In this document: positions 1 to 64,000 of the stretch, in pieces | Layout of the letters: each line of letters opens with the position of its first letter | Position numbering within the stretch: the stretch's first letter is position 1 | From: Planctomycetota bacterium | GTDB taxonomy: Bacteria > Planctomycetota > MHYJ01 > JACQXL01 | DNA length: 64,000 bases | Assembly: GCA_043801445.1 (NCBI GenBank) | Contig: JAZDMB010000012.1 | Location: forward strand, 714 to 64,713 | Direction: 5' to 3' | Translations under genes and position numbers: made by a program | The notes under the pieces: generated by a model | The model's database searches: none | Seen by the model: the letters and a program-made list of their open reading frames with translations, nothing else | Told to the model about the DNA's origin: nothing

Positions 1-1
1 A

Positions 2-1105
2 GAAGACGGTTCTGTTATAAAAGGAATCGGTTTTGGTGCCCAAAAAACTGTTTTCGGGGAACTCGTTTTCAATACGGGAATGACCGGCTACCAGGAAAAC
101 CTTACCGACCCATCTTATAAAGGTCAAATCCTCCTGATGACCTATCCTTTGATTGGTAATTACGGCTGTGCCACTGATTCATCAACTTATCTATGGCAAT
201 CGGATAAAATCCAAGCTGAAGGTTTTGCAGTTTCAGAATATTGTCAAATCCCCTATCAATATAATAATAATGATTCAACTATAGATGAATTCTTAAAGAC
301 GCAGGGAATTCCCGGTATCAGTAATATTGATACCCGTGAATTAACAATGAAAATCAGGAAACACGGCACAATAAAATCTATTCTCGCTGTCTGCGAAACC
401 GAAGAATCTATTGATATAAATAAATTACTTAATGAAGTGCGTACCAAACCGTCTCCTGACACGACGAATTTGGTAGCTGAAGTCACATCATTAAAACCCA
501 TAGTAAAATTACCTGATGCTAAAAGGAATGGAAGATTAAAAATAGCACTCATTGACTGTGGGGTGAAAAGAAGTATCATCAGGGAATTATTGAAACGCAA
601 TTGCGAGGTTTATTGTTTCCCTTATAATGTAAACGCTACGGAAATAGAATCCTTAAAACCCAATGGTGTCATAATTTCTAATGGTCCGGGCGACCCTGCT
701 CATCCTGATATTAAGAGATTCACAGTTAATACTATAAAAAAGATAATAACCAAATACCCTGTCTGGGGCATTTGTTTAGGGCATCAGATTCTAAGTCTTG
801 TCTTCGGTGCCAGGACATACAAACTTAAATTCGGACATCGCGGGGTAAACCAGCCCGTTAAGAATCTGCAGACTAATAAATTATATGTTACTTCCCAGAA
901 CCACGGGTTTGCGGTTGCGGCTGAATCCTGTCCGCCGGAAATAGAAATTACCGAGATTAATATTAACGATAGAACAGTAGAAGCAATGCGCCACCGGACT
1001 CTTCCTGTTTATTCGGTTCAGTATCATCCTGAAGCGTCACCAGGTCCACACGATAGCAATAACTTCTTTGATAAATTCTTGGAGGAAGTAAAAAGTAGAC
1101 ACTAA
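2..1105 (+). CDS. carA: carbamoyl-phosphate synthase small (glutaminase) subunit, 5' end cut by window edge
   Basis: Frame is open from nt 2 (EDGSVIKGIGFGAQKTVFGELVFNTGMTGYQE...), so the listed ATG at 80 is internal. Amidotransferase motifs GICLGHQ and QYHPEASPGPHD are present. Lies immediately upstream of carB. Confidence 0.95.
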   Translation, partial: EDGSVIKGIGFGAQKTVFGELVFNTGMTGYQENLTDPSYKGQILLMTYPLIGNYGCATDSSTYLWQSDKIQAEGFAVSEYCQIPYQYNNNDSTIDEFLKTQGIPGISNIDTRELTMKIRKHGTIKSILAVCETEESIDINKLLNEVRTKPSPDTTNLVAEVTSLKPIVKLPDAKRNGRLKIALIDCGVKRSIIRELLKRNCEVYCFPYNVNATEIESLKPNGVIISNGPGDPAHPDIKRFTVNTIKKIITKYPVWGICLGHQILSLVFGARTYKLKFGHRGVNQPVKNLQTNKLYVTSQNHGFAVAAESCPPEIEITEININDRTVEAMRHRTLPVYSVQYHPEASPGPHDSNNFFDKFLEEVKSRH

Positions 1106-1143
1106 ACAGTATGCCAGAATATCAGAAGATAATAAGAAAAAGG

Positions 1144-1241
1144 AACACGAATAGCACGAATGGAAACGAATAATACGAATACTACCAGTTTTATAAGGGT
1201 TTTAATTCGTGTAATTCGCCTTTATTCGTGTGATTCGTGTT
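1144..1241. repeat. CACGAAT-word long hairpin element (empty)
   Basis: The left arm AACACGAATAGCACGAATGGAAACGAATAATACGAAT faces the right arm ATTCGTGTAATTCGCCTTTATTCGTGTGATTCGTGTT. Lies between carA and carB. Confidence 0.85.
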
Positions 1242-1253
1242 TATTAACATCCA

Positions 1254-4200
1254 ATGCCTAAAAGAAAAGACATAAATAAAGTAATGATTATCGGCGCGGG
1301 CCCGATTATTATCGGTCAAGCCGCTGAATTTGATTATTCAGGTTCGCAAGCCTGCCGTTCCTTAAGGGATGAAGGATGCTGGGTTATCCTGCTCAATTCC
1401 AACCCCGCCACCATTCAAACCGATTTGGAAATGGCTGACCGAATCTATATCGAACCTCTTACCGTTGATACCATAGAAAAGATTATTGCCGCAGAAAAAC
1501 CTGATGGAATACTTGCCGGAATGGGCGGGCAAACGGCTTTGAACCTATGCTCTGAATTATCCGAAAAAGGAATTCTCAATAAATATAATATCCAACTGTT
1601 AGGAACTTCAGTTAAAGCCATAGCACTGGCTGAAGACCGTGAACTTTTCCGTTCATTAATGAATAAACTTAATGAACCTATACCCAAGAGTTTTTCCTGC
1701 AGTAGTTTTCCTGAAGTAAAAGAAGCGGTTAATAAAATAGGGAGCCTGCCGGTCATAATCAGGCCGGCTTATACTTTAGGCGGCACCGGAAGCGGTATTG
1801 CCCATAACGATGAAGAATTATCCGAGATTGTTAATAGAGGTTTGTCTTATTCCCGTATCAGACAGGTTTTGGTAGAAGAATGCGTTTCGGGATGGGCTGA
1901 ATTTGAATATGAAGTAATGCGTGATAGTGCTGATAATTGCGTCATTATCTGCAATATGGAAAATCTTGACCCGATGGGAATACATACCGGTGAAAGCATC
2001 GTGATTGCGCCGGCGCAGACCTTAAATGACCCTGAACACCAGAAACTACGCAATGCAAGTTTGAAAATCATTCGGGCGCTCGGCATAGAAGGCGGTTGCA
2101 ATATCCAGTTCGCCCTGAATCGTGCAACCGGTGATTATCGGATAATTGAGGTCAACCCACGTGTCTCCCGTTCTTCAGCACTTGCCTCTAAAGCCACCGG
2201 ATATCCTATTGCCAAAGTCTCTGCCAAGATAGCCATCGGTTTGACTCTTGATGAAATACCCAATCCGATTACCGGCAAAACATATGCCTTCTTTGAACCG
2301 GTATTGGATTATGTCGTTTTAAAAATACCTCGCTGGCCATTTGATAAATTCCGTATGGCTGATAAACGAATCGGTACCCAAATGAAATCCACCGGTGAAG
2401 TAATGGCTATAGGCAGGAATATCGAAGAATCTTTATTCAAAGCGATTCGCAGCCTTGACACGCACCAGATTGCATTTGAGCCGCCCCAGAACAGTTCACC
2501 TGCAGGCATAGTCAGCGAATTGGTTGAACCATCTGATATGCGACTCTATGCCATTGCCGAGGCATTCTGGCAGGGTTACCACCTCACCACCATCGCTGAC
2601 CTGACCAAGTGGAACCCGTTCTTCCTGCAGAAGATAAAGAATATCATGGACTTGGAAAGAAATATCCGCAAGTATTCATTGGAGACTATTGATAAAGAGA
2701 CGCTGATTAAAGCCAAGCAGATGGGATTCTCAGATGAATACCTCGCCCATATCCTATCGGAAGAGACTTATTCAGGACAACCCTGCGCCAAAGACAGACC
2801 CCGACAGAATTCGTCGGGACAAAATGATCCGTTGGGTCAGACACCTGCTGAAAAAGTCAGGCAAAAAGTTCAAGAATGCGGTATCAAAGTAGACTACAAG
2901 ATGGTAGATACCTGCGCCGCTGAATTTGAGGCAAAAACACCGTATTACTATTCCACTTATACCACCGGGACGGCTAAATCCGAACTCCGAACTCCAAACT
3001 CCCTGTCTCGCCAGCAGGCGGGCGCACTCGGCAAAGTCCTTGTCATCGGCTCAGGCCCGATTCGTATCGGTCAGGGCATAGAATTTGATTATGCCAGTGT
3101 TCAGGGAGCTATGGCGATTCGGCAACACGGATTTGAAGCAATTATGGTCAATAACAACCCAGAGACCGTCTCAACTGATTACGATATCTCTGACCGACTC
3201 TATTTTGAGCCAATCACCTTTGAGGATGTGATGAATATAATTGAAGCGGAAAACCCGGACGGAATAATAATCCAGTTCGGAGGCCAGACCGCAATCAATC
3301 TGGCTATTCCACTGCAAAAGGCGATTGCCAGGAACAAGAATCTCAAGACCAAATTCCTCGGGACACAACCAGAATTCGTGGATATGGCATCTGACCGCGA
3401 GAAGTTTGACGCACTCCTTTCACGGCTTAATATCAAACGTCCGCAGGGCAGCACCGGATTCTCCTTCGAAGAAGTCAGGGAAAAATCAGCCCGAATCGGC
3501 TATCCGGTTTTGGTGCGTCCCAGTTATGTCCTCGGCGGTAAGGGTATGGAAATCGTCCATAATGAAAAAGAGTTGGAATTCTATATCACATCCGCTATCA
3601 AAGTCTCCAACGAACATCCTGTGCTCGTGGACAAATATCTCAATAACGCCATTGAAATAGACGTTGATGCCGTTTCTGACGGCAAATCGGTATTCATTGC
3701 CGGCATTATGGAGCATATCGAAGAAGCCGGAGTTCATTCAGGCGATGCCATCTGTGTTATACCTCCGCAAACACTCTCGAAAAATATCATGAAAGAGATA
3801 AGACGGGTTACCAGAGAAATAACATTGGCGCTGAATTGCATCGGCCTGATTAATATCCAGCTTGCTGTCAAGGATGACGAGGTTTATATCATTGAAGCCA
3901 ATCCCCGGGCCAGCCGCACAGTCCCTTATGTTTCGAAAAGTATCGGGATACCGATTGCCAAGATTGCCACCGCCTTGATGCTCTCGCCCCTGATGAAAAA
4001 ACCGGTTAGTCTTTCTGATTTCGGACTACCGGCATTAGACAAAGAACCTGATATTTCTCATATCTCTATCAAGGCGCCTGTCTTCCCTTTCCAGAAATTA
4101 GTCGGTGTCGACCCGATTTTAGGACCCGAGATGAAATCCACCGGTGAAGTAATGGGAATTGCCGATACCTTTGCCGAAGCATATTATAAAGCGGCTCTGG

Positions 4201-4751
4201 CTTCAGGCAATACATTGCCTATAGAAGGAAGTGTCTATATTACGGTGCGTAATGAAGACAAAGATAATATTATTCCAATTGCCCGTAAATTAATTGAAAG
4301 CGGCTTGACAATCAGAGCAACTGCAGGCACAGCCAAGTATCTTTCAATTAATCAGATTCCGGTTGAAACTATTTACCGTATCTCGGAAAGACAATCACCC
4401 AATGCCCTGAGTCTGATGCGTGAAGGTAAAATACGATTAATAATTAACACCCCGACCGAAGGCTCAGGTCCGCGCCGGGATGGCTATCGGATGAGACGGT
4501 TAGCCATTGAATTAGGCATACCATTTATCAGCAACATTGCAGCTGCCCGCGCCGCCGTATCGGCTATCAAACTTATTAAATCGCAGAAAAATAAAACCCT
4601 GTCTGTCAAGGCATTGAATGATTACTTCCCCGCCGGAGGCGGGTCTGCCTCCCCGGCCTCGCCGAGGCGAAGCCGAGGGCGGGCAGGCACAGGTCCCGAT
4701 GGGCTATCCAAGAGGCGACAACGGGATCCCGACAGACTTTGTCGGGAGTAG
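1254..4751 (+). CDS. carB: carbamoyl-phosphate synthase large subunit, with GC-rich in-frame insertions and a GC-rich C-terminal tail
   Basis: Two ATP-grasp halves (GAGPIIIGQAAEFDYSG..., GSGPIRIGQGIEFDY...), NPRVSRSSALASKATG and NPRASRTVPYVSK motifs, and an MGS-like C-terminal domain. About 90 aa longer than typical CarB because of the insertions at ~2763-2845 and ~2965-3030 and the tail from ~4626. Confidence 0.97.
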   Translation: MPKRKDINKVMIIGAGPIIIGQAAEFDYSGSQACRSLRDEGCWVILLNSNPATIQTDLEMADRIYIEPLTVDTIEKIIAAEKPDGILAGMGGQTALNLCSELSEKGILNKYNIQLLGTSVKAIALAEDRELFRSLMNKLNEPIPKSFSCSSFPEVKEAVNKIGSLPVIIRPAYTLGGTGSGIAHNDEELSEIVNRGLSYSRIRQVLVEECVSGWAEFEYEVMRDSADNCVIICNMENLDPMGIHTGESIVIAPAQTLNDPEHQKLRNASLKIIRALGIEGGCNIQFALNRATGDYRIIEVNPRVSRSSALASKATGYPIAKVSAKIAIGLTLDEIPNPITGKTYAFFEPVLDYVVLKIPRWPFDKFRMADKRIGTQMKSTGEVMAIGRNIEESLFKAIRSLDTHQIAFEPPQNSSPAGIVSELVEPSDMRLYAIAEAFWQGYHLTTIADLTKWNPFFLQKIKNIMDLERNIRKYSLETIDKETLIKAKQMGFSDEYLAHILSEETYSGQPCAKDRPRQNSSGQNDPLGQTPAEKVRQKVQECGIKVDYKMVDTCAAEFEAKTPYYYSTYTTGTAKSELRTPNSLSRQQAGALGKVLVIGSGPIRIGQGIEFDYASVQGAMAIRQHGFEAIMVNNNPETVSTDYDISDRLYFEPITFEDVMNIIEAENPDGIIIQFGGQTAINLAIPLQKAIARNKNLKTKFLGTQPEFVDMASDREKFDALLSRLNIKRPQGSTGFSFEEVREKSARIGYPVLVRPSYVLGGKGMEIVHNEKELEFYITSAIKVSNEHPVLVDKYLNNAIEIDVDAVSDGKSVFIAGIMEHIEEAGVHSGDAICVIPPQTLSKNIMKEIRRVTREITLALNCIGLINIQLAVKDDEVYIIEANPRASRTVPYVSKSIGIPIAKIATALMLSPLMKKPVSLSDFGLPALDKEPDISHISIKAPVFPFQKLVGVDPILGPEMKSTGEVMGIADTFAEAYYKAALASGNTLPIEGSVYITVRNEDKDNIIPIARKLIESGLTIRATAGTAKYLSINQIPVETIYRISERQSPNALSLMREGKIRLIINTPTEGSGPRRDGYRMRRLAIELGIPFISNIAAARAAVSAIKLIKSQKNKTLSVKALNDYFPAGGGSASPASPRRSRGRAGTGPDGLSKRRQRDPDRLCRE

Positions 4752-4772
4752 CAAGAAAAAGACTGCATCCGA
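4626..4772 (+). repeat. GC-rich ~62-bp element (expanded by nested insertions) forming the carB 3' tail
   Basis: CTTCCCCGCCGGAGGCGGGTCTGCCT...GGCACAGG...AGCAAGAAAAAGACTGCATCCGAC. The ends match the compact copy at 30212-30273. Confidence 0.8.
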
Positions 4773-4954
4773 CCTATTCCACCTACCCGAATCCAACCCG
4801 ACAAATCTGTTCAAACGGTGATTTAATCTGTGACTGAAAATAATATATAAATAACTTGACAATATTTAATAGGCTGGTAGTCTGCCTCATTAGATATAAA
4901 GATAAGAAATTATTATTCTATTAACTTTAAAATTATAAGAAAGGAAATATAAGT

Positions 4955-7900
4955 ATGAAAAAGATATTATCGCTAAAAGCAAACATCACCAAAAGCGGGG
5001 TGTTAAAGGTCATCATTGGTATATTGTTTATTGGTTGTCTTACTATCTTTACTACCGAAATAACCTATGGGAGTAACTTAACCTTTAATGCTGTTAGGTT
5101 ACCACCGACCTGCATCACTCATCCTGCTACCAATATAAATTCTAATTCAGCTAAATTAAATGGCATGGTCAATCCTAATGGTTCTATCACTACGGCTTAT
5201 TTCCAGTGGGGTATGACTGCTTCATATGGGAATACCACAACTTCACAGTCCATCGGTAACGGGACAAATCATGTCCCGGTTAATACAGATATAAGCGGAT
5301 TATCAGCTAGTACCAGATATAACTTCAGAATTGTTGGAATCAATGCTAATGGAACAAGATATGGTAATAATCTGACCTTTACTACCAGAGGACTACCACC
5401 GACCTGCACTACTAATCCTGCTACAAATGTTACTCATTACTCAGCTAAATTAAATGGTTCTGTTAATTCTAATGGCATTGCTACACTTGCCTATTTCAAT
5501 TACGGCAAAACTATGTCATATGGTATCAATGCCGGTTATCAATTCATCTTTGGCACGACTCCTGTCAATGTTTCTGCTGCCATAAACGGATTATCATTTA
5601 ATACACTATATAATTTCCGGTTGGTTGGGACCAATTCTGCCGGAACAACATATGGGAATAATCTGACCTTTACTACTACTGGAATACCACCGACCTGCAT
5701 CACTACTCCTGCTACCAATATCACTTATAACTCAGCTAAATTAAACGGCATGGTCAATCCCAGGGATTCTATTACCACGACTTATTTTCAATGGGGTACG
5801 ACTGCTTCGTATGGGAATGCCACATCTTCACAGTCCATCGGTAGCGGGACAAGTTATGTTGCGGTTACGGCTAATATAAACGGATTATCAGCCAGCACAC
5901 GGTATAACTTCAGAGTGATTGGAACAAATACTAATGGAACAACCTATGGAAATAATCTGCCCTTTATTACTGCCGGACTACCACCGACCTGCACCACTAA
6001 TCCTGCTACAAATATTACTCATAACTCAGCTAAATTAAATGGTTCTGTCAATCCTAATGGTCCTTTCGCAATTGTCTATTTCAATTACGGTAAAACTATG
6101 TTATATGGCATCAATGCCGGTTATCAATTCATCTTTGGCAGAACTCCTGTCAATGTATCTGCTGCCATAGCAGGATTATCATTAAATACATTATATAATT
6201 TCAGGGTGGTCGGAATCAATGCTAATGGAATAACATATGGGAATAATCTGACCTTTACTACTCATGGAATACCACCAACATGCACTACTTATGCGGCTGA
6301 TAATATTACTTATAATTCAGCCAGATTAAATGGCAGGGTCAATCCTAAGGGTTCTATCACCACGGCTTATTTTCAGTGGGGGACAACTGCTTCATATGGG
6401 AATACCACAGCTTCACAGTCCATAGACAGCGGGACAAGTTATGTTCCGGTGCAGGGAGATATAAGCGGATTATCAGGAACTACACTATATAATTTCAGGG
6501 TGGTGGCAATCAATTCAGGAGGCACGACTAATGGAAATAATCTAACATTTACCACCGCAGTCCCACCACCAAATGCACCAACTAATTTAATCGCGACAAC
6601 AATGTCCAACAATTGCATACATCTTCAATGGACTGACAATTCAGATAACGAACAGGGATTTATAATAGAGCGTATAAATGAGTTAGAAACTGAAACAACA
6701 TGGGAATGGACTGACTATATGCAGGTTGCTGTAGTTGGTCCGAATATCATCTCATATTCTGATTGTAACCTTATATCAGGAGCCTACTATGGATATCGGG
6801 TTAAGGCATATAATGTTAATGGTCATAGTGAATATTCTAATGAGAGTTTTGTTGCTACACTACCTGTTGCGCCGATAAATCTTACCGCAACAACTGTTTC
6901 TTACAAACAAATAGACCTCAAGTGGGTTAATGTATGTAACAACTATAATGTTGGGGTTGGAATAGAACGCTCCACTGATGGAATAAACTATGAAGGTATT
7001 GGAGGATGTACTGCCGGTTTATCTGAGTTTAGTGATACTACTCTTCAACCAAATACCACTTACTATTATAGGGTTACAGCAGTTAATCGTGCTGGTCTAA
7101 GTCAGGATTTCGCTACCACATCAGTAACAACATTACCTCTTACAATTGCATATGCTATTTCAAATGTTAACAATTTATATCAAGCGAACTTGATTACAGA
7201 TGCAGCACTTTATACTTTCCTCATTGTGAACCTTAACGATGCTCAGAACTTCTATAATATTGGCGATATGGGTACAGCAATTGCTATATTGGAAATGGTA
7301 CAGAATCACATATGGCCAGCATTGGGTCAAGGAATTGACCAACAATCTGGCGAGGGACTCTATGACTATGTAGGCGATTTAATTTATTCAACTATGTCAG
7401 CCGCTGGTGAGACGCCTCAAACCACACATAAGAAAGCAATAGATAATGCAGCCAAAGATGCCAATAATAAAATAGACCAAAATGAAAGTTTGACCGACAG
7501 TCAAAAAGCAACACTTAAGCAGAAGATAGAGGAGATTAGCAGAACCGGCAAGGCTCTTATTAATATATATACACCAATGTCACCCCATCTCAATTCGGTC
7601 ATGGATACGATAGGTGAATGGACTATAAATAGAATGTCTCAGGCAGTTAGTAGGACGGATACCTGTCCTGAAGGATACTCTTGTGATGTTGAAATCAGTA
7701 GTATAGATGGTCAGAAACATGTTCCAGATCCAATTACTGGGACAATTGAACTCTCTAAAAAAGACTGGAAGTACACAGGCTCTATTGGTTTCAAGGCTAA
7801 AGGACCTGCCGGCAGTTCAATCGCAGGGACTTTCAATGTACAGCATTCACATCCTCCTCCGGCTACATTTAGATTTTATGATCCAGAACCACCGCACCGG

Positions 7901-8077
7901 ATAAGAACTGGACTTGTTGATAAAGACAAATCGAACTCGGGGATAAGCGATTTGGTACTAACTGACTTCTCATTAGGAGAAGTATGTAATTTAATTTATA
8001 TTAAGTTTGAGATTACAGATGCAGAAACAAAAAAACCAATATGCGGTAAAAAGATTATGATACATCTTGCAGAATAA
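4955..8077 (+). CDS. large secreted/cell-surface repeat protein (5 tandem ~97-aa repeats, 2 fibronectin-III-like domains, unique C-terminal region)
   Basis: N-terminal hydrophobic anchor/signal (VLKVIIGILFIGCLTIFTT). Five 'PPTC..PATN(I/V)...AKLNG.VNPNG...Y(F)(Q/N)(W/Y)G...YNFR.VG.N..G..YGNNLTFTT' repeats. Two 'P.AP.NL.AT......I.L.W.D.S.NE.GF.IER' Fn3-like units. SD-like AAAGGAAA upstream. Confidence 0.85.
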   Translation: MKKILSLKANITKSGVLKVIIGILFIGCLTIFTTEITYGSNLTFNAVRLPPTCITHPATNINSNSAKLNGMVNPNGSITTAYFQWGMTASYGNTTTSQSIGNGTNHVPVNTDISGLSASTRYNFRIVGINANGTRYGNNLTFTTRGLPPTCTTNPATNVTHYSAKLNGSVNSNGIATLAYFNYGKTMSYGINAGYQFIFGTTPVNVSAAINGLSFNTLYNFRLVGTNSAGTTYGNNLTFTTTGIPPTCITTPATNITYNSAKLNGMVNPRDSITTTYFQWGTTASYGNATSSQSIGSGTSYVAVTANINGLSASTRYNFRVIGTNTNGTTYGNNLPFITAGLPPTCTTNPATNITHNSAKLNGSVNPNGPFAIVYFNYGKTMLYGINAGYQFIFGRTPVNVSAAIAGLSLNTLYNFRVVGINANGITYGNNLTFTTHGIPPTCTTYAADNITYNSARLNGRVNPKGSITTAYFQWGTTASYGNTTASQSIDSGTSYVPVQGDISGLSGTTLYNFRVVAINSGGTTNGNNLTFTTAVPPPNAPTNLIATTMSNNCIHLQWTDNSDNEQGFIIERINELETETTWEWTDYMQVAVVGPNIISYSDCNLISGAYYGYRVKAYNVNGHSEYSNESFVATLPVAPINLTATTVSYKQIDLKWVNVCNNYNVGVGIERSTDGINYEGIGGCTAGLSEFSDTTLQPNTTYYYRVTAVNRAGLSQDFATTSVTTLPLTIAYAISNVNNLYQANLITDAALYTFLIVNLNDAQNFYNIGDMGTAIAILEMVQNHIWPALGQGIDQQSGEGLYDYVGDLIYSTMSAAGETPQTTHKKAIDNAAKDANNKIDQNESLTDSQKATLKQKIEEISRTGKALINIYTPMSPHLNSVMDTIGEWTINRMSQAVSRTDTCPEGYSCDVEISSIDGQKHVPDPITGTIELSKKDWKYTGSIGFKAKGPAGSSIAGTFNVQHSHPPPATFRFYDPEPPHRIRTGLVDKDKSNSGISDLVLTDFSLGEVCNLIYIKFEITDAETKKPICGKKIMIHLAE

Positions 8078-8138
8078 CCGACAAAACAATAATATCTTGG
8101 TTAATCTGGCTGTGAAATGGAATGAGGTAGAGGATGAG

Positions 8139-9491
8139 ATGAAGTCTTTTATTATCTTGTTTATTTTGATAATTTTTATAGCAGTGGCAGGCTATTTTAT
8201 TATCAAGTGTTATCATCCTGACTCTTTGATTTCGCCTCCTTTTGAGCAAGACAAACATACTATAGAAAAGCATGTTGCAGATAAGAGGGATTCTAATCAA
8301 ACCAATATCCCAAAAAACATTGTAATAACATCTGATTTATCTGACCGAACAACAGCATCTGGTTCATCCTGCAGTTATACTACGGCAAAAGATTCTACCT
8401 CTGTAGAAGATAATTACTTTGATGATCTTCCCACTCGGATCCGGCAGACTGTTCCCGCTTCCGAACGACCGGCAAAGATTAAAGAATGCATTCGCCGATT
8501 AAAGGAAGAAAAGGCAAAATCACCATCATTCATTGGGGCGTGTGTTACGATTGTTGCACTTGACGCTAAAGAAGCAATCCCTGAATTAATAAACCTTCTG
8601 GATGATGAAGGCAAATGCTATATGGCTATGGTAACCCTTGGCGGGCTCGGCGCTAGAGAAGCAATTCCTAAAATAATGAACCTTCTGGATGATGAACACG
8701 AAGGCCTTACAGCCCTGCAAACCCTTGTCCGGCTTGGCGCCAGAGAGGCAATTCCTAAAATAATGACTTTACTGAATGATAAATATGCGGAAATACGAGC
8801 GGCTGCTGCTCAAAGTCTCAGCACCCTCGGTGCCAAAGAAGCAATTCCTGAAATAATGAACCTGCTGAATGATGAAAGTGGTCAAGTGCGCCTGGTTGCC
8901 GCTTGTGTTCTCGGCGACCTCGGCGTCAAGGAAGTAACAATCCCTGAATTAATAAAACTGCTGAATGATAAAAGTATTTCAGTACGTCTGTCTGCCGCTT
9001 GTGCCCTCGGCGACCTCGGCGCCAAAGATGTAGCAATTCCTGAACTAATAAAACTGCTGAAAACAACTGGAGATATATCTTCCTCTTTGTACATATCCGC
9101 TGCTCGTGCGCTCGGTAGACTTAACGCCAGAGAAGCAATTCCTGAACTAATAAAACTACTGGGTGACGAACGTGGTGATGTACGCCGGGCAGCCGGTGAT
9201 GCACTCGGTCAACTTGATGACATAGAGCCAATCCTTGAATCAACAAATCAGCCGATAGATGATGATTCTTTGTGGGCGTATAAAATAGCATTATCTATTA
9301 ATCCCAAAGACGCCTCAGCTTATCTTAATATGGGGTGCATTTATGAGGGGAGGTTAGATAACCTTTCCAAGGCACTTTTCTACTATACCGAATATCTGGA
9401 ATTGGCGCCACCAGATGCATGTGAGCGTAAGGATGTGGAACGATGGATTAAGGACTACCACAAACACTTTAATCATTCTCGTTCTAAGTAA
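8139..9491 (+). CDS. membrane-anchored HEAT-repeat (PBS-lyase-like) protein with C-terminal TPR-like motif, paralog 1
   Basis: About 9 repeats of 'AKEAIPELI(K/N)LL(N/D)DE...VR..AA.ALG.LG'. N-terminal TM helix MKSFIILFILIIFIAVAGYFII. I prefer the ATG at 8139 (GAGGTAGAGGATGAG upstream) over the track's TTG at 8067, which overlaps the preceding gene. Confidence 0.85.
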   Translation: MKSFIILFILIIFIAVAGYFIIKCYHPDSLISPPFEQDKHTIEKHVADKRDSNQTNIPKNIVITSDLSDRTTASGSSCSYTTAKDSTSVEDNYFDDLPTRIRQTVPASERPAKIKECIRRLKEEKAKSPSFIGACVTIVALDAKEAIPELINLLDDEGKCYMAMVTLGGLGAREAIPKIMNLLDDEHEGLTALQTLVRLGAREAIPKIMTLLNDKYAEIRAAAAQSLSTLGAKEAIPEIMNLLNDESGQVRLVAACVLGDLGVKEVTIPELIKLLNDKSISVRLSAACALGDLGAKDVAIPELIKLLKTTGDISSSLYISAARALGRLNAREAIPELIKLLGDERGDVRRAAGDALGQLDDIEPILESTNQPIDDDSLWAYKIALSINPKDASAYLNMGCIYEGRLDNLSKALFYYTEYLELAPPDACERKDVERWIKDYHKHFNHSRSK

Positions 9492-9587
9492 ATGATATCG
9501 GCAATTCGAGTGAATTCGGGGGGCTCATCGCAATAACCTGCCCGACTGGACCCGGTCAGGCGGGCAGGAAAGTAAACGAGGTTGATT

Positions 9588-10283
9588 ATGATAAAGATAA
9601 GAATAAAATGGTTAATGCTTATCCTGTTGATATGCGTAATGCTCACGGACTGCGGTAATCTCTCTGACAAAAAAGACAAGGACGACAGCAGAAGTATCGC
9701 ACCCCTAACGGGGCAAGGCTCAGTGAAGAAGTCCCGAGAGGGACCGCTTTCCGGTAAACCAACACGAATGGTTTGGTATTATGCTGCAGGGCCAGATGGG
9801 GTCCGGTTCACCGCTGATGATGTGGGTTATTACGATTTCTACACCTATGATGTCCAGGGGAAACTGACACGAGATGTTAGCTATGCTTATGCAGGGGCAG
9901 ATGGGATTTGGTTCACCGCAGATGATGAGGGGGTTTACTACAATTCCTACACCTATGATGCCCAGGGGAAACTGACACGAGAGTCTAGCTATGCCAATGA
10001 CGGGATAGATGGGAGATGTTTCATTGCAACTGCTGTGATATGTGGCTACGATTCCTACACCTATGATGCCGAGGGGAACCTGACACGAAAGGTTTTGTAT
10101 CATGGTGCCGGGCCAGATGGGGTCTTCACTCCAGATGACCTGTTGCCTAGTGGATACTTTTTCTACACCTATGATGCCCAAGGGAGACTGACACGAGATG
10201 TTGAGTATTGTGATGCAGGGCCAGATGGTGTCTGGTTCACCGCTGATGATGATATGCGGTGGTACTCCTACACCTATGATTAA
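9588..10283 (+). CDS. small secreted/lipoprotein-like protein built from 5 YD (RHS-type) repeats
   Basis: Five repeats of 'GPDG(V/I)(W/R)FT.DD.....Y(T)YD.QG(K/R/N)LTR...Y'. N-terminal hydrophobic segment ends in ...VMLTDC. The ATG at 9588 has GAGG 6 nt upstream; the track's TTG at 9582 is an alternative. Confidence 0.8.
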   Translation: MIKIRIKWLMLILLICVMLTDCGNLSDKKDKDDSRSIAPLTGQGSVKKSREGPLSGKPTRMVWYYAAGPDGVRFTADDVGYYDFYTYDVQGKLTRDVSYAYAGADGIWFTADDEGVYYNSYTYDAQGKLTRESSYANDGIDGRCFIATAVICGYDSYTYDAEGNLTRKVLYHGAGPDGVFTPDDLLPSGYFFYTYDAQGRLTRDVEYCDAGPDGVWFTADDDMRWYSYTYD

Positions 10284-10329
10284 AAAAATTCCCGACTTAT
10301 ATTAGTGGGAGGGTCCAATGCCACCTGGA

Positions 10330-10644
10330 ACACGTATTGGTATCAATGCCATATGACCTCAAAACAGTTCAATCTCAGCGACTTTTTCTGCACAGAGTAC
10401 AGGTCCACTTAGATTTGGATTTTATAATCCAGGACCACCGCCGCGGAGAACAACTGGATTAAGTGATAAGGATCCATCGGACTCAAAGATAAGCGGTTTG
10501 CTACTAACCGACTTCTCAGAAGGAGAAGTATGTGATTTGATTTATATTAAGATAGAGATTATAGATGGGAAAACAATAGATGAGAAAACAGGCAAAGGCA
10601 AAGTGATATGTGGTAAAAAAATTATGATACATCTTGCAGAATGA
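10330..10644 (+). pseudogene. 3'-terminal remnant of a paralog of the 4955-8077 surface protein
   Basis: The nucleotide and protein sequence parallels the last ~95 codons of 4955-8077 (…FYNPGPPPRRTTGLSDKDPSDSKISGLLLTDFSEGEVCDLIYIKIEI…ICGKKIMIHLAE* versus …FYDPEPPHRIRTGLVDKDKSNSGISDLVLTDFSLGEVCNLIYIKFEI…ICGKKIMIHLAE*). In-frame TGA at 10354 and no start codon. Same junction to a HEAT-repeat gene as in copy 1. Confidence 0.8.
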
Positions 10645-10705
10645 CCGACAAAACAAGAATATCTTGTTTAATCTGGCGGTGAAATCGAATGAGGTAAAGG
10701 ATGAT

Positions 10706-12055
10706 ATGAAGTCTTTTATTATCTTGTCTATTTTGATAATCTTTATAGTAGTGGCAGGCTATTTTATTATCAAGTGTTATCATCCTGACTCTTTGGTTTC
10801 GCCTCCTTCTAAGCAAGACAAACATACTATAGAAAAACATGTTACAGATAAGAGGGATTCTAATCAAACCAATATCCCCAAAAACATTGTAATAACATCT
10901 GATTTATCTAATCAAACAATAGCATCTGGTTCATCCTGCAGTTATACCACTGCAAAAGATAAGAACTACTCTGAACTTGCCGAACGGCTCCGGCAGACTG
11001 TTCCTGATTCCGAACGACCAGTGAAGATTAAAGAATTCATTCGCCAATTAAAAGAAGCAAAGGCACAATCACCACTATTCATTGGGGCGTGTGTTATGAT
11101 TCGCGCACTTGACGCTAAAGAAGCAATCCCTGAATTAATAAACCTTCTGGATGATGAAGACAAATGCTATATGGCCATGGTAACCCTTGGTGGGCTTGGC
11201 GCCAAAGAGGCAATCCCTAAAATAATAAACCTTCTGGATGATGAACGCGAAGGCCTTACAGCCACAAGAGTTCTTGGTGAACTCGGCGCCAAAGAGGCAA
11301 TTCCTAAATTAATGAATCTGCTGAATCATAAATATGAGGAAATGCGTGTGGCTGCTGTTCAAACTCTCAGCAAACTTGGCGCCAAAGAGGCAATCCCTGA
11401 ATTAACAAATCTGCTGAATGATGAAAGTGGTCAAGTGCGTCTGACTGCCGCTTGTGCTCTCGACAACCTCGGCGTCAGAGATGTAGCAATCCCTGAAATA
11501 ACAAAACTACTGAATGATGAAAGTATTTCAGTGCTACTGTCTGCCGCTTGCGCCCTCGGCGACCTTGGCGCCAAAGATGTAGCAATCACTGAACTAATAA
11601 AACTGCTGAAAACTGGAAAGCTCGCGCCGCCCGTCGCGTCCGTCTTCCGCGCATCCGCCGCTCGTTCACTCGGCAGATTTGACGCCAGAGAATCAATCCC
11701 GGAACTAATAAAACTACTGGATGATGAAGCTTGGGAGGTACGCCAGGCAGCTGGTGATGCACTCGGAGAACTTGATGATAAAGAGATAATCACTGACCCT
11801 AAACCAACGGAACCACTGAGAGATAAAGATTCTTTGTGGGCGTGTAAAATAGCATTGGCTATTAATCCCAAAGATGCCTTAGCTTATCTTTATATGGGAG
11901 TTATTTATCACGATAGATTCGATAACCCTTCCAAGGCAATTTTCTACTATACCAAATATCTGGAATTGGCGTCACCAGATGCACGTGAGCGTGAGGATGT
12001 GGATCGAGGGATTAAGGACTGCAACAAACGCATTAATCATTCTCGTTCTAAGTAA
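10706..12055 (+). CDS. membrane-anchored HEAT-repeat protein, paralog 2
   Basis: Colinear with 8139-9491: same N-terminal TM helix, same HEAT repeats, same C-terminal '...INPKDA.AYL.MG.IY......N.SKA.FYYT.YLELA.PDA.ER.DV.R.IKD......HSRSK'. The ATG at 10706 corresponds to 8139. Confidence 0.85.
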   Translation: MKSFIILSILIIFIVVAGYFIIKCYHPDSLVSPPSKQDKHTIEKHVTDKRDSNQTNIPKNIVITSDLSNQTIASGSSCSYTTAKDKNYSELAERLRQTVPDSERPVKIKEFIRQLKEAKAQSPLFIGACVMIRALDAKEAIPELINLLDDEDKCYMAMVTLGGLGAKEAIPKIINLLDDEREGLTATRVLGELGAKEAIPKLMNLLNHKYEEMRVAAVQTLSKLGAKEAIPELTNLLNDESGQVRLTAACALDNLGVRDVAIPEITKLLNDESISVLLSAACALGDLGAKDVAITELIKLLKTGKLAPPVASVFRASAARSLGRFDARESIPELIKLLDDEAWEVRQAAGDALGELDDKEIITDPKPTEPLRDKDSLWACKIALAINPKDALAYLYMGVIYHDRFDNPSKAIFYYTKYLELASPDAREREDVDRGIKDCNKRINHSRSK

Positions 12056-12142
12056 ATGATATCGGTGTACCTGCGACACACATCTGAACAAGCCAAAAAT
12101 ACCCAAAAACTAACGGGAAATTAATCAACAAAGGATGAATAA

Positions 12143-12437
12143 GTATCCCAAGGGATGACTGGCTTGTTCCAAGGGACGAAGGGTTTGTACTCAAGAACAG
12201 CTGAGTTGTACCAAGGAATAATTGGGCTGTTCCAAAGAACGAACGGTTTGTACTGAGGGACGAAGGGTTTGTACTGAAGAACGACTGAGTTGTACCAAGG
12301 AACAATTGGACTGTTCCAAGGAACGACCGGCTTGTACTGAAGAACGAACGCTGGTACTCAAGAACGAATGGCTTGTACTGAGGAACGAAGGGTTCATCCC
12401 TAGGGCTGAACGGTTTAGACTCAGGGATATCTGAGAT
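12143..12437 (+). repeat. 21-bp tandem repeat array 3 (about 14 units, with an 84-bp higher-order period)
   Basis: Units start at 12166, 12187, 12208, 12229, 12250, 12271, 12292, 12313, 12334 (a 20-bp unit), 12354, 12375, 12396 and 12417. A typical unit is GTACTGAAGAACGACTGAGTT. The 4-unit block 12187-12270 is repeated at 12271-12353. Confidence 0.9.
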
Positions 12438-12532
12438 GTCCTTGTAAAGTTCTAATCAGTGCTATGGCGGTCCCTGACGGAACTGCTTCAGTGAACCTCG
12501 CCCCGTTAGCGGTGGCTTTTACAAGGTTTTCC

Positions 12533-12560
12533 TTGACACAGACTGTTTTTTGATTATAAT
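12533..12560 (+). promoter_or_regulatory. sigma70-like promoter candidate for 12783-14948
   Basis: TTGACA (12533-12538), 16-nt spacer, TATAAT (12555-12560). Implies a ~220-nt structured leader. Confidence 0.4.
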
Positions 12561-12782
12561 AATTAATTAGACGAAGCAAGAAAACTTCGTAACCACAGAC
12601 AAACACAGATTGACACAGATAATTGACGATATTTTATAAGGAATCCATTAGACCAAGATTAATCCTTTCTTGTATTCTTGGTCTCTTTATAGACATATCG
12701 TATTGCTCTGTGAACTCTGTGGCTAATTTTTACCTGTGCCCGTAGGGTATACTTTCCTATACCTTAAAAAAAGGAGTAGTTT

Positions 12783-14948
12783 ATGATTAACATACTGAAA
12801 GGTATCAGCGGATTTATTATAATAGCCATCGTGATAGCATTGGGGTTCGGTATTGTCCGGGCAGTTCCGGTCGGTAAGGAAACGCCAAAGCAGGAGAAAG
12901 CTACACCGGTACAGAGCGAGACCAAAGAAAAAACACCTGCCCGACTGGACACCCAGTCAGGCGGGAAAGAGGAACAAACTCCCCGCGAAAAGGAAATATG
13001 GATTTATAAACTGATTCATAAACTGGAGACTTCGCAAGACCTGTGGGTCAAAGTGGAGGCGGTAAAAAAACTGGGCGAGTTAAAAGACCCCAAGGTAATC
13101 ACGGCACTTGCCAGAGCGCTCAATGACGAAAGTGTTGATATCTGTGTGGAAGCGCTGCGCGCCCTAAAGAAAATAGGCGATGCCGAATCGCTCAAACTAC
13201 TTATGACCGGCACCGTCATCTACGATATGCAGTCACTCCGTTTCTATGCCCTTGAAGCAGCCCTGGCTATCGACCCGGTAAAAACCCGGGAATTCCTTAA
13301 AGCCAATTTCAAAAGCGTATTTCCTAATGTCCGCAATAATGCCGCTGAATCACTGGCGAATCTGGTCACTCTCACCAATAAAAGAGACAAGGAATCTATC
13401 GAACAATTAGTGAGTCTTTTAAGCCATGAACCGAATAAAGACAATCGTGAAAAAATAGCAGAATCACTAAATCTCATTACTCAGGCTGAACTGACCTCTG
13501 CAGAACCCAAAGACTGGCAGGAGTGGTGGCACAAGAATAAAAAAACCATGAGCGAAAATATAAAAACCAAAGAAGTGATTACAGGGACGGAAAAACCGGA
13601 AACAAAACCGAGCCCTGAAAAAAAAGCCAAAGCCATTAAACAGAAAAAAGCGCAGGATGAATTTGATGCGTTCAAAGACAAGACAATCCTGGACAGAAAT
13701 CCCGACGACCCGACCAAATCCTATTTCGCAGGCCGTTCTGAGGAAGGTAAAACGCTCTCAGTAGCCGCATTTGCCAACGGTGACAGCCGCGTCCTGAAAC
13801 TGGTGGAAGACGCCCTTAACTGGCTGCAGCGTCACCAGGAAAAAGAAGGATTCTGGGACTATAACGGCTATGTTAAACACTGCCATTCCAGTCCGCCAGG
13901 GGCAGATATATCTCCGGCACAGGGTAACCCGCCGGAGGTGGGTCTGCCTCAGGCACAGGGCAGCAAGGAAAAAACTGCATCCGACAAGAAGAAGACTGCA
14001 TCCGATAAAACAGACGATACCACCGAGATTAAAGGTGATTATGACGTAGCCGTAACAGGCTTGGCATTACTGGCATTCCTCGGAGCCGGACATACTCATA
14101 TGCCGGGCCAGAAAGTCGGATTACCGGCCGGCGGAAAATATAAACCTACTGTAGAACGCGGACTGCACTGGCTGGTTTCCAATCAGAACGGCGACGGCAG
14201 TTTCCGCAATCCAGTCACAGGCGGTGTCGGCAACAAGGTCAATATGTTTGAACAGGCGATGGCAACACTGGCGATATCCGAGGCATACGGCATGACCGGC
14301 GACGAAACGCTGAAAGTCCCGGCGCAGAAGGCGATGAGCTTTATCAATTATGCCAAGAACCCGGGCAAGGGCTGGCGTTATACGCCTAATTGCAGCGATA
14401 ACGATACCTCTGTTGTCGGCTGGCAGGTCTTTGCACTGAAATCAGGCAAGGTTTCAGGTCTGGACATAAACCGCAACGATTTCGTTGACGCATCCAAATG
14501 GCTGGATGATATGACTAATTTAGAAACTGCCCGGGTCGGTTATAACAAAAAAGGAACCGGCTCTACTGCCATTACTTCTATCGGCATTATCTGCAAGATG
14601 CTTCTGGGCTGGCGTAATGATTCGCCCATTTTACAAAAGGGAGCGGAAATCGTCCTTAAGGATGACTCTTACCAGGGCGAGACACAGGATTTCTATCATA
14701 TCTACCAGACCTCTCTGGCGATGTTCCAGATGGGCGGACGCTACTGGGAAAACTGGAATAGCCAGATGACAAATTTCCTGGGTAATGCAGCCGTCAAAGA
14801 AGGCTGTGAACACGGCAGTTGGTCTGCCCGGATTGAGAAATGGTCTAAAAGCAGGGTTTACACCACAGCACTTGGCGCACTGTCGCTGGAAATCTATTAC
14901 CGATACCTGCCATTTGCCAGAACTGAAAAGTCAGAACAGCCGATGTAG
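12783..14948 (+). CDS. membrane-anchored HEAT-repeat / prenyltransferase-squalene-oxidase-repeat protein
   Basis: N-terminal TM helix. HEAT-like units follow (KVEAVKKLGELKDPKVITALARALNDESVDICVEALRALKKIG). The C-terminal half has terpenoid-cyclase-type repeats (QNGDGSF, GKGWRY, EHGSWS, LGALSLEIYYRY). SD AAAAGGAG. Contains two in-frame GC-rich elements. Confidence 0.85.
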   Translation: MINILKGISGFIIIAIVIALGFGIVRAVPVGKETPKQEKATPVQSETKEKTPARLDTQSGGKEEQTPREKEIWIYKLIHKLETSQDLWVKVEAVKKLGELKDPKVITALARALNDESVDICVEALRALKKIGDAESLKLLMTGTVIYDMQSLRFYALEAALAIDPVKTREFLKANFKSVFPNVRNNAAESLANLVTLTNKRDKESIEQLVSLLSHEPNKDNREKIAESLNLITQAELTSAEPKDWQEWWHKNKKTMSENIKTKEVITGTEKPETKPSPEKKAKAIKQKKAQDEFDAFKDKTILDRNPDDPTKSYFAGRSEEGKTLSVAAFANGDSRVLKLVEDALNWLQRHQEKEGFWDYNGYVKHCHSSPPGADISPAQGNPPEVGLPQAQGSKEKTASDKKKTASDKTDDTTEIKGDYDVAVTGLALLAFLGAGHTHMPGQKVGLPAGGKYKPTVERGLHWLVSNQNGDGSFRNPVTGGVGNKVNMFEQAMATLAISEAYGMTGDETLKVPAQKAMSFINYAKNPGKGWRYTPNCSDNDTSVVGWQVFALKSGKVSGLDINRNDFVDASKWLDDMTNLETARVGYNKKGTGSTAITSIGIICKMLLGWRNDSPILQKGAEIVLKDDSYQGETQDFYHIYQTSLAMFQMGGRYWENWNSQMTNFLGNAAVKEGCEHGSWSARIEKWSKSRVYTTALGALSLEIYYRYLPFARTEKSEQPM
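13927..14006 (+). repeat. GC-rich ~62-bp element, in frame inside CDS 12783-14948
   Basis: ACCCGCCGGAGGTGGGTCTGCCTCAGGCACAGGGCAGCAAGGAAAAAACTGCATCCGACAAGAAGAAGACTGCATCCGATA, translated as NPPEVGLPQAQGSKEKTASDKKKTASD. Confidence 0.8.
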
Positions 14949-14996
14949 CTGTTATATACCAGCAGGCTTTCTCTGTGTACTCTGTGTCTCTGTGGC

Positions 14997-15998
14997 TTAT
15001 CCCCTCAACACGACCACATCAAATGTATTATCCGCTATAGCCGGCTGGTTTAGTAAGATTGAAACACCTGTGCCTTGCGGTAACCCAGGTAACAGGAATA
15101 GTTGCCTGATTAACTGGTCTTGATTCGTGGGAATAGAGTAACCTAAAATCACACCGCCATTCAAATCCGGGTCTCCCAAAGGCGGATATAACCCGCCTAC
15201 TTGTAATGCTGGAATTGTGATGCTGACAATCTTATAACTTAATTTAGTTTTCGATACCGCGCCATCGGCAATTTCACCTGTTGCAACAGGAGGGACTAAC
15301 GGCCTCACCGCTCCACCCGGAACAAAAGACAATTTCTCCGGTGTTACTGCACCGTTACTAATCTTGGCGGTCTCTACTGCGTTCGTGGCAAGTTTAGCAG
15401 CAGTAACTGCGCTGGATGCAATCTTCTGAGCGATTATTGAAGCATCGGCAATCTCATCAGTCGCAACCGGTGGCGTTATCGGGCGGACAATAGACGGCGG
15501 AACAAAAGACAATTTCGCCGGAGTTACCGAGCCATTGGCTATCTTCTCCGTTGTAACCGCACCATTCGCTAACCGAGCACTGCTAACTGCCCCAGATGCA
15601 ATCTTCGCACTCGTTACTGCGCTGGTGGCAATCTTCTCGGTCGTTACTGCGCCATTGATTATCTTCTCGGTGATAACGGTATTCGGTTGTAGGTGAGCGG
15701 TGCTAATTGCGCCATTCGCTAGTCGCTCACCGCTAACCGCTCCAGGGGCAATCTTCAGTGTTGTTACTGCGCCGGTGGCGATTTTCTCAGTTGTGACACA
15801 TGCATCCTTTAACCGGGAACTGCTTACCTGTTTCTCGCCGATTTTATCACGGGTCACCGCTCCATTAGCAATCTTTTCGGTAGTTACACTTGCAACCTGT
15901 AACTTAGAACTTGAAACCTGCAACTCGCCTATTTTAGGCGCTGTCACCGCGCCGTTAGCAATATGCTCGGTCTTTACCTCATTCGGTAATAATGACAT
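14997..15998 (-). CDS. decapeptide-repeat (fibre-like) protein of unknown function, cassette copy 1 gene B
   Basis: About 19 units of 'T(E/D)KIA.GAVT'-type 10-residue repeats, then a C-terminal domain nearly identical to that of 61733-62587. No signal peptide. Confidence 0.8.
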   Translation of the reverse strand: MSLLPNEVKTEHIANGAVTAPKIGELQVSSSKLQVASVTTEKIANGAVTRDKIGEKQVSSSRLKDACVTTEKIATGAVTTLKIAPGAVSGERLANGAISTAHLQPNTVITEKIINGAVTTEKIATSAVTSAKIASGAVSSARLANGAVTTEKIANGSVTPAKLSFVPPSIVRPITPPVATDEIADASIIAQKIASSAVTAAKLATNAVETAKISNGAVTPEKLSFVPGGAVRPLVPPVATGEIADGAVSKTKLSYKIVSITIPALQVGGLYPPLGDPDLNGGVILGYSIPTNQDQLIRQLFLLPGLPQGTGVSILLNQPAIADNTFDVVVLRG

Positions 15999-16010
15999 AA
16001 TATACCTTTC

Positions 16011-16058
16011 AAATCCCCCTCTTCTCCCCCTTTGATAAAGGGGGATGAAGGGGGATTT
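16011..16058 (-). terminator. conserved two-tier G5/C5 hairpin between cassette genes A and B (copy 1)
   Basis: AAATCCCCC-N-CCCCCTTTG..CAAAGGGGG-N-GGGGGATTT. Flanked by an A-tract and a T-tract. Confidence 0.5.
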
Positions 16059-16073
16059 ATCTATTCGTTTTAA

Positions 16074-16733
16074 CTATGGACTGACCGTGCATTTGGCGGT
16101 TTCGCTGAACGGACCCGTGCGTATCTTCTTATCAAACCACTGCGCCCGGTATTCCACATTAGTCGGCTCGGTTATTGCCAGATTGTGTAAATAGGGGCTG
16201 TTGGTGTCATCCGCCACGAATGTCCACGGCCCGCTTTCTATCCGATACGAGATTCTTGCACCGGCAATGTCAGCCGGCTTGGCATTGCGTTTCTCATTGG
16301 ACGGGTTAACGCCGAAATGAACCGTCACCTGTCCGCGCTGTTTCCAGTCCAGAATCAGGTTAGGTGGCGCCAGATTCAGCACATAGTCCGGCGGAATCGG
16401 GGTCGGTTCCCTATCCGGCACGGTAATTGCCAGAATTTCGCGGTTTGCGTCGGTCATCCCCGGATGTTTCTGGAGCATCCCTGCCACAGCCCTGACCGCA
16501 TCTTTAGCAGCATCACGCAATTCATCCTTGTTTTCTGCGGCTGATTGGGCGGTATTTTGTGCCGTCTGGAGCGCCACATAACCAATCAGCCAATCATCAT
16601 AGGCATCGGTTACTGCGGTAATCAAAGCCGGGGCAATCCCCAGCGGAGTCGCAATCACACTGATATTAGTGCTGAAATTACGAAGCCATTCGTCAAACTG
16701 GGCGTCCACCCTTGGTATATAATCTCTTGCCAT
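16074..16733 (-). CDS. hypothetical protein (helical N-terminal half, beta-rich C-terminal half), cassette copy 1 gene A
   Basis: Paralog of 60939-61613 (YIP..DA.F..W..NF..., ...DTNSPY.HN..., ...AQWFD...R.GPF). Strong SD AGGAGGTGAAAT before the ATG. Confidence 0.8.
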   Translation of the reverse strand: MARDYIPRVDAQFDEWLRNFSTNISVIATPLGIAPALITAVTDAYDDWLIGYVALQTAQNTAQSAAENKDELRDAAKDAVRAVAGMLQKHPGMTDANREILAITVPDREPTPIPPDYVLNLAPPNLILDWKQRGQVTVHFGVNPSNEKRNAKPADIAGARISYRIESGPWTFVADDTNSPYLHNLAITEPTNVEYRAQWFDKKIRTGPFSETAKCTVSP

Positions 16734-16796
16734 ATTTCACCTCCTACTTTACCATAAGTTATTACAGTTACAGTTGTTATGCAAATTATCCGGTGC

Positions 16797-17076
16797 CTGA
16801 AACAAACCGGTCGTTGCTCTCTACGAACCGGTCGTTGCCCTCTACGAACCGTTGTTGTCATCTACGAACCGGTCGTTGCCTTCTACGAACTAGTCGTTGC
16901 CCTCTACGAACCAGTCGTCGCTCTCTACGAACCGGTCGTTGCTTTCTACGAACCGGTCGTTGCCCTCTACGAAACATCGTTGCCTTCTACAAACCGGTCG
17001 TTGCCCTCTACGAATCCCTTGTCGCTCTCTACGAACGAGTTGTCGCCCTCTACGAACTTCTCGTAGCTCTCTACAA
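16797..17076 (-). repeat. 21-bp tandem repeat array 1 (about 13 units), upstream of cassette copy 1
   Basis: The plus-strand unit is CTACGAACCGGTCGTTGCCCT (gene orientation TCGTAGAGGGCAACGACCGGT). Two units are 20 bp, which shifts every reading frame. Confidence 0.9.
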
Positions 17077-17089
17077 ATCACCTCCTTTC
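17077..17089 (-). promoter_or_regulatory. 13-nt complement of the 16S rRNA 3' tail (GAAAGGAGGTGAT) at the head of array 1
   Basis: The minus strand reads GGAAAGGAGGTGATTTGTAG, the same motif and TTG as at 60533-60549, but here the TTG is followed immediately by TAG. Confidence 0.6.
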
Positions 17090-17102
17090 CGTATAGTTAA
17101 TA

Positions 17103-18119
17103 TTAAGAAAAGAGCATTACGATTTTAGTAGTCAGATAGGCAATCAATCCGCAACAGGGGAAGGTAAGAATCCAGGCAAAGACCATCTGACCGGAGACGC
17201 CCCAGCGGACTGAGGATAGACGTTTAGTAGCACCCACGCCCATTATTGCCGTATTGATGGTATGGGTGGTGGAAAGGGGTATACCCAGACGCGAGGCTAT
17301 TTCAATGGTCACAGCTGCAGCAGTCTCAGCCGCAAAGCCATTCACCGGCTCCAACCTGGTTATCTTGAATCCCATCGTCTTCATAATTTTCCAGCCTCCG
17401 AAGGCAGTGCCGATAGCCATTGTCATGGCACATAGAATGATAATCCAAATAGGAACATGGAATCCCTGGCTTTTGAATACATCCATTGGAATCACACCAC
17501 CCAAGGCTAGAGCCAGCGCGAACACTCCGATAAATTTTTGGCCGTCGTTAGTGCCGTGGCTGAAAGCCATAAAGGCAGAAGAGAAAATCTGGGCTTTACT
17601 GAATATATTTACGCCGGCGCCCCGCTTGATTCTGGCAAAAAGCAGGTAAATCAGGGACATAAGAATAAATGCTCCGATAAATCCGAGGAAGGTGGAAAAT
17701 GCCAGTCCAATTAGGACCTTTTTCCAGCCAGCCCAGAGAAGAACTGATACACCTGTCTTGGCTATGCCCGCGCCGGCAAGCCCGGCAACCAAGGCATGCG
17801 ATTCACTGGTAGGCAATCCGAAATACCAAGCAACGGTGGAGAATATAATAATACCCAGCATGGCTGATCCGATGGTGGTCAGGTTAATCACCGAGGGATC
17901 AACGATGCCTTTGCCTATGGTCATTGCCACGGCCGTGCCAGCCAGCAGAACTCCCATCAGGTTCAAAATCACGGTCATAAATAAAGCCTGAACTGGCGAG
18001 AGTACACGGGTTGATACTACAGTAGCCATAGCATTGGGCGCATCGGTCCAGCCGTTGACAAACTCTGCCCAGAGAATAAGGAGCATGACTATAATTAATC
18101 CGATTGAGATATCAGGCAT
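17103..18119 (-). CDS. PiT-family inorganic phosphate transporter
   Basis: Polytopic membrane protein with N- and C-terminal PiT signatures (WTDAPNAMATVVSTR; FSHGTNDGQKFIG). Overlaps the upstream PhoU-like DUF47 gene, the usual pairing. Confidence 0.9.
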   Translation of the reverse strand: MPDISIGLIIVMLLILWAEFVNGWTDAPNAMATVVSTRVLSPVQALFMTVILNLMGVLLAGTAVAMTIGKGIVDPSVINLTTIGSAMLGIIIFSTVAWYFGLPTSESHALVAGLAGAGIAKTGVSVLLWAGWKKVLIGLAFSTFLGFIGAFILMSLIYLLFARIKRGAGVNIFSKAQIFSSAFMAFSHGTNDGQKFIGVFALALALGGVIPMDVFKSQGFHVPIWIIILCAMTMAIGTAFGGWKIMKTMGFKITRLEPVNGFAAETAAAVTIEIASRLGIPLSTTHTINTAIMGVGATKRLSSVRWGVSGQMVFAWILTFPCCGLIAYLTTKIVMLFS

Positions 18120-18744
18120 ATTTTAGGATAACCCCCTCAATAACATTAGCCACATCTTCGCAGTAATCAATGGCAGTTTCCAAATCTTCATAGATTTCTT
18201 TCCATTTAATGACATTAATAGGATTATTCTTCTCGCGCTCAAAAAGTGAAGTCATTGCCTTACGCAATAATTGGTCTCCTTCATTTTCAACTGTATGAAT
18301 ATTAACACAATGAGATATTGTTTCTTTAGAATTCTTGATATTTCGTAAGCCGGTAATTGCCTGAGTCACGATATCGGTGGCTTTAATCAACAATTCAGCA
18401 AATGACTTGGCTTCAGGAGTAATCTCATCTATTTTATAAAGCGCTAAACGGCCGCTTGCCCCATCCATCAGGTCAAGAACATCATCTAACTTGGTAATGA
18501 GTTCGTGGATATCTTCGCGGTCAATTGGAGTTATAAATGTCTTATTAAGCATTTCTATAGTTTGATGAGTAAGTTCGTCGCCTTGATGTTCAATATCTTT
18601 AATGATACTTACTTTTTCTCCAAGTGATTCAGGGTAGTTTTTCATCAAGTCATCTAATGCCCGGGCGCCGGCTGAAACATTCGCAGATGATTTTTCAAAC
18701 ATCTCGAAGAACGCCTTGTCCTTGGTTACCAGTGAACTAATCAT
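18112..18744 (-). CDS. DUF47 / PhoU-like phosphate-transport accessory protein
   Basis: Helical-bundle protein with the typical start '...KDKAFFEMFEK' and conserved '..ENEGD.L.R', coupled to the PiT gene. Start is uncertain: ATG at 18744 (AAAGGA 8 nt upstream), 18765 or 18783. Confidence 0.8.
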   Translation of the reverse strand: MISSLVTKDKAFFEMFEKSSANVSAGARALDDLMKNYPESLGEKVSIIKDIEHQGDELTHQTIEMLNKTFITPIDREDIHELITKLDDVLDLMDGASGRLALYKIDEITPEAKSFAELLIKATDIVTQAITGLRNIKNSKETISHCVNIHTVENEGDQLLRKAMTSLFEREKNNPINVIKWKEIYEDLETAIDYCEDVANVIEGVILKYA

Positions 18745-18891
18745 ATTTGTTCCTTTCTTGAACATCTGGCGCCGAAGCGCCATGGCGCCCTTATGGCGCC
18801 ACTTTCTTTTAGTTGCTGGAAGTATAAGAAAGATGTGTTAAGGAATTATAAAGAATTTATTAAATCTTGGTGAACCCCGTTAGAAGTGGTA

Positions 18892-20319
18892 TTACGGAAA
18901 TCTGATAGACAACTTGATAGTAAATGTGCTTCCTTGATTGGGTTTGCTTGTGACAGATACCTCGCCTTTGAGGGTCTGGATGATGTGTTTAACAATGGAC
19001 AAGCCCAGACCGGTGCCGCCCATTTCTCGTGAGCGGGATTTGTCCACCCGATAAAACCTTTCAAATACCCGCGAGAGGTCTTCTTCCGGTATACCGATAC
19101 CGTTATCTTCAACAGAGATGATTACATTACCAGCTTCAGATGTTACACTAATTTCAATACGGCCCCCTTCAGACGTATATTTGATGGCGTTATCCACGAT
19201 ATTGTTTATTGCCTTTCTTAATAATTCCGCATCTGTCTGGATAGACGTCATATCCGCCGGTATTTTCTTTGAAACGGTTTGTTTCTTGAGTATGGCAAAT
19301 GGTTCTAAATTATTAAGAACTGAATGAATTATTTCATTTACATCGCAGGTTTTAATCAAGGCAATGTCTTTTTTGTATTCCAGTCGCGAGAGTTCCAGCA
19401 AGTCTTGGACAAGATTATTTAGTTGGTTGACATTGTGGTCAATAATGGCGAGGAATTCCTGCATCTTATCCCAGTCCTCTTTTTTGCCTTCCTTTATGGT
19501 TTCCACATAACCCTTGATAAGCGCCAGTGGTGTGCGCAGTTCGTGCGAGGCATTAGCCACGAAGTCACGTCTGAGCGTTTCGTATTTGCTCGCTTCACTG
19601 AAGAGTTCCCGGAGTTTACTATTCATCAGGTTAATGGCTTCAGCCAGCGCACCGATTTCATCACCTGTCTTGATGGTTATCCGGCGGCTGAAATCTCCCT
19701 TGCTGATTGATTCGGCTACTGAAACCATTTCCTTAACCGGTCTAACTATCCGGCTGACCAGCCAGAACCCCATAACTAAAGCAATCAGTAACGCAAATAT
19801 AAAAGTGATGCCTACGGCATGATAAACCTTATCGATGATAAGCGAAACCTGCCTTAAGGGCAAAGACACGCGAATAATTACATCATCCGGCTTATTATTA
19901 TCGAACGGGATTGCCAAATATATCATATCAATAGCCATCGTGTGACTGTAGCGGATATTCTGCCCTATCTTTTTCTGTCTGGCGCTAAGTACTTCCGGAC
20001 GGTCATTGTGGTTCTCCATCGTGGTGTGGTCATAACCAGAATCCGCCAACACATTGCCATTCTTATCAATCACGGTTATCCTGGTCTGGATGTCTTTGCC
20101 CAGTTCTGTGATATACTCATTGAGTTTATTTGATTCATGAGAGCAATCCCTGATAAAAGCCCGGACCGTATAGGCAGTATTTTCCAGATGCTGGCTGATT
20201 TCATCCCGGTATGATTGGGAGAATTTCTCTATGGTTACGATAGAAAAAAGTCCCAGCGAGGTAATAATCAGCACCAGATATGTAGCAATAAGTTTACGGA
20301 AGAGGCGGTTCTTGAACAT
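18892..20319 (-). CDS. sensor histidine kinase (TM-sensor-TM, HAMP, HisKA, HATPase_c), PhoR-like by context
   Basis: H-box SHELRTPL; N/G boxes (DNAIKYT, DNGIGIP, GGTGLGLSIVKH). The ATG at 20319 (MFKNRLF) is preferred over the TTG at 20331. Confidence 0.9.
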   Translation of the reverse strand: MFKNRLFRKLIATYLVLIITSLGLFSIVTIEKFSQSYRDEISQHLENTAYTVRAFIRDCSHESNKLNEYITELGKDIQTRITVIDKNGNVLADSGYDHTTMENHNDRPEVLSARQKKIGQNIRYSHTMAIDMIYLAIPFDNNKPDDVIIRVSLPLRQVSLIIDKVYHAVGITFIFALLIALVMGFWLVSRIVRPVKEMVSVAESISKGDFSRRITIKTGDEIGALAEAINLMNSKLRELFSEASKYETLRRDFVANASHELRTPLALIKGYVETIKEGKKEDWDKMQEFLAIIDHNVNQLNNLVQDLLELSRLEYKKDIALIKTCDVNEIIHSVLNNLEPFAILKKQTVSKKIPADMTSIQTDAELLRKAINNIVDNAIKYTSEGGRIEISVTSEAGNVIISVEDNGIGIPEEDLSRVFERFYRVDKSRSREMGGTGLGLSIVKHIIQTLKGEVSVTSKPNQGSTFTIKLSIRFP

Positions 20320-20372
20320 ATTGAATCGCAATAAGTATATCTAAGATTCTACCGATATCATATAATTAATCT
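20320..20372 (-). promoter_or_regulatory. 53-bp duplicated upstream region, copy at the histidine-kinase gene
   Basis: ATTGAATCGCAATAAGTATATCTAAGATTCTACCGATATCATATAATTAATCT differs at 3 positions from 21358-21410. The minus strand contains TAGAAT. Confidence 0.4.
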
Positions 20373-20374
20373 TT

Positions 20375-20656
20375 TTATCTTACGCCGTTGACTTTAGCAC
20401 GACAATCTTCAACTACTTCTTTGGGAATCATCTTTAAGGCGATTATAATAAGCATCGGCACAATAACCAAATCATCAAGTTGGCCAAATATCGGGATGAA
20501 ATCCGGAATAATATCAAAGGGAAGAAAGATATAGCCCAGAGCCAGCCAAAGAAATATCTTCGCACGCATTGGTGTCCGTTTGTCTTTCAGGACCAGCCGG
20601 TAAACATGGATTTCTTGTTTCAGTCGCTTTACCGCAGATTTCCATTTACTAATCAT
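20375..20656 (-). CDS. DUF1232 (YkvA-like) small membrane protein
   Basis: Characteristic 'PFDIIPDFIPIFGQLDDL' motif and two hydrophobic helices. Confidence 0.75.
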   Translation of the reverse strand: MISKWKSAVKRLKQEIHVYRLVLKDKRTPMRAKIFLWLALGYIFLPFDIIPDFIPIFGQLDDLVIVPMLIIIALKMIPKEVVEDCRAKVNGVR

Positions 20657-20670
20657 TTATTTTATCCTGA

Positions 20671-21342
20671 TTATGTGAACTTATATCCAACGCCACGGAC
20701 GGTCTCAATGAACGAGCCGGATTTACCGAGTTTTTTCCTGAGTGATGCGATATGAACGTCAATGGTCCGGTCAATGACCATAGCGTCGTCGCCTCGCCCG
20801 GCTGTAATCAGGTCATCGCGTGAAATGACCTGACCCCGGCGGTTAATCAGATACCAAAGTAAGTTAAATTCGGTCTGGGTAAGTTCTATTTTCTTATTTT
20901 TAACCTCAACAGTTCTGCCATTGTAATCAATAGCGATATCGTCCAATTTGATGATGTCCTTAAATTTAGATGGCTCAAATCGGCGCAGAATCGCCTTGAC
21001 CCGTGCCACCATCTCACGCGGGCTGAAGGGCTTGGTGATGTAATCATCAGCGCCCAATTCAAGTCCGAGTATTTTATCTATTTCCTGTGACTTGGCAGTC
21101 AGCATAACGACCGGAATGCGGACGGTTTCTGGTGCGGCTTTAAGCCGTTTGCAAACATCCCATCCATCCATTTTGGGAAGCATAATGTCAAGCAGAATCA
21201 AGTCCGGCTTGTGCTTCTGGGCAATATCCAGTCCCTCAATACCATTCTTGGCGCCAATCACCAGATATCCTTCCTTAGAAAGATGGTGGTCAACCAGTTT
21301 AATCAGGTCTTTCTCGTCATCTATAACCAGAATGGTTTTCAT
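20671..21342 (-). CDS. OmpR/PhoB-family response regulator
   Basis: Receiver domain (ILVIDDE, ...DLILLDIMLP..DG, ...LTAK) plus a winged-helix output domain (LT.TEF.LL..L, ...VRGVGYKF). The ATG at 21342 (MKTILV) is preferred over the TTG at 21357. Confidence 0.92.
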   Translation of the reverse strand: MKTILVIDDEKDLIKLVDHHLSKEGYLVIGAKNGIEGLDIAQKHKPDLILLDIMLPKMDGWDVCKRLKAAPETVRIPVVMLTAKSQEIDKILGLELGADDYITKPFSPREMVARVKAILRRFEPSKFKDIIKLDDIAIDYNGRTVEVKNKKIELTQTEFNLLWYLINRRGQVISRDDLITAGRGDDAMVIDRTIDVHIASLRKKLGKSGSFIETVRGVGYKFT

Positions 21343-21357
21343 AGTTGGGTTCTCCAA

Positions 21358-21410
21358 TTGAATCGCAATAGGTATATCTAAGATTCTACCAGTATCATAT
21401 AATTAATCCT
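21358..21410 (-). promoter_or_regulatory. 53-bp duplicated upstream region, copy at the response-regulator gene
   Basis: The minus strand reads ...TTAATTATATGATACTGGTAGAATCTTAGATATACCTATTGCGATTCAAT, with an extended -10-like TGGTAGAAT. Confidence 0.4.
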
Positions 21411-21412
21411 TT

Positions 21413-21456
21413 GACAAGGGGGACACTCCGTCACGACAAGGGGGACACTCCGTCGG
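21413..21456 (-). promoter_or_regulatory. two perfect 20-bp direct repeats at 22-bp spacing
   Basis: GACAAGGGGGACACTCCGTC at 21413-21432 and 21435-21454, just upstream (minus strand) of the response-regulator promoter copy. Confidence 0.4.
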
Positions 21457-21640
21457 CTGTAACCTACTATTTTCTTCATATTCAAGATGGTTTTATCTTA
21501 AAATCGCCCTCTAATAGTTTGGATATTTTGTTCTCGCAGGACACATAACACTTCTCAAATTATGTTTGTAATCCCTCCACTTCGTTACGGGATAACTGGC
21601 TGTCCCTACGGGACTCCTGCGGTCGTAACGACCGGAGTTT

Positions 21641-21658
21641 ACCCCGCTTAGGCGGGGT
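21641..21658 (-). terminator. GC hairpin immediately after the NfnB-like stop codon
   Basis: ACCCCGC-TTAG-GCGGGGT. Part of a larger mosaic GC-rich element spanning 21577-21660. No U-tract. Confidence 0.3.
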
Positions 21659-21660
21659 CG

Positions 21661-23052
21661 TTAACTGCCAGTAATAAATTTATCAATAGAGCGAGCGGCG
21701 ATTTTGCCCTGCCCCATCGCTTCAATCACCGTGGCGGCTCCGGTTACTATGTCACCCCCTGCATAGACTCCCTTTTTGGTCGTGGCTAATGTCGCAGGGT
21801 CAGCATTGATATTACCCCATTTGTTAAGTTCTATTTCAGGCGTGGCTCTCAAGAGTAGCGGATTAGGTCCGTTGCCGATTGCCATAATTACAGTATCCAC
21901 TTCTATCTCAAATTCGGAACCTTTGATAGGAATGGGTTTACGTCTGCCCGATTCATCAGGCTCGCCTAACTCCATCCTGATAGATTTTATACCGCAGACA
22001 TTGCTGTCTTTTCCTAAAATCTCTACGGGGTTAGTGAGTAATTGGAAATCAATGCCCTCTTCACGGGCGTGATGGACTTCATCTTTTCTGGCTGGTAATT
22101 CGTCATTAGAACGGCGATAGACGATATAGACCTTCTCGGCGCCGAGTCGCAATGCGGTCCGCGCTGAATCCATCGCTACGTTACCACCGCCCACCACCGC
22201 TACTATGCGGCTCTTGATTATCGGGGTATCGTATTCAGGGAATAGATATGCCTTCATCAGATTTACCCGTGTGAGATATTCATTAGCAGAAAATACTCCG
22301 CAGAGATTCTCACCCGAGATATGCATAAAGAGCGGTAACCCGGCACCGGTCCCAACGAATACTGCTTTGAATCCCTCGTTGAACAAATCATCTATAGTGG
22401 CTATCTTACCAATGAGCATATTGAGTTCCACTTTAACGCCTAACATAGAAAGATAATCTACTTCGGCTTGAACAATTGTCTTCGGCAACCTGAATTCAGG
22501 GATACCGTAAACCAGAACACCGGCAGGTTTATGAAGCGCCTCAAATACGGTTACGTCATATCCTTTAAGAACAAGGTCACCGGCACAGGTCAGCCCGGCC
22601 GGACCTGAACCGACCACTGCTATCTTTCTATTCTTCCTTTCAGGGATATCGGGAATTTTAATAGCGTTATTATTGCGTTCAAAATCACTCACGAATCGTT
22701 CCAATGCGCCGATTGATACCGGTTTATCCTTCTTACCAACGATACATACTTTTTCGCACTGGTCTTCCTGAGGACAAACCCGTCCGCAGATTGCCGGCAA
22801 GGCATTAGTTTGTTTTATCTTACGGGATGCTTCAACGAATTTATTCTCACTGATTAATTTGATGAATTCAGGTATAGCAACCTCTACCGGGCAACCCTTG
22901 ACACAAAGAGGTTTCTTGCATTGCAGGCAACGATTTGCCTCTTTGATGGCAATTTCAGGAGTGTATCCAAAAGGTACTTCATTGAAATTCTTAATCCGCT
23001 CCTGCGGTTTTTGTTCCGGCATCTTCTGACGTTCAATCTTTTCTTTTGGCAT
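21661..23052 (-). CDS. NADPH-dependent glutamate-synthase-small-chain-like oxidoreductase (NfnB/SudA-like)
   Basis: N-terminal Cys clusters (CLQCKKPLCVKGCPV..., CGRVCPQEDQCEKVC) and two dinucleotide folds (VVGSGPAGL; VVGGGNVAMD). Paired with an NfnA/SudB-like gene. Confidence 0.88.
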   Translation of the reverse strand: MPKEKIERQKMPEQKPQERIKNFNEVPFGYTPEIAIKEANRCLQCKKPLCVKGCPVEVAIPEFIKLISENKFVEASRKIKQTNALPAICGRVCPQEDQCEKVCIVGKKDKPVSIGALERFVSDFERNNNAIKIPDIPERKNRKIAVVGSGPAGLTCAGDLVLKGYDVTVFEALHKPAGVLVYGIPEFRLPKTIVQAEVDYLSMLGVKVELNMLIGKIATIDDLFNEGFKAVFVGTGAGLPLFMHISGENLCGVFSANEYLTRVNLMKAYLFPEYDTPIIKSRIVAVVGGGNVAMDSARTALRLGAEKVYIVYRRSNDELPARKDEVHHAREEGIDFQLLTNPVEILGKDSNVCGIKSIRMELGEPDESGRRKPIPIKGSEFEIEVDTVIMAIGNGPNPLLLRATPEIELNKWGNINADPATLATTKKGVYAGGDIVTGAATVIEAMGQGKIAARSIDKFITGS

Positions 23053-23120
23053 ATTTAATTCATTTCAGTAAACTGATTAAGCAGATTAATCTGATAAATC
23101 AGCTAAATCCGCTTACTTAA

Positions 23121-23984
23121 TTATTGTTTTTGTGCTTCAATAGCCACGTCTATACAACTCGGACTATGCTGGAATTTCTCAACCGCTGTTTTCTCCTCTT
23201 TAGAATAGGTTTTCAATCGCTTCTGGAGTTCGTCAAAATCCACCTGATGTCCGTCAAATTCAGGTCCATCAACACAGGCAAATTGGGTTTTGCCGCCAAC
23301 CGTTACCCGGCAAACACCGCACATTCCGGTAGCGTCTAACATTATGGGATTGAGACTTACAAATGTTTTTATGTCGTGTGATTTGGTAATGTTGCAAAGC
23401 ACCTTCATCATAGGCACAGGTCCAATCGCTACGACCAAATCAATCTTCTCACCGCGCTTAATCACCTCATTAAGCAAGTCCGATGTAAATCCTTTTCTGC
23501 AATATGAGCCATCATCTGTAGCTATAAGCAATTCATCAGAGACATTACGCATTTCAGATTCAAGAATAAGCAGATTTTTGGAACGGGCGCCGATAATGGA
23601 AATGACCTTATTACCGGCTGATTTCATTGCCTGAGCAATCGGATAGACCGGAGCAATACCGATACCGCCACCGATGCACAAAACTGTTCCATATTTTTCA
23701 ATGTGAGTTGCCTTGCCTAAAGGACCGATTATATCATGGATTTTTTCTCCCGGTTCCATCTTACCCAATTGCATTGTGGATTTGCCGACTGCCTGAAAAA
23801 CTAATGTCAAAGTCCCCTTGACCGGGTCGGCATCACAGATAGTAAGCGGGATTCTTTCCCCTTTTTCATTCAGCCTTAAGACAACGAATTGTCCGGCGCG
23901 TCTAGTGCGGGCTATCTTCGGGGCTTCTATAACCATCTGATAAACACAATCACTGAAAATATCTTTTTTGAGGATATTAAACAT
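23121..23984 (-). CDS. ferredoxin-NADP reductase-like FAD/NAD-binding [2Fe-2S] subunit (NfnA/SudB-like)
   Basis: FNR-like fold (RAGQFVVLR, GGGIGIAP) with a C-terminal Cys cluster (MCGVCRV...FACVDGPEF). Confidence 0.85.
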   Translation of the reverse strand: MFNILKKDIFSDCVYQMVIEAPKIARTRRAGQFVVLRLNEKGERIPLTICDADPVKGTLTLVFQAVGKSTMQLGKMEPGEKIHDIIGPLGKATHIEKYGTVLCIGGGIGIAPVYPIAQAMKSAGNKVISIIGARSKNLLILESEMRNVSDELLIATDDGSYCRKGFTSDLLNEVIKRGEKIDLVVAIGPVPMMKVLCNITKSHDIKTFVSLNPIMLDATGMCGVCRVTVGGKTQFACVDGPEFDGHQVDFDELQKRLKTYSKEEKTAVEKFQHSPSCIDVAIEAQKQ

Positions 23985-24072
23985 TATTTTTATATCGGTT
24001 AAAATATCTTGTTGATTAAGTTATATCTTTTAGAAAGAAAAATGAGCATTGAACATCTTTCATTGCTCATTG

Positions 24073-25539
24073 TTAATTACTCGTTTTTTCAAATGCCCTT
24101 GCTACGCATAAGATAGTTGATTCATCAAAAGGCTTGCCTAATATTTGTAAACCAATAGGAAGATTATTTTTGGTCATGCCATCCCGACTTTCATCGGAAT
24201 TCACCGCTCCACACGGTATAGAAATACCGGGTATGCCGGCGAGATTAGCCGTTACTGTAAAAATATCACAGAGATACATCTTTAACGGGTCATCTATTTT
24301 TTCGCCTATTTTAAATGGAGAAATCGGTGAGGTTGGTCCCATAATCACATCAACCTTTTTAAATGCCTCATCAAAATCCTGCCTTATCAACCTCCGGATT
24401 TTCAAGGCTCTCAGATAATATGCGTCATAATAACCGCTTGAAAGTGCAAATGTGCCTAATAAGATACGTCTTTTTACCTCTTTCCCAAAACCTTCACTGC
24501 GGCTCTTGCTTATCATATCCCTCAATCCCTGATAATCTTTTGCCTGAGAGGTAAAATGGGTGCCATCATACCGCGCCAGATTGGAAGACGCCTCTGATGG
24601 CGCAACTAAATAATATGTAGCAATACCATACCGGGAATGAGGAAGCGATATATCCATTATTTTTAATCCCATCTTCTCGTATGACTTTATTGCCTGATAA
24701 ACGCTTTCTTTAATCCCAGATTCTATTCCTTCAGAGAAATATTCTTTTGGAACACCAATCCTCAGACCCTTGATATCATTATTAATCTCCGTCAGATATT
24801 CAGGGACAGAAGTATTGATTGATGTAGAGTCCTGGTTATCATAACCGGCGATTGTTTGTAAGAGAAGCGCGCAATCTGAAACATTCCCAGTCAGCGGTCC
24901 TATCTGGTCTAATGATGAAGCAAAAGCAATCAACCCATATCGTGAAATAAGCCCGTAGGTTGGTTTGAGCCCGACAATCCCGCAGAACGAGGCAGGTTGC
25001 CTGATAGAACCGCCTGTATCCGAGCCGAGAGCCATAAATGCCATATCAGAAGCAATCGCTGCAGCAGAACCACCGGACGAACCACCAGGCACACGAGATA
25101 AATCGTGAGGATTATGGGTCGGTCCAAACGCAGAATTCTCGCAGGATGAACCCATTGCAAATTCATCCATATTAGTCTTACCAATAATAATACCATCTTC
25201 CTGTTTAATCCGTTTTATTACATAGGCATCGTAAGGAGGTATAAAATCTTTTAGTATTTTAGAAGCACATGTAGTTTTAATGCCATCGGTACAGATATTA
25301 TCCTTAATAGCAATCGGGATACCGGCAAGTAAACCGAGTTTTTGAGACTTTGCTATTTTCTCGTCTATTGCTTTTGCTTGCAGTAATGCCAAATCTTTAG
25401 TCAGCGTTAGATATGCCTTTATTTGCGGTTCAACCGATTCAATATGACTGAATAAATTTTCTACAACCTCTTTTGCCGTAACCTTCTTCTGTGTAATGAG
25501 GTTTTTGATTTCTAAAGCAGTCTGCTTGTATAGTTCCAT
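24073..25539 (-). CDS. gatA: Asp/Glu-tRNA amidotransferase subunit A
   Basis: Amidase signature [10 protein letters not shown]...[12 protein letters not shown]; length 488 aa. Confidence 0.93.
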
Positions 25540-25546
25540 TATTTAT

Positions 25547-25604
25547 TGTATGGAATTTCAAAGTTAGCCACGAAGACACAAAGAATTCTTAGTGTCTTTG
25601 TGGC
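25547..25604 (+). repeat. ~60-bp repeat with CACAAAG-word hairpin, copy 1 (downstream of radC)
   Basis: TGTATGGAATTTCAAAGTTAGCCACGAAGACACAAAGAATTCTTAGTGTCTTTGTGGC. Confidence 0.85.
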
Positions 25605-25637
25605 AGATATTTATTTAGTTACCCGTAAGGGCTTAAT

Positions 25638-26339
25638 TTATATAATCTTCTCTGCCTTCATACTAAGACATTTTTCACCACCGATAATAATATGGTCAAT
25701 AACTTCAATGTCAACCAATTTGCCAACCTCTATAAGTCGTTTGGTTATTCTGATATCGTCATCAGAAGGAGCAGAATCACCTGAAGGATGGTTATGAACA
25801 AGGATTACAGAAGCCGCGCTAGCAGAAATTGCCTCCTTAAAGACCTCGCGGGGATGAACCAAACTGGCATCAAGAGTCCCGATAGAAATATTGGCATCTC
25901 GTATAAGACGATTGCGCGTATCAAGCATAATAATAGTAAAATATTCCTTTTTCTTATCACGAAGTTTGTTTTTGACCAGTTTTTCCACAAGTATTTTAAC
26001 ATCATCAGGCGTTTTAATAATCGGTCGGTCTTTCACTTCCGGTTGTTCATCCATACGACGACCGAGTTGTAAAGCCGCCTTAATCTGAGTTGACTTGGCT
26101 AATCCGATACCCTTAATATTAGAAAGTTCTTCTACTGAGGCATTGCTGATTGCTCTGAGACTACCAAATTCCTTGAGGAGTTGTTCGGCAATAGTCAATA
26201 CCGGTCGGTTTTTTGTGCCTCTGCCCATAATTACAGCAAGAAGTTCTATATCCGAAAGCACATCAGAACCATATTTCTGTAAACGTTCACGCGGTCTGGC
26301 TGAAGATGGCCAATCACGAATAGTAAATGATTTCTTCAT
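25638..26339 (-). CDS. radC: RadC-family (JAMM-motif) protein
   Basis: HhH-like N-terminal half (ELLAVIMGRGT...) and the JAMM motif HNHPSGDSAPSDDD. Confidence 0.9.
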   Translation of the reverse strand: MKKSFTIRDWPSSARPRERLQKYGSDVLSDIELLAVIMGRGTKNRPVLTIAEQLLKEFGSLRAISNASVEELSNIKGIGLAKSTQIKAALQLGRRMDEQPEVKDRPIIKTPDDVKILVEKLVKNKLRDKKKEYFTIIMLDTRNRLIRDANISIGTLDASLVHPREVFKEAISASAASVILVHNHPSGDSAPSDDDIRITKRLIEVGKLVDIEVIDHIIIGGEKCLSMKAEKII

Positions 26340-26397
26340 ATGAATAATTCGTATAGCATATCTTATGGATACTCGCCATTATTTTATAATAATTAAT

Positions 26398-26464
26398 CGT
26401 ATGGAATTTCAAAGTATAGCCACCAAGGCACGAAGGCACAAAGAATTCTTAGTGTCTTTGTGGC
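26398..26464 (+). repeat. ~60-bp repeat with CACAAAG-word hairpin, copy 2 (upstream of radC)
   Basis: CGTATGGAATTTCAAAGTATAGCCACCAAGGCACGAAGGCACAAAGAATTCTTAGTGTCTTTGTGGC. Same orientation as copy 1. Confidence 0.85.
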
Positions 26465-26533
26465 GAATTATTATAATTTAATTTTATAAACAATGACTAA
26501 AGAGTATTAAATCACCTGCCGATAAACTAAAGC

Positions 26534-27271
26534 ATGAAAACATTAGATTTCTTATTAACACTTGCTACATTTATCACCTTTGTAATAGCCGTATATATAT
26601 TTTCCACTGACCCAACAATTACTAAATCAATTAACTGGGCAGAAGACAGAGTTCCCCAAAACGAAGCGCTGATTAAATCGCAAACCCAAAATATTACTTC
26701 GACGGTCACCACATCACCCAATGCATTATTGAAACAGGGAAACTCTTCTCTTCCGCCAAAGGCGGATCTGCCGAAGGCACAGGGAAGCAAGGAAAAGACT
26801 GCATCCGACAATAAAGATTATCCACCTAATCCTGCATGGAAGTATATTGTTATTCACCATAGCGCCACTAAACAAGGAAATGCCCGTATCTTTGATAATT
26901 ATCATCGTAAAGAAAAAGGTATGAAAGAAGGTTTGGCTTATCATTTTGTAATTGGTAACGGAACAAAATCTAAAGACGGCGAGATTGAGATTGGCAATAG
27001 ATGGAAAAAACAAATCGCTGGTGAGCACTGCTGGAATACCAAAATGAATCAAGAATCTATTGGTATCTGCCTGGTTGGTAATTTTGATGAATCGAAACCT
27101 ACCCCAAAACAGATAGAATCACTTATCAATCTAATAAGTAATCTACAGAAACAATATCACACACCTTCGGAAATGATTTTATCACACAAAGATGTGGATA
27201 AGAAACGAACGGACTGTCCCGGTAAATATTTTCCTGCGAAGGAAATAAAATCACGCCTTAATTCCTTTTAG
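26534..27271 (+). CDS. membrane-anchored N-acetylmuramoyl-L-alanine amidase (Amidase_2/PGRP fold)
   Basis: TM helix, a linker containing a GC-rich element, then 'IVIHHSAT......YH....G..GLAYHFVIGNG....GEIE.G.RW......H......N..SIGICLVGNF......P...Q...L..L...L......I..H.D.....TDCPG..FP'. Confidence 0.88.
   Translation: MKTLDFLLTLATFITFVIAVYIFSTDPTITKSINWAEDRVPQNEALIKSQTQNITSTVTTSPNALLKQGNSSLPPKADLPKAQGSKEKTASDNKDYPPNPAWKYIVIHHSATKQGNARIFDNYHRKEKGMKEGLAYHFVIGNGTKSKDGEIEIGNRWKKQIAGEHCWNTKMNQESIGICLVGNFDESKPTPKQIESLINLISNLQKQYHTPSEMILSHKDVDKKRTDCPGKYFPAKEIKSRLNSF
26748..26810 (+). repeat. GC-rich ~62-bp element, in frame inside the amidase CDS
   Basis: CTCTTCCGCCAAAGGCGGATCTGCCGAAGGCACAGGGAAGCAAGGAAAAGACTGCATCCGACA, translated as LPPKADLPKAQGSKEKTASD. 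Confidence 0.8.
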
Positions 27272-27464
27272 ATATCGTTATAGGTTTAACCGCAGTATTA
27301 ATATCTATCTTATTTTCCCGATATAACCAACCCAATGCCTGATTAAATAATTCTTTGGATAGATGCTTAAGGTCTTTTTGAATCTTCTCTGCAGATGTAG
27401 AACCATTCTTATCCAGATACCTCCAGATTTCCCCTGCCGACTTACCGATTTCATTTTGGTACAT
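27258..27464 (-). CDS. small winged-helix (DUF2582-like) protein
   Basis: 'SAGEIWRYLDKNG..S...I.K.......LF.QALGWL.RENKI'. The ATG at 27464 has GGAGGAGG upstream. The 3' end overlaps the convergent amidase gene by 14 nt. Confidence 0.7.
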   Translation of the reverse strand: MYQNEIGKSAGEIWRYLDKNGSTSAEKIQKDLKHLSKELFNQALGWLYRENKIDINTAVKPITISKRN

Positions 27465-27587
27465 ATTATTTTCCTCCTCCCAGATATACAAACACAATAT
27501 AACTATTTTGTCAAGTAAAGTCTATTAACCCTTTTTTCTTTTTGATTTACTTGACGACTATAAGATATTATATTAGAAAAACTCCTT

Positions 27588-28304
27588 ATGAAATTAGGCG
27601 TAAATATAGACCATGTAGCGACAGTCCGTCAGGCACGTCGGACATTTGAGCCAGCGCCGGTGAGAGCTGCAGTTCTGGCAGAACTCGGTGGCGCTGACAG
27701 TATTGTTATTCATCTACGTGAAGACCGCCGACATATCCAGGACCAAGACCTAAAAATCATCAAAGAAGTAGTTACAACTAAACTTAATTTAGAGATGGGT
27801 TTGTCGGAGGAAATAATCCGGATTGCCCTTACAATCAAACCGCACCAGGTTACTATTGTCCCGGAGCGTCGTGAGGAACTTACCACCGAAGGCGGTTTAG
27901 ATTTGATTAAAGAACGTAAAAAAGCAGAATATGCTATCAAATTATTCAGAGATAATAACATTAATGTCTCGGTTTTTATTGACCCTGAACGTGAACAACT
28001 CCAGATTGCGAAATCAATAGGAACTCAAATTGTTGAATTACATACCGGTCTATACGCCAATGCTACTGATACAGAAACCAAACGAATTGCTTTAGATAAA
28101 CTTAATGAAGCGGCAGTAACAGCGCGAAACATGCACCTAGCAGTAGCAGCCGGACATGGGCTTAATTATATTAATGTCTCACCAATCATTAAAATTATGG
28201 AAATAGAGGAACTTAATATTGGCCATAGTATCATTGGCAGAGCTATTATGGTTGGTATAGAACGCGCGGTTAGAGAAATGAAAGAAATAATGCTCAGAAG
28301 ATAA
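27588..28304 (+). CDS. pdxJ: pyridoxine 5'-phosphate synthase
   Basis: 'LGVNIDHVATVRQAR...EP.PV.AA..AE.GGAD.I..HLREDRRHI.D.D' and 'VELHTG.YA'. Confidence 0.95.
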   Translation: MKLGVNIDHVATVRQARRTFEPAPVRAAVLAELGGADSIVIHLREDRRHIQDQDLKIIKEVVTTKLNLEMGLSEEIIRIALTIKPHQVTIVPERREELTTEGGLDLIKERKKAEYAIKLFRDNNINVSVFIDPEREQLQIAKSIGTQIVELHTGLYANATDTETKRIALDKLNEAAVTARNMHLAVAAGHGLNYINVSPIIKIMEIEELNIGHSIIGRAIMVGIERAVREMKEIMLRR

Positions 28305-28309
28305 TTTGA

Positions 28310-28740
28310 GAAACCACGAATGGACACTAATGAACACAAAATTATTTATAAGGAATTATCTTACAATATTATTGCATCAGCGCTGAAAGTGCATAATATT
28401 TTAGGCGCTGGTTTTCTGGAGAAAGTATACGAAAACGCTCTTATAATACAGTTTAAAAAAGCCGGCATAAAAGCAGAGCAGCAAGTTTCGCTAAAAGTGA
28501 ATTTTGAAGGTGAAATTGTTGGAGATTATTGTGCTGATATTGTAGTTGATAACAAAATAATATTAGAATTGAAGTGTGCTGAATCAATAAATTCTATCCA
28601 TAAGGCACAGATAATTAATTACCTGAAGGCAACCGGCATGAAACTTGGAATCATTATAAATTTTGCTAAGCCAAAATTAGAATATAAAAGAATTGTCTTG
28701 TAGTGTTTATTGGTGTTAATTTGTGTTTATTCGTGGTTTC
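28310..28740 (+). mobile_element. CACGAAT-type hairpin element carrying a GxxExxY ORF in its loop
   Basis: Perfect 12-bp terminal inverted repeat GAAACCACGAAT (28310-28321) / ATTCGTGGTTTC (28729-28740), with longer imperfect arms. The ORF occupies the loop. Mobility is inferred, not shown. Confidence 0.45.
28320..28703 (+). CDS. GxxExxY-family (PD-(D/E)XK-like) protein nested inside a CACGAAT-type hairpin element
   Basis: The literal motif GFLEKVY is present, with downstream 'D..V.....LELK' typical of the family. The start codon and first 7 codons lie inside the left arm of the inverted repeat 28310-28340 / 28704-28740. Confidence 0.85.
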   Translation: MDTNEHKIIYKELSYNIIASALKVHNILGAGFLEKVYENALIIQFKKAGIKAEQQVSLKVNFEGEIVGDYCADIVVDNKIILELKCAESINSIHKAQIINYLKATGMKLGIIINFAKPKLEYKRIVL

Positions 28741-28758
28741 AGTTAAAGGAATTATAAT

Positions 28759-29622
28759 ATGTTTAACGGTTGTATTACAGCTTTAGTAACACCATTTAAG
28801 AATGGTCAAGTAGATTATAAGAAGCTTCTGGAGTTGATTGATTTCCAGATAGAGAATGACGTCAGCGGTCTTGTCTTATGCGGAACAACTGGCGAGGGAT
28901 CGACATTAAATGATGCAGAAAAAGAAAAGATTTTCAGAATCAGTGTAAAACATAACCGTAAACGTATCTCTCTAATAGCCGGCACCGGAACTAATGATAC
29001 GGCTAAAACAATAAAACTGACTCAGATGGCTCAATCAACCGGAATGGATGCAGCTTTAGTAGTTACTCCATATTATAATAAACCAACGCAGGAAGGGTTG
29101 TATCTGCATTATCGGGCAATAAGTAACAAAGTCAGATTTCCGATAATCATCTATAATGTCCCGGGACGCACCGGCATTTCTATTACTCCTGAAACAGTGG
29201 CAAGGCTTGCGATAATAAAAAATATTGTCGCCATCAAAGACGCCAGCGGTGATTTAGACTATGTTTCCCGCCTAAGAAAACTATCAACAATAACCATTCT
29301 CTCTGGTGAGGATGCATTGACATTTCCTATGCTTTGTCTGGGCAGTAAAGGTGTCATTTCAGTTGTTTCAAACATTGCTCCAAAAGACGTGGTCAAAATG
29401 ATAGACGCATTTAATAACGGTCAATTAGAGATAGCCAAAGAATACCATTTAAAACTTTTCCCATTAATAAAGATACTGTTCATAGAATCAAATCCAATAC
29501 CAGTCAAAACCGCCTTGAAAATTATCGGTAAACTCAATGGAGAGATGCGGCTACCTCTTTGTCCAATAACGAAACAAAACGCTGACAAGTTACGCATTGT
29601 TCTTAAGGATTATAAATTATGA
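28759..29622 (+). CDS. dapA: 4-hydroxy-tetrahydrodipicolinate synthase
   Basis: 'TALVTPF..G.VD...L..LI.FQI...V.GLV.CGTTGE' and 'IYNVPGRTG'; active-site Lys context 'VAIKDASGD'. Confidence 0.95.
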
Positions 29623-30188
29623 TAAATAAAAAAAAGATTGTACAATCCATTAGATTATTTTTGGAAGGAATTGGGGAAGATCCTAATAGGAGTGGTCTTA
29701 AGGATACCCCAAACCGGATTGCCAGAATGTGCGAGGAAATCTATGCCGGACTGAATAAATCAATTTCACCAACCGAAATAATAAAACCTCTCATTTCCGA
29801 AGAACACGATGAAATAATCCTAATAAAAGACATACCATTTTATTCTATTTGCGAACATCATCTATTACCCTTTATCGGAAAGGCACACGTTGCTTATCTA
29901 CCTCAAAATGGTCGGATTAGTGGAATCAGTAAACTATCTCGAGTGGTTGATATCTTTTCCAAGATGCCTCAGGTGCAGGAAAGATTAACCGTCTCTATCG
30001 CTGAAACTATTATGAAAGCATTAAAACCCAGAGGAGTAATGGTAATCATTGAAGCAGAACATCTCTGTATGACCATGCGAGGGATAAAGAAACCCGGCTC
30101 AAGGATGACCACTTCAGTAGTACGTGGTGTTTTTAGAAATAACCCGGCTACTCGTGCAGAAACAATGAATCTAATATATAATAGTTAA
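29619..30188 (+). CDS. folE: GTP cyclohydrolase I
   Basis: 'GEDPNR.GL.DTP.R.A.M', '[18 protein letters not shown]', 'EAEHLCM.MRG'. 4-nt overlap with dapA. Confidence 0.95.
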
Positions 30189-30211
30189 TCTTCTTTCTCT
30201 TTCCGATAACT

Positions 30212-30273
30212 TCTTCCCGCCAGAGGCGGGTCTGCCTATGGCACAGGAGAGCAATAAAAAGACTGCATCCGAT
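30212..30273 (+). repeat. GC-rich ~62-bp element, intergenic compact copy
   Basis: CTTCCCGCCAGAGGCGGGTCTGCCTATGGCACAGGAGAGCAATAAAAAGACTGCATCCGATA, between folE and the glycosyltransferase gene. Confidence 0.8.
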
Positions 30274-30348
30274 AATCTTTATTAGCGTTTCTCAACAATA
30301 GTTATAATTTTACAATATTATTAAATTTACTACAAAATATAAGTAATA

Positions 30349-31545
30349 ATGCTTTACCCACAAAATCATAAAATCAAAGTAGTTCATATAATTACCCGTT
30401 TAATTTTAGGAGGAGCGCAGGAAAATACCATCCTTACGGTTGAAGGACTACAAAAACATCCGGAATATCAAGTAATACTCATTTCCGGTCCTGCCTTAGG
30501 TCCTGAAGGAGAACTCGTTAAACGGGTAACCCAAAGCGGTGTTAAACTAATTATCATCCCTGAAATGAGACGTAATATCCATCCCATTCTGGATATAATT
30601 GCATTTATAAAACTATATCTCTTGTTATTACATCTAAAACCAAATATTGTGCATACTCACAGTGCCAAAGCCGGTATACTCGGTCGTTTTACAGCATATC
30701 TTGCCGGAGTAAGAACCATTATTCATACTCTTCACGGATTATCTTTTCATCACTACCAAAATAAAATGGTCAATTATATATATATTGCTATTGAAAAGAT
30801 TGCCTCATTAGCTACTACGCATTTTATTAGCGTAGCTAATGCGATGACCGAACAATCCCTACACGTCAAAATTGGTAATCCTCAAATGTACACCACTATC
30901 TACAGTGCCTTGGAACTGAATAAATTCATACTCAAGGAATCCCAACCGGAGTCTAAGCGAAAATTGGGATTAGAAAATAACAAGGTGGTTGGAACTATTG
31001 CAAGATTAGCACCATTGAAAGGACATAATTATATACTTCAAATAGCAACTCAAATAATTCGCGAGGTTCCTGATGTAAAATTCTTATTTGTCGGCGATGG
31101 TTCTCTAAGTGATAAAATTAAGAGTGAGGTTAAAGGACGAGGACTTGAAAAACGGTTTGTTTTCACCGGTCTGGTTAAACCTGAGGAGATTCCCTTTATA
31201 ATTCAAGCATTAGATGTTCTGGTGCATCCTTCATTACGTGAAGGATTAGCACGCACTATACCACAGTCGTTTGCCTCAGGCAAACCAGTAATTTCGTTTG
31301 ACGTTGATGGAGCTAAAGAATTAGTTATCAATTCTAAAACCGGCTTTCTGATAACACCGCCTAACTCCAATAAAAAACATAATCAGAATTCCCTGGAACA
31401 ATTAGCTAATGCAATAATTTACACACTTAAAAACCCACAGATAGCTAAAAAAATGGGCGAGGCTGGAAAAAAATTAATCACCCCTAATTTTGATGCAAAT
31501 TATATGGTAAAAAGAATTATTGAAATCTATAATAAGTATTATTAA
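30349..31545 (+). CDS. GT4-family (GT-B fold) glycosyltransferase
   Basis: 'KVVHIITRLILGGAQ' N-terminal half and the C-terminal nucleotide-sugar site 'PSLREGLARTIPQSFASGKPVISFDVDGAKELV'. Confidence 0.8.
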   Translation: MLYPQNHKIKVVHIITRLILGGAQENTILTVEGLQKHPEYQVILISGPALGPEGELVKRVTQSGVKLIIIPEMRRNIHPILDIIAFIKLYLLLLHLKPNIVHTHSAKAGILGRFTAYLAGVRTIIHTLHGLSFHHYQNKMVNYIYIAIEKIASLATTHFISVANAMTEQSLHVKIGNPQMYTTIYSALELNKFILKESQPESKRKLGLENNKVVGTIARLAPLKGHNYILQIATQIIREVPDVKFLFVGDGSLSDKIKSEVKGRGLEKRFVFTGLVKPEEIPFIIQALDVLVHPSLREGLARTIPQSFASGKPVISFDVDGAKELVINSKTGFLITPPNSNKKHNQNSLEQLANAIIYTLKNPQIAKKMGEAGKKLITPNFDANYMVKRIIEIYNKYY

Positions 31546-31608
31546 ACTATACTATTCCAAACTTCAACTTATTTAGAAGTTAACTCTTTAGAAAATGGAG
31601 GATAAAAT

Positions 31609-31821
31609 ATGCCTAATGTAATCGCGCCGATAAACGGTAAAGTCGTAAAAATAAATGTCGCTATTGGTGACACTGTAAATGAAAACCAATCACTTCTGAT
31701 ATTTGAAGCGATGAAAATGGAAATGGACCTACCCGCTCCAACAAGCGGACGCATTAAGGAAATAAAAATAAAAGAGGGTCAGCAAATAGATGTTGATACT
31801 ATTCTAATGGTTATAGAATAA
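31609..31821 (+). CDS. stand-alone biotinyl/lipoyl carrier domain protein
   Basis: 70 aa with biotinylation motif 'EAMKME' in the context '...G.V.KI.V..GD.V.....L...EAMKME..L.AP.SG.I.EI....G'. SD GGAGGA. Confidence 0.8.
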   Translation: MPNVIAPINGKVVKINVAIGDTVNENQSLLIFEAMKMEMDLPAPTSGRIKEIKIKEGQQIDVDTILMVIE

Positions 31822-32036
31822 AATCATCTGCTAAGTAATACAACATACCTCTCAATGTTTTATTATAATATTCCTACTAAAATATCATTAATATTAAGCT
31901 ACAAGATATGGTTTCGAAGCATAGACCAACTACATTTAATTATCAATACAGCCATCTCTCTTTTATGATGCTGTTTGATATCAACTATGCCCCCTACAAG
32001 TCATAAAAAAATATTATATAATTTTTATCAGAATAT

Positions 32037-32065
32037 TTGACATTCCGAACAAAATAAAATATACA
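32037..32065 (+). promoter_or_regulatory. sigma70-like promoter candidate for the rplF-led ribosomal operon
   Basis: TTGACA (32037-32042), 17-nt spacer, TATACA (32060-32065). Confidence 0.35.
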
Positions 32066-32099
32066 AATAGGTTTATTATTTAAGAAAGGGTTATAATTT

Positions 32100-32654
32100 A
32101 TGTCTCGTATCGGCAGAAGACCTATTCCTATCCCTGAAAGTATTAAAGTAAGTGTTACTAATGATAGAATAAAAGTTGAGGGACCTAAAGGAGTTTTCGA
32201 ACAAAAAATCCCTTCAACCATAAAAATAACCACGGATACAACAAAGAAACAATTACGTATAGAAACAGCATATAATTCTACTCAAGATAGAATTATGCAT
32301 GGTACAATGAGAAGCCTTATTAATAATATATTAATAGGCGTCTTGAAAGGTCACGAGAAAAAATTGGAGATTAACGGTGTTGGTTATAAGGCACAACTAC
32401 AAGATAAGAATTTACTTATTAGTTTAGGTTTTTCACATCCTGTTAAAATCCCCGTGCCAGATGGGTTAACCATTACTATCCCTAATCCAAACCTCCTTAT
32501 AATACAAGGGGTAAATAAAGAATTGGTTGGTAATTTTGCAGCCAAGATTAGAGGAATAAGAACTGCTGAACCATATAATCTTAAGGGAATTAAATATTTA
32601 GATGAGATTATCCGTCGTAAAGCAGGAAAAACATTCGTATCAGGAACAGCTTAG
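32100..32654 (+). CDS. rplF: 50S ribosomal protein L6
   Basis: 'MSRIG..PI.IP..V.V......I.V.GPKG' and position at the head of the L18-S5-L15-SecY block. Confidence 0.95.
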   Translation: MSRIGRRPIPIPESIKVSVTNDRIKVEGPKGVFEQKIPSTIKITTDTTKKQLRIETAYNSTQDRIMHGTMRSLINNILIGVLKGHEKKLEINGVGYKAQLQDKNLLISLGFSHPVKIPVPDGLTITIPNPNLLIIQGVNKELVGNFAAKIRGIRTAEPYNLKGIKYLDEIIRRKAGKTFVSGTA

Positions 32655-32665
32655 AATTAACTTAT

Positions 32666-33034
32666 ATGAGTAATCAACAAAAAAAATTAGTAAAACGTCA
32701 AAAAAGACATTGGAGAATAAGAAAAATATTAAACGGAACATCTGAACGACCTCGTTTAAGTATCTATCGCAGCCTCAAACATATTTATGCTCAAGTAATA
32801 GATGATACACAAGGCCAGACTTTATGTTCCGTTTCAACTTTATCACCAGAAATTAAAAAGAGTATTAAGGGTGGCGGGAATATTGCCGCGGCAAAAGAAG
32901 TTGGCAAAAAACTATCTGAAATGGCATTGAAGAAAAGTATTCAGAAAGTAGCTTTTGATAGAAGTTGCTTCCCTTATCACGGCCGTATTAAAGCATTAGC
33001 TGAATCAGCTAGAGAATCAGGATTGAAGTTTTAA
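32666..33034 (+). CDS. rplR: 50S ribosomal protein L18
   Basis: 'R.R.....GT.ERPRLS.YRS.KHIYAQ.IDD..G.TL' and 'FDR....YHGR.KALAE.ARE.GL.F'. Confidence 0.95.
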   Translation: MSNQQKKLVKRQKRHWRIRKILNGTSERPRLSIYRSLKHIYAQVIDDTQGQTLCSVSTLSPEIKKSIKGGGNIAAAKEVGKKLSEMALKKSIQKVAFDRSCFPYHGRIKALAESARESGLKF

Positions 33035-33052
33035 TAACACACAAAACATCCC

Positions 33053-33658
33053 GTGTTGGAGGATATGAATTTGGAAGAAAATAATAAGCAACCAGCAAAT
33101 ACAATAGATATAAAAAAAGATACCAATCAAATAGGTACCGAAATTATACCTCAAAGAAGCGGTAGTTATCAATCGGGAAAAACCCCTTCAACTAAATCCA
33201 ATGGTGAATTAGAAGAAATAGTTATCAAAATAAGACGAGTTTGCAAAGTAGTAAAAGGCGGTAAACGATTCAGTTTCTCAGCTTTAGTTGCGGTGGGTGA
33301 TCGTAACGGTAAAGTTGGCTATGGTAAAGGTAATGCTAACGAAGTACCATTTGCTGTAGAAAAAGCTGTTAAGGATGCCAAAAAAAATCTAGTGAAAGTT
33401 CCGACTAAAAACACAACCTTACCTCATCGCACATGGGGTAAATATGGAGCAACTAAAGTTATTATTAGACCCGCATGTCCTGGCACAGGAATAATTGCTG
33501 GTTCCGCAGTCAGAGCTATTTTAGAACTTATCGGTATTAAAGATGTCCTTGCAAAAGTTATGGGGAGTACAAACCCTACTAATGTTGTCAAAGCCACCTT
33601 AAATGCCCTCGGTAATATCAAATCATACCAGGCAAGAAAGTCATTGCTAGAAGGTTAA
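33053..33658 (+). CDS. rpsE: 30S ribosomal protein S5 (with ~45-aa N-terminal extension)
   Basis: 'RV.KVVKGG.RFSF.ALV.VGD.NG.VG.G.G.A.EVP.A..KA' core. Start is uncertain (GTG 33053 or ATG 33065). Confidence 0.92.
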
Positions 33659-33661
33659 AAT

Positions 33662-34117
33662 ATGAATCTTACTCGATTACATCAAGCAGTTAAAAGATAT
33701 CATAAAAAAGTAAAAAGAGTCGGTCGTGGTGACGGTTCAGGACACGGTGGTACTTCTGGTCGTGGTCATAAAGGACAAAAAGCCAGATCCGGTTATCATC
33801 GTAAGGGTTACTTTGAAGGCGGCCAAATGCCTCTTATTAGAAAGACACCCAAAAGAGGTTTTACAAATGTCAGATTTCAAGAAAAAATAGCCATTATTAA
33901 TCTTAGAGACCTGAACCGTTTTGAAAACGGGGAAACCATAAATTTACTAAGCCTTAAAGCAAAAGGCGTGCTTAAGGGAAATATTAATAAAATAAAAGTA
34001 TTGGCAAAAGGTGATTTGCAAAAAGGAAACCTTACTGTCGAAGCTCATTATTTTAGTCAATCCGCGATAAAAAAGATGCAGGATAAAAATTGTAAAATAG
34101 TTACATGCAAAGAATAA
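33662..34117 (+). CDS. rplO: 50S ribosomal protein L15
   Basis: '...R.GRG.GSG.G.TSGRGHKGQKARSG......FEGGQMPL.R..PKRGF'. Follows S5 directly, so there is no L30 gene. Confidence 0.95.
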   Translation: MNLTRLHQAVKRYHKKVKRVGRGDGSGHGGTSGRGHKGQKARSGYHRKGYFEGGQMPLIRKTPKRGFTNVRFQEKIAIINLRDLNRFENGETINLLSLKAKGVLKGNINKIKVLAKGDLQKGNLTVEAHYFSQSAIKKMQDKNCKIVTCKE

Positions 34118-35442
34118 AAGAAGTTATTACTAATATTTTCATGGTTGCGGAATTAAGGAAACGCATCCTTTTTACTTTCGGAATGTTAGTAGTCTTTAGA
34201 TTAGGTTATATTATCACTGTTCCGGGTATTGACAAACAAGTTCTGGCAGATTGGATGAAACAAATATCTCAAGATGCCGGCCGTCTTTATGGATTTATCA
34301 GTTTATTTTCCGGTGGTTCAGTCGCAAACCTTTCTATTTTCTCTCTTGGAATAATGCCTTACATAACAGCATCCATTATATTTTCACTACTGGTAAAAGT
34401 TATTCCTAAATTAGAAGCTCTCAGTAAAGAAGGACCTTCAGGATACCGTAAAATAAGCCAATATACAAGATTAGCAACATTACCAATTTGTATTTTCTGG
34501 TCTTACTTTACTGTTTTGCTATTACAATCACCCAGTTCTAGTATTAATGGTCAACTTTTAGTTACCAATCCAGGGTTTTGGTCATTTGGACTTATAGCAA
34601 TGCTATCACTGACTGCCGGAGCACTATTTGTAATGTGGTTAGGTGAACAAATTACAGAATTTGGAATAGGTAATGGAGCTTCCATTATTATCATGACGGG
34701 AATTATCGCTCGAATGCCTCAGGCGATAGGTGAAATGATTCAGGGAGTTAAATCGGGTTCTATTAGTTCTGACAGACCAATACTGATTTTGATAGTATAC
34801 ATTGCGGTAATTGTTGCAATTGTGTATATGACTCAAGCTCAAAGACGAATTCCCGTTCAATATTCAAAACATATTAAAGGCCAAATGTTCGGGGGACAAA
34901 GACATTTTTTACCGTTAAGAATAAATCAAGCAGGTGTAATGCCGGTTATTTTTGCTGCAACACTAATGGCATTTCCTGATATGTTGGGAAAAGTTTTCAA
35001 ATCTGATTTCCTTATACAGATGTTCAGTCGCGGTGAAAGTGGTTTTTGGTATGTTTTGTTCTATATTGGTCTTATATATTTCTTTACTTATTTCTGGACA
35101 GCTTTATACTTTAGACCAGTTGAAATGGCGGACAATCTCAAGGAATGGGGTAGTTTTGTGCCTGGTATAAGACCGGGCTTTGATACAGCTATCTATTTAG
35201 AGAAAATTATGAATAGAATCGCAATAGTAGGAGCTACATTCTTGACACTAGTCGCTCTTCTACCTAATATGGCATCATATGCATTGGGAGTAGATAGATA
35301 TGTTACATCATTTTTAGGGGGAACTGGTATTTTAATCGTAGTTGGTGTTGGTTTGGATTTAACACAAAAAATAGAATCTCAATTATTAATTAGAGAATAT
35401 GATGGTTTCTTGAAAAAAGGAAGGATAAGGGGTAGACGATAA
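34105..35442 (+). CDS. secY: preprotein translocase subunit SecY
   Basis: 10-TM protein with 'LGIMPYI.ASII..LL' and 'GGTG.LI.VGV..D' motifs, in the canonical position. Confidence 0.95.
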   Translation: MQRIKEVITNIFMVAELRKRILFTFGMLVVFRLGYIITVPGIDKQVLADWMKQISQDAGRLYGFISLFSGGSVANLSIFSLGIMPYITASIIFSLLVKVIPKLEALSKEGPSGYRKISQYTRLATLPICIFWSYFTVLLLQSPSSSINGQLLVTNPGFWSFGLIAMLSLTAGALFVMWLGEQITEFGIGNGASIIIMTGIIARMPQAIGEMIQGVKSGSISSDRPILILIVYIAVIVAIVYMTQAQRRIPVQYSKHIKGQMFGGQRHFLPLRINQAGVMPVIFAATLMAFPDMLGKVFKSDFLIQMFSRGESGFWYVLFYIGLIYFFTYFWTALYFRPVEMADNLKEWGSFVPGIRPGFDTAIYLEKIMNRIAIVGATFLTLVALLPNMASYALGVDRYVTSFLGGTGILIVVGVGLDLTQKIESQLLIREYDGFLKKGRIRGRR

Positions 35443-36093
35443 ATGATTATTGTTTTTTTAGGACCACCTGGTTCTGGTAAAGGGACACAAGTTGTACGAT
35501 TGGCAAAACAACTTAAAATGCCTTCTATCTCTACAGGTGATATGCTTCGTGAAGCTGTTAATCAATCATCTGTTCTTGGTCTTAGAGCTAAATCATTTAT
35601 GGACCAAGGCGGATTGGTACCGGATAATGATGTCATTAGTATGATCAAAGAACGTGTAACACAAAAAGATTGCGTCAACGGATTTATTCTCGATGGATTT
35701 CCACGCAATAGTACTCAAGCAAAAGCGTTAGATAAAGCAATGATAGAAATCAATAAGAAAGTAAATAAAGTGATTTACCTTGATGTTCCTCGTGAGGTAG
35801 TGCTCGATCGTAATTCTCATAGAAGAGTTTGTCGAAATTGTCGAGCCACCTTCCATTTAAAATATGCTCCACCGAAAGTCGCCGATAAATGCGATAATTG
35901 CGGCGGTGAGATTTATCAACGGAGTGACGATCAACCAGAAACGATCACAAAACGTTTTCAGATTTATTTGGAGCAAACTAACAGTCTAAAAGATTATTAT
36001 CAGGATATATTAATAAATATAGATGGCAATCGTCCAATGGAAATTATTGAACAGAGTATTAAGGAGAATTTCAAGTTAACCATCAATGATTAA
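35443..36093 (+). CDS. adk: adenylate kinase (Zn-lid type)
   Basis: P-loop 'GPPGSGKGTQ', 'GFILDGFPR', and a CxxC...CxxC lid (CRNCRATFH...CDNCGGE). Confidence 0.95.
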   Translation: MIIVFLGPPGSGKGTQVVRLAKQLKMPSISTGDMLREAVNQSSVLGLRAKSFMDQGGLVPDNDVISMIKERVTQKDCVNGFILDGFPRNSTQAKALDKAMIEINKKVNKVIYLDVPREVVLDRNSHRRVCRNCRATFHLKYAPPKVADKCDNCGGEIYQRSDDQPETITKRFQIYLEQTNSLKDYYQDILINIDGNRPMEIIEQSIKENFKLTIND

Positions 36094-36859
36094 GTATAAA
36101 TCTCCTCGCGAAATCGAATTAATACATAAGGCCGGACAAATTTTAGGAGAATCTTTAAGGTTAGTAGCTAATTCTATAAAACCTAATATAACAACAAAAT
36201 CGCTTGATGAATTAGTAGCTACCTATATTAAAGGAAAAGGAGGAATACCAGCCTTTAAGGGATATCGTGGTTACCCATCTAATATATGCGTCTCAATTAA
36301 CGAAGAAGTAGTCCATGGTATTCCCAGTAAGCGCCTTTTAAAGGAAAGCGATATTGTCAGTGTTGATATCGGGGTTTGTTATAAAAACTATTATGCTGAC
36401 GCAGCAATTACTTTACCTGTGGCTAAAATTACACGTCAAGCGCAACAACTGATTGATGTAACCAAAGAAGCTCTTGATTTAGCCATAAATAAAGTTGCTG
36501 ATGGCATAAAATTATCAGAGATATCTGCGACTATACAAAACTATGTTGAGTCAAATAATTTCTCTGTAGTAAGAGATTTAGTTGGGCATGGTATTGGTTC
36601 TTCAATACACGAAGAACCACAGATACCTAATTATGTTGACTCTAAAAGAGGAGAGGAAAATAATATTATTCTCAAAGAGGGAATGGTTTTAGCTATTGAA
36701 CCAATGGTAAACGAAGGAACTTATGAGGTTGAAACGCTCCCTAATGGTTGGACCGTAATTACACGAGACCGTAAACTGTCTGCTCATTTTGAGCATACTA
36801 TCTTAGTAGAAAAAAACGGTCGAAAAGTCTTAACTAAAATAGATGCTAATAACAACTAA
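36086..36859 (+). CDS. map: type I methionine aminopeptidase
   Basis: Metal ligands are in context ('VVHGIP', 'DIG......Y..D', 'GHGIG...HE.P', 'AIEPM', 'A.FEHT'). Confidence 0.95.
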   Translation: MIKYKSPREIELIHKAGQILGESLRLVANSIKPNITTKSLDELVATYIKGKGGIPAFKGYRGYPSNICVSINEEVVHGIPSKRLLKESDIVSVDIGVCYKNYYADAAITLPVAKITRQAQQLIDVTKEALDLAINKVADGIKLSEISATIQNYVESNNFSVVRDLVGHGIGSSIHEEPQIPNYVDSKRGEENNIILKEGMVLAIEPMVNEGTYEVETLPNGWTVITRDRKLSAHFEHTILVEKNGRKVLTKIDANNN

Positions 36860-36862
36860 GAT

Positions 36863-37078
36863 ATGTCAAAAGAAGAACCTATTAGAACAGAAGGGATAGT
36901 GTTAGAAGCATTGCCTAATGCCATGTTTAAAGTTGAATTAAAAAATAAACATGTGATTTTAGCACATGTTGCTGGTAAACTCAGAATGCATTTTATTAAA
37001 ATTCTATCGGGTGATAGAGTAACTGTAGAAATTTCTCCTTATGACCTTTCTAAAGGAAGAATTGTGTATAGAGGTTAA
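36863..37078 (+). CDS. infA: translation initiation factor IF-1
   Basis: 'G.V.E.LPNAMF.VEL.N.H.ILAH..GK.R...I.IL.GD.V.VE.SPYDL.KGRI.YR'. Confidence 0.95.
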
Positions 37079-37081
37079 AAT

Positions 37082-37198
37082 ATGAAAGTCCGTGCTTCCG
37101 TTAAGCGAATTTGCGAGAACTGTCAGATAATTATAAGAAAAAAAGTGGTTCGAGTTATTTGCTCTAATCCACGACATAAACAACGTCAAGGAAAATAA
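37082..37198 (+). CDS. rpmJ: 50S ribosomal protein L36
   Basis: Not in the ORF track (38 aa). My translation is [38 protein letters not shown]. Canonical position between infA and rpsM. Confidence 0.93.
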
Positions 37199-37245
37199 CT
37201 AAATACTTATCTGCTGAGATATATTTTGAAAGGGGATTCTAATTT

Positions 37246-37629
37246 ATGGCACGTATTGCTGGAGTTGAATTGCCTGCGAATAAAAGAGTTGAAGTTGGTC
37301 TAATGTATATTTATGGCATTGGCTTAACATCTTCTCGTAAAATACTAAAGGAAATCGGTATTGATGAAAATATCCAGATAAAAAATCTAACGGAAGAACA
37401 AATCAGTAAACTTAATAACGTTATAGATAAACACTATACCGTTGAAGGAGCATTACGCCGACAGATTGCTCAAAATATTCAAAGATTAAAAAGTATAAGC
37501 TCTTATAGAGGTTACAGGCATCGTAAAGGATTACCAGTAAGAGGACAACGAACAAGGTCGAATGCAAGAACGCGTAAAGGTCCTCGTAAAACGGTTGCCG
37601 GCAGAAAAATCGCAGCAGAAAAAACATAA
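37246..37629 (+). CDS. rpsM: 30S ribosomal protein S13
   Basis: 'MARIAGV.LP..KR....L..IYGIG' and '[18 protein letters not shown]'. Confidence 0.95.
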
Positions 37630-37669
37630 AAATTATTTAATGTCTTAAAATAAGAAAGAAGTTAGAAGT

Positions 37670-38125
37670 ATGGGAACTCAAAAAGCTAAGGTGATAGAAG
37701 CAATACCGTCTGATAAAACCACTAAAGAAAAACCAGTATCAACAACACCTAAACCAGCTAAGAAAAAAATAAAAAGAACTGTCACCAAAGCTATTGCCCA
37801 TATAAAAGCAACATTTAATAATACGATTATTTCTATTACTGACGAGAAGGGTTGTGTACTCTGCTGTGCTTCAGGAGGAACAATAGGGTTTAAGGGATCT
37901 CGTAAAAGCACTCCATTTGCAGCGCAGAAAGCAGCTGAAAGTTTAGTTGATAAGGCTCGCAAATTCGGTATTAAAGAAGTAGAGGTCAGGGTTAAAGGTC
38001 CTGGTTCTGGTCGTGAATCAGCTATTAGAGCACTGCAAGCTGCGGGTCTGCATGTGACAACTATTGAAGATGTAACACCATTACCGCATAATGGTTGCCG
38101 CCCTCGTAAAAAACGTCGTGTTTAA
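37670..38125 (+). CDS. rpsK: 30S ribosomal protein S11 (with ~30-aa N-terminal extension)
   Basis: '[16 protein letters not shown]......[19 protein letters not shown]' and 'D.TP.PHNGCRP.K.RR'. Confidence 0.95.
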
Positions 38126-38180
38126 TCTTGATATATATAACTAAATTTAACTGATTAATCACAGAGGAGAAAATAATTTA

Positions 38181-38813
38181 ATGGCAAAATTAAAACAAGC
38201 AAAATGTAGAATCTGCCGACGGGAAAAAGTGAAGTTATTTCTACGTGGCAAAAGATGCGAAACAGTCCGCTGTGCCGTTGAGCGTCGTCCCCAACTTCCC
38301 GGTCAACACGGTGTAAAGAAAAGAAGATCACGCCTTACAGATTATGGCCTGCATCTTAGAGAAAAACAAAAGATTAAACGAATATATGGCATAGGAGAAC
38401 GTCAATTTAAAAACTATTTCCAAAAAGCACAGCAGCAAACAGGTAATACAGGAGAAAACTTATTAGTCTTATTAGAAACACGATTGGATAACATTCTTTA
38501 TAACGCTGGCTGGGCGACATCTAGAGTACAGGGAAGACAATTCATAACGCATGGACATATTGTAGTTAATAACGAAAGAGTTAATATCCCCTCTTTTAAT
38601 GTTAAAGCCGGAAATATAATTACACCCAACAAACACGAATCTAGTCAAAAATTAGTAGCAAGTTGGCGGGATATTGCTAAAAAAGAACAGATACCAAGCT
38701 GGTTAAAAACAAAGGAAGGTGTTCAACAAATAGAAGTTATTCAATTACCTAAACGAATTGATATTGCTGTTCCAATTAATGAACAGTTAATTGTAGAATT
38801 TGCTTCCAGATAA
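38181..38813 (+). CDS. rpsD: 30S ribosomal protein S4
   Basis: 'CR.CRRE..KLFL.G.RC', 'Y...LREKQK.K..YG..E.QF', and S4 domain 'RLDN.....G.A.SR..ARQ...HGHI.VN'. Confidence 0.95.
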   Translation: MAKLKQAKCRICRREKVKLFLRGKRCETVRCAVERRPQLPGQHGVKKRRSRLTDYGLHLREKQKIKRIYGIGERQFKNYFQKAQQQTGNTGENLLVLLETRLDNILYNAGWATSRVQGRQFITHGHIVVNNERVNIPSFNVKAGNIITPNKHESSQKLVASWRDIAKKEQIPSWLKTKEGVQQIEVIQLPKRIDIAVPINEQLIVEFASR

Positions 38814-38831
38814 AAATGTAGGAGGTATTTT

Positions 38832-39857
38832 ATGAGGGCAAAATGGCGAGAATTTGAGATGCCCGCGCGAGTAATTCAAGATGAAAAAACTTGCAGTGGC
38901 TCATATGGACTGTTTATAGCAGAACCATTTGAACGAGGATTTGCTAATACTATTGGAAACGGTTTGAGACGAGTTCTTCTCAGCTCTATCGAAGGTTGCG
39001 CACCTATTTCAGCGAAAATTAAAGGAGTTGAGCATGAATTCTCTACAATGGATGACGTTTTAGAAGATGTCGTTGAAATAATCTTGAATCTGAAAAAACT
39101 TGTTATTCATATCAAGTCCAGCGGAAATGAACCAAAAAAATTATACATGGAAGTAAAACACAAAGGACCTGTAACTGCTGCTGATTTTAAGCCAGACCCA
39201 ACAATAGAAATTATTAACCCAGAATTACATATTGCTACTTTAGTAGAGGAACGGGAATTTATCGTTGAAGTAACCGTGCAAAAAGGTCGCGGCTATGTCT
39301 CCAGCGAAGAACATATCTCTTCTGAAGAAAACCATGAAATAGGTGTTATATTGATGGATTCTATATTTTCACCTGTTACACGTGTCAGCTACCGAGTAGA
39401 AAGTACACGTTTAGGTAAACGTACTGATTACGAACGGTTAATCATAGAGATATGGACCAATGGTTCTGTTACTCCTGAAATGGCTTTGGTAGAAGCGTCT
39501 AAAATATATCGTAAACATCTTAATCCATTCATTTATTATTATGAGTTAGGTAAAGAGATGCAGGTGGATGACCGTAAGGAAAAAGAAGCAATTAAAAAGG
39601 AAGAATATCTTGCAGCGCTTAAGCATAAACTTTCCTTATCTTTATCAGAACTAGACCTTTCTACTCGCGCTACCCGTTGTCTTAGCAAACAAAAAATCCA
39701 GACTATTAAAGATTTAATCATATGCTCTGAAATGGATTTACTTAAGATACCAAATTTCGGCAAGACTTCACTAAAAGAAATTAAGAAGAAATTATCTGAA
39801 GGAATGGGCTTAACATTAGGAATGGATATCTCTACTATTTTAGCAGAGAGCGAGTAG
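38832..39857 (+). CDS. rpoA: DNA-directed RNA polymerase alpha subunit
   Basis: N-terminal domain 'EP.ERGF..T.GN.LRR.LLSS..G' and C-terminal domain 'L.LS.R..NCL....I.TI.DL......L..I.N.GK.SL.EI...L'. Confidence 0.95.
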   Translation: MRAKWREFEMPARVIQDEKTCSGSYGLFIAEPFERGFANTIGNGLRRVLLSSIEGCAPISAKIKGVEHEFSTMDDVLEDVVEIILNLKKLVIHIKSSGNEPKKLYMEVKHKGPVTAADFKPDPTIEIINPELHIATLVEEREFIVEVTVQKGRGYVSSEEHISSEENHEIGVILMDSIFSPVTRVSYRVESTRLGKRTDYERLIIEIWTNGSVTPEMALVEASKIYRKHLNPFIYYYELGKEMQVDDRKEKEAIKKEEYLAALKHKLSLSLSELDLSTRATRCLSKQKIQTIKDLIICSEMDLLKIPNFGKTSLKEIKKKLSEGMGLTLGMDISTILAESE

Positions 39858-39902
39858 TTCACAATTGTCATTAGTTTGAGAATGCGAAGGGAGAATCTCT
39901 AA

Positions 39903-40442
39903 ATGAGACATGCTAGAAAATGGCGTAAATTAGGACGTCCCAGTACACAGTATAAATTATTAGGAAGAAATCTTGTTGCCAGCCTGTTTAAGCATGAACG
40001 TATTATAACAACCGAGCAAAAAGCAAAAGAATTTAGAAGTATGGCTGAAAAACTTATTACCATGGCAAAAAAAACATCGCTTCATCATATCAGATTGGTA
40101 CTCTCAAGATTACAAGATAAGGATATGACCAATAAACTTTTTAAAGAAATAGCACCACGGTTTCAAGATCGACCAGGTGGTTATACACGAATTATCAAAT
40201 TAGGTGGTTCCCGATGGGAGAAAGTTAAAAAACCAGGCCGTTTTGCATGGAATAGACTCGGCGATAATGGTAGTCGGGTAATATGGGAGTTGGTAGTAAA
40301 AAAGGAACCTGAAAAACCACAAAAAAAAGGTAAAGGTAAGGAAAAAACTGAAGATAAAACCAAGATTGAAACTGAAGAAAAAACTAAAACTACAACGAAA
40401 ACTAAAGAACCGATAAACACCACTTCAGATACAAAAAAGTAG
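39903..40442 (+). CDS. rplQ: 50S ribosomal protein L17 (with K/E/T-rich C-terminal extension)
   Basis: 'MRH.....KLGR...........L...L...E.I.TT..KAKE.R...EKLIT.AK' and 'GGYTRI.KLG.R'. About 50 extra low-complexity residues. Confidence 0.93.
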   Translation: MRHARKWRKLGRPSTQYKLLGRNLVASLFKHERIITTEQKAKEFRSMAEKLITMAKKTSLHHIRLVLSRLQDKDMTNKLFKEIAPRFQDRPGGYTRIIKLGGSRWEKVKKPGRFAWNRLGDNGSRVIWELVVKKEPEKPQKKGKGKEKTEDKTKIETEEKTKTTTKTKEPINTTSDTKK

Positions 40443-40515
40443 CCACTCCACTTAATTCATGGTGGATATCATATATAAATTTCATAGTGTTAGATTCTGA
40501 AGTTTAAGCTAAACA

Positions 40516-40935
40516 ATGATAGATTGCATTTTTTGTAAGATAGTTGAAGGTAAAATATCATCTAACAAAATATTTGAAGACAAGCATAATATTGCCATAT
40601 TTGATATCAACCCCATTGCCAAAGCACATACCCTTTTTATAACCAAAGAACATTATCCTAATTTACTTGATGTCCCTGCGGGAAAAATACCATTGCTTTT
40701 TGTCAATCTTCCCCGTTTAGTTTCTACCATTCTTAAAGCAACCGGTTGCGAGGGATTTAATATTGTGCAAAATAATCAACGTTGTGCCGGACAGTTAATC
40801 CCTCATTTACATTTACATATTATCCCGCGCCGACCAGGCGACCAAATTAATTTCAATTGGTGTCCCCAACCTTATCAAAAAGACGAGATGACAAAACTTG
40901 CTAAAATTATCAGTAAGGAACTTAATGGAAAATGA
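40516..40935 (+). CDS. HIT-family (histidine triad) hydrolase
   Basis: 'C.FCKI..G......I.ED' and the triad 'HLHLHIIPR'. Confidence 0.9.
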   Translation: MIDCIFCKIVEGKISSNKIFEDKHNIAIFDINPIAKAHTLFITKEHYPNLLDVPAGKIPLLFVNLPRLVSTILKATGCEGFNIVQNNQRCAGQLIPHLHLHIIPRRPGDQINFNWCPQPYQKDEMTKLAKIISKELNGK

Positions 40936-42413
40936 ATAAACATTACGAAATCCGTTTAGATAAACTCGCAAAACTAAAAGAATTAGGTGTTAATCCCTTT
41001 GCTTACGAATTCAAACAAAATACTCCAATTAAAACAATCATAACTAATTTTCGTGATGATAGTACAGAACCACAAATAACCTCAACAGCTGGACGGATTA
41101 TCTCTATCCGCGGACATGGGAAAGTCACCTTCTTGGATATACGCGACATGACCGATAAAATCCAACTCTACATCAAAAAAGACAAAATCAGCGAACTACA
41201 ATATCAAATATTTGAACTACTTGATATCGGTGATATTATCGGTGTAAAAGGTCCATTGTTCAAGACTAAAACAGGTGAAATTACTATCATTGTAGAAGAA
41301 CTCACTTTATTAACCAAATCACTCTTACCTCTACCTGAAAAATGGCACGGGCTACAAGACGTAAACCTGCGTTATCGCCAGCGGTATTTAGACCTTCTCT
41401 CAAATTCTGATGTTCAGAAAACATTTATCATACGCAGTTCCATTATCCAATCAATCCGCCAATATCTTGATGAACATGGATTTATTGAAGTGGAAACACC
41501 GATGATGCACCCTATTCCAGGTGGTGCCACAGCTAAACCTTTCATTACCCATCATAATACCCTTGATATGGATTTATATCTCCGTATTGCTCCTGAATTG
41601 TATCTTAAACGACTCCTAGTCGGTGGATTAGAACGCGTCTATGAAATCAACCGCAACTTCCGCAATGAAGGAATATCTGTCCATCATAACCCTGAATTTA
41701 CTATGGTAGAAGCCTATCAGGCATATGCTGATTATAATGATATGATGAATTTAACAGAAGGTATTATTACCACTACTGCAAAAAAAATACATCCATCATT
41801 GAAAATAACCTATGGTTCGAAAAATTCCTGTCTTTCCCATCCCGAATCCGTTCTGGATGAAAAAGAACAATTAGACCTAACTCCACCCTGGCAAAGAAAA
41901 TCATATATGGAACTATTCAAACAATACTGCCAGATAGACTGGCATAACCAAAAAGAAGTAGTCGCCAAAGCTAAATCATCAAATATTCCCACAGATAAAA
42001 AACATTATGAATCCATTGCTGGTGATTTATTTGAGAAGTATGTAGAACCTAATCTCGTTGGACCGATATTCGTTACGGATTATCCTCTTGCTATCTGCCC
42101 ATTAGCCAAAGCAAAAAGGAATAATTCTGAATTAGCCGAACGATTTGAACTATTCATTGCCCGGATGGAGATTGCCAATGCCTTCAGCGAATTAAACAAC
42201 CCTTTAGACCAAAAAGAACGATTTGAGACACAACTAAAAAGCAAGGCAGAAGGAATGGTATCTATTGACGATGATTATATAAATGCCCTCTTACACGGAA
42301 TGCCACCAGCTGGAGGTCTAGGTATCGGTATTGACCGTCTGGTAATGATTCTTACCAACAACCCTTCGATCCGTGATGTTATCCTATTCCCTACACTTCG
42401 TCTTGTAGAATAA
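40932..42413 (+). CDS. lysS: lysyl-tRNA synthetase (class II)
   Basis: OB anticodon-binding domain plus class II motifs ('FIEVETPMM', 'YEINRNFRNEG.S..HNPEFTM.E.Y.AY.DY', 'GMPP.GGLGIGIDRLVM'). Confidence 0.95.
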   Translation: MNKHYEIRLDKLAKLKELGVNPFAYEFKQNTPIKTIITNFRDDSTEPQITSTAGRIISIRGHGKVTFLDIRDMTDKIQLYIKKDKISELQYQIFELLDIGDIIGVKGPLFKTKTGEITIIVEELTLLTKSLLPLPEKWHGLQDVNLRYRQRYLDLLSNSDVQKTFIIRSSIIQSIRQYLDEHGFIEVETPMMHPIPGGATAKPFITHHNTLDMDLYLRIAPELYLKRLLVGGLERVYEINRNFRNEGISVHHNPEFTMVEAYQAYADYNDMMNLTEGIITTTAKKIHPSLKITYGSKNSCLSHPESVLDEKEQLDLTPPWQRKSYMELFKQYCQIDWHNQKEVVAKAKSSNIPTDKKHYESIAGDLFEKYVEPNLVGPIFVTDYPLAICPLAKAKRNNSELAERFELFIARMEIANAFSELNNPLDQKERFETQLKSKAEGMVSIDDDYINALLHGMPPAGGLGIGIDRLVMILTNNPSIRDVILFPTLRLVE

Positions 42414-42456
42414 AAAAAGCATCACGCATAAAATTATTGTAGGTATTAACCAGAAG

Positions 42457-45042
42457 TTATCTAATCTTTTCCTCGAGAATTTTCACACTTTTAACAGCTA
42501 ATTCCCATTGTTTACTTAGATGTGCATAGCCAAATATGCCTATAAGATACGTAGTATCTTTGGTATTTCCGAACAAATTACCCTTAATTGGAATCGTTCC
42601 ACAAAGGACATCATCTATGAAACAACGAAATTCCGTTAGACGTTCCTTCGATACACCCAGTTCCAGTGTTATTTTAAAATCTTCTGCAGGGGTAATCTGT
42701 TTCTGAAAAGATAACCATTCGACTGGCGGTGCATCTGGTTTATCAGAAAATCCATAAACAAATTGTTGCTTGTTACGAGCAATAAAAAAAGAATTGTCTT
42801 TTGATGAATTAGAGAGATGAATTCCACCAATAGTATCACTTGCCAAATCAATCTTTATTCTTGCTTCCAATTTAATAAAAGATACTTTGGAAACTGTTTT
42901 TTCAATAACAGTTAATCCTGTTTCGTTCAATGATTGAACGCCTTTAAATAAACACTGTTTATTAATAATGGCAATTTCAACACCATATTTTTCCGTTTCA
43001 GTCCAACCGCGCCCAAGAACATTGCTGTCAATTCTTTCAAAATTATCCAACCAAATAGACTGATTAGAAGCTCGGCTAATACTTTCTAAACTATCACGCG
43101 CATAAGCATTAGCATTCGATTTATCTATAGAAATAGACTCTTCTAATCTTTTTATGGCTGGTTCCACATTAAGTTCAGTATAATCAATATAAGCCAATAA
43201 ATTAAGGGAAGGAGCATAATTCTTAAGGCGATTATTTTCAGTTAATATTTTCCTTGCTTGTTTTATATCACCATTCCCCACAAAAGTAAGAGCCAAATTA
43301 AAATCATCCATCCCACTTATCAGATTAGAAGGCATCTGATTTAAGTAGGCTTTATAATACTGAATAGCCTGTTTATAATCTTTTTGATAAAGTGAAATCA
43401 TCGACAGATAGTAAAGTGTTTCGGTAAATGATGGTAAATTTGTCAGACACCATGTAAAGTTTTGCTGGGCATCTTGAAAATTCTGCTGACTAAAATATAA
43501 TTGCCCCATCACATAATGAGCAGCAAAACTATCCGGCATCATCTTAAGTGCGGAATTAAATAAAACCAATGCTTCATCTGTCTTATTATTTATCCATTTA
43601 AGATAACCTAATCCAATAAAAGATACTTCATCAGTAGGATTCAGGTTGCCATATCCATTAAATAGCATCTCAGCCTCAGGATAAAGATTTGCTGCAATAT
43701 AAAGAAAACCTAAATTATTCCATGCTGAAGTACAATCAGGCTTATTCGATATAGATTTAATGAAATACTGGCTGGCTTTAGAGTAATCGGCATCTAGAAC
43801 AAAAAGCATCCCCAAAATATTCATGGTATGAGCAGATATATCTGGCCGTTCCGCAATCTTTAAAAGAATCTCTCGCGCTTTACCTAAATTACCCCGCTGA
43901 TACTCCATTAATCCAAGTCCTTCAAAAACTTTTACTTCTGCCGGGCTAAGACCTTTTAATCGTTCATATATCTTTAATGCCGAATCGTAATCACGAGTCA
44001 AACAATATAGATTAGCTAAGTTAAACAATGCTTCAACATAATTGGAGTTGACGCCTACAGATTTTTCGTACGAATCTAAAGCTTCCCCGAATAATCTTAA
44101 TGTTTCGTAAGCCTCACCTAATCTGAAATAAATTACTTCCTTATTAACCAGGTCTGATTGAAGTGCTTTTTGATAAAGAGCAAATCCATTATCAAAGTCT
44201 TTTTTCTCAAGATAATAATCAGCAAGTTTAAGATAGAATTTAAGTTCATGATTATTAATTTTAATGGCATTTTGTAATGCCATAGCTGCCTTATCTTCTA
44301 ACCCTTTTTCAAAACACCACGCTGACAATCTCCACCAAGAATGAGCATCATCAACAGAAATCTTTTTCAGTTCAATTTCGTATAATTCATCGTTAGTATA
44401 AGTACGTTTTATATCTGTTAGATTCTGTCTTTTGTAACTAGCAACAGTATTACGCCCAGCCGGAACAAACCATATCACATCGTTATCTTCACCTATATAC
44501 TTACCTCTTACCTCTGTTCCATTTTGTAAAATAAGTACGTCTTCATCTATCAATGGTTCAGAAGTAGAAGTTTTCTTATCAGGAGAAGAATTCAGATTTC
44601 GATTCGTTTCAGCAATAAGTGTCTTCAGTGTTTCGGCAGTTGGCAAAGAACTTATAGCAGGTGAACTAAGCTTTATAGAATTATCATAAGAGTAATTTTT
44701 ACCAGTTTGTACTTTTAAATTACCTTTATCACTATAACAACTATCAGGAAAAGGTTTAAATCCGACCAAAGTAAATTGTCTCTGTATTGGTTCAGGCAAG
44801 GAAAGATCAATGAAATTTCCGCCTTTTTGAGTTTGAGAAACAAATGGGTTCCTACCAGTGTTCAGTCGAACAGCAGAAGAAATAGATTCTTTAGGCGGCA
44901 TGCCATAATAGGTTCGTGGTTTCTGATTTAATATCCATTCTTCTGATGTTTCATTTTTCTCGAAAACTAACATCCATAAAATCAGCCCTAAAAATATGAT
45001 GGCTATGATAATAATAAATTTTTCTTTAGTTAACCCAAACAT
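42457..45042 (-). CDS. membrane-anchored TPR-repeat protein with C-terminal jelly-roll-like domain
   Basis: N-terminal TM helix (FIIIIAIIFLGLILWMLVF), about 10 TPR units, and a beta-rich C-terminal ~200 aa. The ATG at 45042 is preceded by a G-rich SD (AGGGGGGGG); the track start at 45069 overlaps the upstream gene. Confidence 0.8.
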   Translation of the reverse strand: MFGLTKEKFIIIIAIIFLGLILWMLVFEKNETSEEWILNQKPRTYYGMPPKESISSAVRLNTGRNPFVSQTQKGGNFIDLSLPEPIQRQFTLVGFKPFPDSCYSDKGNLKVQTGKNYSYDNSIKLSSPAISSLPTAETLKTLIAETNRNLNSSPDKKTSTSEPLIDEDVLILQNGTEVRGKYIGEDNDVIWFVPAGRNTVASYKRQNLTDIKRTYTNDELYEIELKKISVDDAHSWWRLSAWCFEKGLEDKAAMALQNAIKINNHELKFYLKLADYYLEKKDFDNGFALYQKALQSDLVNKEVIYFRLGEAYETLRLFGEALDSYEKSVGVNSNYVEALFNLANLYCLTRDYDSALKIYERLKGLSPAEVKVFEGLGLMEYQRGNLGKAREILLKIAERPDISAHTMNILGMLFVLDADYSKASQYFIKSISNKPDCTSAWNNLGFLYIAANLYPEAEMLFNGYGNLNPTDEVSFIGLGYLKWINNKTDEALVLFNSALKMMPDSFAAHYVMGQLYFSQQNFQDAQQNFTWCLTNLPSFTETLYYLSMISLYQKDYKQAIQYYKAYLNQMPSNLISGMDDFNLALTFVGNGDIKQARKILTENNRLKNYAPSLNLLAYIDYTELNVEPAIKRLEESISIDKSNANAYARDSLESISRASNQSIWLDNFERIDSNVLGRGWTETEKYGVEIAIINKQCLFKGVQSLNETGLTVIEKTVSKVSFIKLEARIKIDLASDTIGGIHLSNSSKDNSFFIARNKQQFVYGFSDKPDAPPVEWLSFQKQITPAEDFKITLELGVSKERLTEFRCFIDDVLCGTIPIKGNLFGNTKDTTYLIGIFGYAHLSKQWELAVKSVKILEEKIR

Positions 45043-45052
45043 AATCCCCCCC

Positions 45053-45844
45053 CTATTTAGCAGGTACATCTGCTAATTTAACACCAGCAATAATTAAAGT
45101 AGCCGTAATGTTATCCGAATCAGGATTTGCATTTTCTATAATTGCTTTCTCTAAAGCAATGAATCTTTCAGCATTTCGAAGCAGATTAATAAATTTCATT
45201 ATCGAATCGAAACTCCCATTTATTTTGATGAAAACTAAATTTTTAGTGCCTAAGTTAGTCTTGATTACTGTTTCTTTGATATCCTTGAACTCCTTAAAAT
45301 CGCTTTCGGTAGCACCAAAAGATATTACTTTTTGACAATTACACTCCATCGCTAAATTTACTAATTGTTCAATCATGTCCAATTTTTCATAGTATAAAGA
45401 AATCTTATCAGAAGATGCATTAGTTAGTGGAAACTCAAATTTAGAAGGTATCGGAATACCTTTTTGCGCGGCTTTTTTTTCCATCCGCTTCTGAGCCTCT
45501 TTCACTAATGTTTGGAAATTTAAGATTAACTCACCTGGTTGTTTATTAATGTCCGGTAATTGATAACCGGCTAATGACTTGAATTTTATTTTATTCTTCA
45601 ATGTGGAATATCTACTTTCCATAAATTTCAATTCTTCTTCGGCATTCTGGATGCTCTTCTCGGCGATAAAATCTCCCTTTTTCACTTTATTCTCTATATC
45701 AAGACGAATCTTAGATTGTTCTTGCTTTAATCTAAGGATTTCCTGTTGATTTGGAATAATAAACAAATAATATCCACCAAGCACTAAAATTAAGGTGCCT
45801 ATAATCAATAACACAAATTTCTTTTCTTTAATTAACCAATACAT
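45053..45844 (-). CDS. PilO-like type IV pilus assembly protein
   Basis: Single N-terminal TM helix, a coiled coil, then an alpha/beta C-terminal domain. Positioned directly after a PilM/PilN-like gene. Weak assignment, from architecture and context. Confidence 0.6.
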   Translation of the reverse strand: MYWLIKEKKFVLLIIGTLILVLGGYYLFIIPNQQEILRLKQEQSKIRLDIENKVKKGDFIAEKSIQNAEEELKFMESRYSTLKNKIKFKSLAGYQLPDINKQPGELILNFQTLVKEAQKRMEKKAAQKGIPIPSKFEFPLTNASSDKISLYYEKLDMIEQLVNLAMECNCQKVISFGATESDFKEFKDIKETVIKTNLGTKNLVFIKINGSFDSIMKFINLLRNAERFIALEKAIIENANPDSDNITATLIIAGVKLADVPAK

Positions 45845-45846
45845 AA

Positions 45847-47535
45847 TTATTTAGTGTTTATAATTTTATCTTTTGTTCTGATGACTATTTCAAATTCTTT
45901 TTTTCCTCGCGGTGTAGCTTTGGGAGTATCAAGTCTTTTCAGGGAAGCCTCAATCGACAAATAATCATTGTTTTGATTCAGCTCATCCACAAAACCTTTT
46001 AGTTTTTCCAAACTAGGAGGATTATCATCCTCCAGATATCCGTTAATCGAAATTTCCTTTAAGTCCTCCGAATCAACACCTTTTGGCGTTTGACGTAAAT
46101 CACGTGTAAGAGTTAGTTGAGAAATCCATGCTTCAGAAGAAAGATATTGAGCTATTAATCTCACCGTCACGTCTAACAAATTTGTCGCCTGTGTAATATT
46201 ACTCAGTTTTTGATAATTATTCTCTATTGACTTTTTACGGTCCTGCAATTCGCTGACACGCTTTAGCGTATTAATAAATTTTTGTTGCTCAGATTTCATA
46301 CGCTTCATGTTTTCCGCTTCTTGACTGCTATAACCATAGATATTTACTATCCAAATAATCATCCCTACCAGTATCATAATTCCAGATGCAATTAAGGGAA
46401 TGGTAGCTTTATAAAAAGCTCTTTTCTTTTTCAGATGCGGTGGTAAAAAAGAAATATGTGTGTTTTTATCATGTGATGTCCCGCTTAATGCTAATCCCAG
46501 TGCTACGGAAAAATCACAAGCAAACTCTGGAATTTTCTGCTTGGTTTCCGAAGAAACGCTATCCAATCTGATATTCTTAAAAGGCTCAAAAACTTCCACA
46601 TGTTTATTCAACATTTCACCTAAATATCCGGCTAATCCCTTCAGTCTTGCACTACCACCGGAAATCAAGATACGATCAGGCGATAATTTTTCTATTTTTA
46701 ATTGTGCTAAAGCAAAAGATATAGCTGATTCTATAGCTGACTGAAATTGTCCGACACCGCTACGAAGTGCCTCTTGTAATAATTGGTCTTCGCCGGTTAT
46801 TTTCGTCTCACGTGGTAAAATCTTAGCGTGACTTGTTTTTAATGATTCAGCCTGTTCTTGTGAAATACCAAGTCTATTATGAATAGCCTCTGTTAAATCC
46901 TGTCCCCCAACAGCAATATTGCGAGCAAAGATTAAGTTAGCACCTTGATGTATAACTATTTCCGTATTGACCAACCCAAAATCAGCTAATAATACCGTTT
47001 CTGTCGGCAGCACTATCTCATTTTTTCTCAAAGTATGAGATAACGCTATTGCATTTGGAGAGATATCCTCTACTCTAATACCGCATCTCGTTAGTCTTTT
47101 TATCTCCTCATCAATAAAAGTATTTTTAGCCATTCCAACCAATACAGGGATTTCCGGATAGCTTTTATCAGCAAGATTTAACTTGCAATAATCAGAATAA
47201 AGATTTTCGCCGCTTTTCCCGCCAAGTTGCACCAATTCGTACCCTATCATTTTCTCGAAACGGATTGCCGATTGAATCGGCGGCATCTGAATAATCCGTA
47301 AGTTAATATCCTTTCCGGTCACCCCGATAATACATTCCGATGGAATTAATTTATTCTCGCTAAAAATGCGTTGGAACTGCACTCTTAGAATCTGATTCAT
47401 TCTTGGACTATATTTAGCCTGAAGCGGTAGCATATTTCTTACTTTTGCAATACCAACCAGTTTGAAACCGCCCAATGACGATATTATCTGGATAATTTTT
47501 ATGTATGAATGACCTATATCAATACCAGTCCACAT
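45847..47535 (-). CDS. PilM-like actin-fold ATPase fused to a PilN-like TM/coiled-coil module
   Basis: 'GIDIG...IK' start and actin-like phosphate motifs ('LLADFGLVNTEIVI', 'ILISGGSARLKGL'), then a TM helix (IPLIASGIMILVGMIIWIV) and a coiled coil. SD AAGAGG. Confidence 0.75.
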   Translation of the reverse strand: MWTGIDIGHSYIKIIQIISSLGGFKLVGIAKVRNMLPLQAKYSPRMNQILRVQFQRIFSENKLIPSECIIGVTGKDINLRIIQMPPIQSAIRFEKMIGYELVQLGGKSGENLYSDYCKLNLADKSYPEIPVLVGMAKNTFIDEEIKRLTRCGIRVEDISPNAIALSHTLRKNEIVLPTETVLLADFGLVNTEIVIHQGANLIFARNIAVGGQDLTEAIHNRLGISQEQAESLKTSHAKILPRETKITGEDQLLQEALRSGVGQFQSAIESAISFALAQLKIEKLSPDRILISGGSARLKGLAGYLGEMLNKHVEVFEPFKNIRLDSVSSETKQKIPEFACDFSVALGLALSGTSHDKNTHISFLPPHLKKKRAFYKATIPLIASGIMILVGMIIWIVNIYGYSSQEAENMKRMKSEQQKFINTLKRVSELQDRKKSIENNYQKLSNITQATNLLDVTVRLIAQYLSSEAWISQLTLTRDLRQTPKGVDSEDLKEISINGYLEDDNPPSLEKLKGFVDELNQNNDYLSIEASLKRLDTPKATPRGKKEFEIVIRTKDKIINTK

Positions 47536-47590
47536 AATCAGTTACCTCTTAAGTTTTTCAGAAGCCCTATTAATTTAATTCCCCTTATTA

Positions 47591-50572
47591 TTATTTATTT
47601 TGAGAATTATCGCTTGGCAATTCCTTTTTTATTTTCTCTATATTTTGTTTAGCTTGTTGCGCAGCCGGAGTTTCCCCGTATTTCTGGATTATTTGCTGAT
47701 AAAGCCAAAGCGCCATATTTAATTGTTTCTCTTTCAAGTAGCCATCAGCAACTACCATCACTTTTTCGGATTTTTGTTTATCATCGGAAACCTTTGCCTG
47801 CTGGGTTTCCGTTTTTATCGTCTGGATAATATTCTTAGCGCGCTCGGAGTATTCAGTATCCTTATACAAATTGACAATACTCTGAAACATTTTTAATGTC
47901 TTATCATATAAGGAAAAGTCTCTCATTATCCGTGCGGTTGACAATGAATCAAAAGCGTTTTGAACGCTTTCTTTAGCCTTATTTTCTAATGCATTTAATT
48001 TATCTTGAACTGCAGGAACATCATTAGGCTTTTTGTTCGACCCGGATGTAATCAAACGATATAATTTTATAGCTTCACCAAAGTTATTATTTCTCTCTGC
48101 TTCCTCAGCTTTACTCAATATCCGCTCCCAATCAGTTTGACCTGGTATTGTTGATTGCAACCCAAATTCTATCTCAAAACTTAAAGGATTCTTGGTCTTG
48201 GATGAAGGTAACGCCTTCTCGTCTTTAGGTGCCACTGCTGATGGTTGAAAAGAGTGAGCAAAATACAGCATATCTGAATCACGTGTAATCACAATGTCTA
48301 CCGGTTGTGAATATTTCAAGATAGCAATATTACTGATTAATCCGAGGTCCATTTCAGTTATCATTTTTTCACTAATCTTCTCATATAAAGATTTTTCTAT
48401 GGTTTCTCCGGCAGTGTTTAATAATCTTACATATTTTACATCTCCTATTGGCAATGAACAAACCAAGGAAAAATGTTTAGCCATAAGGGAATTATAAAGA
48501 TTAGAAGGGAAATTGTAATTTATCCCAAGTGCCGGACTGATATACGATTCCATTGAAATGTCCATTACATCCAAGGAACCCGGGTGAACTATCTGGTTTG
48601 TAAGATTAATATTCTCATTTTGCGTATGGCTTACTATTTTCCCGAGACCATAAAAACTCTGGCGTGATTCTGTGTTCTCAGGCTTAAAAACCAATTCGCC
48701 TTTCAAGTGCATTAAACGCTCTGTATCCTGTAATCTCCAGATACCTGAAGGAGCAATCGTAAGTTTATATGATTGATTAGTTAAAGTTAACTTGTCTGTT
48801 ATTATTTGAGGCAATACCCTATCCGAATAGATTTGTAATAATGAAATGTTATCGAAATAAACTTTGGCGTTTGCTCCTAAAACTACACAAGAAACCCTGA
48901 GATATTCAGTCTCTAAGGTAGGTTTAGTATTTATCTTGCAATAACGCCACTCATTAGAACTCGATATAAAATCAGAGTAATCCTCCCTAATCACTTGATA
49001 CTCATCATCAAGCCAGGTAATCTTATAGCCTGATAACGATTTCTTAAACTGGTCTGATTTTATCCATCCGCCAAAATTATATATTTCGCTAGGATTAGTT
49101 TTTGCTTTTGCCGGCACTCTGAAAATGGAATTATAGGTTAACTCGGTATAGAATTCCTTGCTATTATCCTTTTCTATCATAAGTGAATGCTGGCCATCCT
49201 GATATTCCCTATCGGTAACGATTGCTTTAATAGTGCTATCTGAAAGAGGCTGCCAGCCATTGGGGAACATTGCCGGACGACTGAATTGTTCAAACGATGC
49301 CCCATCCGCAACAAGATTCACCTTTTGATTCATCCCTTCTTTCATCTTGATATAACCATACACCAATATTGCACCGCTTATCAATATTATAATAGCGGCT
49401 TTTGATAATAACGCGAAAATATTTCTGTAAGGAGTACTGATAAATTCCTCAGCCGGTGATGATGCGTAAATTACCATCGGCTTTTCCTTAACCAATTCTT
49501 TCCCGAAGATTATTACGGCATCACCGATTTCTATCTCATCGCCGATTTCCAATTTCCTCTCTTTAATTCTGTTATCATGGAAATAGATACCGTTATGGCT
49601 GTCTAAATCAACGATAACATAACCATCAGGAGTTTTTCTTATCTGGGCATGCGAACGCGAAACACCTTTATCGTCTAAAACCACCTCATTTTTCTTGTCC
49701 CGCCCGATTGAAATGACATCCTTGTCCAATTGAAGTGTTTTGGTTGCATCACCTTCTTTTATAATTATTTGTGCCTCGGAAGTTGAAACCGGTCTTTCTT
49801 CGAGTTTCTCTTTACCTTTCTCTTTCTCTAATTCTTTCCCAAAGATAATTGTCGCCTTACCGATTTTTATCTCATCGCCGATTTCCAATTTTCTCTCTTT
49901 AATTCTGCTATCATGGAAATAGATACCGTTATGGCTATCCAAATCAACGATAACATAACCATCAGGAGTTTTTCTTATCTGGGCATGTACACGCGACACA
50001 CCTTTATCCTCTAAAACAGCCTCGTTTTTGCTGCTCCGCCCGATGGATATGCTATCCTTATCCAATTTAATTGTTTTAGAAGAAGTGCCTTCTTTTATGA
50101 TTATTTGTGCCACAGGACCAGGACCCGAAGATGGCTGTCCGTCACCACTCGGCTGTTCTTCGCCCTTACGGGACTGCTCCGCCGCCGCCTGTGGCGAGCC
50201 TAGCCCATCGGGGCTGGAAGATAGTCCGTCAGGAATGCCACTCTGCCGCTCCGGAACAGCGGAGGATGACTTTCCTTCGGCTGTCTCCGAGCCTTTCTCA
50301 AAGATAATTGTCGCCTTACCGATTTTTATTTCATCGCCGGCTTCTAATTTCCTTTCCTTAATCTTGTTATCATGAAAATAGATGCCATCAGGACTATCCA
50401 AATCAACGATAACGTAACCATCAATAGTTTTTATTATCCGGGCGTGGACATCCGAAACACCGCTATCTCCCAAAACCACTTCATTTTTGCTGTCTCGCCC
50501 GATTGAAATGACATCCTTATCCAGTTGAAGTGTTTTGGTTGCGTCACCTTCTTTTATAATTATCTGTGCCAT
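47591..50572 (-). CDS. triple-FHA-domain transmembrane protein with periplasmic jelly-roll-like and TPR-like regions
   Basis: Three ~95-aa near-identical FHA units ('AQIIIKEG...K...L.KD.ISIGR..KNE.VL.D.GVSR.HA.I.KT.DGYVIVDLDS.NGIYFHD..IKERKLE.GDEI.IG.A.IIF'). One TM helix. The C-terminal ~570 aa is extracytoplasmic. Start is uncertain (ATG 50572 or TTG 50587; neither has an SD). Confidence 0.85.
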   Translation of the reverse strand: MAQIIIKEGDATKTLQLDKDVISIGRDSKNEVVLGDSGVSDVHARIIKTIDGYVIVDLDSPDGIYFHDNKIKERKLEAGDEIKIGKATIIFEKGSETAEGKSSSAVPERQSGIPDGLSSSPDGLGSPQAAAEQSRKGEEQPSGDGQPSSGPGPVAQIIIKEGTSSKTIKLDKDSISIGRSSKNEAVLEDKGVSRVHAQIRKTPDGYVIVDLDSHNGIYFHDSRIKERKLEIGDEIKIGKATIIFGKELEKEKGKEKLEERPVSTSEAQIIIKEGDATKTLQLDKDVISIGRDKKNEVVLDDKGVSRSHAQIRKTPDGYVIVDLDSHNGIYFHDNRIKERKLEIGDEIEIGDAVIIFGKELVKEKPMVIYASSPAEEFISTPYRNIFALLSKAAIIILISGAILVYGYIKMKEGMNQKVNLVADGASFEQFSRPAMFPNGWQPLSDSTIKAIVTDREYQDGQHSLMIEKDNSKEFYTELTYNSIFRVPAKAKTNPSEIYNFGGWIKSDQFKKSLSGYKITWLDDEYQVIREDYSDFISSSNEWRYCKINTKPTLETEYLRVSCVVLGANAKVYFDNISLLQIYSDRVLPQIITDKLTLTNQSYKLTIAPSGIWRLQDTERLMHLKGELVFKPENTESRQSFYGLGKIVSHTQNENINLTNQIVHPGSLDVMDISMESYISPALGINYNFPSNLYNSLMAKHFSLVCSLPIGDVKYVRLLNTAGETIEKSLYEKISEKMITEMDLGLISNIAILKYSQPVDIVITRDSDMLYFAHSFQPSAVAPKDEKALPSSKTKNPLSFEIEFGLQSTIPGQTDWERILSKAEEAERNNNFGEAIKLYRLITSGSNKKPNDVPAVQDKLNALENKAKESVQNAFDSLSTARIMRDFSLYDKTLKMFQSIVNLYKDTEYSERAKNIIQTIKTETQQAKVSDDKQKSEKVMVVADGYLKEKQLNMALWLYQQIIQKYGETPAAQQAKQNIEKIKKELPSDNSQNK

Positions 50573-50761
50573 AAAAAATAATTGCAATTACCCTATTCTT
50601 TGTCCACTTGTTCTAAGGATATAATAGCTTTTATTGTATGATTTATATTTATTTTGCCAAGAAAAACATTATTTTTTATATTATTATATTCTTGAAAACA
50701 CTGCCTGATTTTTATATACTTCTATGAATATTTATTAACCAAGTAATGAAAGGAGTTAGTT

Positions 50762-51766
50762 ATGACAGGAAAAAACATAGTCAAAATCGGCGCAATCTTA
50801 ATGGTCGCACTTATGTTAAATATCTCTCAACTAACTTATAGCAAGGAGGAAAAACAAATGCCTAACCCACCGCTCAAACTGACTATATCTTCTCCTCAAA
50901 CAGAAGTGGTTATCGGCGATTGGATTCAGATTGACTTAACACTTGCCAATACGACCGATATGGATATGAGGGTGGTAAAACCGGTTATTGATATTGATTC
51001 TATTTCATTCCAAATAAAAAATACTCCCCTATCGGATAAAGAAAAAGCTTGGAGTTTTATTTATTCCACCATTACGCCATCGGTTTATGAGCATAAAAAG
51101 GATACTATGGAGAAAATCACCATTGCAACTAAATCGGAATTCAAAACCAAGTTTAATATACCGGCTTTAGTCCTTGCCTCATGGCAGATTAAGGCTTCTT
51201 ATCAGGGTGGCTCAGGAATAGTTTCATCCGAACTATTGGATTTCAAAATCATACCGCCTAAATCGGAAAAAGCCGATGAGGTTATTAATGACGGAGAATT
51301 AACCGCAACTATAGAAACATCAAAAGGCACAATGTCCTGCAGATTCTTCTTTAATGCCGCGCCCAATACTATGCTTAATTTCGTAAAATCAGCCAAAGAT
51401 GGATTTTACAATAATCTTATCTTCCACAGGATTATTAAAGGGTTTATGATTCAGGGCGGATGCCCTCAAGGAACCGGAACGGGCGGACCGGGTTATTCCA
51501 TTAAAGCTGAATTTAATAAGAATAAGCATCTGAAGGGAATCCTATCTATGGCGCGAAGTACCAGCAATGACAGCGCCGGCAGCCAATTCTTCATCTGTTT
51601 AGCGCCCGCACCATCATTAGATAATCAATACACTGCCTTTGGAGAACTATTGGAAGGTAAAGATGTTTTAGATGCTATCGGCTCTGTGAAAACCGGAGCC
51701 AGCGACAGACCTGTAGAAAATGTTACAATAAAAAAGATATCCGTCGGCTTTAAAGCAAAGAAGTAA
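50762..51766 (+). CDS. secreted cyclophilin-type peptidyl-prolyl isomerase with N-terminal beta-rich domain
   Basis: Signal/anchor, then a ~160-aa unknown domain, then the cyclophilin core 'FHRII.GFMIQGG.P.GTGTGGPGY.I..EF......H..G.LSMAR.....SAGSQFFI'. Confidence 0.9.
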   Translation: MTGKNIVKIGAILMVALMLNISQLTYSKEEKQMPNPPLKLTISSPQTEVVIGDWIQIDLTLANTTDMDMRVVKPVIDIDSISFQIKNTPLSDKEKAWSFIYSTITPSVYEHKKDTMEKITIATKSEFKTKFNIPALVLASWQIKASYQGGSGIVSSELLDFKIIPPKSEKADEVINDGELTATIETSKGTMSCRFFFNAAPNTMLNFVKSAKDGFYNNLIFHRIIKGFMIQGGCPQGTGTGGPGYSIKAEFNKNKHLKGILSMARSTSNDSAGSQFFICLAPAPSLDNQYTAFGELLEGKDVLDAIGSVKTGASDRPVENVTIKKISVGFKAKK

Positions 51767-51856
51767 AACACGAATGGCACGAATGCGACGAATAGCACGA
51801 ATATTAAAATATAATCTCTTATTCGTGAGATTCGTTTTATTCGTGTGATTCGTGTT
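51767..51856. repeat. CACGAAT-word long hairpin element (empty)
   Basis: AACACGAATGGCACGAATGCGACGAATAGCACGAAT ... ATTCGTGAGATTCGTTTTATTCGTGTGATTCGTGTT. The termini are shared with the copy at 1144-1241. Confidence 0.85.
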
Positions 51857-51876
51857 CTTATGGAGCATTCCCCAAG

Positions 51877-52803
51877 ATGACCAAATTAAAGATATGGGCT
51901 AAGGCAATCCGGGCGCCTTTTTATACAGCCACCATTATCCCTATCGTCTTGGGCGCGGTTATCGGCTGGTCTGAAATCGGCATCTTCCACTGGGGCTATT
52001 TCCTGCTAGCTTTTATCGGCGGCATTCTCATCCATACCGGTGTCAATTTAGGCAACGACTATTTTGACCACGTCTCGCGTAACGATTGGAACAACCAAAC
52101 CCCGACCCCATTTTCCGGAGGCAGCCGCTTTATCCAGAATAATATACTCAAACCATACCAATACCTGGTCGCCTCGCTGATTTGCTTCGCATCAGGCTCC
52201 CTAATCGGACTATATCTTAACTATGTTCTGGCTGGAAATATGATACTTTATCTCGGAATCATCGGCGTATTCCTCGGATTCTTCTACACTGCCACGCCTA
52301 TAAAGATTGGCTACAGAGGATTCGGGCTGGGTGAATTAGCCGTCGGCTTAGGATTCGGTCCGATAATGGTTTTAGGCAGTTATTATGTCCAGACCCAGCA
52401 TCTATCACTAATCCCGTTATTGGCATCCATACCGGTAATGATTCTGATTGCCTTAGTCGTCTATATAAACGAATTCCCGGATTATGAAGCGGATAAATCG
52501 GTCAACAAAATAACCATCCCGGTAATGTTAGGCAAAGAAAGAGCATCCTACATATTTTACGGATTACTTCTGACAACCTATTTGTATACGACAATATTTG
52601 TTATCCTGGGCATATTCCCGTTATTTGCATTAATCACCCTATTAACACTGCCATTAGCCATAAAAGCCATCAAGGTAACCGAAGCGAATAAAGACAAGGT
52701 ATACGAATTACTCCCGGCCAACGCATCAACTATTATGACCCATTTTGCCTTTGGCGCCTGCCTTATCATTGCCTATATCATAGATAAATTAGTTTTATTA
52801 TAA
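51877..52803 (+). CDS. UbiA-family prenyltransferase, MenA-like (1,4-dihydroxy-2-naphthoate prenyltransferase)
   Basis: 8-9 TM helices, first Asp-rich motif 'NLGNDYFD', second 'N.FPDYEAD'. The MenA versus other UbiA subfamily call is inference. Confidence 0.75.
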   Translation: MTKLKIWAKAIRAPFYTATIIPIVLGAVIGWSEIGIFHWGYFLLAFIGGILIHTGVNLGNDYFDHVSRNDWNNQTPTPFSGGSRFIQNNILKPYQYLVASLICFASGSLIGLYLNYVLAGNMILYLGIIGVFLGFFYTATPIKIGYRGFGLGELAVGLGFGPIMVLGSYYVQTQHLSLIPLLASIPVMILIALVVYINEFPDYEADKSVNKITIPVMLGKERASYIFYGLLLTTYLYTTIFVILGIFPLFALITLLTLPLAIKAIKVTEANKDKVYELLPANASTIMTHFAFGACLIIAYIIDKLVLL

Positions 52804-52842
52804 TGGTGGATTTTATTAATTCTCTACGAGAGTATAACCTAA

Positions 52843-54324
52843 TTAAATATCAATCTGCGCTTTTTGGAGCCTGCCGCTGAAATCAACGTATATGACTTTC
52901 CATTCCGAGAAAACGTCTAATGCGGCATTACCGGCTTCTCGATGCCCGTTCCCGGTTTGATTCGTCCCGCCGAAAGGCAGATGAACCTCTGCTCCGATAG
53001 TCGGCGCATTAACGTAAAAAAGACCGGTATAAACATCCCTCATCGCCACAAAGGCTTTATTTACATCCTGCGTATAGATTGAAGCGGAAAGACCATAAAT
53101 AGTATCATTGCAGATTTCTATGGCATTCTGCAGATTATCGCATGGAATTATCGAAACGATTGGACCGAATATCTCTTCCTGCGCAACTCTCATTTTCGGA
53201 TGGACATCCCCAAAAATAGTAGGTTCGTGGAAAAATCCGTATTTATAACTTCCCAAAATCAAACAGTTACCGCCGGCCAATAATTTGGCGCCTTCTGCCT
53301 TTCCGATTTTAACGTAATTCATTACGGTATTAAGCTGGTCTTCATTTACCGATGGCCCCATTTCGGTTGTTGGATTAAGCCCATCGCCGACCTTTAATGC
53401 CTTTGCGCGGGCAACAAACTTCCGGGTAAACTCTTTCAGGACTTTTTTATGGACAATAATGCGTGAAGCAGCCGTGCATCTCTGGCCGGTCGTGCCGAAT
53501 CCGCCCCAGATTGCCCCATCCACTGCTAAATCTATATTAGCATCATCCATCACCATAATAGCGTTTTTGCCGCCCATCTCCAGATTGGTATGCTTGAATG
53601 TCGGGGCACAGGTTTCCACTATAGTTTTTCCTATTTCGGTTGAACCTGTAAAAGAAACCAGTTTTACATCAGAAGATTCCATTAACGGCATTCCGACTTC
53701 TCCGCCTGAACCGGTTACAAAATTCACTACGCCTTTAGGTATTCCGGCTTCTTCGCATGCCTTGACTAAATTATAAGATGAAAGCGGCGTATCCGTTGCC
53801 GGTTTAAGAACCACTGTATTCCCGCAGACCAATGCCGGCATAAGTTTCCATGACGGAATTGCCATAGGAAAATTCCAGGGCGTTATCAGGGCGCAAACGC
53901 CCATCGGCATCCTGACCGACATAGCAAATTTATTCTCTAATTCAGATGGCGTTGTCTGCCCGAACTGCCGCCTGCCCTCGCCAGCCATATAATAAGTCAT
54001 ATCAATGGCTTCCTGCACGTCGCCTCTCGTTTCCTTTAAGACCTTGCCCATTTCCCGGGTCATTTCGCGGGCATACTCTTCTTTCCGCTTGATTAATATC
54101 TCACCTGCCTTGAAAAGCAGTTCTGCCCGGCGTGGTGCGGGAACCAAACGCCACTTTTTATATGCCTCTCTGGCACTGGCGATTGCCATCCGGACATCTG
54201 CTTCCGATGACTTCTGGAAAACGCCTAAAACCTCTCTGGTATCTGCCGGATTCCTATTCTCAAAAGTCCGCCCTGATTTTGATTCAATCCATTCGCCGTT
54301 AATATAGTTTTTATAGGTCTTCAT
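52843..54324 (-). CDS. NAD(P)-dependent aldehyde dehydrogenase
   Basis: 'FTGSTEIGK', 'LEMGGKNA', 'GQRCTAASR', 'EEIFGPI'. The ATG at 54324 ([12 protein letters not shown]) is preferred over the track start at 54363. Confidence 0.9.
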
Positions 54325-54839
54325 ATGCGCACACTCCATTTTTCGGTTACTTAAAACTGTCAATATGCACCATTATGCATACAGTATAACAATTGTCAAG
54401 ATATTGAGAATTATTACTTATGTCCCCCGAACCCCGCTGAATTCGCCGAATTACGAACAATGAATGGCTAAATCTGGAGATGGTGGAATAATAAATCTTC
54501 CTAAAAATTAGATATTTTTCTTGACTGATAAATATTTTTGCTATATTAATCGTGTAGAAATAAGAAAAGGGAATCCGTTTGGTTTAATATAATTCCGAAT
54601 AAATAAATGCTACATCTACAATCATCACTATCTTTTTATCAATTCAAGGAAGGATTCACCTGAGCACCCTACCTACAATTATAGCCGGCGGTTATAATGC
54701 AACCCTGATTCGCAGATTTATTTTCTAAAATATTATCCGTCCTAAAGATTATCGCCGTATCTTACCTGCCCGAATGAATCGGTCAGGCGGGTCGGTAACT
54801 ATGCTTTTTAATGATATCTAAATAAAAGGAGTTGATTTT

Positions 54840-55913
54840 ATGAGAAAAGAACTAAATTTAATCATTTTTACGGGCATCTTTATTGGAATAGCTGCGATAA
54901 CCTTAGTATTACTTGGGAATCCTCAAAATATGGGATTTTGTATTGCGTGTTTCCAGCGGGATATTGTAGGAGCAATTGGCTTGAACGATTTTCGTGAGAT
55001 GGCTTGGATTCGTCCGGAAATATTAGGTATTTTACTGGGGGCTTTTCTTGCTGCTTTTTTTACTAAAGAGTTCAAACCCGAAGGCGGTTCATCGCCGATA
55101 TCTCGTTTTCTATTAGGTATGTTTGTGATGATAGGCGCCTTAGTATTCCTGGGATGTCCACTTCGTATGATTCTCCGACTCGGTGGTGGTGACCTCAATG
55201 CAGTAGTGGCGTTGTTCGGGTTTACAGGAGGAATTATTGTCGGTGTGATTCTCCTCAAAAAGGGTTTCCATTTAGGAAAAACGCAGAAACAATGGGAAGT
55301 AGAGTCATTAGTTATGCCCGCAATTATGTTGGGGTTATTGGCACTTCTAATTTTCCTTCCTGTTTTCAAGACGGGCGGGCCTATTTTCGTGGGAACCAAA
55401 GGACATCCGGGTTGCTCTGGGACACCCATCAGCCAGAGTATCGGAATTGTGATTTCACTGGCAATTGGTCTTGTCGTGGGAGGACTTGCCCAACGGTCAC
55501 GTTTATGCCTGGCCGGCGGTATCAGGGATTTGATATTGGTTCGTAGCGGACTTTTAATATCAGGTTTTATCGCTATTTTGCTGGTAACCCTTATCGGTAA
55601 CATCATCTTCGGAAGTTTCCATCTTGGTTTTGAGAATCAGCCGATTGCCAATACAGCGCATCTGTGGAATTTTCTGGGGATGGCACTCGTTGGAGTAGGC
55701 TCAACATTACTGGGTGGTTGCCCACTAAGACAACTTATTCTGGCAGGCAATGGGAATACCGATTCCGCCCTGACAATTATAGGTATGTTCGCTGGTGCCG
55801 CAATCGCGCATAATTTTGGATTGGTAAAAGCCGTATCAGTCTATGGTCAAGGCGCGGTAATTTTGGGGTTATTAGCGGTTATCGTTATCGGGTTCGTAAA
55901 TCGAGAAAAATGA
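54840..55913 (+). CDS. YedE/YeeE-family membrane protein (putative S/Se transporter)
   Basis: Polytopic, with the paired conserved Cys motifs of this family ('MGFCIACFQRD' and 'RSRLCLAGGIRD'). Followed by TusA-like, cysteine desulfurase and DUF3343 genes. Confidence 0.8.
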   Translation: MRKELNLIIFTGIFIGIAAITLVLLGNPQNMGFCIACFQRDIVGAIGLNDFREMAWIRPEILGILLGAFLAAFFTKEFKPEGGSSPISRFLLGMFVMIGALVFLGCPLRMILRLGGGDLNAVVALFGFTGGIIVGVILLKKGFHLGKTQKQWEVESLVMPAIMLGLLALLIFLPVFKTGGPIFVGTKGHPGCSGTPISQSIGIVISLAIGLVVGGLAQRSRLCLAGGIRDLILVRSGLLISGFIAILLVTLIGNIIFGSFHLGFENQPIANTAHLWNFLGMALVGVGSTLLGGCPLRQLILAGNGNTDSALTIIGMFAGAAIAHNFGLVKAVSVYGQGAVILGLLAVIVIGFVNREK

Positions 55914-55959
55914 CAGTATGAAATGGTTTTTACTACTCTAAAAATAGGAGGTATTAAAG

Positions 55960-56181
55960 ATGATAGAAGTTGATGCTCGTGGTTTATCCTGTCCTATTCC
56001 CGTTGTGAAAACCTTGAAAGCTATTAATAAAAACCCTGAGTCTGAAATTATTGTTTTGCTAAACGACACGGTTGCTAAAGAAAATGTATTAAGATTAGCT
56101 AAAAGTAAAGGATACTCAGTTAAATTAGAACATGTTAATGACGAGTTTCGTTTAATATTGAAACCTATAAAAATAGCATGA
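55960..56181 (+). CDS. TusA/SirA/YedF-like sulfur(selenium)-carrier protein
   Basis: 73 aa with 'DARGLSCPIPVVKT' (CPxP active-site motif). Confidence 0.85.
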   Translation: MIEVDARGLSCPIPVVKTLKAINKNPESEIIVLLNDTVAKENVLRLAKSKGYSVKLEHVNDEFRLILKPIKIA

Positions 56182-57326
56182 AAAAGGCAGTCTATTTTGA
56201 TAATGCGGCAACTTCCTGGCCTAAACCGGATTGTGTTTATGAAGCAATGAACTACTTTATGAAAGAAGTAGGAGCCAATCCGGGAAGGTCCGGTCATTCG
56301 AAATCAATTGAAGCTGCCCGTACTGTTCATAATACACGCGAGACTATTGCCCGATTGTTTAATGTCAAAGATTCGTCTCAGGTAATCTTTACACTGAACG
56401 CCACTCACGCCCTTAATCTTGTATTTAAAGGTATACTTCATACGGGAGACCATGTTCTGACTACCTCAATGGAACATAATTCGGTAATGAGACCTTTACG
56501 CTATCTGGAAAAGACTATCGGGATAGAAATAACCACTCTGCAATGTTTACCGGACGGTCATTTACCGTTAGAATCACTTGAGAAAAATATTAAAGGAAAT
56601 ACCAAGCTTATCGCGGTTACTCATGCCTCTAATGTTACCGGCACATTGATGCCTATCCGTGAGATAGGAGAAATCAGCCGTCGTTATGGTGCATTATTTC
56701 TTGTTGATGCGGCACAGACCGCCGGAGTTATTCCTTTAGATATGGTGGAGCAAAACATTGACTTGCTTATCTTCACCGGCCACAAATCGTTAATGGGGCC
56801 AACAGGAACCGGTGGAGTTTGTATGGGCAAGCCGGTAGAAATGGCTCCTTTAATACACGGAGGAACGGGAAGTAACTCCGAGTTTGATATTCAGCCTGAA
56901 TGGCTGCCGGATAAATTTGAGAGCGGAACGCTGAATACGGTAGGTATTGCCGGGCTCGGCGCGGGTATAAAATTTATACAGGAAACCGGAATAAATAAAA
57001 TCAGAGAACGCGAAAAAGCGCTGACTAAACGGTTACTTGAAGGATTGTCAATTATCAAAGGAATAAAACTTTATGGACCATCTGATGCCAAGAAACAGAT
57101 AGCCGTAGTTTCTTTTAATATTGAAACTTCAAGTCTCAGCGATGTTGGATATGTCCTGGATAGAGAATATGGTATTATGGCGCGGATAGGATTACAATGC
57201 GCGCCTATCGCACATAAAACTATCGGAACATTCCCAAAAGGGACAATCAGGTTTAGTTTAAATTATTTTAATAGTTTTGATGAAGTGGATTATGCGATTG
57301 ATGTTATTAGAAAAATAATAGCGTAG
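56178..57326 (+). CDS. class-V aminotransferase, cysteine desulfurase / selenocysteine-lyase-like
   Basis: PLP-Lys context 'FTGHKSLMGPTGTGG', 'THASNVTG', and a C-terminal Cys 'GLQCAP'. Confidence 0.88.
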   Translation: MKKAVYFDNAATSWPKPDCVYEAMNYFMKEVGANPGRSGHSKSIEAARTVHNTRETIARLFNVKDSSQVIFTLNATHALNLVFKGILHTGDHVLTTSMEHNSVMRPLRYLEKTIGIEITTLQCLPDGHLPLESLEKNIKGNTKLIAVTHASNVTGTLMPIREIGEISRRYGALFLVDAAQTAGVIPLDMVEQNIDLLIFTGHKSLMGPTGTGGVCMGKPVEMAPLIHGGTGSNSEFDIQPEWLPDKFESGTLNTVGIAGLGAGIKFIQETGINKIREREKALTKRLLEGLSIIKGIKLYGPSDAKKQIAVVSFNIETSSLSDVGYVLDREYGIMARIGLQCAPIAHKTIGTFPKGTIRFSLNYFNSFDEVDYAIDVIRKIIA

Positions 57327-57343
57327 ACAAGGAGATATTTAAG

Positions 57344-57574
57344 TTGAAATCATTTTGCCTGATAACTTTTTATACCACACACGATGTCTTAAAGGCAGAA
57401 AAGGTTCTTATGAATAGTAACCTTAAAATAGAACTGATTCCGGTTCCCAGGGAATTCAGCGCTAATTGCGGAATCTCAATGTCCTTATCCTGGGAAAAGA
57501 AAGATACTGCCGTAGATATTCTTAAGAATAATAGCATTCAAATAGAAAATGTTTACCAGTGGAATAGAGATTAA
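57344..57574 (+). CDS. DUF3343-like putative Se/S carrier protein
   Basis: 76 aa with '...F.....A..AEK.L.........PVPRE.S..CG.S', the typical partner of YedE/YedF-type operons. TTG start with AAGGAG upstream. Confidence 0.7.
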   Translation: MKSFCLITFYTTHDVLKAEKVLMNSNLKIELIPVPREFSANCGISMSLSWEKKDTAVDILKNNSIQIENVYQWNRD

Positions 57575-57875
57575 AACAGTCCTGTACAATGAAGTGATGA
57601 CGCACCACCCGGATGGGAAATCTTATTATTTCGGATTTTGATGAAAATATTTATGGGCTAAATAAGATGACAGGTATGAATGCCTAATAATTATTTTCAA
57701 ATAATTCTCAAAAATAATAAACCACCCTGCCCTTTTTTCGTTTATATATGATAATAACTATCGCCCCCGACATTCGTCGGGATAACTGGCTGTAACAACC
57801 ATAGGTCTAACAGCCAGATAAGAAAGGAGGTGTGTAATTAACAACACGAAGAACAACGAATCCCTACGGGAGGCA

Positions 57876-58082
57876 GTGCTCTGGCTAAACCTGGAGATGG
57901 TAGAATCCAAACTTATTACTTTGTTCAGGGAACTGATTAACCATCCCGGCTTTGGCGAACTTCGGGTGGATGTAAAGATATTGAGAAAAGGTAAAAAGGA
58001 AGTGGTATTGTCATCCGGTAAACAATACCGCTTTATCCTTAAACCGGCAGTGGTCAGGACAGACGAAAGAAAAATCGTCTAA
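57876..58082 (+). CDS. small DUF2292(YezD)-like protein
   Basis: '...L..LI.HPGFGEL.V.V.........VVLSSGKQYRF' resembles the YezD-type small beta protein. Start is uncertain: GTG 57876, ATG 57897, or a non-canonical ATT at 57837 placed 6 nt after a 12-nt SD. Confidence 0.55.
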   Translation: MLWLNLEMVESKLITLFRELINHPGFGELRVDVKILRKGKKEVVLSSGKQYRFILKPAVVRTDERKIV

Positions 58083-58194
58083 AACCAATCAATCAGCCTG
58101 CGACGCAGGTCTTCACGGGGCATATTTCGGCATATCGAAAATCCCCTCATTGCTTTAATTTTGTATGTCATCCTAATCATAGAAAGGAATATAT

Positions 58195-60390
58195 ATGAAG
58201 CGATGGGATTTGTTTCTACTAATCATTTTATTATTAGTTTGGGAATTTGGCGTTTCAGCAGTTCTGGGAGATGACAAGCCCGCCCGCCCGAACGCCGAAG
58301 GCGGGCAGGCAGGCAGTCCCGGTGCGGAGCCTCCCGTAGGGGCTAATAGGGACAAACCGATAACCCCAACCAAGACCGAAGAAATCATTGTCACGGCAAC
58401 GCGTTCTGAGATGAAACCGTTTGAGACGGCGTATATCGCCGATGTCATCACGACAGAAGATATCCGGAACCAAAAGATGAGCCGGAGTATGCCTGATATA
58501 TTCTCATCCGACCCATCGGTTACCGTCCAGAAGACTTCACAGGGCCAGGGCTCACCGTTTATCCGCGGCTTTACCGGATTTCGTAACCTGCTCCTGATAG
58601 ACGGCATCCGCCTGAATAATTCGGTCTTCCGCGATGGGCCTAATGAATATTGGAATACGGTTGACTCATTCACCATCGGGCGATTAGAAATAGTCAAAGG
58701 ACATTCCTCTGTCCTTTATGGAAGTGACGCGATTGGCGGAACGGTCAATGTCATAACTATTTCTCCGGAACAGGAAAAAGGATTCTCCGCTCGTGCCTCA
58801 GAACGGTATGCCACGGCTGATAACTCAAGTGTTGCCAGAACCGAAATCAGCGGTGCGTTCAATAAATCTATCAGGATACTTGTGGGCGTTTCAGGGAAGA
58901 ATTTTAATGAACTGCGCGGCGGCGAACATACCGGCGAACAACCCAAGACCGGCTACAAAGAGATGGACTATGACTTAAAAATGGAATATCTTATAGGAGG
59001 TCATGATAAACTCGTTATAGCCCATCAGCGGGTGAACCAACCCGATGTCTGGCGAACTCACGCGACTATCTACGGCATCTCATGGCAGGATACCGCGATT
59101 GGCACTGACAAAGCGCGCTACTATAATCACCAGCGTCAATTAACATATTTACAATATTACAAAGATGATGCCGGTTTTCTGGGCGATAAGGCGAAATTCT
59201 CGCTCTCATATCAAAGTCAAGATGAACAGTTGTTTCGTAAGAGAAGTAATAACAAAATGGAGCGTTCAGGTTTTGATGTCAACACACTTGGTCTTTCAGC
59301 CCAGATGGAACGGACGACTTCATTAGGACGCTTTGTTTATGGCACAGAATTCTACCGTGATAATGTGGACTCTTTCTCGAAAAAGTATTTAGCCAGCGGC
59401 GCCATTGATACTATTGAAATTCAGGGACCGGTGGCTGATGATGCGGTTTACGATTTGGTTGGCGTATTTATCCAGGATGAATATCCGTTAAAACCATCAT
59501 TGAATCTAACATCAGGTGTCCGTTATAACCAGGCATCAATTGATGCGGATAAGGTCAAAGACCCCACGATTATTACACCCACAACTATAGCCATTTCTGA
59601 CAGTTGGAGTAACCTATCCGGTAACCTGCGGCTATCATATATGCCAACCGAGAAGTGGAATATCTTTGGCGGTGTCTCGCAGGGGTTTCGGGCGCCGAAT
59701 CTTTCCGACCTCTCACGGCTTGACATTGCACTCTCCAATGAAATAGAAACACCATCGCCGAACCTAAAACCAGAGAATTATTTATCCATAGAAGCCGGAG
59801 CCAAGACCGGTTCAGGAAAACTGAACAGCCAATGCGCCTTCTTCTACACCATCATAAATGATATAATTGTCCGTTACCCGACCGGTATCACCATCACCGG
59901 CTTGAACGAGGTGCAGAAGGCAAATGTGGGTGATGGAAATATCTATGGCTTTGAATTGAAAGTCAACTACTTGTTGAATAATACATGGTCGGTCTTTGGA
60001 GGCGGGAGTAGCCAGCGTGGTCAAGTGGATACTTATATTTCCGCTGGTGTTAAAGAACGCTGTCCAATGTCCAAGATTCCGCCGGCAATGGCTATCCTCG
60101 GTATCCGCAGAACTGATGTTTCAGGCAAATGGTGGGCAGAATTAGAAACGAAAATGGCTAACAACCAGAACCGGCTCTCACCCTTAGATAAACTTGATAC
60201 CCAAAGAATTCCGCCGGATGGCACACCCGGCTACACAATCTATAACATCAGGGGAGGAATAAATATCAGCAAGAACTTTAAGGCATCTTTAGGTATAGAA
60301 AACATCAGCAACCGGGACTACCGGATTCACGGCTCAGGCAATAATGAGCTAGGCAGGAATGTTATACTATCAGTCGGCGGAGCTTTTTAG
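58195..60390 (+). CDS. TonB-dependent outer-membrane receptor
   Basis: Signal peptide; plug motifs ('IIVTATRSE', 'SPFIRGF', 'IDG.R.N', 'IEIVKG..SVLYGSDAIGG.VN.IT'); beta-barrel ending in a terminal aromatic residue ('GRNVILSVGGAF'). A GC-rich insertion follows the signal peptide. Confidence 0.92.
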   Translation: MKRWDLFLLIILLLVWEFGVSAVLGDDKPARPNAEGGQAGSPGAEPPVGANRDKPITPTKTEEIIVTATRSEMKPFETAYIADVITTEDIRNQKMSRSMPDIFSSDPSVTVQKTSQGQGSPFIRGFTGFRNLLLIDGIRLNNSVFRDGPNEYWNTVDSFTIGRLEIVKGHSSVLYGSDAIGGTVNVITISPEQEKGFSARASERYATADNSSVARTEISGAFNKSIRILVGVSGKNFNELRGGEHTGEQPKTGYKEMDYDLKMEYLIGGHDKLVIAHQRVNQPDVWRTHATIYGISWQDTAIGTDKARYYNHQRQLTYLQYYKDDAGFLGDKAKFSLSYQSQDEQLFRKRSNNKMERSGFDVNTLGLSAQMERTTSLGRFVYGTEFYRDNVDSFSKKYLASGAIDTIEIQGPVADDAVYDLVGVFIQDEYPLKPSLNLTSGVRYNQASIDADKVKDPTIITPTTIAISDSWSNLSGNLRLSYMPTEKWNIFGGVSQGFRAPNLSDLSRLDIALSNEIETPSPNLKPENYLSIEAGAKTGSGKLNSQCAFFYTIINDIIVRYPTGITITGLNEVQKANVGDGNIYGFELKVNYLLNNTWSVFGGGSSQRGQVDTYISAGVKERCPMSKIPPAMAILGIRRTDVSGKWWAELETKMANNQNRLSPLDKLDTQRIPPDGTPGYTIYNIRGGINISKNFKASLGIENISNRDYRIHGSGNNELGRNVILSVGGAF

Positions 60391-60420
60391 AGCCAGTAGG
60401 AACGAAGTGACGTACTGGCT
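60391..60420 (+). terminator. hairpin immediately after the TonB-receptor stop codon
   Basis: AGCCAGTA-N14-TACTGGCT (8-bp stem). No clear U-tract. Confidence 0.3.
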
Positions 60421-60444
60421 CTTATCCCGATGAGTCCCAGAGGG

Positions 60445-60540
60445 ACGACATCGGGGTTAGAACCGGTTTGAGCGTGGCGACATCGGGGTTAGAACCGATT
60501 TGAACGTAGCGACATCAGAGCTAGACCCGGTTAGAAAGGA
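60445..60540 (+). repeat. three tandem 32-bp repeats
   Basis: ACGACATCGGGGTTAGAACCGGTTTGAGCGTG / GCGACATCGGGGTTAGAACCGATTTGAACGTA / GCGACATCAGAGCTAGACCCGGTTAGAAAGGA. The third unit runs into the SD-like motif. Confidence 0.85.
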
Positions 60541-60546
60541 GGTGAT
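60532..60546 (+). promoter_or_regulatory. 15-nt complement of the 16S rRNA 3' tail (TAGAAAGGAGGTGAT) at the head of array 2
   Basis: Perfect complement of a Bacillus-type 16S 3' end ...AUCACCUCCUUUCUA. Followed by TTG at 60547. Confidence 0.6.
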
Positions 60547-60557
60547 TTGATACAAAG

Positions 60558-60725
60558 GGCAGGGAAGGTTTTTCAGACGTCTGGAATAGTTTTCCAGATA
60601 TCTGGAACAGTTTCCCATATGTCTGGAATTATTTTCCAGATGTCTGGAATGATTTCCCAGATGTCTAGAATAGTTTTCCAGATGTATGGGAAAGTTTTCT
60701 GGATGTTCGTGAAAGTCCTACGAAT
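60558..60725 (+). repeat. 21-bp tandem repeat array 2 (8 units), upstream of cassette copy 2
   Basis: Units fall exactly at 60558, 60579, 60600, 60621, 60642, 60663, 60684 and 60705. The consensus GTCTGGAATAGTTTTCCAGAT carries the internal dyad TCTGGAA-N5-TTCCAGA. Confidence 0.9.
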
Positions 60726-60938
60726 GTCCATAACCCCGATGGTTATCGGGATAAGAGGTTGTCCCTAACGGGACTCCCTGCGGTCGTAACGACCATAGGT
60801 CTAACAGCCTCTAATGCTATACAATATAAGGACTTAGAAGCCCCGATGTCGCTGACGCTCATCGGGATAAGACCCAGTAACGCCCTTACCCGATTAGCAT
60901 CGGGTAATTGCTAACTGGCTCTAAAAAGGAGATGTAAG

Positions 60939-61613
60939 ATGGGAAAAAATTATATACCGACAACAGACGCTGATTTTGAGCTCTGGCAGGTGAATTTTGT
61001 GACCAAGGTAGTGGCAACCCCAGCCGCTTATGGGCTTTTGCCGGCTGATGTGATTGATGTCGGAATTGATTCAACTGACTGGCAGACGGCTCTGGCGGCA
61101 TTAGTTGTCGCCCAAAACGCGGCTAAAGGCGCGGCTGAGACTAAGGATGAAGCCCGCGATACCCTGGAATCAGAGGTCCGCAGTTTAGCCAAAAGGATTC
61201 AAGCCAGACCAGCCACGACCGATGCCCAGAGAGAAGAATTGGGTATTACCGTGCCTGACCTGACCCGGACGCCGCTTTCGGAGCAGATTGTCCTGACCAC
61301 GCCGCCGCCGATAGTTGAAGCCAAGTGCACCGGCGCCAAAACCGTCCGGATTGACTGGTATCCAACTCAGGCCCCCGGAGAAAGCGAGGCATTACCCCAG
61401 GGCATTAACGGCGTGTCTATTTTCTACGCCGAAGGCGGGATTCCCAGCGATGAGAGTCAATGGCGTTTCTTAGCACTGGATACCAATTCGCCCTATGTCC
61501 ATAATGTTGCCAATGATGCTACCGTTACCGTGGCATATAAGGCGCAATGGTTTGACCGGCGTAAGCGGTTGGGACCGTTCGGCAATCCGGTAGTCGTGGC
61601 TGTAACCGCGTAA
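60939..61613 (+). CDS. hypothetical protein, cassette copy 2 gene A
   Basis: Paralog of 16074-16733. SD AAAAGGAG. Confidence 0.8.
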   Translation: MGKNYIPTTDADFELWQVNFVTKVVATPAAYGLLPADVIDVGIDSTDWQTALAALVVAQNAAKGAAETKDEARDTLESEVRSLAKRIQARPATTDAQREELGITVPDLTRTPLSEQIVLTTPPPIVEAKCTGAKTVRIDWYPTQAPGESEALPQGINGVSIFYAEGGIPSDESQWRFLALDTNSPYVHNVANDATVTVAYKAQWFDRRKRLGPFGNPVVVAVTA

Positions 61614-61646
61614 AAAAATAAGTAACTTGCCACAGAGGCACTAAGT

Positions 61647-61691
61647 AAATCCCCCCTTCCCCCTTTGTCAAAGGGGGAGTGAGGGGGATTT
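61647..61691 (+). terminator. conserved two-tier G5/C5 hairpin between cassette genes A and B (copy 2)
   Basis: AAATCCCCCCTTCCCCCTTTGTCAAAGGGGGAGTGAGGGGGATTT followed by AATT. Same architecture as 16011-16058. Confidence 0.5.
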
Positions 61692-61732
61692 AATTCCTTC
61701 GTGTCTTCGTGTCAGAAAGGTAATTTAATTTT

Positions 61733-62587
61733 ATGCCATTGAAACCGAATGAAGTAAAGACCGAGCATATTGCTGACCGCGCAGTGATAACATCAAAGAT
61801 TGCGCCTCTGTCAGTAGGCAGTAGTCAGTTGGCACCGGGTAGTGTAATTACGGAGAAGATTGCAGATGCGTCAGTGACCCGTGATAAAATCGGAGATGCA
61901 CAGGTGACCGGCTCTCGCCTGCGGGATGCCAGTATCACCACTCCGAAAATCGCTAATAATGCCATCACCACAGATAAAATCGGCGTTGGGCAGGTGACCG
62001 GCGCCAAGATGGCAGACAAGACGATAACTGCAGAGAAGATTGCCACCAGCGCGGTGACCACATCCAAAATCGGAGAGTTACAAGTCACGCAAGCCAAGTT
62101 GCAGGATGCCAGTGTCAGCACGCCGAAAATAGCCAATAATGCTGTGACAACACAGAAGATTGTCCTTGGGGCGGTTAACGGTGAGCGGTTAGCGAATGGC
62201 GCAGTTAGCACCGAGAAAATAGTCAATGGCGCAGTGACGCCTGAGAAATTGTCGTTTGTGCCGGGCGGAGCGGTGAGACCATTAGTCCCGCCGGTGGCTA
62301 CAGGTGAAATAGCAGATGGCGCGGTGACGAAATCTAAATTGAGTTATAAAGTTATTAGCATCACAATTTCAGCCCAACAAGTAGGCGGGTTATATCCTCC
62401 TTTAGGAGACCCTGATTTGGATGGCGGTGTGATTTTGGGTTACTCTATACCCACAAATCAAGACCAGTTAATTAGGCAACTGTTCCTGTTACCGGGGTTA
62501 CCGCAAGGCACCGGTGTTTCAATCTTGCTTAACCAGCCAGCTATAGCGGATAATACATTTGATGTGGTGGTACTAAAAAGTTTATAG
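61733..62587 (+). CDS. decapeptide-repeat (fibre-like) protein, cassette copy 2 gene B
   Basis: About 15 units of 10-residue repeats ('TEKIADASVT RDKIGDAQVT GSRLRDASIT TPKIANNAIT ...'), then a C-terminal domain nearly identical to that of 14997-15998. Confidence 0.8.
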   Translation: MPLKPNEVKTEHIADRAVITSKIAPLSVGSSQLAPGSVITEKIADASVTRDKIGDAQVTGSRLRDASITTPKIANNAITTDKIGVGQVTGAKMADKTITAEKIATSAVTTSKIGELQVTQAKLQDASVSTPKIANNAVTTQKIVLGAVNGERLANGAVSTEKIVNGAVTPEKLSFVPGGAVRPLVPPVATGEIADGAVTKSKLSYKVISITISAQQVGGLYPPLGDPDLDGGVILGYSIPTNQDQLIRQLFLLPGLPQGTGVSILLNQPAIADNTFDVVVLKSL

Positions 62588-62672
62588 AGTCTATAGAATT
62601 CGTATTGGTTCTTTCTGTGTTTATCCGTGGTTTCGTTTCGCCGAGTAGTATTGTTTTGTTGTAGTAATGATT

Positions 62673-63674
62673 TTAATATTCCCGTGTTGTAATCATAGTA
62701 AACGCTTCAGTGGAAAATAGAGATTGGTTTATGCTAGTATAATATGCAAAAACAATACGCACCATAATTTGTCTGGCACTGGTTGGTCCTATTATTTGCA
62801 CCTCAAAACCATTAGGGAAACCGTCTCCTGAAGTACTGGCGTTTGCATATTTAGGAACTATATCAGGAGTATGGAATTGAGCAGAGGTATTCCAGGCAAC
62901 AGATGCAATACCGGTGCCTAAACTCTGAATGACAGAATGAACTTCATTTTTCTCTATGGTATAACCTGCACTTGCTGAGCCGGCAATACCACCTGTTGCA
63001 TCAATCGAATAAAAAGCAGTACTGACTGTATTACGAGGTATCCAGAGATATCTGATTCCGCGATTTGCGTATAGATTGCTTACAAAGGTAGAGCGAGCCG
63101 AGCCGACAACAGGAATTGACATAACCTGGTTATAATCCACAAATTCTATACTCGTCCATTTGGCTAATCGCAGGCTTTTTGGCTTAGTCGCGATAGTACA
63201 AGTAATCGGTGAAAGATAGTAATAAACAAAGGTATAAATGTCCGCCCGGCGTGTTGAACCGCCGGCATTACCAATAAAAGGAGGCGATTCCTTGACGAAA
63301 AGTAATGCGTTGCCTGTTCGGCTCGTTGTAGTGTCATGATGTAAAGTGCCGGTAGAATCAATTAAAGCCAGAGTGGTCGTAGAAAGTGCCGGGTAAGTGG
63401 TATCGCTTTGCAATTTAGCAAGATACGCCTGACCTAAAGCATCATTTTGCAATAGTATACGTGCCTGAGTGGCATCAATGTTTATTTCGTCTGTTGCACT
63501 CTGTCCCCACTGGGTTAATGAATTCCATGCGTTCATTGAAAAATTAGAGATTTGTGATTGCAAAACAATTTGGTAGGTGCCAACAGCCACAACTGAAAGA
63601 CAAGCCATTACCATCATTAATTCAATAAAAGTCGTCCCTTTTATGCACTTATTATTTGGCATATTGTTTTTCAT
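62673..63674 (-). CDS. prepilin-type N-terminal domain protein (type IV pilin / pseudopilin-like)
   Basis: 'KGTTFIELMMVMACLSVVAVGTY' matches the G|(F/T)T(L/F)IE cleavage/methylation motif followed by a hydrophobic helix. ATGA overlap with the upstream gene. Confidence 0.7.
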   Translation of the reverse strand: MKNNMPNNKCIKGTTFIELMMVMACLSVVAVGTYQIVLQSQISNFSMNAWNSLTQWGQSATDEINIDATQARILLQNDALGQAYLAKLQSDTTYPALSTTTLALIDSTGTLHHDTTTSRTGNALLFVKESPPFIGNAGGSTRRADIYTFVYYYLSPITCTIATKPKSLRLAKWTSIEFVDYNQVMSIPVVGSARSTFVSNLYANRGIRYLWIPRNTVSTAFYSIDATGGIAGSASAGYTIEKNEVHSVIQSLGTGIASVAWNTSAQFHTPDIVPKYANASTSGDGFPNGFEVQIIGPTSARQIMVRIVFAYYTSINQSLFSTEAFTMITTREY

Positions 63675-64000
63675 CTATTAATAAATATTTTTTGTTGGTG
63701 ATACGAATAATGGCAGGTTTGACTATTTCTATACGCTTCCACCATAACGACATAACTGCCTTCTATAAAATAACCGGTGTTAGAAACATCCCAATTGTAG
63801 GTCTCGTTTTCTTCTGTAGTTAGGTCATTAAGCCAGAGTGATTGATTGGGTATACCCGGTGTTGCGGCCGAATTGTCAATAATGTGTTTCCATGACACGC
63901 CATTATCACTGGAATAAAGCAATGCATATTTCAAATCGCTTTCTGTTTCAGTAAACCCTGCAGGATAAGCCGTAGTATATTTTAGTTTGTCCCACCGTGT
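63671..64000 (-). CDS. hypothetical protein with a BNR/Asp-box motif, 5' end outside window
   Basis: By my translation the frame stays open to nt 64000 (…TRWDKLKYTTAYPAGFTETESDLKYALLYSSDNGVSWKH…), so the track's TTG at 63934 is probably internal. 'SSDNGVSW' fits S-x-D-x-G-x-(T/S)-W. Confidence 0.6.
   Translation of the reverse strand, partial: TRWDKLKYTTAYPAGFTETESDLKYALLYSSDNGVSWKHIIDNSAATPGIPNQSLWLNDLTTEENETYNWDVSNTGYFIEGSYVVMVEAYRNSQTCHYSYHQQKIFINR

Follow-up and report, generated by a model that had tools for sequence, protein, structure and literature searches.

Two copies of a gene pair in the window analyzed here, a stretch of 64,000 nucleotides from a Planctomycetota bacterium, each follow a tandem array of 21-bp units, which raises the question of what these arrays do and why two arrays of the same period and position carry different sequences. 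Copy 2 lies on the forward strand, with gene A at 60939–61613 (224 aa) and gene B at 61733–62587 (284 aa), and copy 1 lies on the reverse strand, with gene A at 16074–16733 (219 aa) and gene B at 14997–15998 (333 aa). The two copies are 41% identical in gene A and 61% identical in gene B. The original prediction proposed that each array is read by a factor specific to its cassette or forms its own string of RNA hairpins and, as a weaker idea, that the arrays resemble CsrB/RsmZ-type sponge RNAs.

The array upstream of gene A copy 2

Array 2 occupies positions 60558–60725 of the forward strand and consists, as predicted, of eight phased 21-bp units (168 bp). TRF reported a period-21 array at 60568–60706 with 6.6 copies, 79% matches, 0% indels, and a score of 159, and reading the full array in register confirmed eight units with zero indels. 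The unit is an imperfect palindrome, TCTGGAA-N5-TTCCAGA, followed by a 2-nt linker, and GTCTGGAATAGTTTTCCAGAT approximates units 2 to 6. The 7-bp inverted repeat had been assigned to every unit; it is perfect in units 2 and 4, but carries one to two mismatches in units 3, 5, and 6. Unit 1 (60558) and units 7 and 8 (60684 and 60705) are degenerate, with unit 7 retaining pairing largely through G-T and unit 8 carrying a compensated stem of another sequence (TTCGT/ACGAA). On both strands, predicted folding of the region is far more favorable than that of shuffled sequences (z = −7.2 and −6.7).

The array is preceded by the head motif GAAAGGAGGTGATTTG (60534–60549, forward strand), 13 bases of which are complementary to the canonical 3′ end of 16S rRNA. 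This 13-nt complement, GAAAGGAGGTGAT, is the feature expected of a STAB-SD-type stabilizer; the reference is an assumed canonical 3′ end, as the host's own 16S gene lies outside the window and no rRNA genes were found in its 64 kb. Within the window, GAAAGGAGGTGATTTG occurs only twice, at 60534–60549 (forward) and 17074–17089 (reverse), each time heading an array, and the count is still two when two mismatches are allowed, compared with 0.03 expected. The sequence AGGAGGTGAT is likewise confined to the two array heads in the window. Among the fetched loci, AAGGAGGTGATTTG was found in nine, always on the gene A strand, at most about 90 nt upstream of the array in eight of them and about 950 nt upstream in L100. 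The exact head motif is limited to Planctomycetota-type loci, and the other loci show either a different GGAGG-containing head or none. Both the anti-16S motif and the TTG that follows it at array 2 are real, as originally described, but the TTG opens no conserved reading frame. We read the head motif as a putative decoy ribosome-binding site similar to STAB-SD.

Downstream of the head and array, a stem spans positions 60713–60835, with arms AAGTCCT (60713–60719) and AGGACTT (60829–60835). The same arms with variable loops are present in L003, L031, L052, L056, L057, L058, and L092, so that this stem is conserved in a leader subfamily, with the array 2 copy having a REP-like insertion in its loop. 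The Shine-Dalgarno sequence of gene A, AAGGAG, follows at 60926–60931, 7 nt before the ATG at 60939.

Two further arrays in the window

TRF analysis of the whole window identified three period-21 arrays, at 60568–60706, at 16805–17057 on the reverse strand, and at 12164–12394. Array 1 together with its head (17074–17089) spans 16805–17089 on the reverse strand and contains about 13 units of CGTAGAGGGCAACGACCGGTT, three of which are 20 nt long. Array 3 (12161–12394, forward strand), composed of about 11 units of GGTTTGTACCAAGGAACGAAT, is an orphan that fits the family profile described below, and neither gene A nor a remnant of it was found downstream. The array 3 unit resembles the array of L027, the gene A of which is the closest relative of gene A copy 1 in the window.

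The units of arrays 1 and 2 had been described as essentially unrelated. Pairwise, this holds, as their consensus units match at 9 of 21 positions in the best rotation, compared with a null mean of 9.2. However, both fit a profile of the family built with the scored array left out, at 9.5 bits for array 1 and 14.3 bits for array 2 compared with about 0 to 2 ± 2.8 bits for shuffles, and they therefore belong to one family despite their pairwise dissimilarity.

Period-21 arrays across the gene A family

A gene A profile scan of species-representative genomes yielded 48 loci, 35 of which included the gene start and enough upstream sequence. TRF identified a period-21 array upstream of gene A in 34 of these 35 loci, ending 24–300 nt before the gene, and an independent scan of metagenome contigs identified one in 62 of 66 loci, with a period of 42 in one more. 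The array is thus present just upstream in 96 of 101 gene A relatives from MAGs and metagenomes, and the original observation that period and position are kept while the unit sequence is not extends from the window to both collections. The genome loci derive from Planctomycetota/Brocadiia, Stahlbacteria, WOR-3, Elusimicrobia, KSB1, Sumerlaeota, Verrucomicrobiota, and others; in all, about 100 arrayed loci from at least eight bacterial phyla were sampled, with up to about 10 gene A copies per MAG. The contigs include ones obtained from groundwater and sediment. Three distant family members were also inspected, and a period-21 array was found in two and was absent in one.

The arrays are always on the gene A strand (96 loci and both window cassettes) and contain 3–14 units, with a median of 8.7. 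The unit length is exactly 21 nt in 672 of 699 units and 20 or 22 nt in the remainder; other periods were limited to two 22-nt cases (the second half of L015 and possibly L023) and super-periods of 42 or 63. A string of hairpins would need no such strict period, which could be inherited, and we counted this against a leader function. The distance from the end of the array to gene A ranges from 21 to 327 nt (median 97); it is 45 nt or less in 14 of 99 arrays and 24–35 nt in several.

The element, an array of 21-nt hairpin repeats before members of the gene A family, is apparently undescribed. A literature search for comparable arrays of 21-bp repeats yielded no relevant description. In the window, no Rfam match attained the gathering threshold of its family, and those below it were look-alikes of miRNA precursors.

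A common unit plan with covarying arms

Placing 93 non-redundant consensus units in a common register gave a profile of 8.8 bits, compared with 5.25 ± 0.10 bits for shuffled units. The plan common to these arrays is an 8-nt arm, a 3-nt center, a complementary 8-nt arm, and a 2-nt linker. Nearly every array has its own, different unit sequence, and the core common to them, GAA-N(G)N-TTC, occupies unit positions 6–14. Array 2 is a variant of this scheme, with 7-nt arms and a 5-nt center, and fits the family profile (P < 0.002).

The eight symmetric position pairs, from 8–12 outward to 1–19, are Watson-Crick in 62% of cases across the 93 arrays compared with 16–28% when one side of the pairs is slid by 1–3 positions. 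Six of the eight pairs, all except 8–12 and 6–14, exceed column shuffles (z = 4.9–7.6), and several covarying positions show all four pair types in quantity. A pair-count tool applied to 50 units, which were hand-picked and hence biased to good cores, gave 75% of cells paired (versus 56 ± 1.9), 96 double-sided changes (versus 39.6 ± 5.7), and a covariation score of 0.54 (versus 0.23 ± 0.025); this pattern of compensatory change also fits a DNA palindrome, and the arrays compared are kin. Additionally, 202 hairpins were counted, compared with 115 ± 12 in column-permuted arrays. In many arrays, two or three subtypes with compensated differences alternate, such as GGTAT..ATACC with GGGAT..ATCCC in L001, and counting hairpins from the consensus alone therefore gives too low a number. 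With units that are small palindromes and arms that covary between arrays, the originally suggested hairpin string is a reasonable reading. Template switching in quasi-palindromes is, however, an established origin of paired changes (PMC7202029), and as this process alone could keep the arms complementary, the covariation argues less strongly for selected pairing than the same pattern in a single-copy RNA would. In about one-third of arrays the palindromes are weak, which we counted against a leader function.

The unit is asymmetric between strands at its center. Read on the sense strand, the units have G at the central position in 67 arrays and C in 10 (28 versus 3 among the best cores), the dominant centers are CGG and AGT, and the strand as a whole is purine-rich with a GC skew of +0.10. 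Positions 9–11 are complementary in 40 of 93 arrays compared with 28 expected; the palindrome often extends to the central base, an extension that a hairpin does not need, and this too was counted against a leader. The ratio of G·U to A·C mismatches is 59:43 at the consensus level and 435:328 at the unit level (array-level P = 0.18), and the predicted RNA stability is equal for the sense and antisense strands. We counted the lack of a clear RNA signature in these two comparisons against a leader as well.

Turnover of arrays beside conserved genes

Loci with 90–94% identical gene A can have units that are alike only at chance level, as observed for L016/L017, L010/L011, L033/L034, and window copy 2 compared with L001. 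The L033/L034 and L010/L011 pairs are syntenic, with flanks that are 92–95% identical in DNA and units that are unrelated; in both pairs, homology ends at the leader and resumes 14–30 nt before the start codon. In the other direction, array 2 is similar to the arrays of two loci with less closely related genes, L002 (gene A only 78% identical) and L058 (only 67%). An L001-type unit is present in L050, where gene A is 94% identical. We therefore rejected co-variation of the array with gene A, as near-identical genes have unrelated arrays and similar arrays have genes that are 67–78% identical; the comparison of array and gene A sequences proposed with the original prediction saw no co-variation in the pairs with 90–94% identical gene A.

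L088 and L089 are 98.6% identical from mid-array through gene A and unrelated upstream, which places a breakpoint inside the array, and mosaic arrays composed of several unit types were found in L010, L015, L020, and L049. Within gene A, the N-terminal domain diverges faster than the C-terminal FN3 domain (45% versus 87% identity between copy 2 and L003), and its divergence does not follow array type.

Gene A is the only conserved neighbor of the arrays

The acidic product of gene A copy 2 combines an N-terminal long-helix domain with a C-terminal FN3 domain. An AlphaFold model of gene A (mean pLDDT 86) shows the N-terminal domain on a 55-residue helix followed by a C-terminal β-sandwich, the matches of which are FN3 domains from PDB entries and viral models. 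No match to gene A was found in Pfam, NCBIfam, or PHROG, and exact-protein look-ups of the window gene A copies and of P0071 gave no match. A profile search of 1.8 billion representatives nevertheless identified 4,846 gene A cluster representatives at 50% identity. No gene A relative was found among IMG/VR viral contigs, and a viral origin was rejected. The neighboring genes in the window are ordinary chromosomal genes, including those for a TonB-dependent receptor, a PHO4 transporter with PhoU, and an aminotransferase, and the best matches are in Planctomycetota MAGs.

Gene B copy 2 encodes phage-tail-fibre-like repeats and a conserved C-terminal domain. It is found next to gene A only in Planctomycetota-type loci, and elsewhere the gene after gene A is unrelated and encodes, depending on the locus, an acetyltransferase, a prenyltransferase, a kinase, a radical-SAM enzyme, or other proteins. 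On the basis of this variation, the conserved module is the array with gene A rather than the A–B cassette.

These results do not support a factor specific to each cassette. Neither gene A nor its array follows the other in sequence, even between syntenic orthologs, gene B is no part of the conserved unit in loci other than the Planctomycetota type, and the arrays have the core GAA-N(G)N-TTC in common, which suggests that any reader that exists would be common to them. Gene A itself is unlikely to bind the array, as its proteins are usually acidic (pI about 5) and its predicted fold is FN3-like. No regulator or DNA-binding gene was found as a conserved neighbor of the arrays in the fetched loci, where gene A is the sole conserved neighbor.

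The array as a proposed leader of gene A mRNA

We rate the element as a tandem-repeat cis-regulatory leader or operator. Arrays are retained at about 95% of loci although sister species differ in array sequence, a strong indication that the element is functional. The reading that we favor, tentatively and with somewhat less than even confidence, is that the array forms the main body of a transcribed gene A leader that acts on the mRNA. At its head, such a leader would expose an over-long sequence of the Shine-Dalgarno type, which would begin no real reading frame and may bind the 30S subunit as a decoy, as STAB-SD does. Next would come about 3–14 (median about 9) near-identical 19-nt stem-loops, 2 nt apart, each showing the same apex, GAA-N(G)N-UUC, above a lower stem that is free to change while it remains paired. 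The true ribosome-binding site of gene A would come after this string. The structured and purine-rich leader may shield the mRNA from 5′ decay and from Rho, with a presumed effect on stability or translation, and would probably serve as a multivalent platform for a factor that reads the common apex and thereby sets gene A output.

This reading is suggested by the ubiquity of the arrays, their fixed position, and their placement on the gene A strand. Transcription through the array is predicted from several features of individual loci. Gaps of 45 nt or less can hold a Shine-Dalgarno sequence but not a promoter with a 5′ untranslated region, which places the array inside the transcript in those loci. 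Only 13 nt, with no terminator, separate array 1 from the stop codon of the co-directional gene before it, and this also argues for a leader. In L030, a near-consensus promoter (TTGACA-17-TATCAT) ends at the first unit, which we counted in favor. The head motif makes sense only as RNA, as it is a strongly conserved 16S complement on the sense strand without a conserved frame, and the conservation of pairing rather than sequence in the arms further points to a folded leader. Finally, the preference for G over C at the central base of the sense strand favors RNA over recognition by a symmetric dimer.

Candidate sigma-70 promoters are placed inconsistently, upstream of the array in five loci and downstream in three. 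In L009, L012, and array 3, a strong sigma-70-like site lies between the array and the gene or downstream, and this was counted against a leader.

The closest parallel to the head is STAB-SD of Bacillus thuringiensis cry3A, a 5′ mRNA stabilizer that resembles a Shine-Dalgarno sequence, lies far upstream of the real start, is complementary to the 3′ end of 16S rRNA, and does not serve in initiation (PMC4113751). Both elements are Shine-Dalgarno-like and 16S-complementary, and that of cry3A heads the long leader of the abundantly made Cry3A. However, the heads in the window precede a tandem stem-loop array, the phyla differ, and a stabilizing role here, like any dependence on RNase J, would be by analogy. 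We therefore treat STAB-SD as an analogy that covers the head only; none of its defining features failed, and the 16S complementarity is present.

Every other established family tested fails at least one defining feature, whether cognate genes, GGA loops, spacers, or dispersal. CRISPR arrays and REP/BIME elements also consist of short, partly palindromic repeats with stems that covary between families. In contrast, the arrays described here lack spacers and cas genes, and their unit is private to its locus rather than dispersed and is tied to one protein family. The units of array 2 are contiguous, with no spacers, and no cas genes were found among the Pfam domains of ten ORFs around the window arrays or among the families recurring beside gene A.

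It is possible, though on the doubtful side, that the arrays represent a new class of gene-family-specific multi-copy stem-loop arrays, in RNA or single-stranded DNA, in which a factor would recognize the apex GAA-N(G)N-UUC and the stems would be remade far faster than the flanks. Such a class would stand ahead of thousands of FN3-family members in many mostly uncultured phyla, and it could provide self-contained recognition or regulation, or a mutually exclusive or phase-variable expression of paralogs. The gene A family is large, is without a domain model, and occurs in phyla with almost no experimental genetics, and the element, with its constant frame of 21 nt, its common apex, and its covarying arms, is a precise and testable object. 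If it acts as RNA, it would be a widespread structured leader missed by motif surveys, as no two copies align; a role as DNA would make it a phased operator array of unusual length. In both cases, the element provides a way into the control of a rapidly evolving protein family and a case study in the concerted evolution of palindromic repeats.

The array as a possible DNA operator

The leading alternative, which we consider rather unlikely, is that the arrays act as DNA. In this case, the units would be tandem palindromic operators or iterons placed two helical turns apart and bound on one face of the DNA by dimers of a protein encoded elsewhere; the bound protein would coat the region and either silence or activate gene A or organize the DNA like a plasmid centromere. 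The near-constant period of 21, equal to two helical turns, is what such binding would call for, and each unit is a palindrome of odd length, close to perfect, around a conserved center, GAA-N3-TTC. The near parity of G·U and A·C mismatches, the equal folding of both strands, and the promoter-like sites on either side of the arrays also fit an operator. However, a protein of fixed specificity leaves the variable yet complementary outer arms unexplained, a symmetric dimer would be blind to G or C at the dyad where the sense strand strongly prefers G, and the head motif is given no role. Moreover, no DNA-binding gene is conserved beside the arrays, and gene A, with its acidic and FN3-like product, does not supply one.

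Two known DNA systems share this geometry in part. Tandem ARG boxes, bound by ArgR/AhrC, are 18-bp palindromes 2–3 bp apart with a center-to-center distance of 21 bp. As in the arrays, an 18–19-bp palindrome with a linker of 2–3 bp spans two helical turns, and the half-sites share a GAA...TTC theme. ARG boxes differ in having six bases between GAA and TTC, compared with three in the array units; they come in twos rather than in runs of 8–14, and they are conserved in sequence rather than covarying in their arms. The sopC centromere of the F plasmid consists of 12 repeats of 43 bp, each with a 7-bp inverted repeat. The layout of sopC and of iterons, with locus-specific tandem direct repeats that each hold an inverted repeat directly upstream of their own genes, is similar to that of the arrays. 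However, the arrays are chromosomal and present in many copies per genome, have a period of 21 rather than 43, share a core with a strand-asymmetric center, and are not accompanied by a ParA/ParB or Rep gene; no adjacent Rep, ParB, or ParR gene was found, with gene A as the only conserved neighbor in a chromosomal context.

The array as a possible self-perpetuating repeat

A further alternative, quite unlikely in our view, is that the arrays are self-perpetuating VNTR or contingency loci, maintained and altered by slippage, unequal exchange, and template switching at quasi-palindromes, in which arms would stay complementary without selection for pairing. Only the copy number would matter, if anything, and it would tune or phase-vary the expression of a fast-evolving gene. 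Much of the turnover described above is what this model would produce, namely the unrelated units of syntenic orthologs with 92–95% identical flanks, the mosaic arrays of L010, L015, L020, and L049, the breakpoint inside the L088/L089 array, and the copy number range of 3 to 14. The adjacent N-terminal domain of gene A is also fast-evolving, template switching yields paired changes of the kind observed (PMC7202029), and G·U mismatches about as frequent as A·C are expected when mismatches are unselected. Neutral arrays should vanish, yet about 95% of loci in many phyla have kept theirs, and arrays also persist in distant members of the family. The common core and the strand-specific central G are also kept amid changing surroundings, and both the orientation of the array and its head motif are conserved; we counted these points against the model.

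Curvature, inversion, coding, and sponge models

Models based on DNA shape or switching, either curvature with a 21-bp period or an invertible promoter segment between inverted repeats, are very improbable. A period of 21 does add bends coherently, with an end-to-end ratio of 0.86 compared with 0.94 and 0.90 for periods of 20 and 22, as calculated with wedge parameters. However, real units gave 0.863 and shuffled units 0.824 (P = 0.22), and intrinsic curvature was rejected since the units are no more curved than shuffled ones. Inversion was suggested by perfect inverted repeats of 15 nt and 22 nt that bracket the head and array at the array 2 locus. These repeats are built from local REP-like elements and are not a family-wide feature, with a mean bracketing repeat of 7.2 nt across 77 loci compared with 7.0 nt in shuffled sequences, and an inverton was rejected as a peculiarity of the array 2 locus.

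That the array encodes a heptad-repeat peptide, such as a repetitive RiPP precursor, is extremely improbable, and we consider this reading close to refuted; the arrays are non-coding. It was suggested by a period divisible by three and by a strong Shine-Dalgarno sequence and TTG followed by an array-spanning ORF in array 2, L008, L014, L017, and L028. In array 2, this ORF (60547–60768, forward strand) has 73 codons from a TTG start with the heptad SGIVFQM and was judged incidental rather than a gene; its weak match to RiPP_TigB (E = 0.007, 16 bits compared with a cutoff of 70) was dismissed as low-complexity noise. A radical-SAM gene does follow gene A in L005. However, unit differences across arrays show no third-position bias (P = 0.30), stops interrupt every one of the three sense frames in 7 of 38 arrays, and sense frames are no more open than antisense ones. 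Starts are inconsistent, with the TTG after the head leading to TAG at once in array 1 and within 2–12 codons in L002, L003, L027, and L029. One-nucleotide indels occur in units, and palindromic covariation constrains a nucleic acid rather than a protein.

A CsrA/RsmA-type sponge, in which GGA in repeated hairpins would titrate a CsrA-like protein, is hardly credible. Sponges of the CsrB/RsmZ type also carry many short repeated hairpins in one RNA with possible multivalent protein binding, but they are free-standing and show GGA in loops, whereas the arrays are part of a gene leader rather than a free-standing sRNA, and GGA lies in the stem rather than the loop in array 2 and in GGAA cores. 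The GGA triplet originally assigned to every unit of array 2 is present in six of eight, missing from units 6 and 8, and the consensus unit lacks it in 31 of 93 arrays. No csrA gene was found in the 64-kb window, which is uninformative for the whole genome. The consensus units are nevertheless enriched in GGA (0.77 per unit compared with 0.44 in shuffled units), as many cores read GGAA.

Uneven divergence and possible recombination of the array-linked genes

Two metagenome contigs carrying gene A relatives, L088 (positions 1087-1315) and L089 (389-574), are 98.6% identical from the middle of the array through gene A and show no relatedness upstream of this stretch. As identity begins inside the array, the comparison places a recombination or rearrangement breakpoint within the array itself. 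The gene B copies of the two window cassettes share 87.5% DNA identity over their C-terminal ~100 codons (15010-15360 versus 62220-62571) but are much less alike elsewhere, where their repeat numbers also differ, a distribution which suggests gene conversion between the cassettes. Gene A (copy 2 at 60939-61613) and its relatives also diverge unevenly, with the helical N-terminal domain (residues 1-95) evolving far faster than the FN3 domain (residues 96-224). Identity between copy 2 and its relative at locus L003 is 45% in the N-terminal domain versus 87% in the FN3 domain, and 14 of the 15 differences from the 94%-identical L050 protein fall within the first 76 residues.

Hairpins and inverted repeats in the cassette 2 leader

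The leader of cassette 2 is densely packed with REP/MITE-like hairpins of the CCCGATG...CATCGGG type (60413-60536, 60726-60828, and 60840-60912), among them a 32-bp unit present in 2.8 copies. One such leader segment is found again at 21584-21633 with 88.7% identity. Relative to loci L003, L056, and L058, the window leader contains two REP/MITE-like insertions, one of them within the loop of the conserved stem that follows the array. The head motif and array 2 are additionally flanked by two inverted repeats immediately 5' of gene A, a perfect 15-nt outer pair (60383-60397/60914-60928), linking the TonB-receptor stop codon with the edge of the gene A ribosome-binding site, and a 22-nt repeat of 95% identity (60413-60434/60858-60879). 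Such bracketing repeats were absent from the other loci compared; they could form a local long-range RNA stem, delimit an invertible segment, or be a by-product of REP-like insertion.

An orphan array and other repeats in the window

A third 21-bp array of the same family as arrays 1 and 2 lies at 12161-12394 (+). Its head is degenerate (AAAGGATGAATAAG), and neither gene A nor a remnant of it was found downstream, where a perfect TTGACA-16-TATAAT (12533-12560) and a HEAT-repeat gene are present. The unit type of this orphan matches that of the array at locus L027, whose gene A is the closest relative of that in cassette 1. HEAT-repeat genes in the window include a large recent duplication (7783-9501 versus 10335-12065, 82% DNA identity).

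Paired 9-bp arrays, composed of about four copies of CACGAATAG followed by about four of the inverted ATTCGTGTG, occur twice (1142-1245 and 51767-51856), each immediately 5' of a gene (1254-4751 and 51877-52803), and look like a putative common regulatory site. The leader at locus L017 carries similar CACAGAT/ATCTGTG and ATTCGTG runs. Large ORFs also contain long in-frame tandem repeats (291 bp × 4.8 and 336 bp × 1.8; 5100-6498 and 49494-50111), and between genes short repeats (56-76 bp, 83-93% identity) are dispersed as one set of three (13929-13990, 26753-26814, and 30210-30276) and two pairs (20320-20375 with 21357-21412; 25538-25604 with 26389-26464).

Follow-up and report, generated by a model that had tools for sequence, protein, structure and literature searches.

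Iteron and centromere arrays, such as the iterons of R6K and pSC101, parC of R1 and of pSK41, and sopC of F, consist of helically phased direct repeats of about 20 bp, which sometimes each carry an inverted repeat (sopC) and whose sequence is specific to each element. The repeats immediately precede the gene or operon under their control, the adjoining gene encodes the protein that binds them (Rep, ParR or ParB), and the systems include a replicon or a partition NTPase. Repeats of another kind, the mycobacterial interspersed repetitive units (MIRU), stand in tandem between co-oriented genes; the unit is a multiple of three nucleotides, the ends of a small open reading frame (ORF) abut the flanking genes, and translational coupling has been proposed for these intercistronic repeats.

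Here we set beside such systems two loci in the window, by which we mean the whole stretch of 64,000 nucleotides analysed, from a contig of a Planctomycetota bacterium. The window is best explained as containing two representatives of a large family of expression units that occurs in multiple copies. The conserved unit of this family is a Shine-Dalgarno (SD)-like leader, a 21-bp array and a gene, A, found together across many phyla, and not the pair formed by A and a second gene, B. With a probability that we put at roughly 35%, the array is a cis-acting row of helically phased operators that lies in, or just ahead of, A's transcribed leader.

Layout of the two loci

A preliminary description of this DNA had reported the same gene pair, in the same order, at two loci, and the ORFs lie exactly where it had placed them; by tblastn of the window each gene is present in two copies only. 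The order of elements common to both loci is array, A, GC-rich hairpin and B, as follows:

60534-60549, plus strand: copy 2 leader, the 16-mer GAAAGGAGGTGATTTG
60550-60733, plus strand: copy 2 array, about 7-9 units of 21 bp with the consensus GTTTTCCAGATGTCTGGAATA (by TRF, 7 units at 60562-60716)
60734-60938, plus strand: copy 2 trailer, from the array to A2, with several CCCGATG/CATCGGG hairpins and, inside it, A2's own SD motif, AGGAG, at about 60927-60931
60939-61613, plus strand: gene A2, an ORF of 224 aa, pI 4.7
61647-61691, plus strand: A2-B2 intercistronic GC-rich stem-loop, AAATCCCCCC...GGGGGATTT, without a U-tract
61733-62587, plus strand: gene B2, an ORF of 284 aa
17074-17089, minus strand: copy 1 leader, the same 16-mer GAAAGGAGGTGATTTG
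16805-17073, minus strand: copy 1 array, 21-bp units, about 12 in number (by TRF, 12 units at 16805-17074)
16074-16733, minus strand: gene A1, 219 aa, pI 5.2; paralogous to A2, but its fibronectin type III (FN3) domain is of another subtype
16011-16058, minus strand: A1-B1 intercistronic GC-rich stem-loop
14997-15998, minus strand: gene B1, 333 aa; relative to its paralogue B2 the shaft is longer, the C-terminal domain the same
12164-12394, no strand assigned: a weaker 'orphan' array with periods of 21, 42 and 84 bp, rich in GGAAC/GTTCC, with no adjoining A gene

Both copies thus have the upstream 21-bp array and the A-B hairpin that had been ascribed to them, the arrays being detected by TRF and the hairpins folding with z scores of -5.3 (copy 1) and -7.7 (copy 2). 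The 'orphan' array may be a relic, or may represent another use of the element; when both arrays were checked, no copies of their units were found elsewhere in the window. The copy 1 leader starts 13 nt past the stop codon (17103) of a co-oriented PiT gene.

The preliminary description had also taken the unit to be duplicated and possibly mobile, with no integrase, transposase or phage gene beside either copy. No such gene is indeed among the ten nearest large ORFs, and instead of a prophage context there are ordinary chromosomal neighbours (PhoU-like/PiT, a TonB-dependent receptor, HEAT-repeat proteins and an aminotransferase). The unit of array, A, hairpin and B is repeated, but the duplication is not recent: the copies are old paralogues, since A1 and A2 are 41% identical (E 8e-49) and the differences in the conserved C-terminus of B are mainly synonymous (26 of 234 nt differ; 18 of the codon differences are synonymous and 5 are not). 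Mobility found no such footing. The multiple copies at non-syntenic positions would suit a mobile element, as would the variable genes that often adjoin the loci (MTase-Mrr fusions at 5 loci, and cargo genes of type IX secretion, T9SS) and a high identity across phyla (62-64% between Planctomycetota and Stahlbacteria); however, neither a transposase or integrase nor terminal inverted repeats or target duplications came to light, the paralogues are old, and the unit boundaries differ between copies, so that we hold a mobile array/A/hairpin/B element to be highly improbable.

Proteins A and B and their distribution

The A proteins are acidic and of about 222 aa (the pI of the A2 N-domain is 4.45). 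In A2, three long N-terminal helices are joined by a conserved linker, LGITVPD..TP, to a C-terminal FN3-like beta-sandwich, in an AF2 model with a pLDDT of 88.6. Searched with Foldseek, the model had as its top 38 PDB matches, in nearly every case, FN3 domains or proteins that contain them (E down to 9e-5); the sandwich covers residues ~125-222, with a TM-score normalised to the target of at most 0.76, and is predicted to have the seven strands superposable on FN3. Fold search thus places the C-domain of A but gave no informative match for the helical N-domain, and no HTH, RHH or winged-helix fold was seen in the model. In sequence A fits no described family, as had been thought: searches of Pfam, NCBIfam, PHROGs, PADLOC and PDB sequences returned no significant family match (in PHROGs, nothing below E = 0.1).

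Family A is very large, and it has neither a name nor a Pfam model. A profile search found 5,615 clusters at 50% identity, and MAGs of many phyla carry 2-8 copies each; A is multi-copy in Planctomycetota, WOR-3, Stahlbacteria, Elusimicrobia, KSB1, Sumerlaeota and other little-known phyla. The N and C halves of A form mosaics, shuffled between members.

B had been considered impossible to place, which no longer holds. B2 has a conserved N-terminus, MPLKPNEVKTEHIA, a shaft of 10-residue repeats of the tail-fibre type, a linker, SFVPGGAVRPLVPP, and a highly conserved C-terminal domain of about 80 aa. The decapeptide repeats of the B1 and B2 shafts match the tail-fibre family phrog_892 (E 1e-34 to 1e-42), and the two proteins match phrog_892, 28766 and 21412 (E 1e-20 to 1e-42); more distant relatives have T7 tail-fibre (PF03906), Peptidase_S74 (PF13884) or beta-helix domains. 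The AF2 monomer model of B2 has a pLDDT of only 43 and therefore no bearing on a trimeric fibre fold. Over their whole length B1 and B2 share 61% identity, rising to near identity in the last ~115 aa, which bears out the first reading of the sequence. Among the paralogues of B, of which a genome has at least 9, the N-terminal anchor is conserved and C-terminal domains are interchangeable, the one found in the window being more than 90% conserved. At least 10 proteins with this domain were found by a search with full-length B; the single match obtained with the domain alone is therefore an artefact of sensitivity.

Of array, A, hairpin and B, the first two travel together across many phyla, but B follows A only in Planctomycetota/Brocadiia, at 10 loci plus one truncated; in Stahlbacteria, WOR-3, Sumerlaeota and others A has no B behind it. 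Every one of the 11 loci with B has an A-B hairpin (z -4.2 to -9.0), and the hairpin sequences differ.

The tail-fibre matches of B, with E down to 1e-42, its distant relatives with T7 tail-fibre, Peptidase_S74 and beta-helix domains, and its succession of conserved N-terminus, repeat shaft and swappable tip, as in receptor-binding proteins, are what a remnant of a phage or tailocin, or a satellite cassette, would bring, with B as the tail fibre and A as its adaptor or chaperone; FN3 domains, moreover, are common in phage tail proteins. Such an origin is very unlikely, as no phage genes were seen at any locus examined, relatives of A are absent from IMG/VR and from 50,697 phage genomes (INPHARED), A occurs without B in most phyla, and the B paralogues and the multiple A paralogues of a genome are scattered among housekeeping genes.

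The 21-bp array and its leader

The 16-mer GAAAGGAGGTGATTTG that heads both arrays of the window is identical in the two, against 0.03 chance matches expected. In 719 kb (the window and the loci), GGAGGTGATTT occurs 18 times, and in 11 of the 18 a 21-bp array stands directly 3' of it. Together with the A that precedes it, GAAAGGAGGTGATTTG is complementary over up to 14 nt to what we take to be the canonical 3' tail of 16S rRNA, which may not be that of the host; since no start codon stands at normal spacing, the leader is an 'orphan' SD motif.

The unit of copy 2 is a palindrome, TTCCAGA-tg-TCTGGAA, plus a purine-rich spacer, with degenerate units at the edges; that of copy 1, read on the A strand, has the consensus CGACCGGTTCGTAGAGGGCAA and a weak palindrome, ACGAccggtTCGT. 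Upstream of A the best period is 21 or 42 bp in 36 of 38 genome loci and in 63 of 67 independent metagenome loci; a single locus has another best period (39 bp), one has, next to the 21-bp array, a further 22-bp sub-array, and distant high-GC members of family A also have an array. All strong 21-bp arrays but one in 378 kb of locus DNA stand upstream of A. The arrays comprise 4-14 units, typically a palindrome of 12-16 bp plus a purine-rich spacer; the spacing is exactly 21 bp in 220 of 224 cases, and the unit sequence varies from locus to locus. Palindrome arms reach 6 bp or more in 21% of arrays, compared with 2.6% of shuffled units; with arms of at least 5 bp the spacers are mostly 0-3 nt and never longer than 4. 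The core GAA-N0-4-TTC is found in 23 of 79 arrays (1.9 expected) and the reverse order in 5 (2.0 expected), and mismatches amount to 11.7% in the arms against 18.0% in the rest of the unit (p = 0.03). Word searches of the literature on 21-bp tandem or palindromic repeats found nothing relevant.

The array is probably transcribed, given the short gap that separates it from A's ATG (only 3-30 bp in many loci), the sigma-70-like hexamers read by eye upstream of it in three loci (L001, L051 and L053), and a purine bias of its plus strand that equals that of coding sequence. It could accordingly be read as a row of small tandem RNA hairpins with purine-rich, SD-like linkers (GGA/AGG), acting at the level of the mRNA through message stabilisation, a CsrA-type or other RNA-binding protein, or a 30S standby site at the super-SD. 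The short gaps to A, the fold of the copy 2 leader RNA (60534-60945; z = -7.35), the enrichment of the plus strand in AGG (14:1), AAG (18:3) and A(N)GGA (0.34 vs 0.09 per unit), and the complementarity of the leader to 16S rRNA all agree with this reading, which we nevertheless regard as rather unlikely. G:T mismatches in the arms, G:U in RNA, are not in excess over A:C (72 vs 81); the copy 1 leader and array are not unusually structured as RNA, their fold having a z of +0.11; GGA reaches at least 0.7 per unit in just 16 of 32 arrays; and the purine bias is no more than that of coding sequence. Exactly 21 nt in ~100 independent arrays has no RNA reason, and Rfam gave only spurious miRNA-like matches. 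As regards a multi-GGA RNA of the Csr/Rsm type, the GGA usually lies inside the stem, not in the loop. With its equal G:T and A:C arm mismatches and an unstructured copy 1 leader, the array shows no RNA-specific signature.

A length of 21 nt is also seven codons, and the SD of the leader is strong. The array might then be a small upstream ORF (uORF) of 7-residue repeats that starts from this SD and ends at that of A, with translational coupling between them, or the repeat peptide might itself be functional. In 5 of 6 WOR-3-type loci a conserved ATG-led MNDLGRSVKES is in frame through the array; at L053 the stop of the ORF overlaps the start of A (TAATG), and gene callers often annotate such ORFs. 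Outside the WOR-3-type subgroup, however, a sense ORF with abutting start and stop of the MIRU kind was not found. Fully open frames number 1.28 on the minus and 0.94 on the plus strand (cover 0.98 vs 0.95), no start codon lies upstream of the array in at least 9 of 32, and the sole start (TTG) in copy 1, L062/63 and L067 runs straight into TAG; 20-bp units that break the frame occur, the heptads share no composition and differ mostly by non-synonymous changes, and coding leaves the palindromy unexplained. Strand openness, missing starts and 20-bp units lead us to reject a coding uORF as the general rule, and translation of the array is in our view unlikely.

The arrays also change with little regard to the genes that they precede. 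Copies of A that are 89-94% identical stand behind unrelated arrays, and array-containing blocks have been swapped between syntenic loci otherwise 90-95% identical, with the boundary at A's SD; together with the mosaic halves of A, these blocks are evidence for recombination at the loci. Array-specific hypermutation was considered and rejected, as the divergent blocks take in neighbouring genes too. Arrays are unchanged across 3 and 2 samples with identical A, a weak comparison, as these are probably the same populations; this constancy of copy number lends no support to a switching role. Free turnover of the units, the replaced blocks, the mosaic A genes, the many loci at contig ends and the ancestral-like edge units, as concerted evolution predicts, would all be accounted for if the array had no regulatory role and were a self-perpetuating tandem repeat inherited with A, persisting through the ease with which palindromic units slip and expand, and mainly a hot spot of recombination that shuffles A and B modules. 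We consider this quite unlikely: about 99 of 105 loci retain the array, across phyla and thousands of clusters, which is hard to reconcile with an absence of selection; unit length should drift, yet 21 bp is fixed; and the arms are more conserved than the spacers, the GAA..TTC core is common and the leader motif is conserved.

The operator reading starts from the unit itself, a row of operator-like palindromes in helical phase, 21 bp being two turns of the DNA helix. We infer that a dimeric DNA-binding factor would bind the row cooperatively; this factor would not be A, which its acidic pI and the lack of co-variation with the arrays rule out as binder of its own array. Binding would keep A (and B) tightly repressed, or stop read-through from upstream genes, while the intercistronic hairpin would set the amount of A well above that of B. 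Both would be modular proteins made in the cytoplasm, with a binding or structural function, whatever their cellular role, with recombination shuffling the N and C halves of A and the tip domains of B. Against operators stand several observations. The binder is still a postulate; palindromes are strong in only ~40-55% of arrays, and the units of copy 1 and L011 are barely palindromic; the GAA..TTC core could stem partly from common descent rather than selection; a pure operator leaves the conserved super-SD leader unexplained; and the seven-codon length and the open WOR-3-type ORF (MNDLGRSVKES...) fit a coding array as well.

The strict period of two helical turns, combined with free turnover of sequence, points to a principle of control or assembly. 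We suggest, as a tentative possibility, that array and A are an undescribed, widespread bacterial expression unit in which each paralogous FN3 (and fibre) gene has a private control sequence. If so, a repertoire of modular surface or binding proteins could be expressed in an individually addressable or mutually exclusive manner; alternatively, within the same reading, the self-complementary repeats could drive locus-specific (homotypic) pairing of DNA or RNA. An unnamed family of thousands of clusters shows an unusually regular cis-architecture, and the array offers a simple sequence signature by which A loci can be found and annotated. Should the FN3 protein and its fibre-like partner form a surface or particle structure, they could explain in part the variation of binding repertoires in uncultivated bacteria.

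Comparison with described systems

None of the systems compared accounts for the arrangement of array and A. FN3 domains resemble A in that its residues ~125-222 fold as an FN3-like sandwich; A differs in that this sandwich has no Pfam FN3 match and is joined to a three-helix N-domain that is unique, and in that there is no signal peptide. Phage tail-fibre and receptor-binding proteins (phrog_892 and related) share with B the decapeptide shaft, the N-terminal anchor and the interchangeable C-terminal domains, whereas B stands outside any virion or tailocin context, without a downstream chaperone, and is multi-copy in cellular genomes, and the C-terminal domain of the window B, being more than 90% conserved among paralogues, is not variable. 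A baseplate, tail or capsid cluster is absent, and the related loci are flanked by tRNA synthetases, PGK, T9SS cargo genes and the like; a role of A as a known phage fibre chaperone or adaptor finds no support in PHROGs, IMG/VR or INPHARED.

CRISPR loci likewise have a conserved leader followed by partly palindromic repeats of at least 21 bp beside a conserved gene. They differ from the present loci, which have many arrays per genome; the array has no spacers of the CRISPR type, as the units are contiguous at 21-bp spacing, and no cas genes were seen in Pfam-annotated neighbourhoods. MIRU, compared here by their general description, resemble the array in that they are repeated in tandem between genes of one orientation, in units whose length is divisible by three. 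In the present arrays, however, the sense strand has no advantage over the antisense strand in the openness of its ORFs, and a start codon is often missing; palindromic units and the tie to a single protein family are further differences.

Iterons and centromeres, again compared by description, resemble these loci in having helically phased repeats, about 20 bp long and in tandem, beside a gene. No ParA, ParM, TubZ or Rep genes were seen in the annotated neighbourhoods. The adjoining A, unlike Rep, ParR or ParB, is an acidic protein of FN3 type that does not co-vary with the repeats, and the loci described here are chromosomal, with up to 8 per genome.

Two copies of the gene pair in the window

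The preliminary description had reported genes A and B as a pair present twice, with an intergenic hairpin and an upstream 21-bp array; this observation is confirmed, and its interpretation as a duplicated, possibly mobile unit is supported in part. All four open reading frames lie where they had been placed, tblastn found no further copies of A or B in the window, Tandem Repeats Finder recovered a 21-bp array upstream of both A genes, and both copies carry a GC-rich stem-loop of one kind between A and B.

14997-15998, minus strand, B of copy 1 (B1, 333 aa)
16074-16733, minus strand, A of copy 1 (A1, 219 aa)
16805-17074, 21-bp array of copy 1 (Tandem Repeats Finder)
60562-60716, 21-bp array of copy 2 (Tandem Repeats Finder)
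60939-61613, plus strand, A of copy 2 (A2, 224 aa)
61733-62587, plus strand, B of copy 2 (B2, 284 aa)
12164-12394, weaker 21-bp array without an A gene beside it (Tandem Repeats Finder)

An identical 16-mer, GAAAGGAGGTGATTTG, heads both A-linked arrays (0.03 matches expected by chance). B1 and B2 are 61% identical overall and, as had been claimed, near-identical over the C-terminal ~115 aa. Across 234 nt of the conserved B C-terminus, 26 differ; the differing codons (18 synonymous, 5 non-synonymous) indicate purifying selection rather than recent copying. A DNA alignment of the two copies recovers only this C-terminus (87.5%) and, weakly, the shafts. Judged from their sequences, the copies are old paralogues (A1 and A2 share 41% identity over their full length), so that the twofold presence of array, A, hairpin and B stands, and a fresh duplication does not. 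The ten nearest large open reading frames are ordinary chromosomal genes (histidine kinase, PhoU-like/PiT, TonB-dependent receptor, HEAT-repeat proteins, aminotransferase).

Several other features were seen in the window:

1142-1245 and 51766-51853, two like-built intergenic elements
5100-6498, 8564-9061, 9785-10252, 11107-11610 and 49494-50111, large in-gene tandem repeats
60446-60536, 32-bp repeat CGACATCGGGGTTAGAACCGGTTTGAACGTAG, 2.8 copies, immediately before the copy 2 leader
62673-63934, minus strand, 333-aa open reading frame with a type II secretion or pseudopilin-like N-terminus (FIELMMVMA)

In each intergenic element, roughly four 9-10-bp direct repeats, (N)CACGAAT(N), a short AT-rich gap and about four inverted copies, ATTCGTG(N), together make up a long, imperfect intergenic hairpin; CACAGA/ACACGAA runs of a related kind occur after B1 (14960-14990) and near 12590-12620. 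The copy 2 trailer (60730-60910) holds several CCCGATG...CATCGGG hairpins, which together with the 32-bp repeats look like a REP-like element family, absent from copy 1. The in-gene repeats (291, 87/96, 108 and 336 bp) lie in HEAT-repeat, RHS-like and other large open reading frames, and these 108-bp-repeat lipoprotein and HEAT-repeat genes also flank the A-B unit at L003, a related MAG locus. The 333-aa frame, downstream of copy 2 and followed by an 87-aa one, has no Pfam match.

Gene A and its partners

Gene A is a member of a huge, unnamed family, whose closest members come from uncultured Planctomycetota MAGs. A word-indexed search returned 110 clusters, every one annotated "hypothetical", from Planctomycetota/Brocadiia, Stahlbacteria, WOR-3 and Sumerlaeota, and a profile run against 1.84 billion representatives reached 5,615 clusters at E <= 1e-3 (3,169 at E <= 1e-10), nearly all 215-230 aa long. 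Single GTDB representative genomes carry several loci (8 in CSMAG_2279, 7 in a Stahlbacteria MAG, 6 in a WOR-3 MAG, 4 in Planctomycetota MAG219), many of them at contig ends. The preliminary description could not place A, and Pfam, NCBIfam, PADLOC, PHROGs and PDB sequences likewise give no match; neither IMG/VR nor 50,697 phage genomes yielded a relative.

In the confident AlphaFold2 model of A (27-sequence alignment, pLDDT 88.6), three long helices span residues 10-26, 35-57 and 62-89; a conserved linker joins them to a beta-sandwich at residues 125-222, which Foldseek matches to FN3 domains, and the helical part returned nothing informative. Both copies are acidic proteins (pI 4.7 and 5.2), as is the N-domain (4.45). 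The halves of A evidently recombine: in the family member P0071 the N half resembles A2 (68% identity) and the C half A1 (75%). Helical N and FN3 C halves are swapped independently among the paralogues P0071, P0060 and P0065 relative to A1/A2, the junction being the conserved LGITVPD linker, and two FN3 subtypes (A1-type and A2-type) are found in combination with several N-domain types.

Distribution shows the array, rather than B, to be A's conserved partner. Where upstream sequence sufficed, autocorrelation over 700 bp in front of A pointed to 21 bp (or 42/63) as the best period in essentially all genome loci; arrays of 4-14 units were delimited in 36 of 38, ending 3-450 bp from the ATG. In an independent metagenome set the best upstream period was 21 or 42 bp in 63 of 67 loci, and high-GC distant relatives of A also carry arrays, seen as gene calls fusing heptad repeats in frame to A. 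All strong 21-bp arrays but one in 378 kb of locus DNA lie upstream of A. The exception (L015, another A locus, 6629-6960) is directly upstream, on the minus strand, of an FKBP (peptidyl-prolyl isomerase) lipoprotein gene with the SD GGAGGAGGTGATTT, so this type of array can serve another gene. The weaker window array at 12164-12394 has periods of 21/42/84 bp and units rich in GGAAC/GTTCC and GTAC, similar to those that open the L030 array; a HEAT-repeat gene lies on one side of it and a 721-aa HEAT/cyclase-like gene on the other.

Ten loci have a B-like gene behind A, and in an 11th it is cut off by the end of the contig; all are Planctomycetota or Brocadiia. V1871_00505, an A gene, likewise adjoins V1871_00510, a B gene, judged from locus tags. 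On whether array, A, hairpin and B always travel together, array and A hold as a pair and the inclusion of B fails: Stahlbacteria, WOR-3, Sumerlaeota and other groups have A with no B after it. B had been assigned to no described family, yet its decapeptide repeats match tail-fibre PHROGs (E 1e-34 to 1e-42), and more distant relatives contain T7 tail-fibre, Peptidase_S74 and beta-helix domains. The B proteins, of which one MAG encodes at least nine paralogues, have in common an N-terminus MPLQPNEVKTEHIA, a shaft of variable length and SFVP..RP..PP linkers, and end in at least four unrelated kinds of C-terminal domain, the window type being >90% identical across 10 proteins. A strong A-B stem-loop is present in all 11 B-bearing loci (z -4.2 to -9.0; median -1.8 in loci without B), with stem sequences that vary among loci and no U-tract; it may protect or partly terminate the A message, such that A would exceed B in amount.

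In phyla with A but no B, A often adjoins T9SS-CTD (type IX secretion C-terminal sorting domain) cargo genes or MTase-Mrr fusions, a weak enrichment in either case.

L014 4507-5739, L001 2540-3919, L011 7801-8961, L023 4594-5382 and L034 2578-3516, methyltransferase-Mrr fusion genes
L011 991-3276, L012 1158-3776, L021 30-332, L031 137-556 and L051 3692-5233, type IX cargo genes beside A units

The fusions, of an N6/N4 DNA methyltransferase with an Mrr-type nuclease, recur close to A loci, and the one at L014 belongs to an insertion of 3 kb that the syntenic L013 lacks and that lies immediately before the array. The cargo genes (Por_Secre_tail C-terminal domain; gingipain-like C25 peptidases) often adjoin A units in FCB-group genomes, which may reflect weak enrichment or the mere abundance of such genes.

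Anatomy and proposed role of the array

The array unit differs in sequence at each locus, and in 220 of 224 cases adjacent units lie exactly 21 bp apart. The units are enriched in palindromes: 42% of metagenome arrays have arms of 5 bp or longer versus 12% of shuffled units, and 21% versus 2.6% have arms of 6 bp or longer; in the first array set, arms reach 6 bp or more in 12 of 32, with spacers all of at most 3 nt. A GAA-N0-4-TTC core is found in 23 of 79 arrays (1.9 expected), the reverse order in 5 (2.0 expected) and AACGGTT in 7 (0.1 expected). Within arrays, mismatches are rarer in the arms (11.7%) than in the rest of the unit (18.0%, p = 0.03), and edge units resemble an ancestral unit common to several loci, as expected under concerted evolution. 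The Planctomycetota leader reads (A)AAGGAGGTGATTTG; GGAGGTGATTT occurs 18 times in 719 kb, 11 times directly before an array. WOR-3-type loci have another conserved leader, ATGAAKGATTTAGGGAGGTCTGTGAA.

Several readings of the array were rejected. Contrary to what conserved coding would predict, the antisense strand is no less open than the sense strand (1.28 versus 0.94 fully open frames; stop-free cover 0.98 versus 0.95), an upstream start codon is absent in at least 9 of 32 arrays, and frame-breaking 20-bp units exist. Sequence-specific binding by A is opposed by the acidity of A and by A genes that are 94%, 92% and 89-97% identical (L019/L020, L037/L038 and L013/L014) behind unrelated arrays. 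Where syntenic loci share flanks of 90-95% identity, the divergent block stops exactly at the SD of A; it also spans the upstream gene or the 3-kb MTase-Mrr insertion, and the arrays of copy 2 and L005 align (74%) as well as the coding sequences (73%), contrary to array-specific hypermutation. Copy number did not vary between samples sharing an identical A, a weak result as these are probably the same populations.

The array probably lies within the transcribed leader of A, given the gap to the ATG (often just 3-30 bp), sigma-70-like hexamers read by eye upstream of three arrays (L001, L051, L053), a copy 1 leader that begins 13 nt past the PiT stop codon, and a coding-like purine excess (0.556 on the array sense strand, 0.552 in coding sequence). 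The main rival to a DNA-level role is that the array acts at the level of RNA or the ribosome, as suggested by purine-rich spacers (AGG 14:1 and AAG 18:3 versus their complements) and by an orphan super-SD leader: up to 14 nt of the Planctomycetota leader would pair with the canonical 16S 3' tail, with no start codon at normal SD spacing and a nearby TTG often directly before TAG. The arms bear no RNA-specific structure signature (72 G:T and 81 A:C mismatches, taken as equal), folding is strong in the copy 2 leader (z = -7.35) and not in that of copy 1 (z = +0.11), and Rfam offers no genuine match. The two-helical-turn period, short-spacer palindromes, conserved arms and common GAA..TTC core favour a helically phased row of putative sites on the DNA for a dimeric protein other than A, which would form a cooperative repressor platform or roadblock.

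Comparison with known systems

The finding is broader than the preliminary description: a widespread unit of leader, 21-bp palindromic array and FN3 gene, of which hairpin and fibre gene are a lineage-specific extension. Iteron and centromere arrays are the closest architectural analogue, but array and A come without cognate-binder and replicon features. CRISPR and MIRU-type repeats each have a defining feature that array and A fail, the copy-number variation expected of a contingency locus was not seen in the few samples compared, and tail-fibre modules account for the shaft of B, but neither for the locus context nor for A. A word search of the literature found no description of the unit. 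Given these mismatches, we rate the unit of array and A, whose proposed function is putative, as assignable to no described kind.
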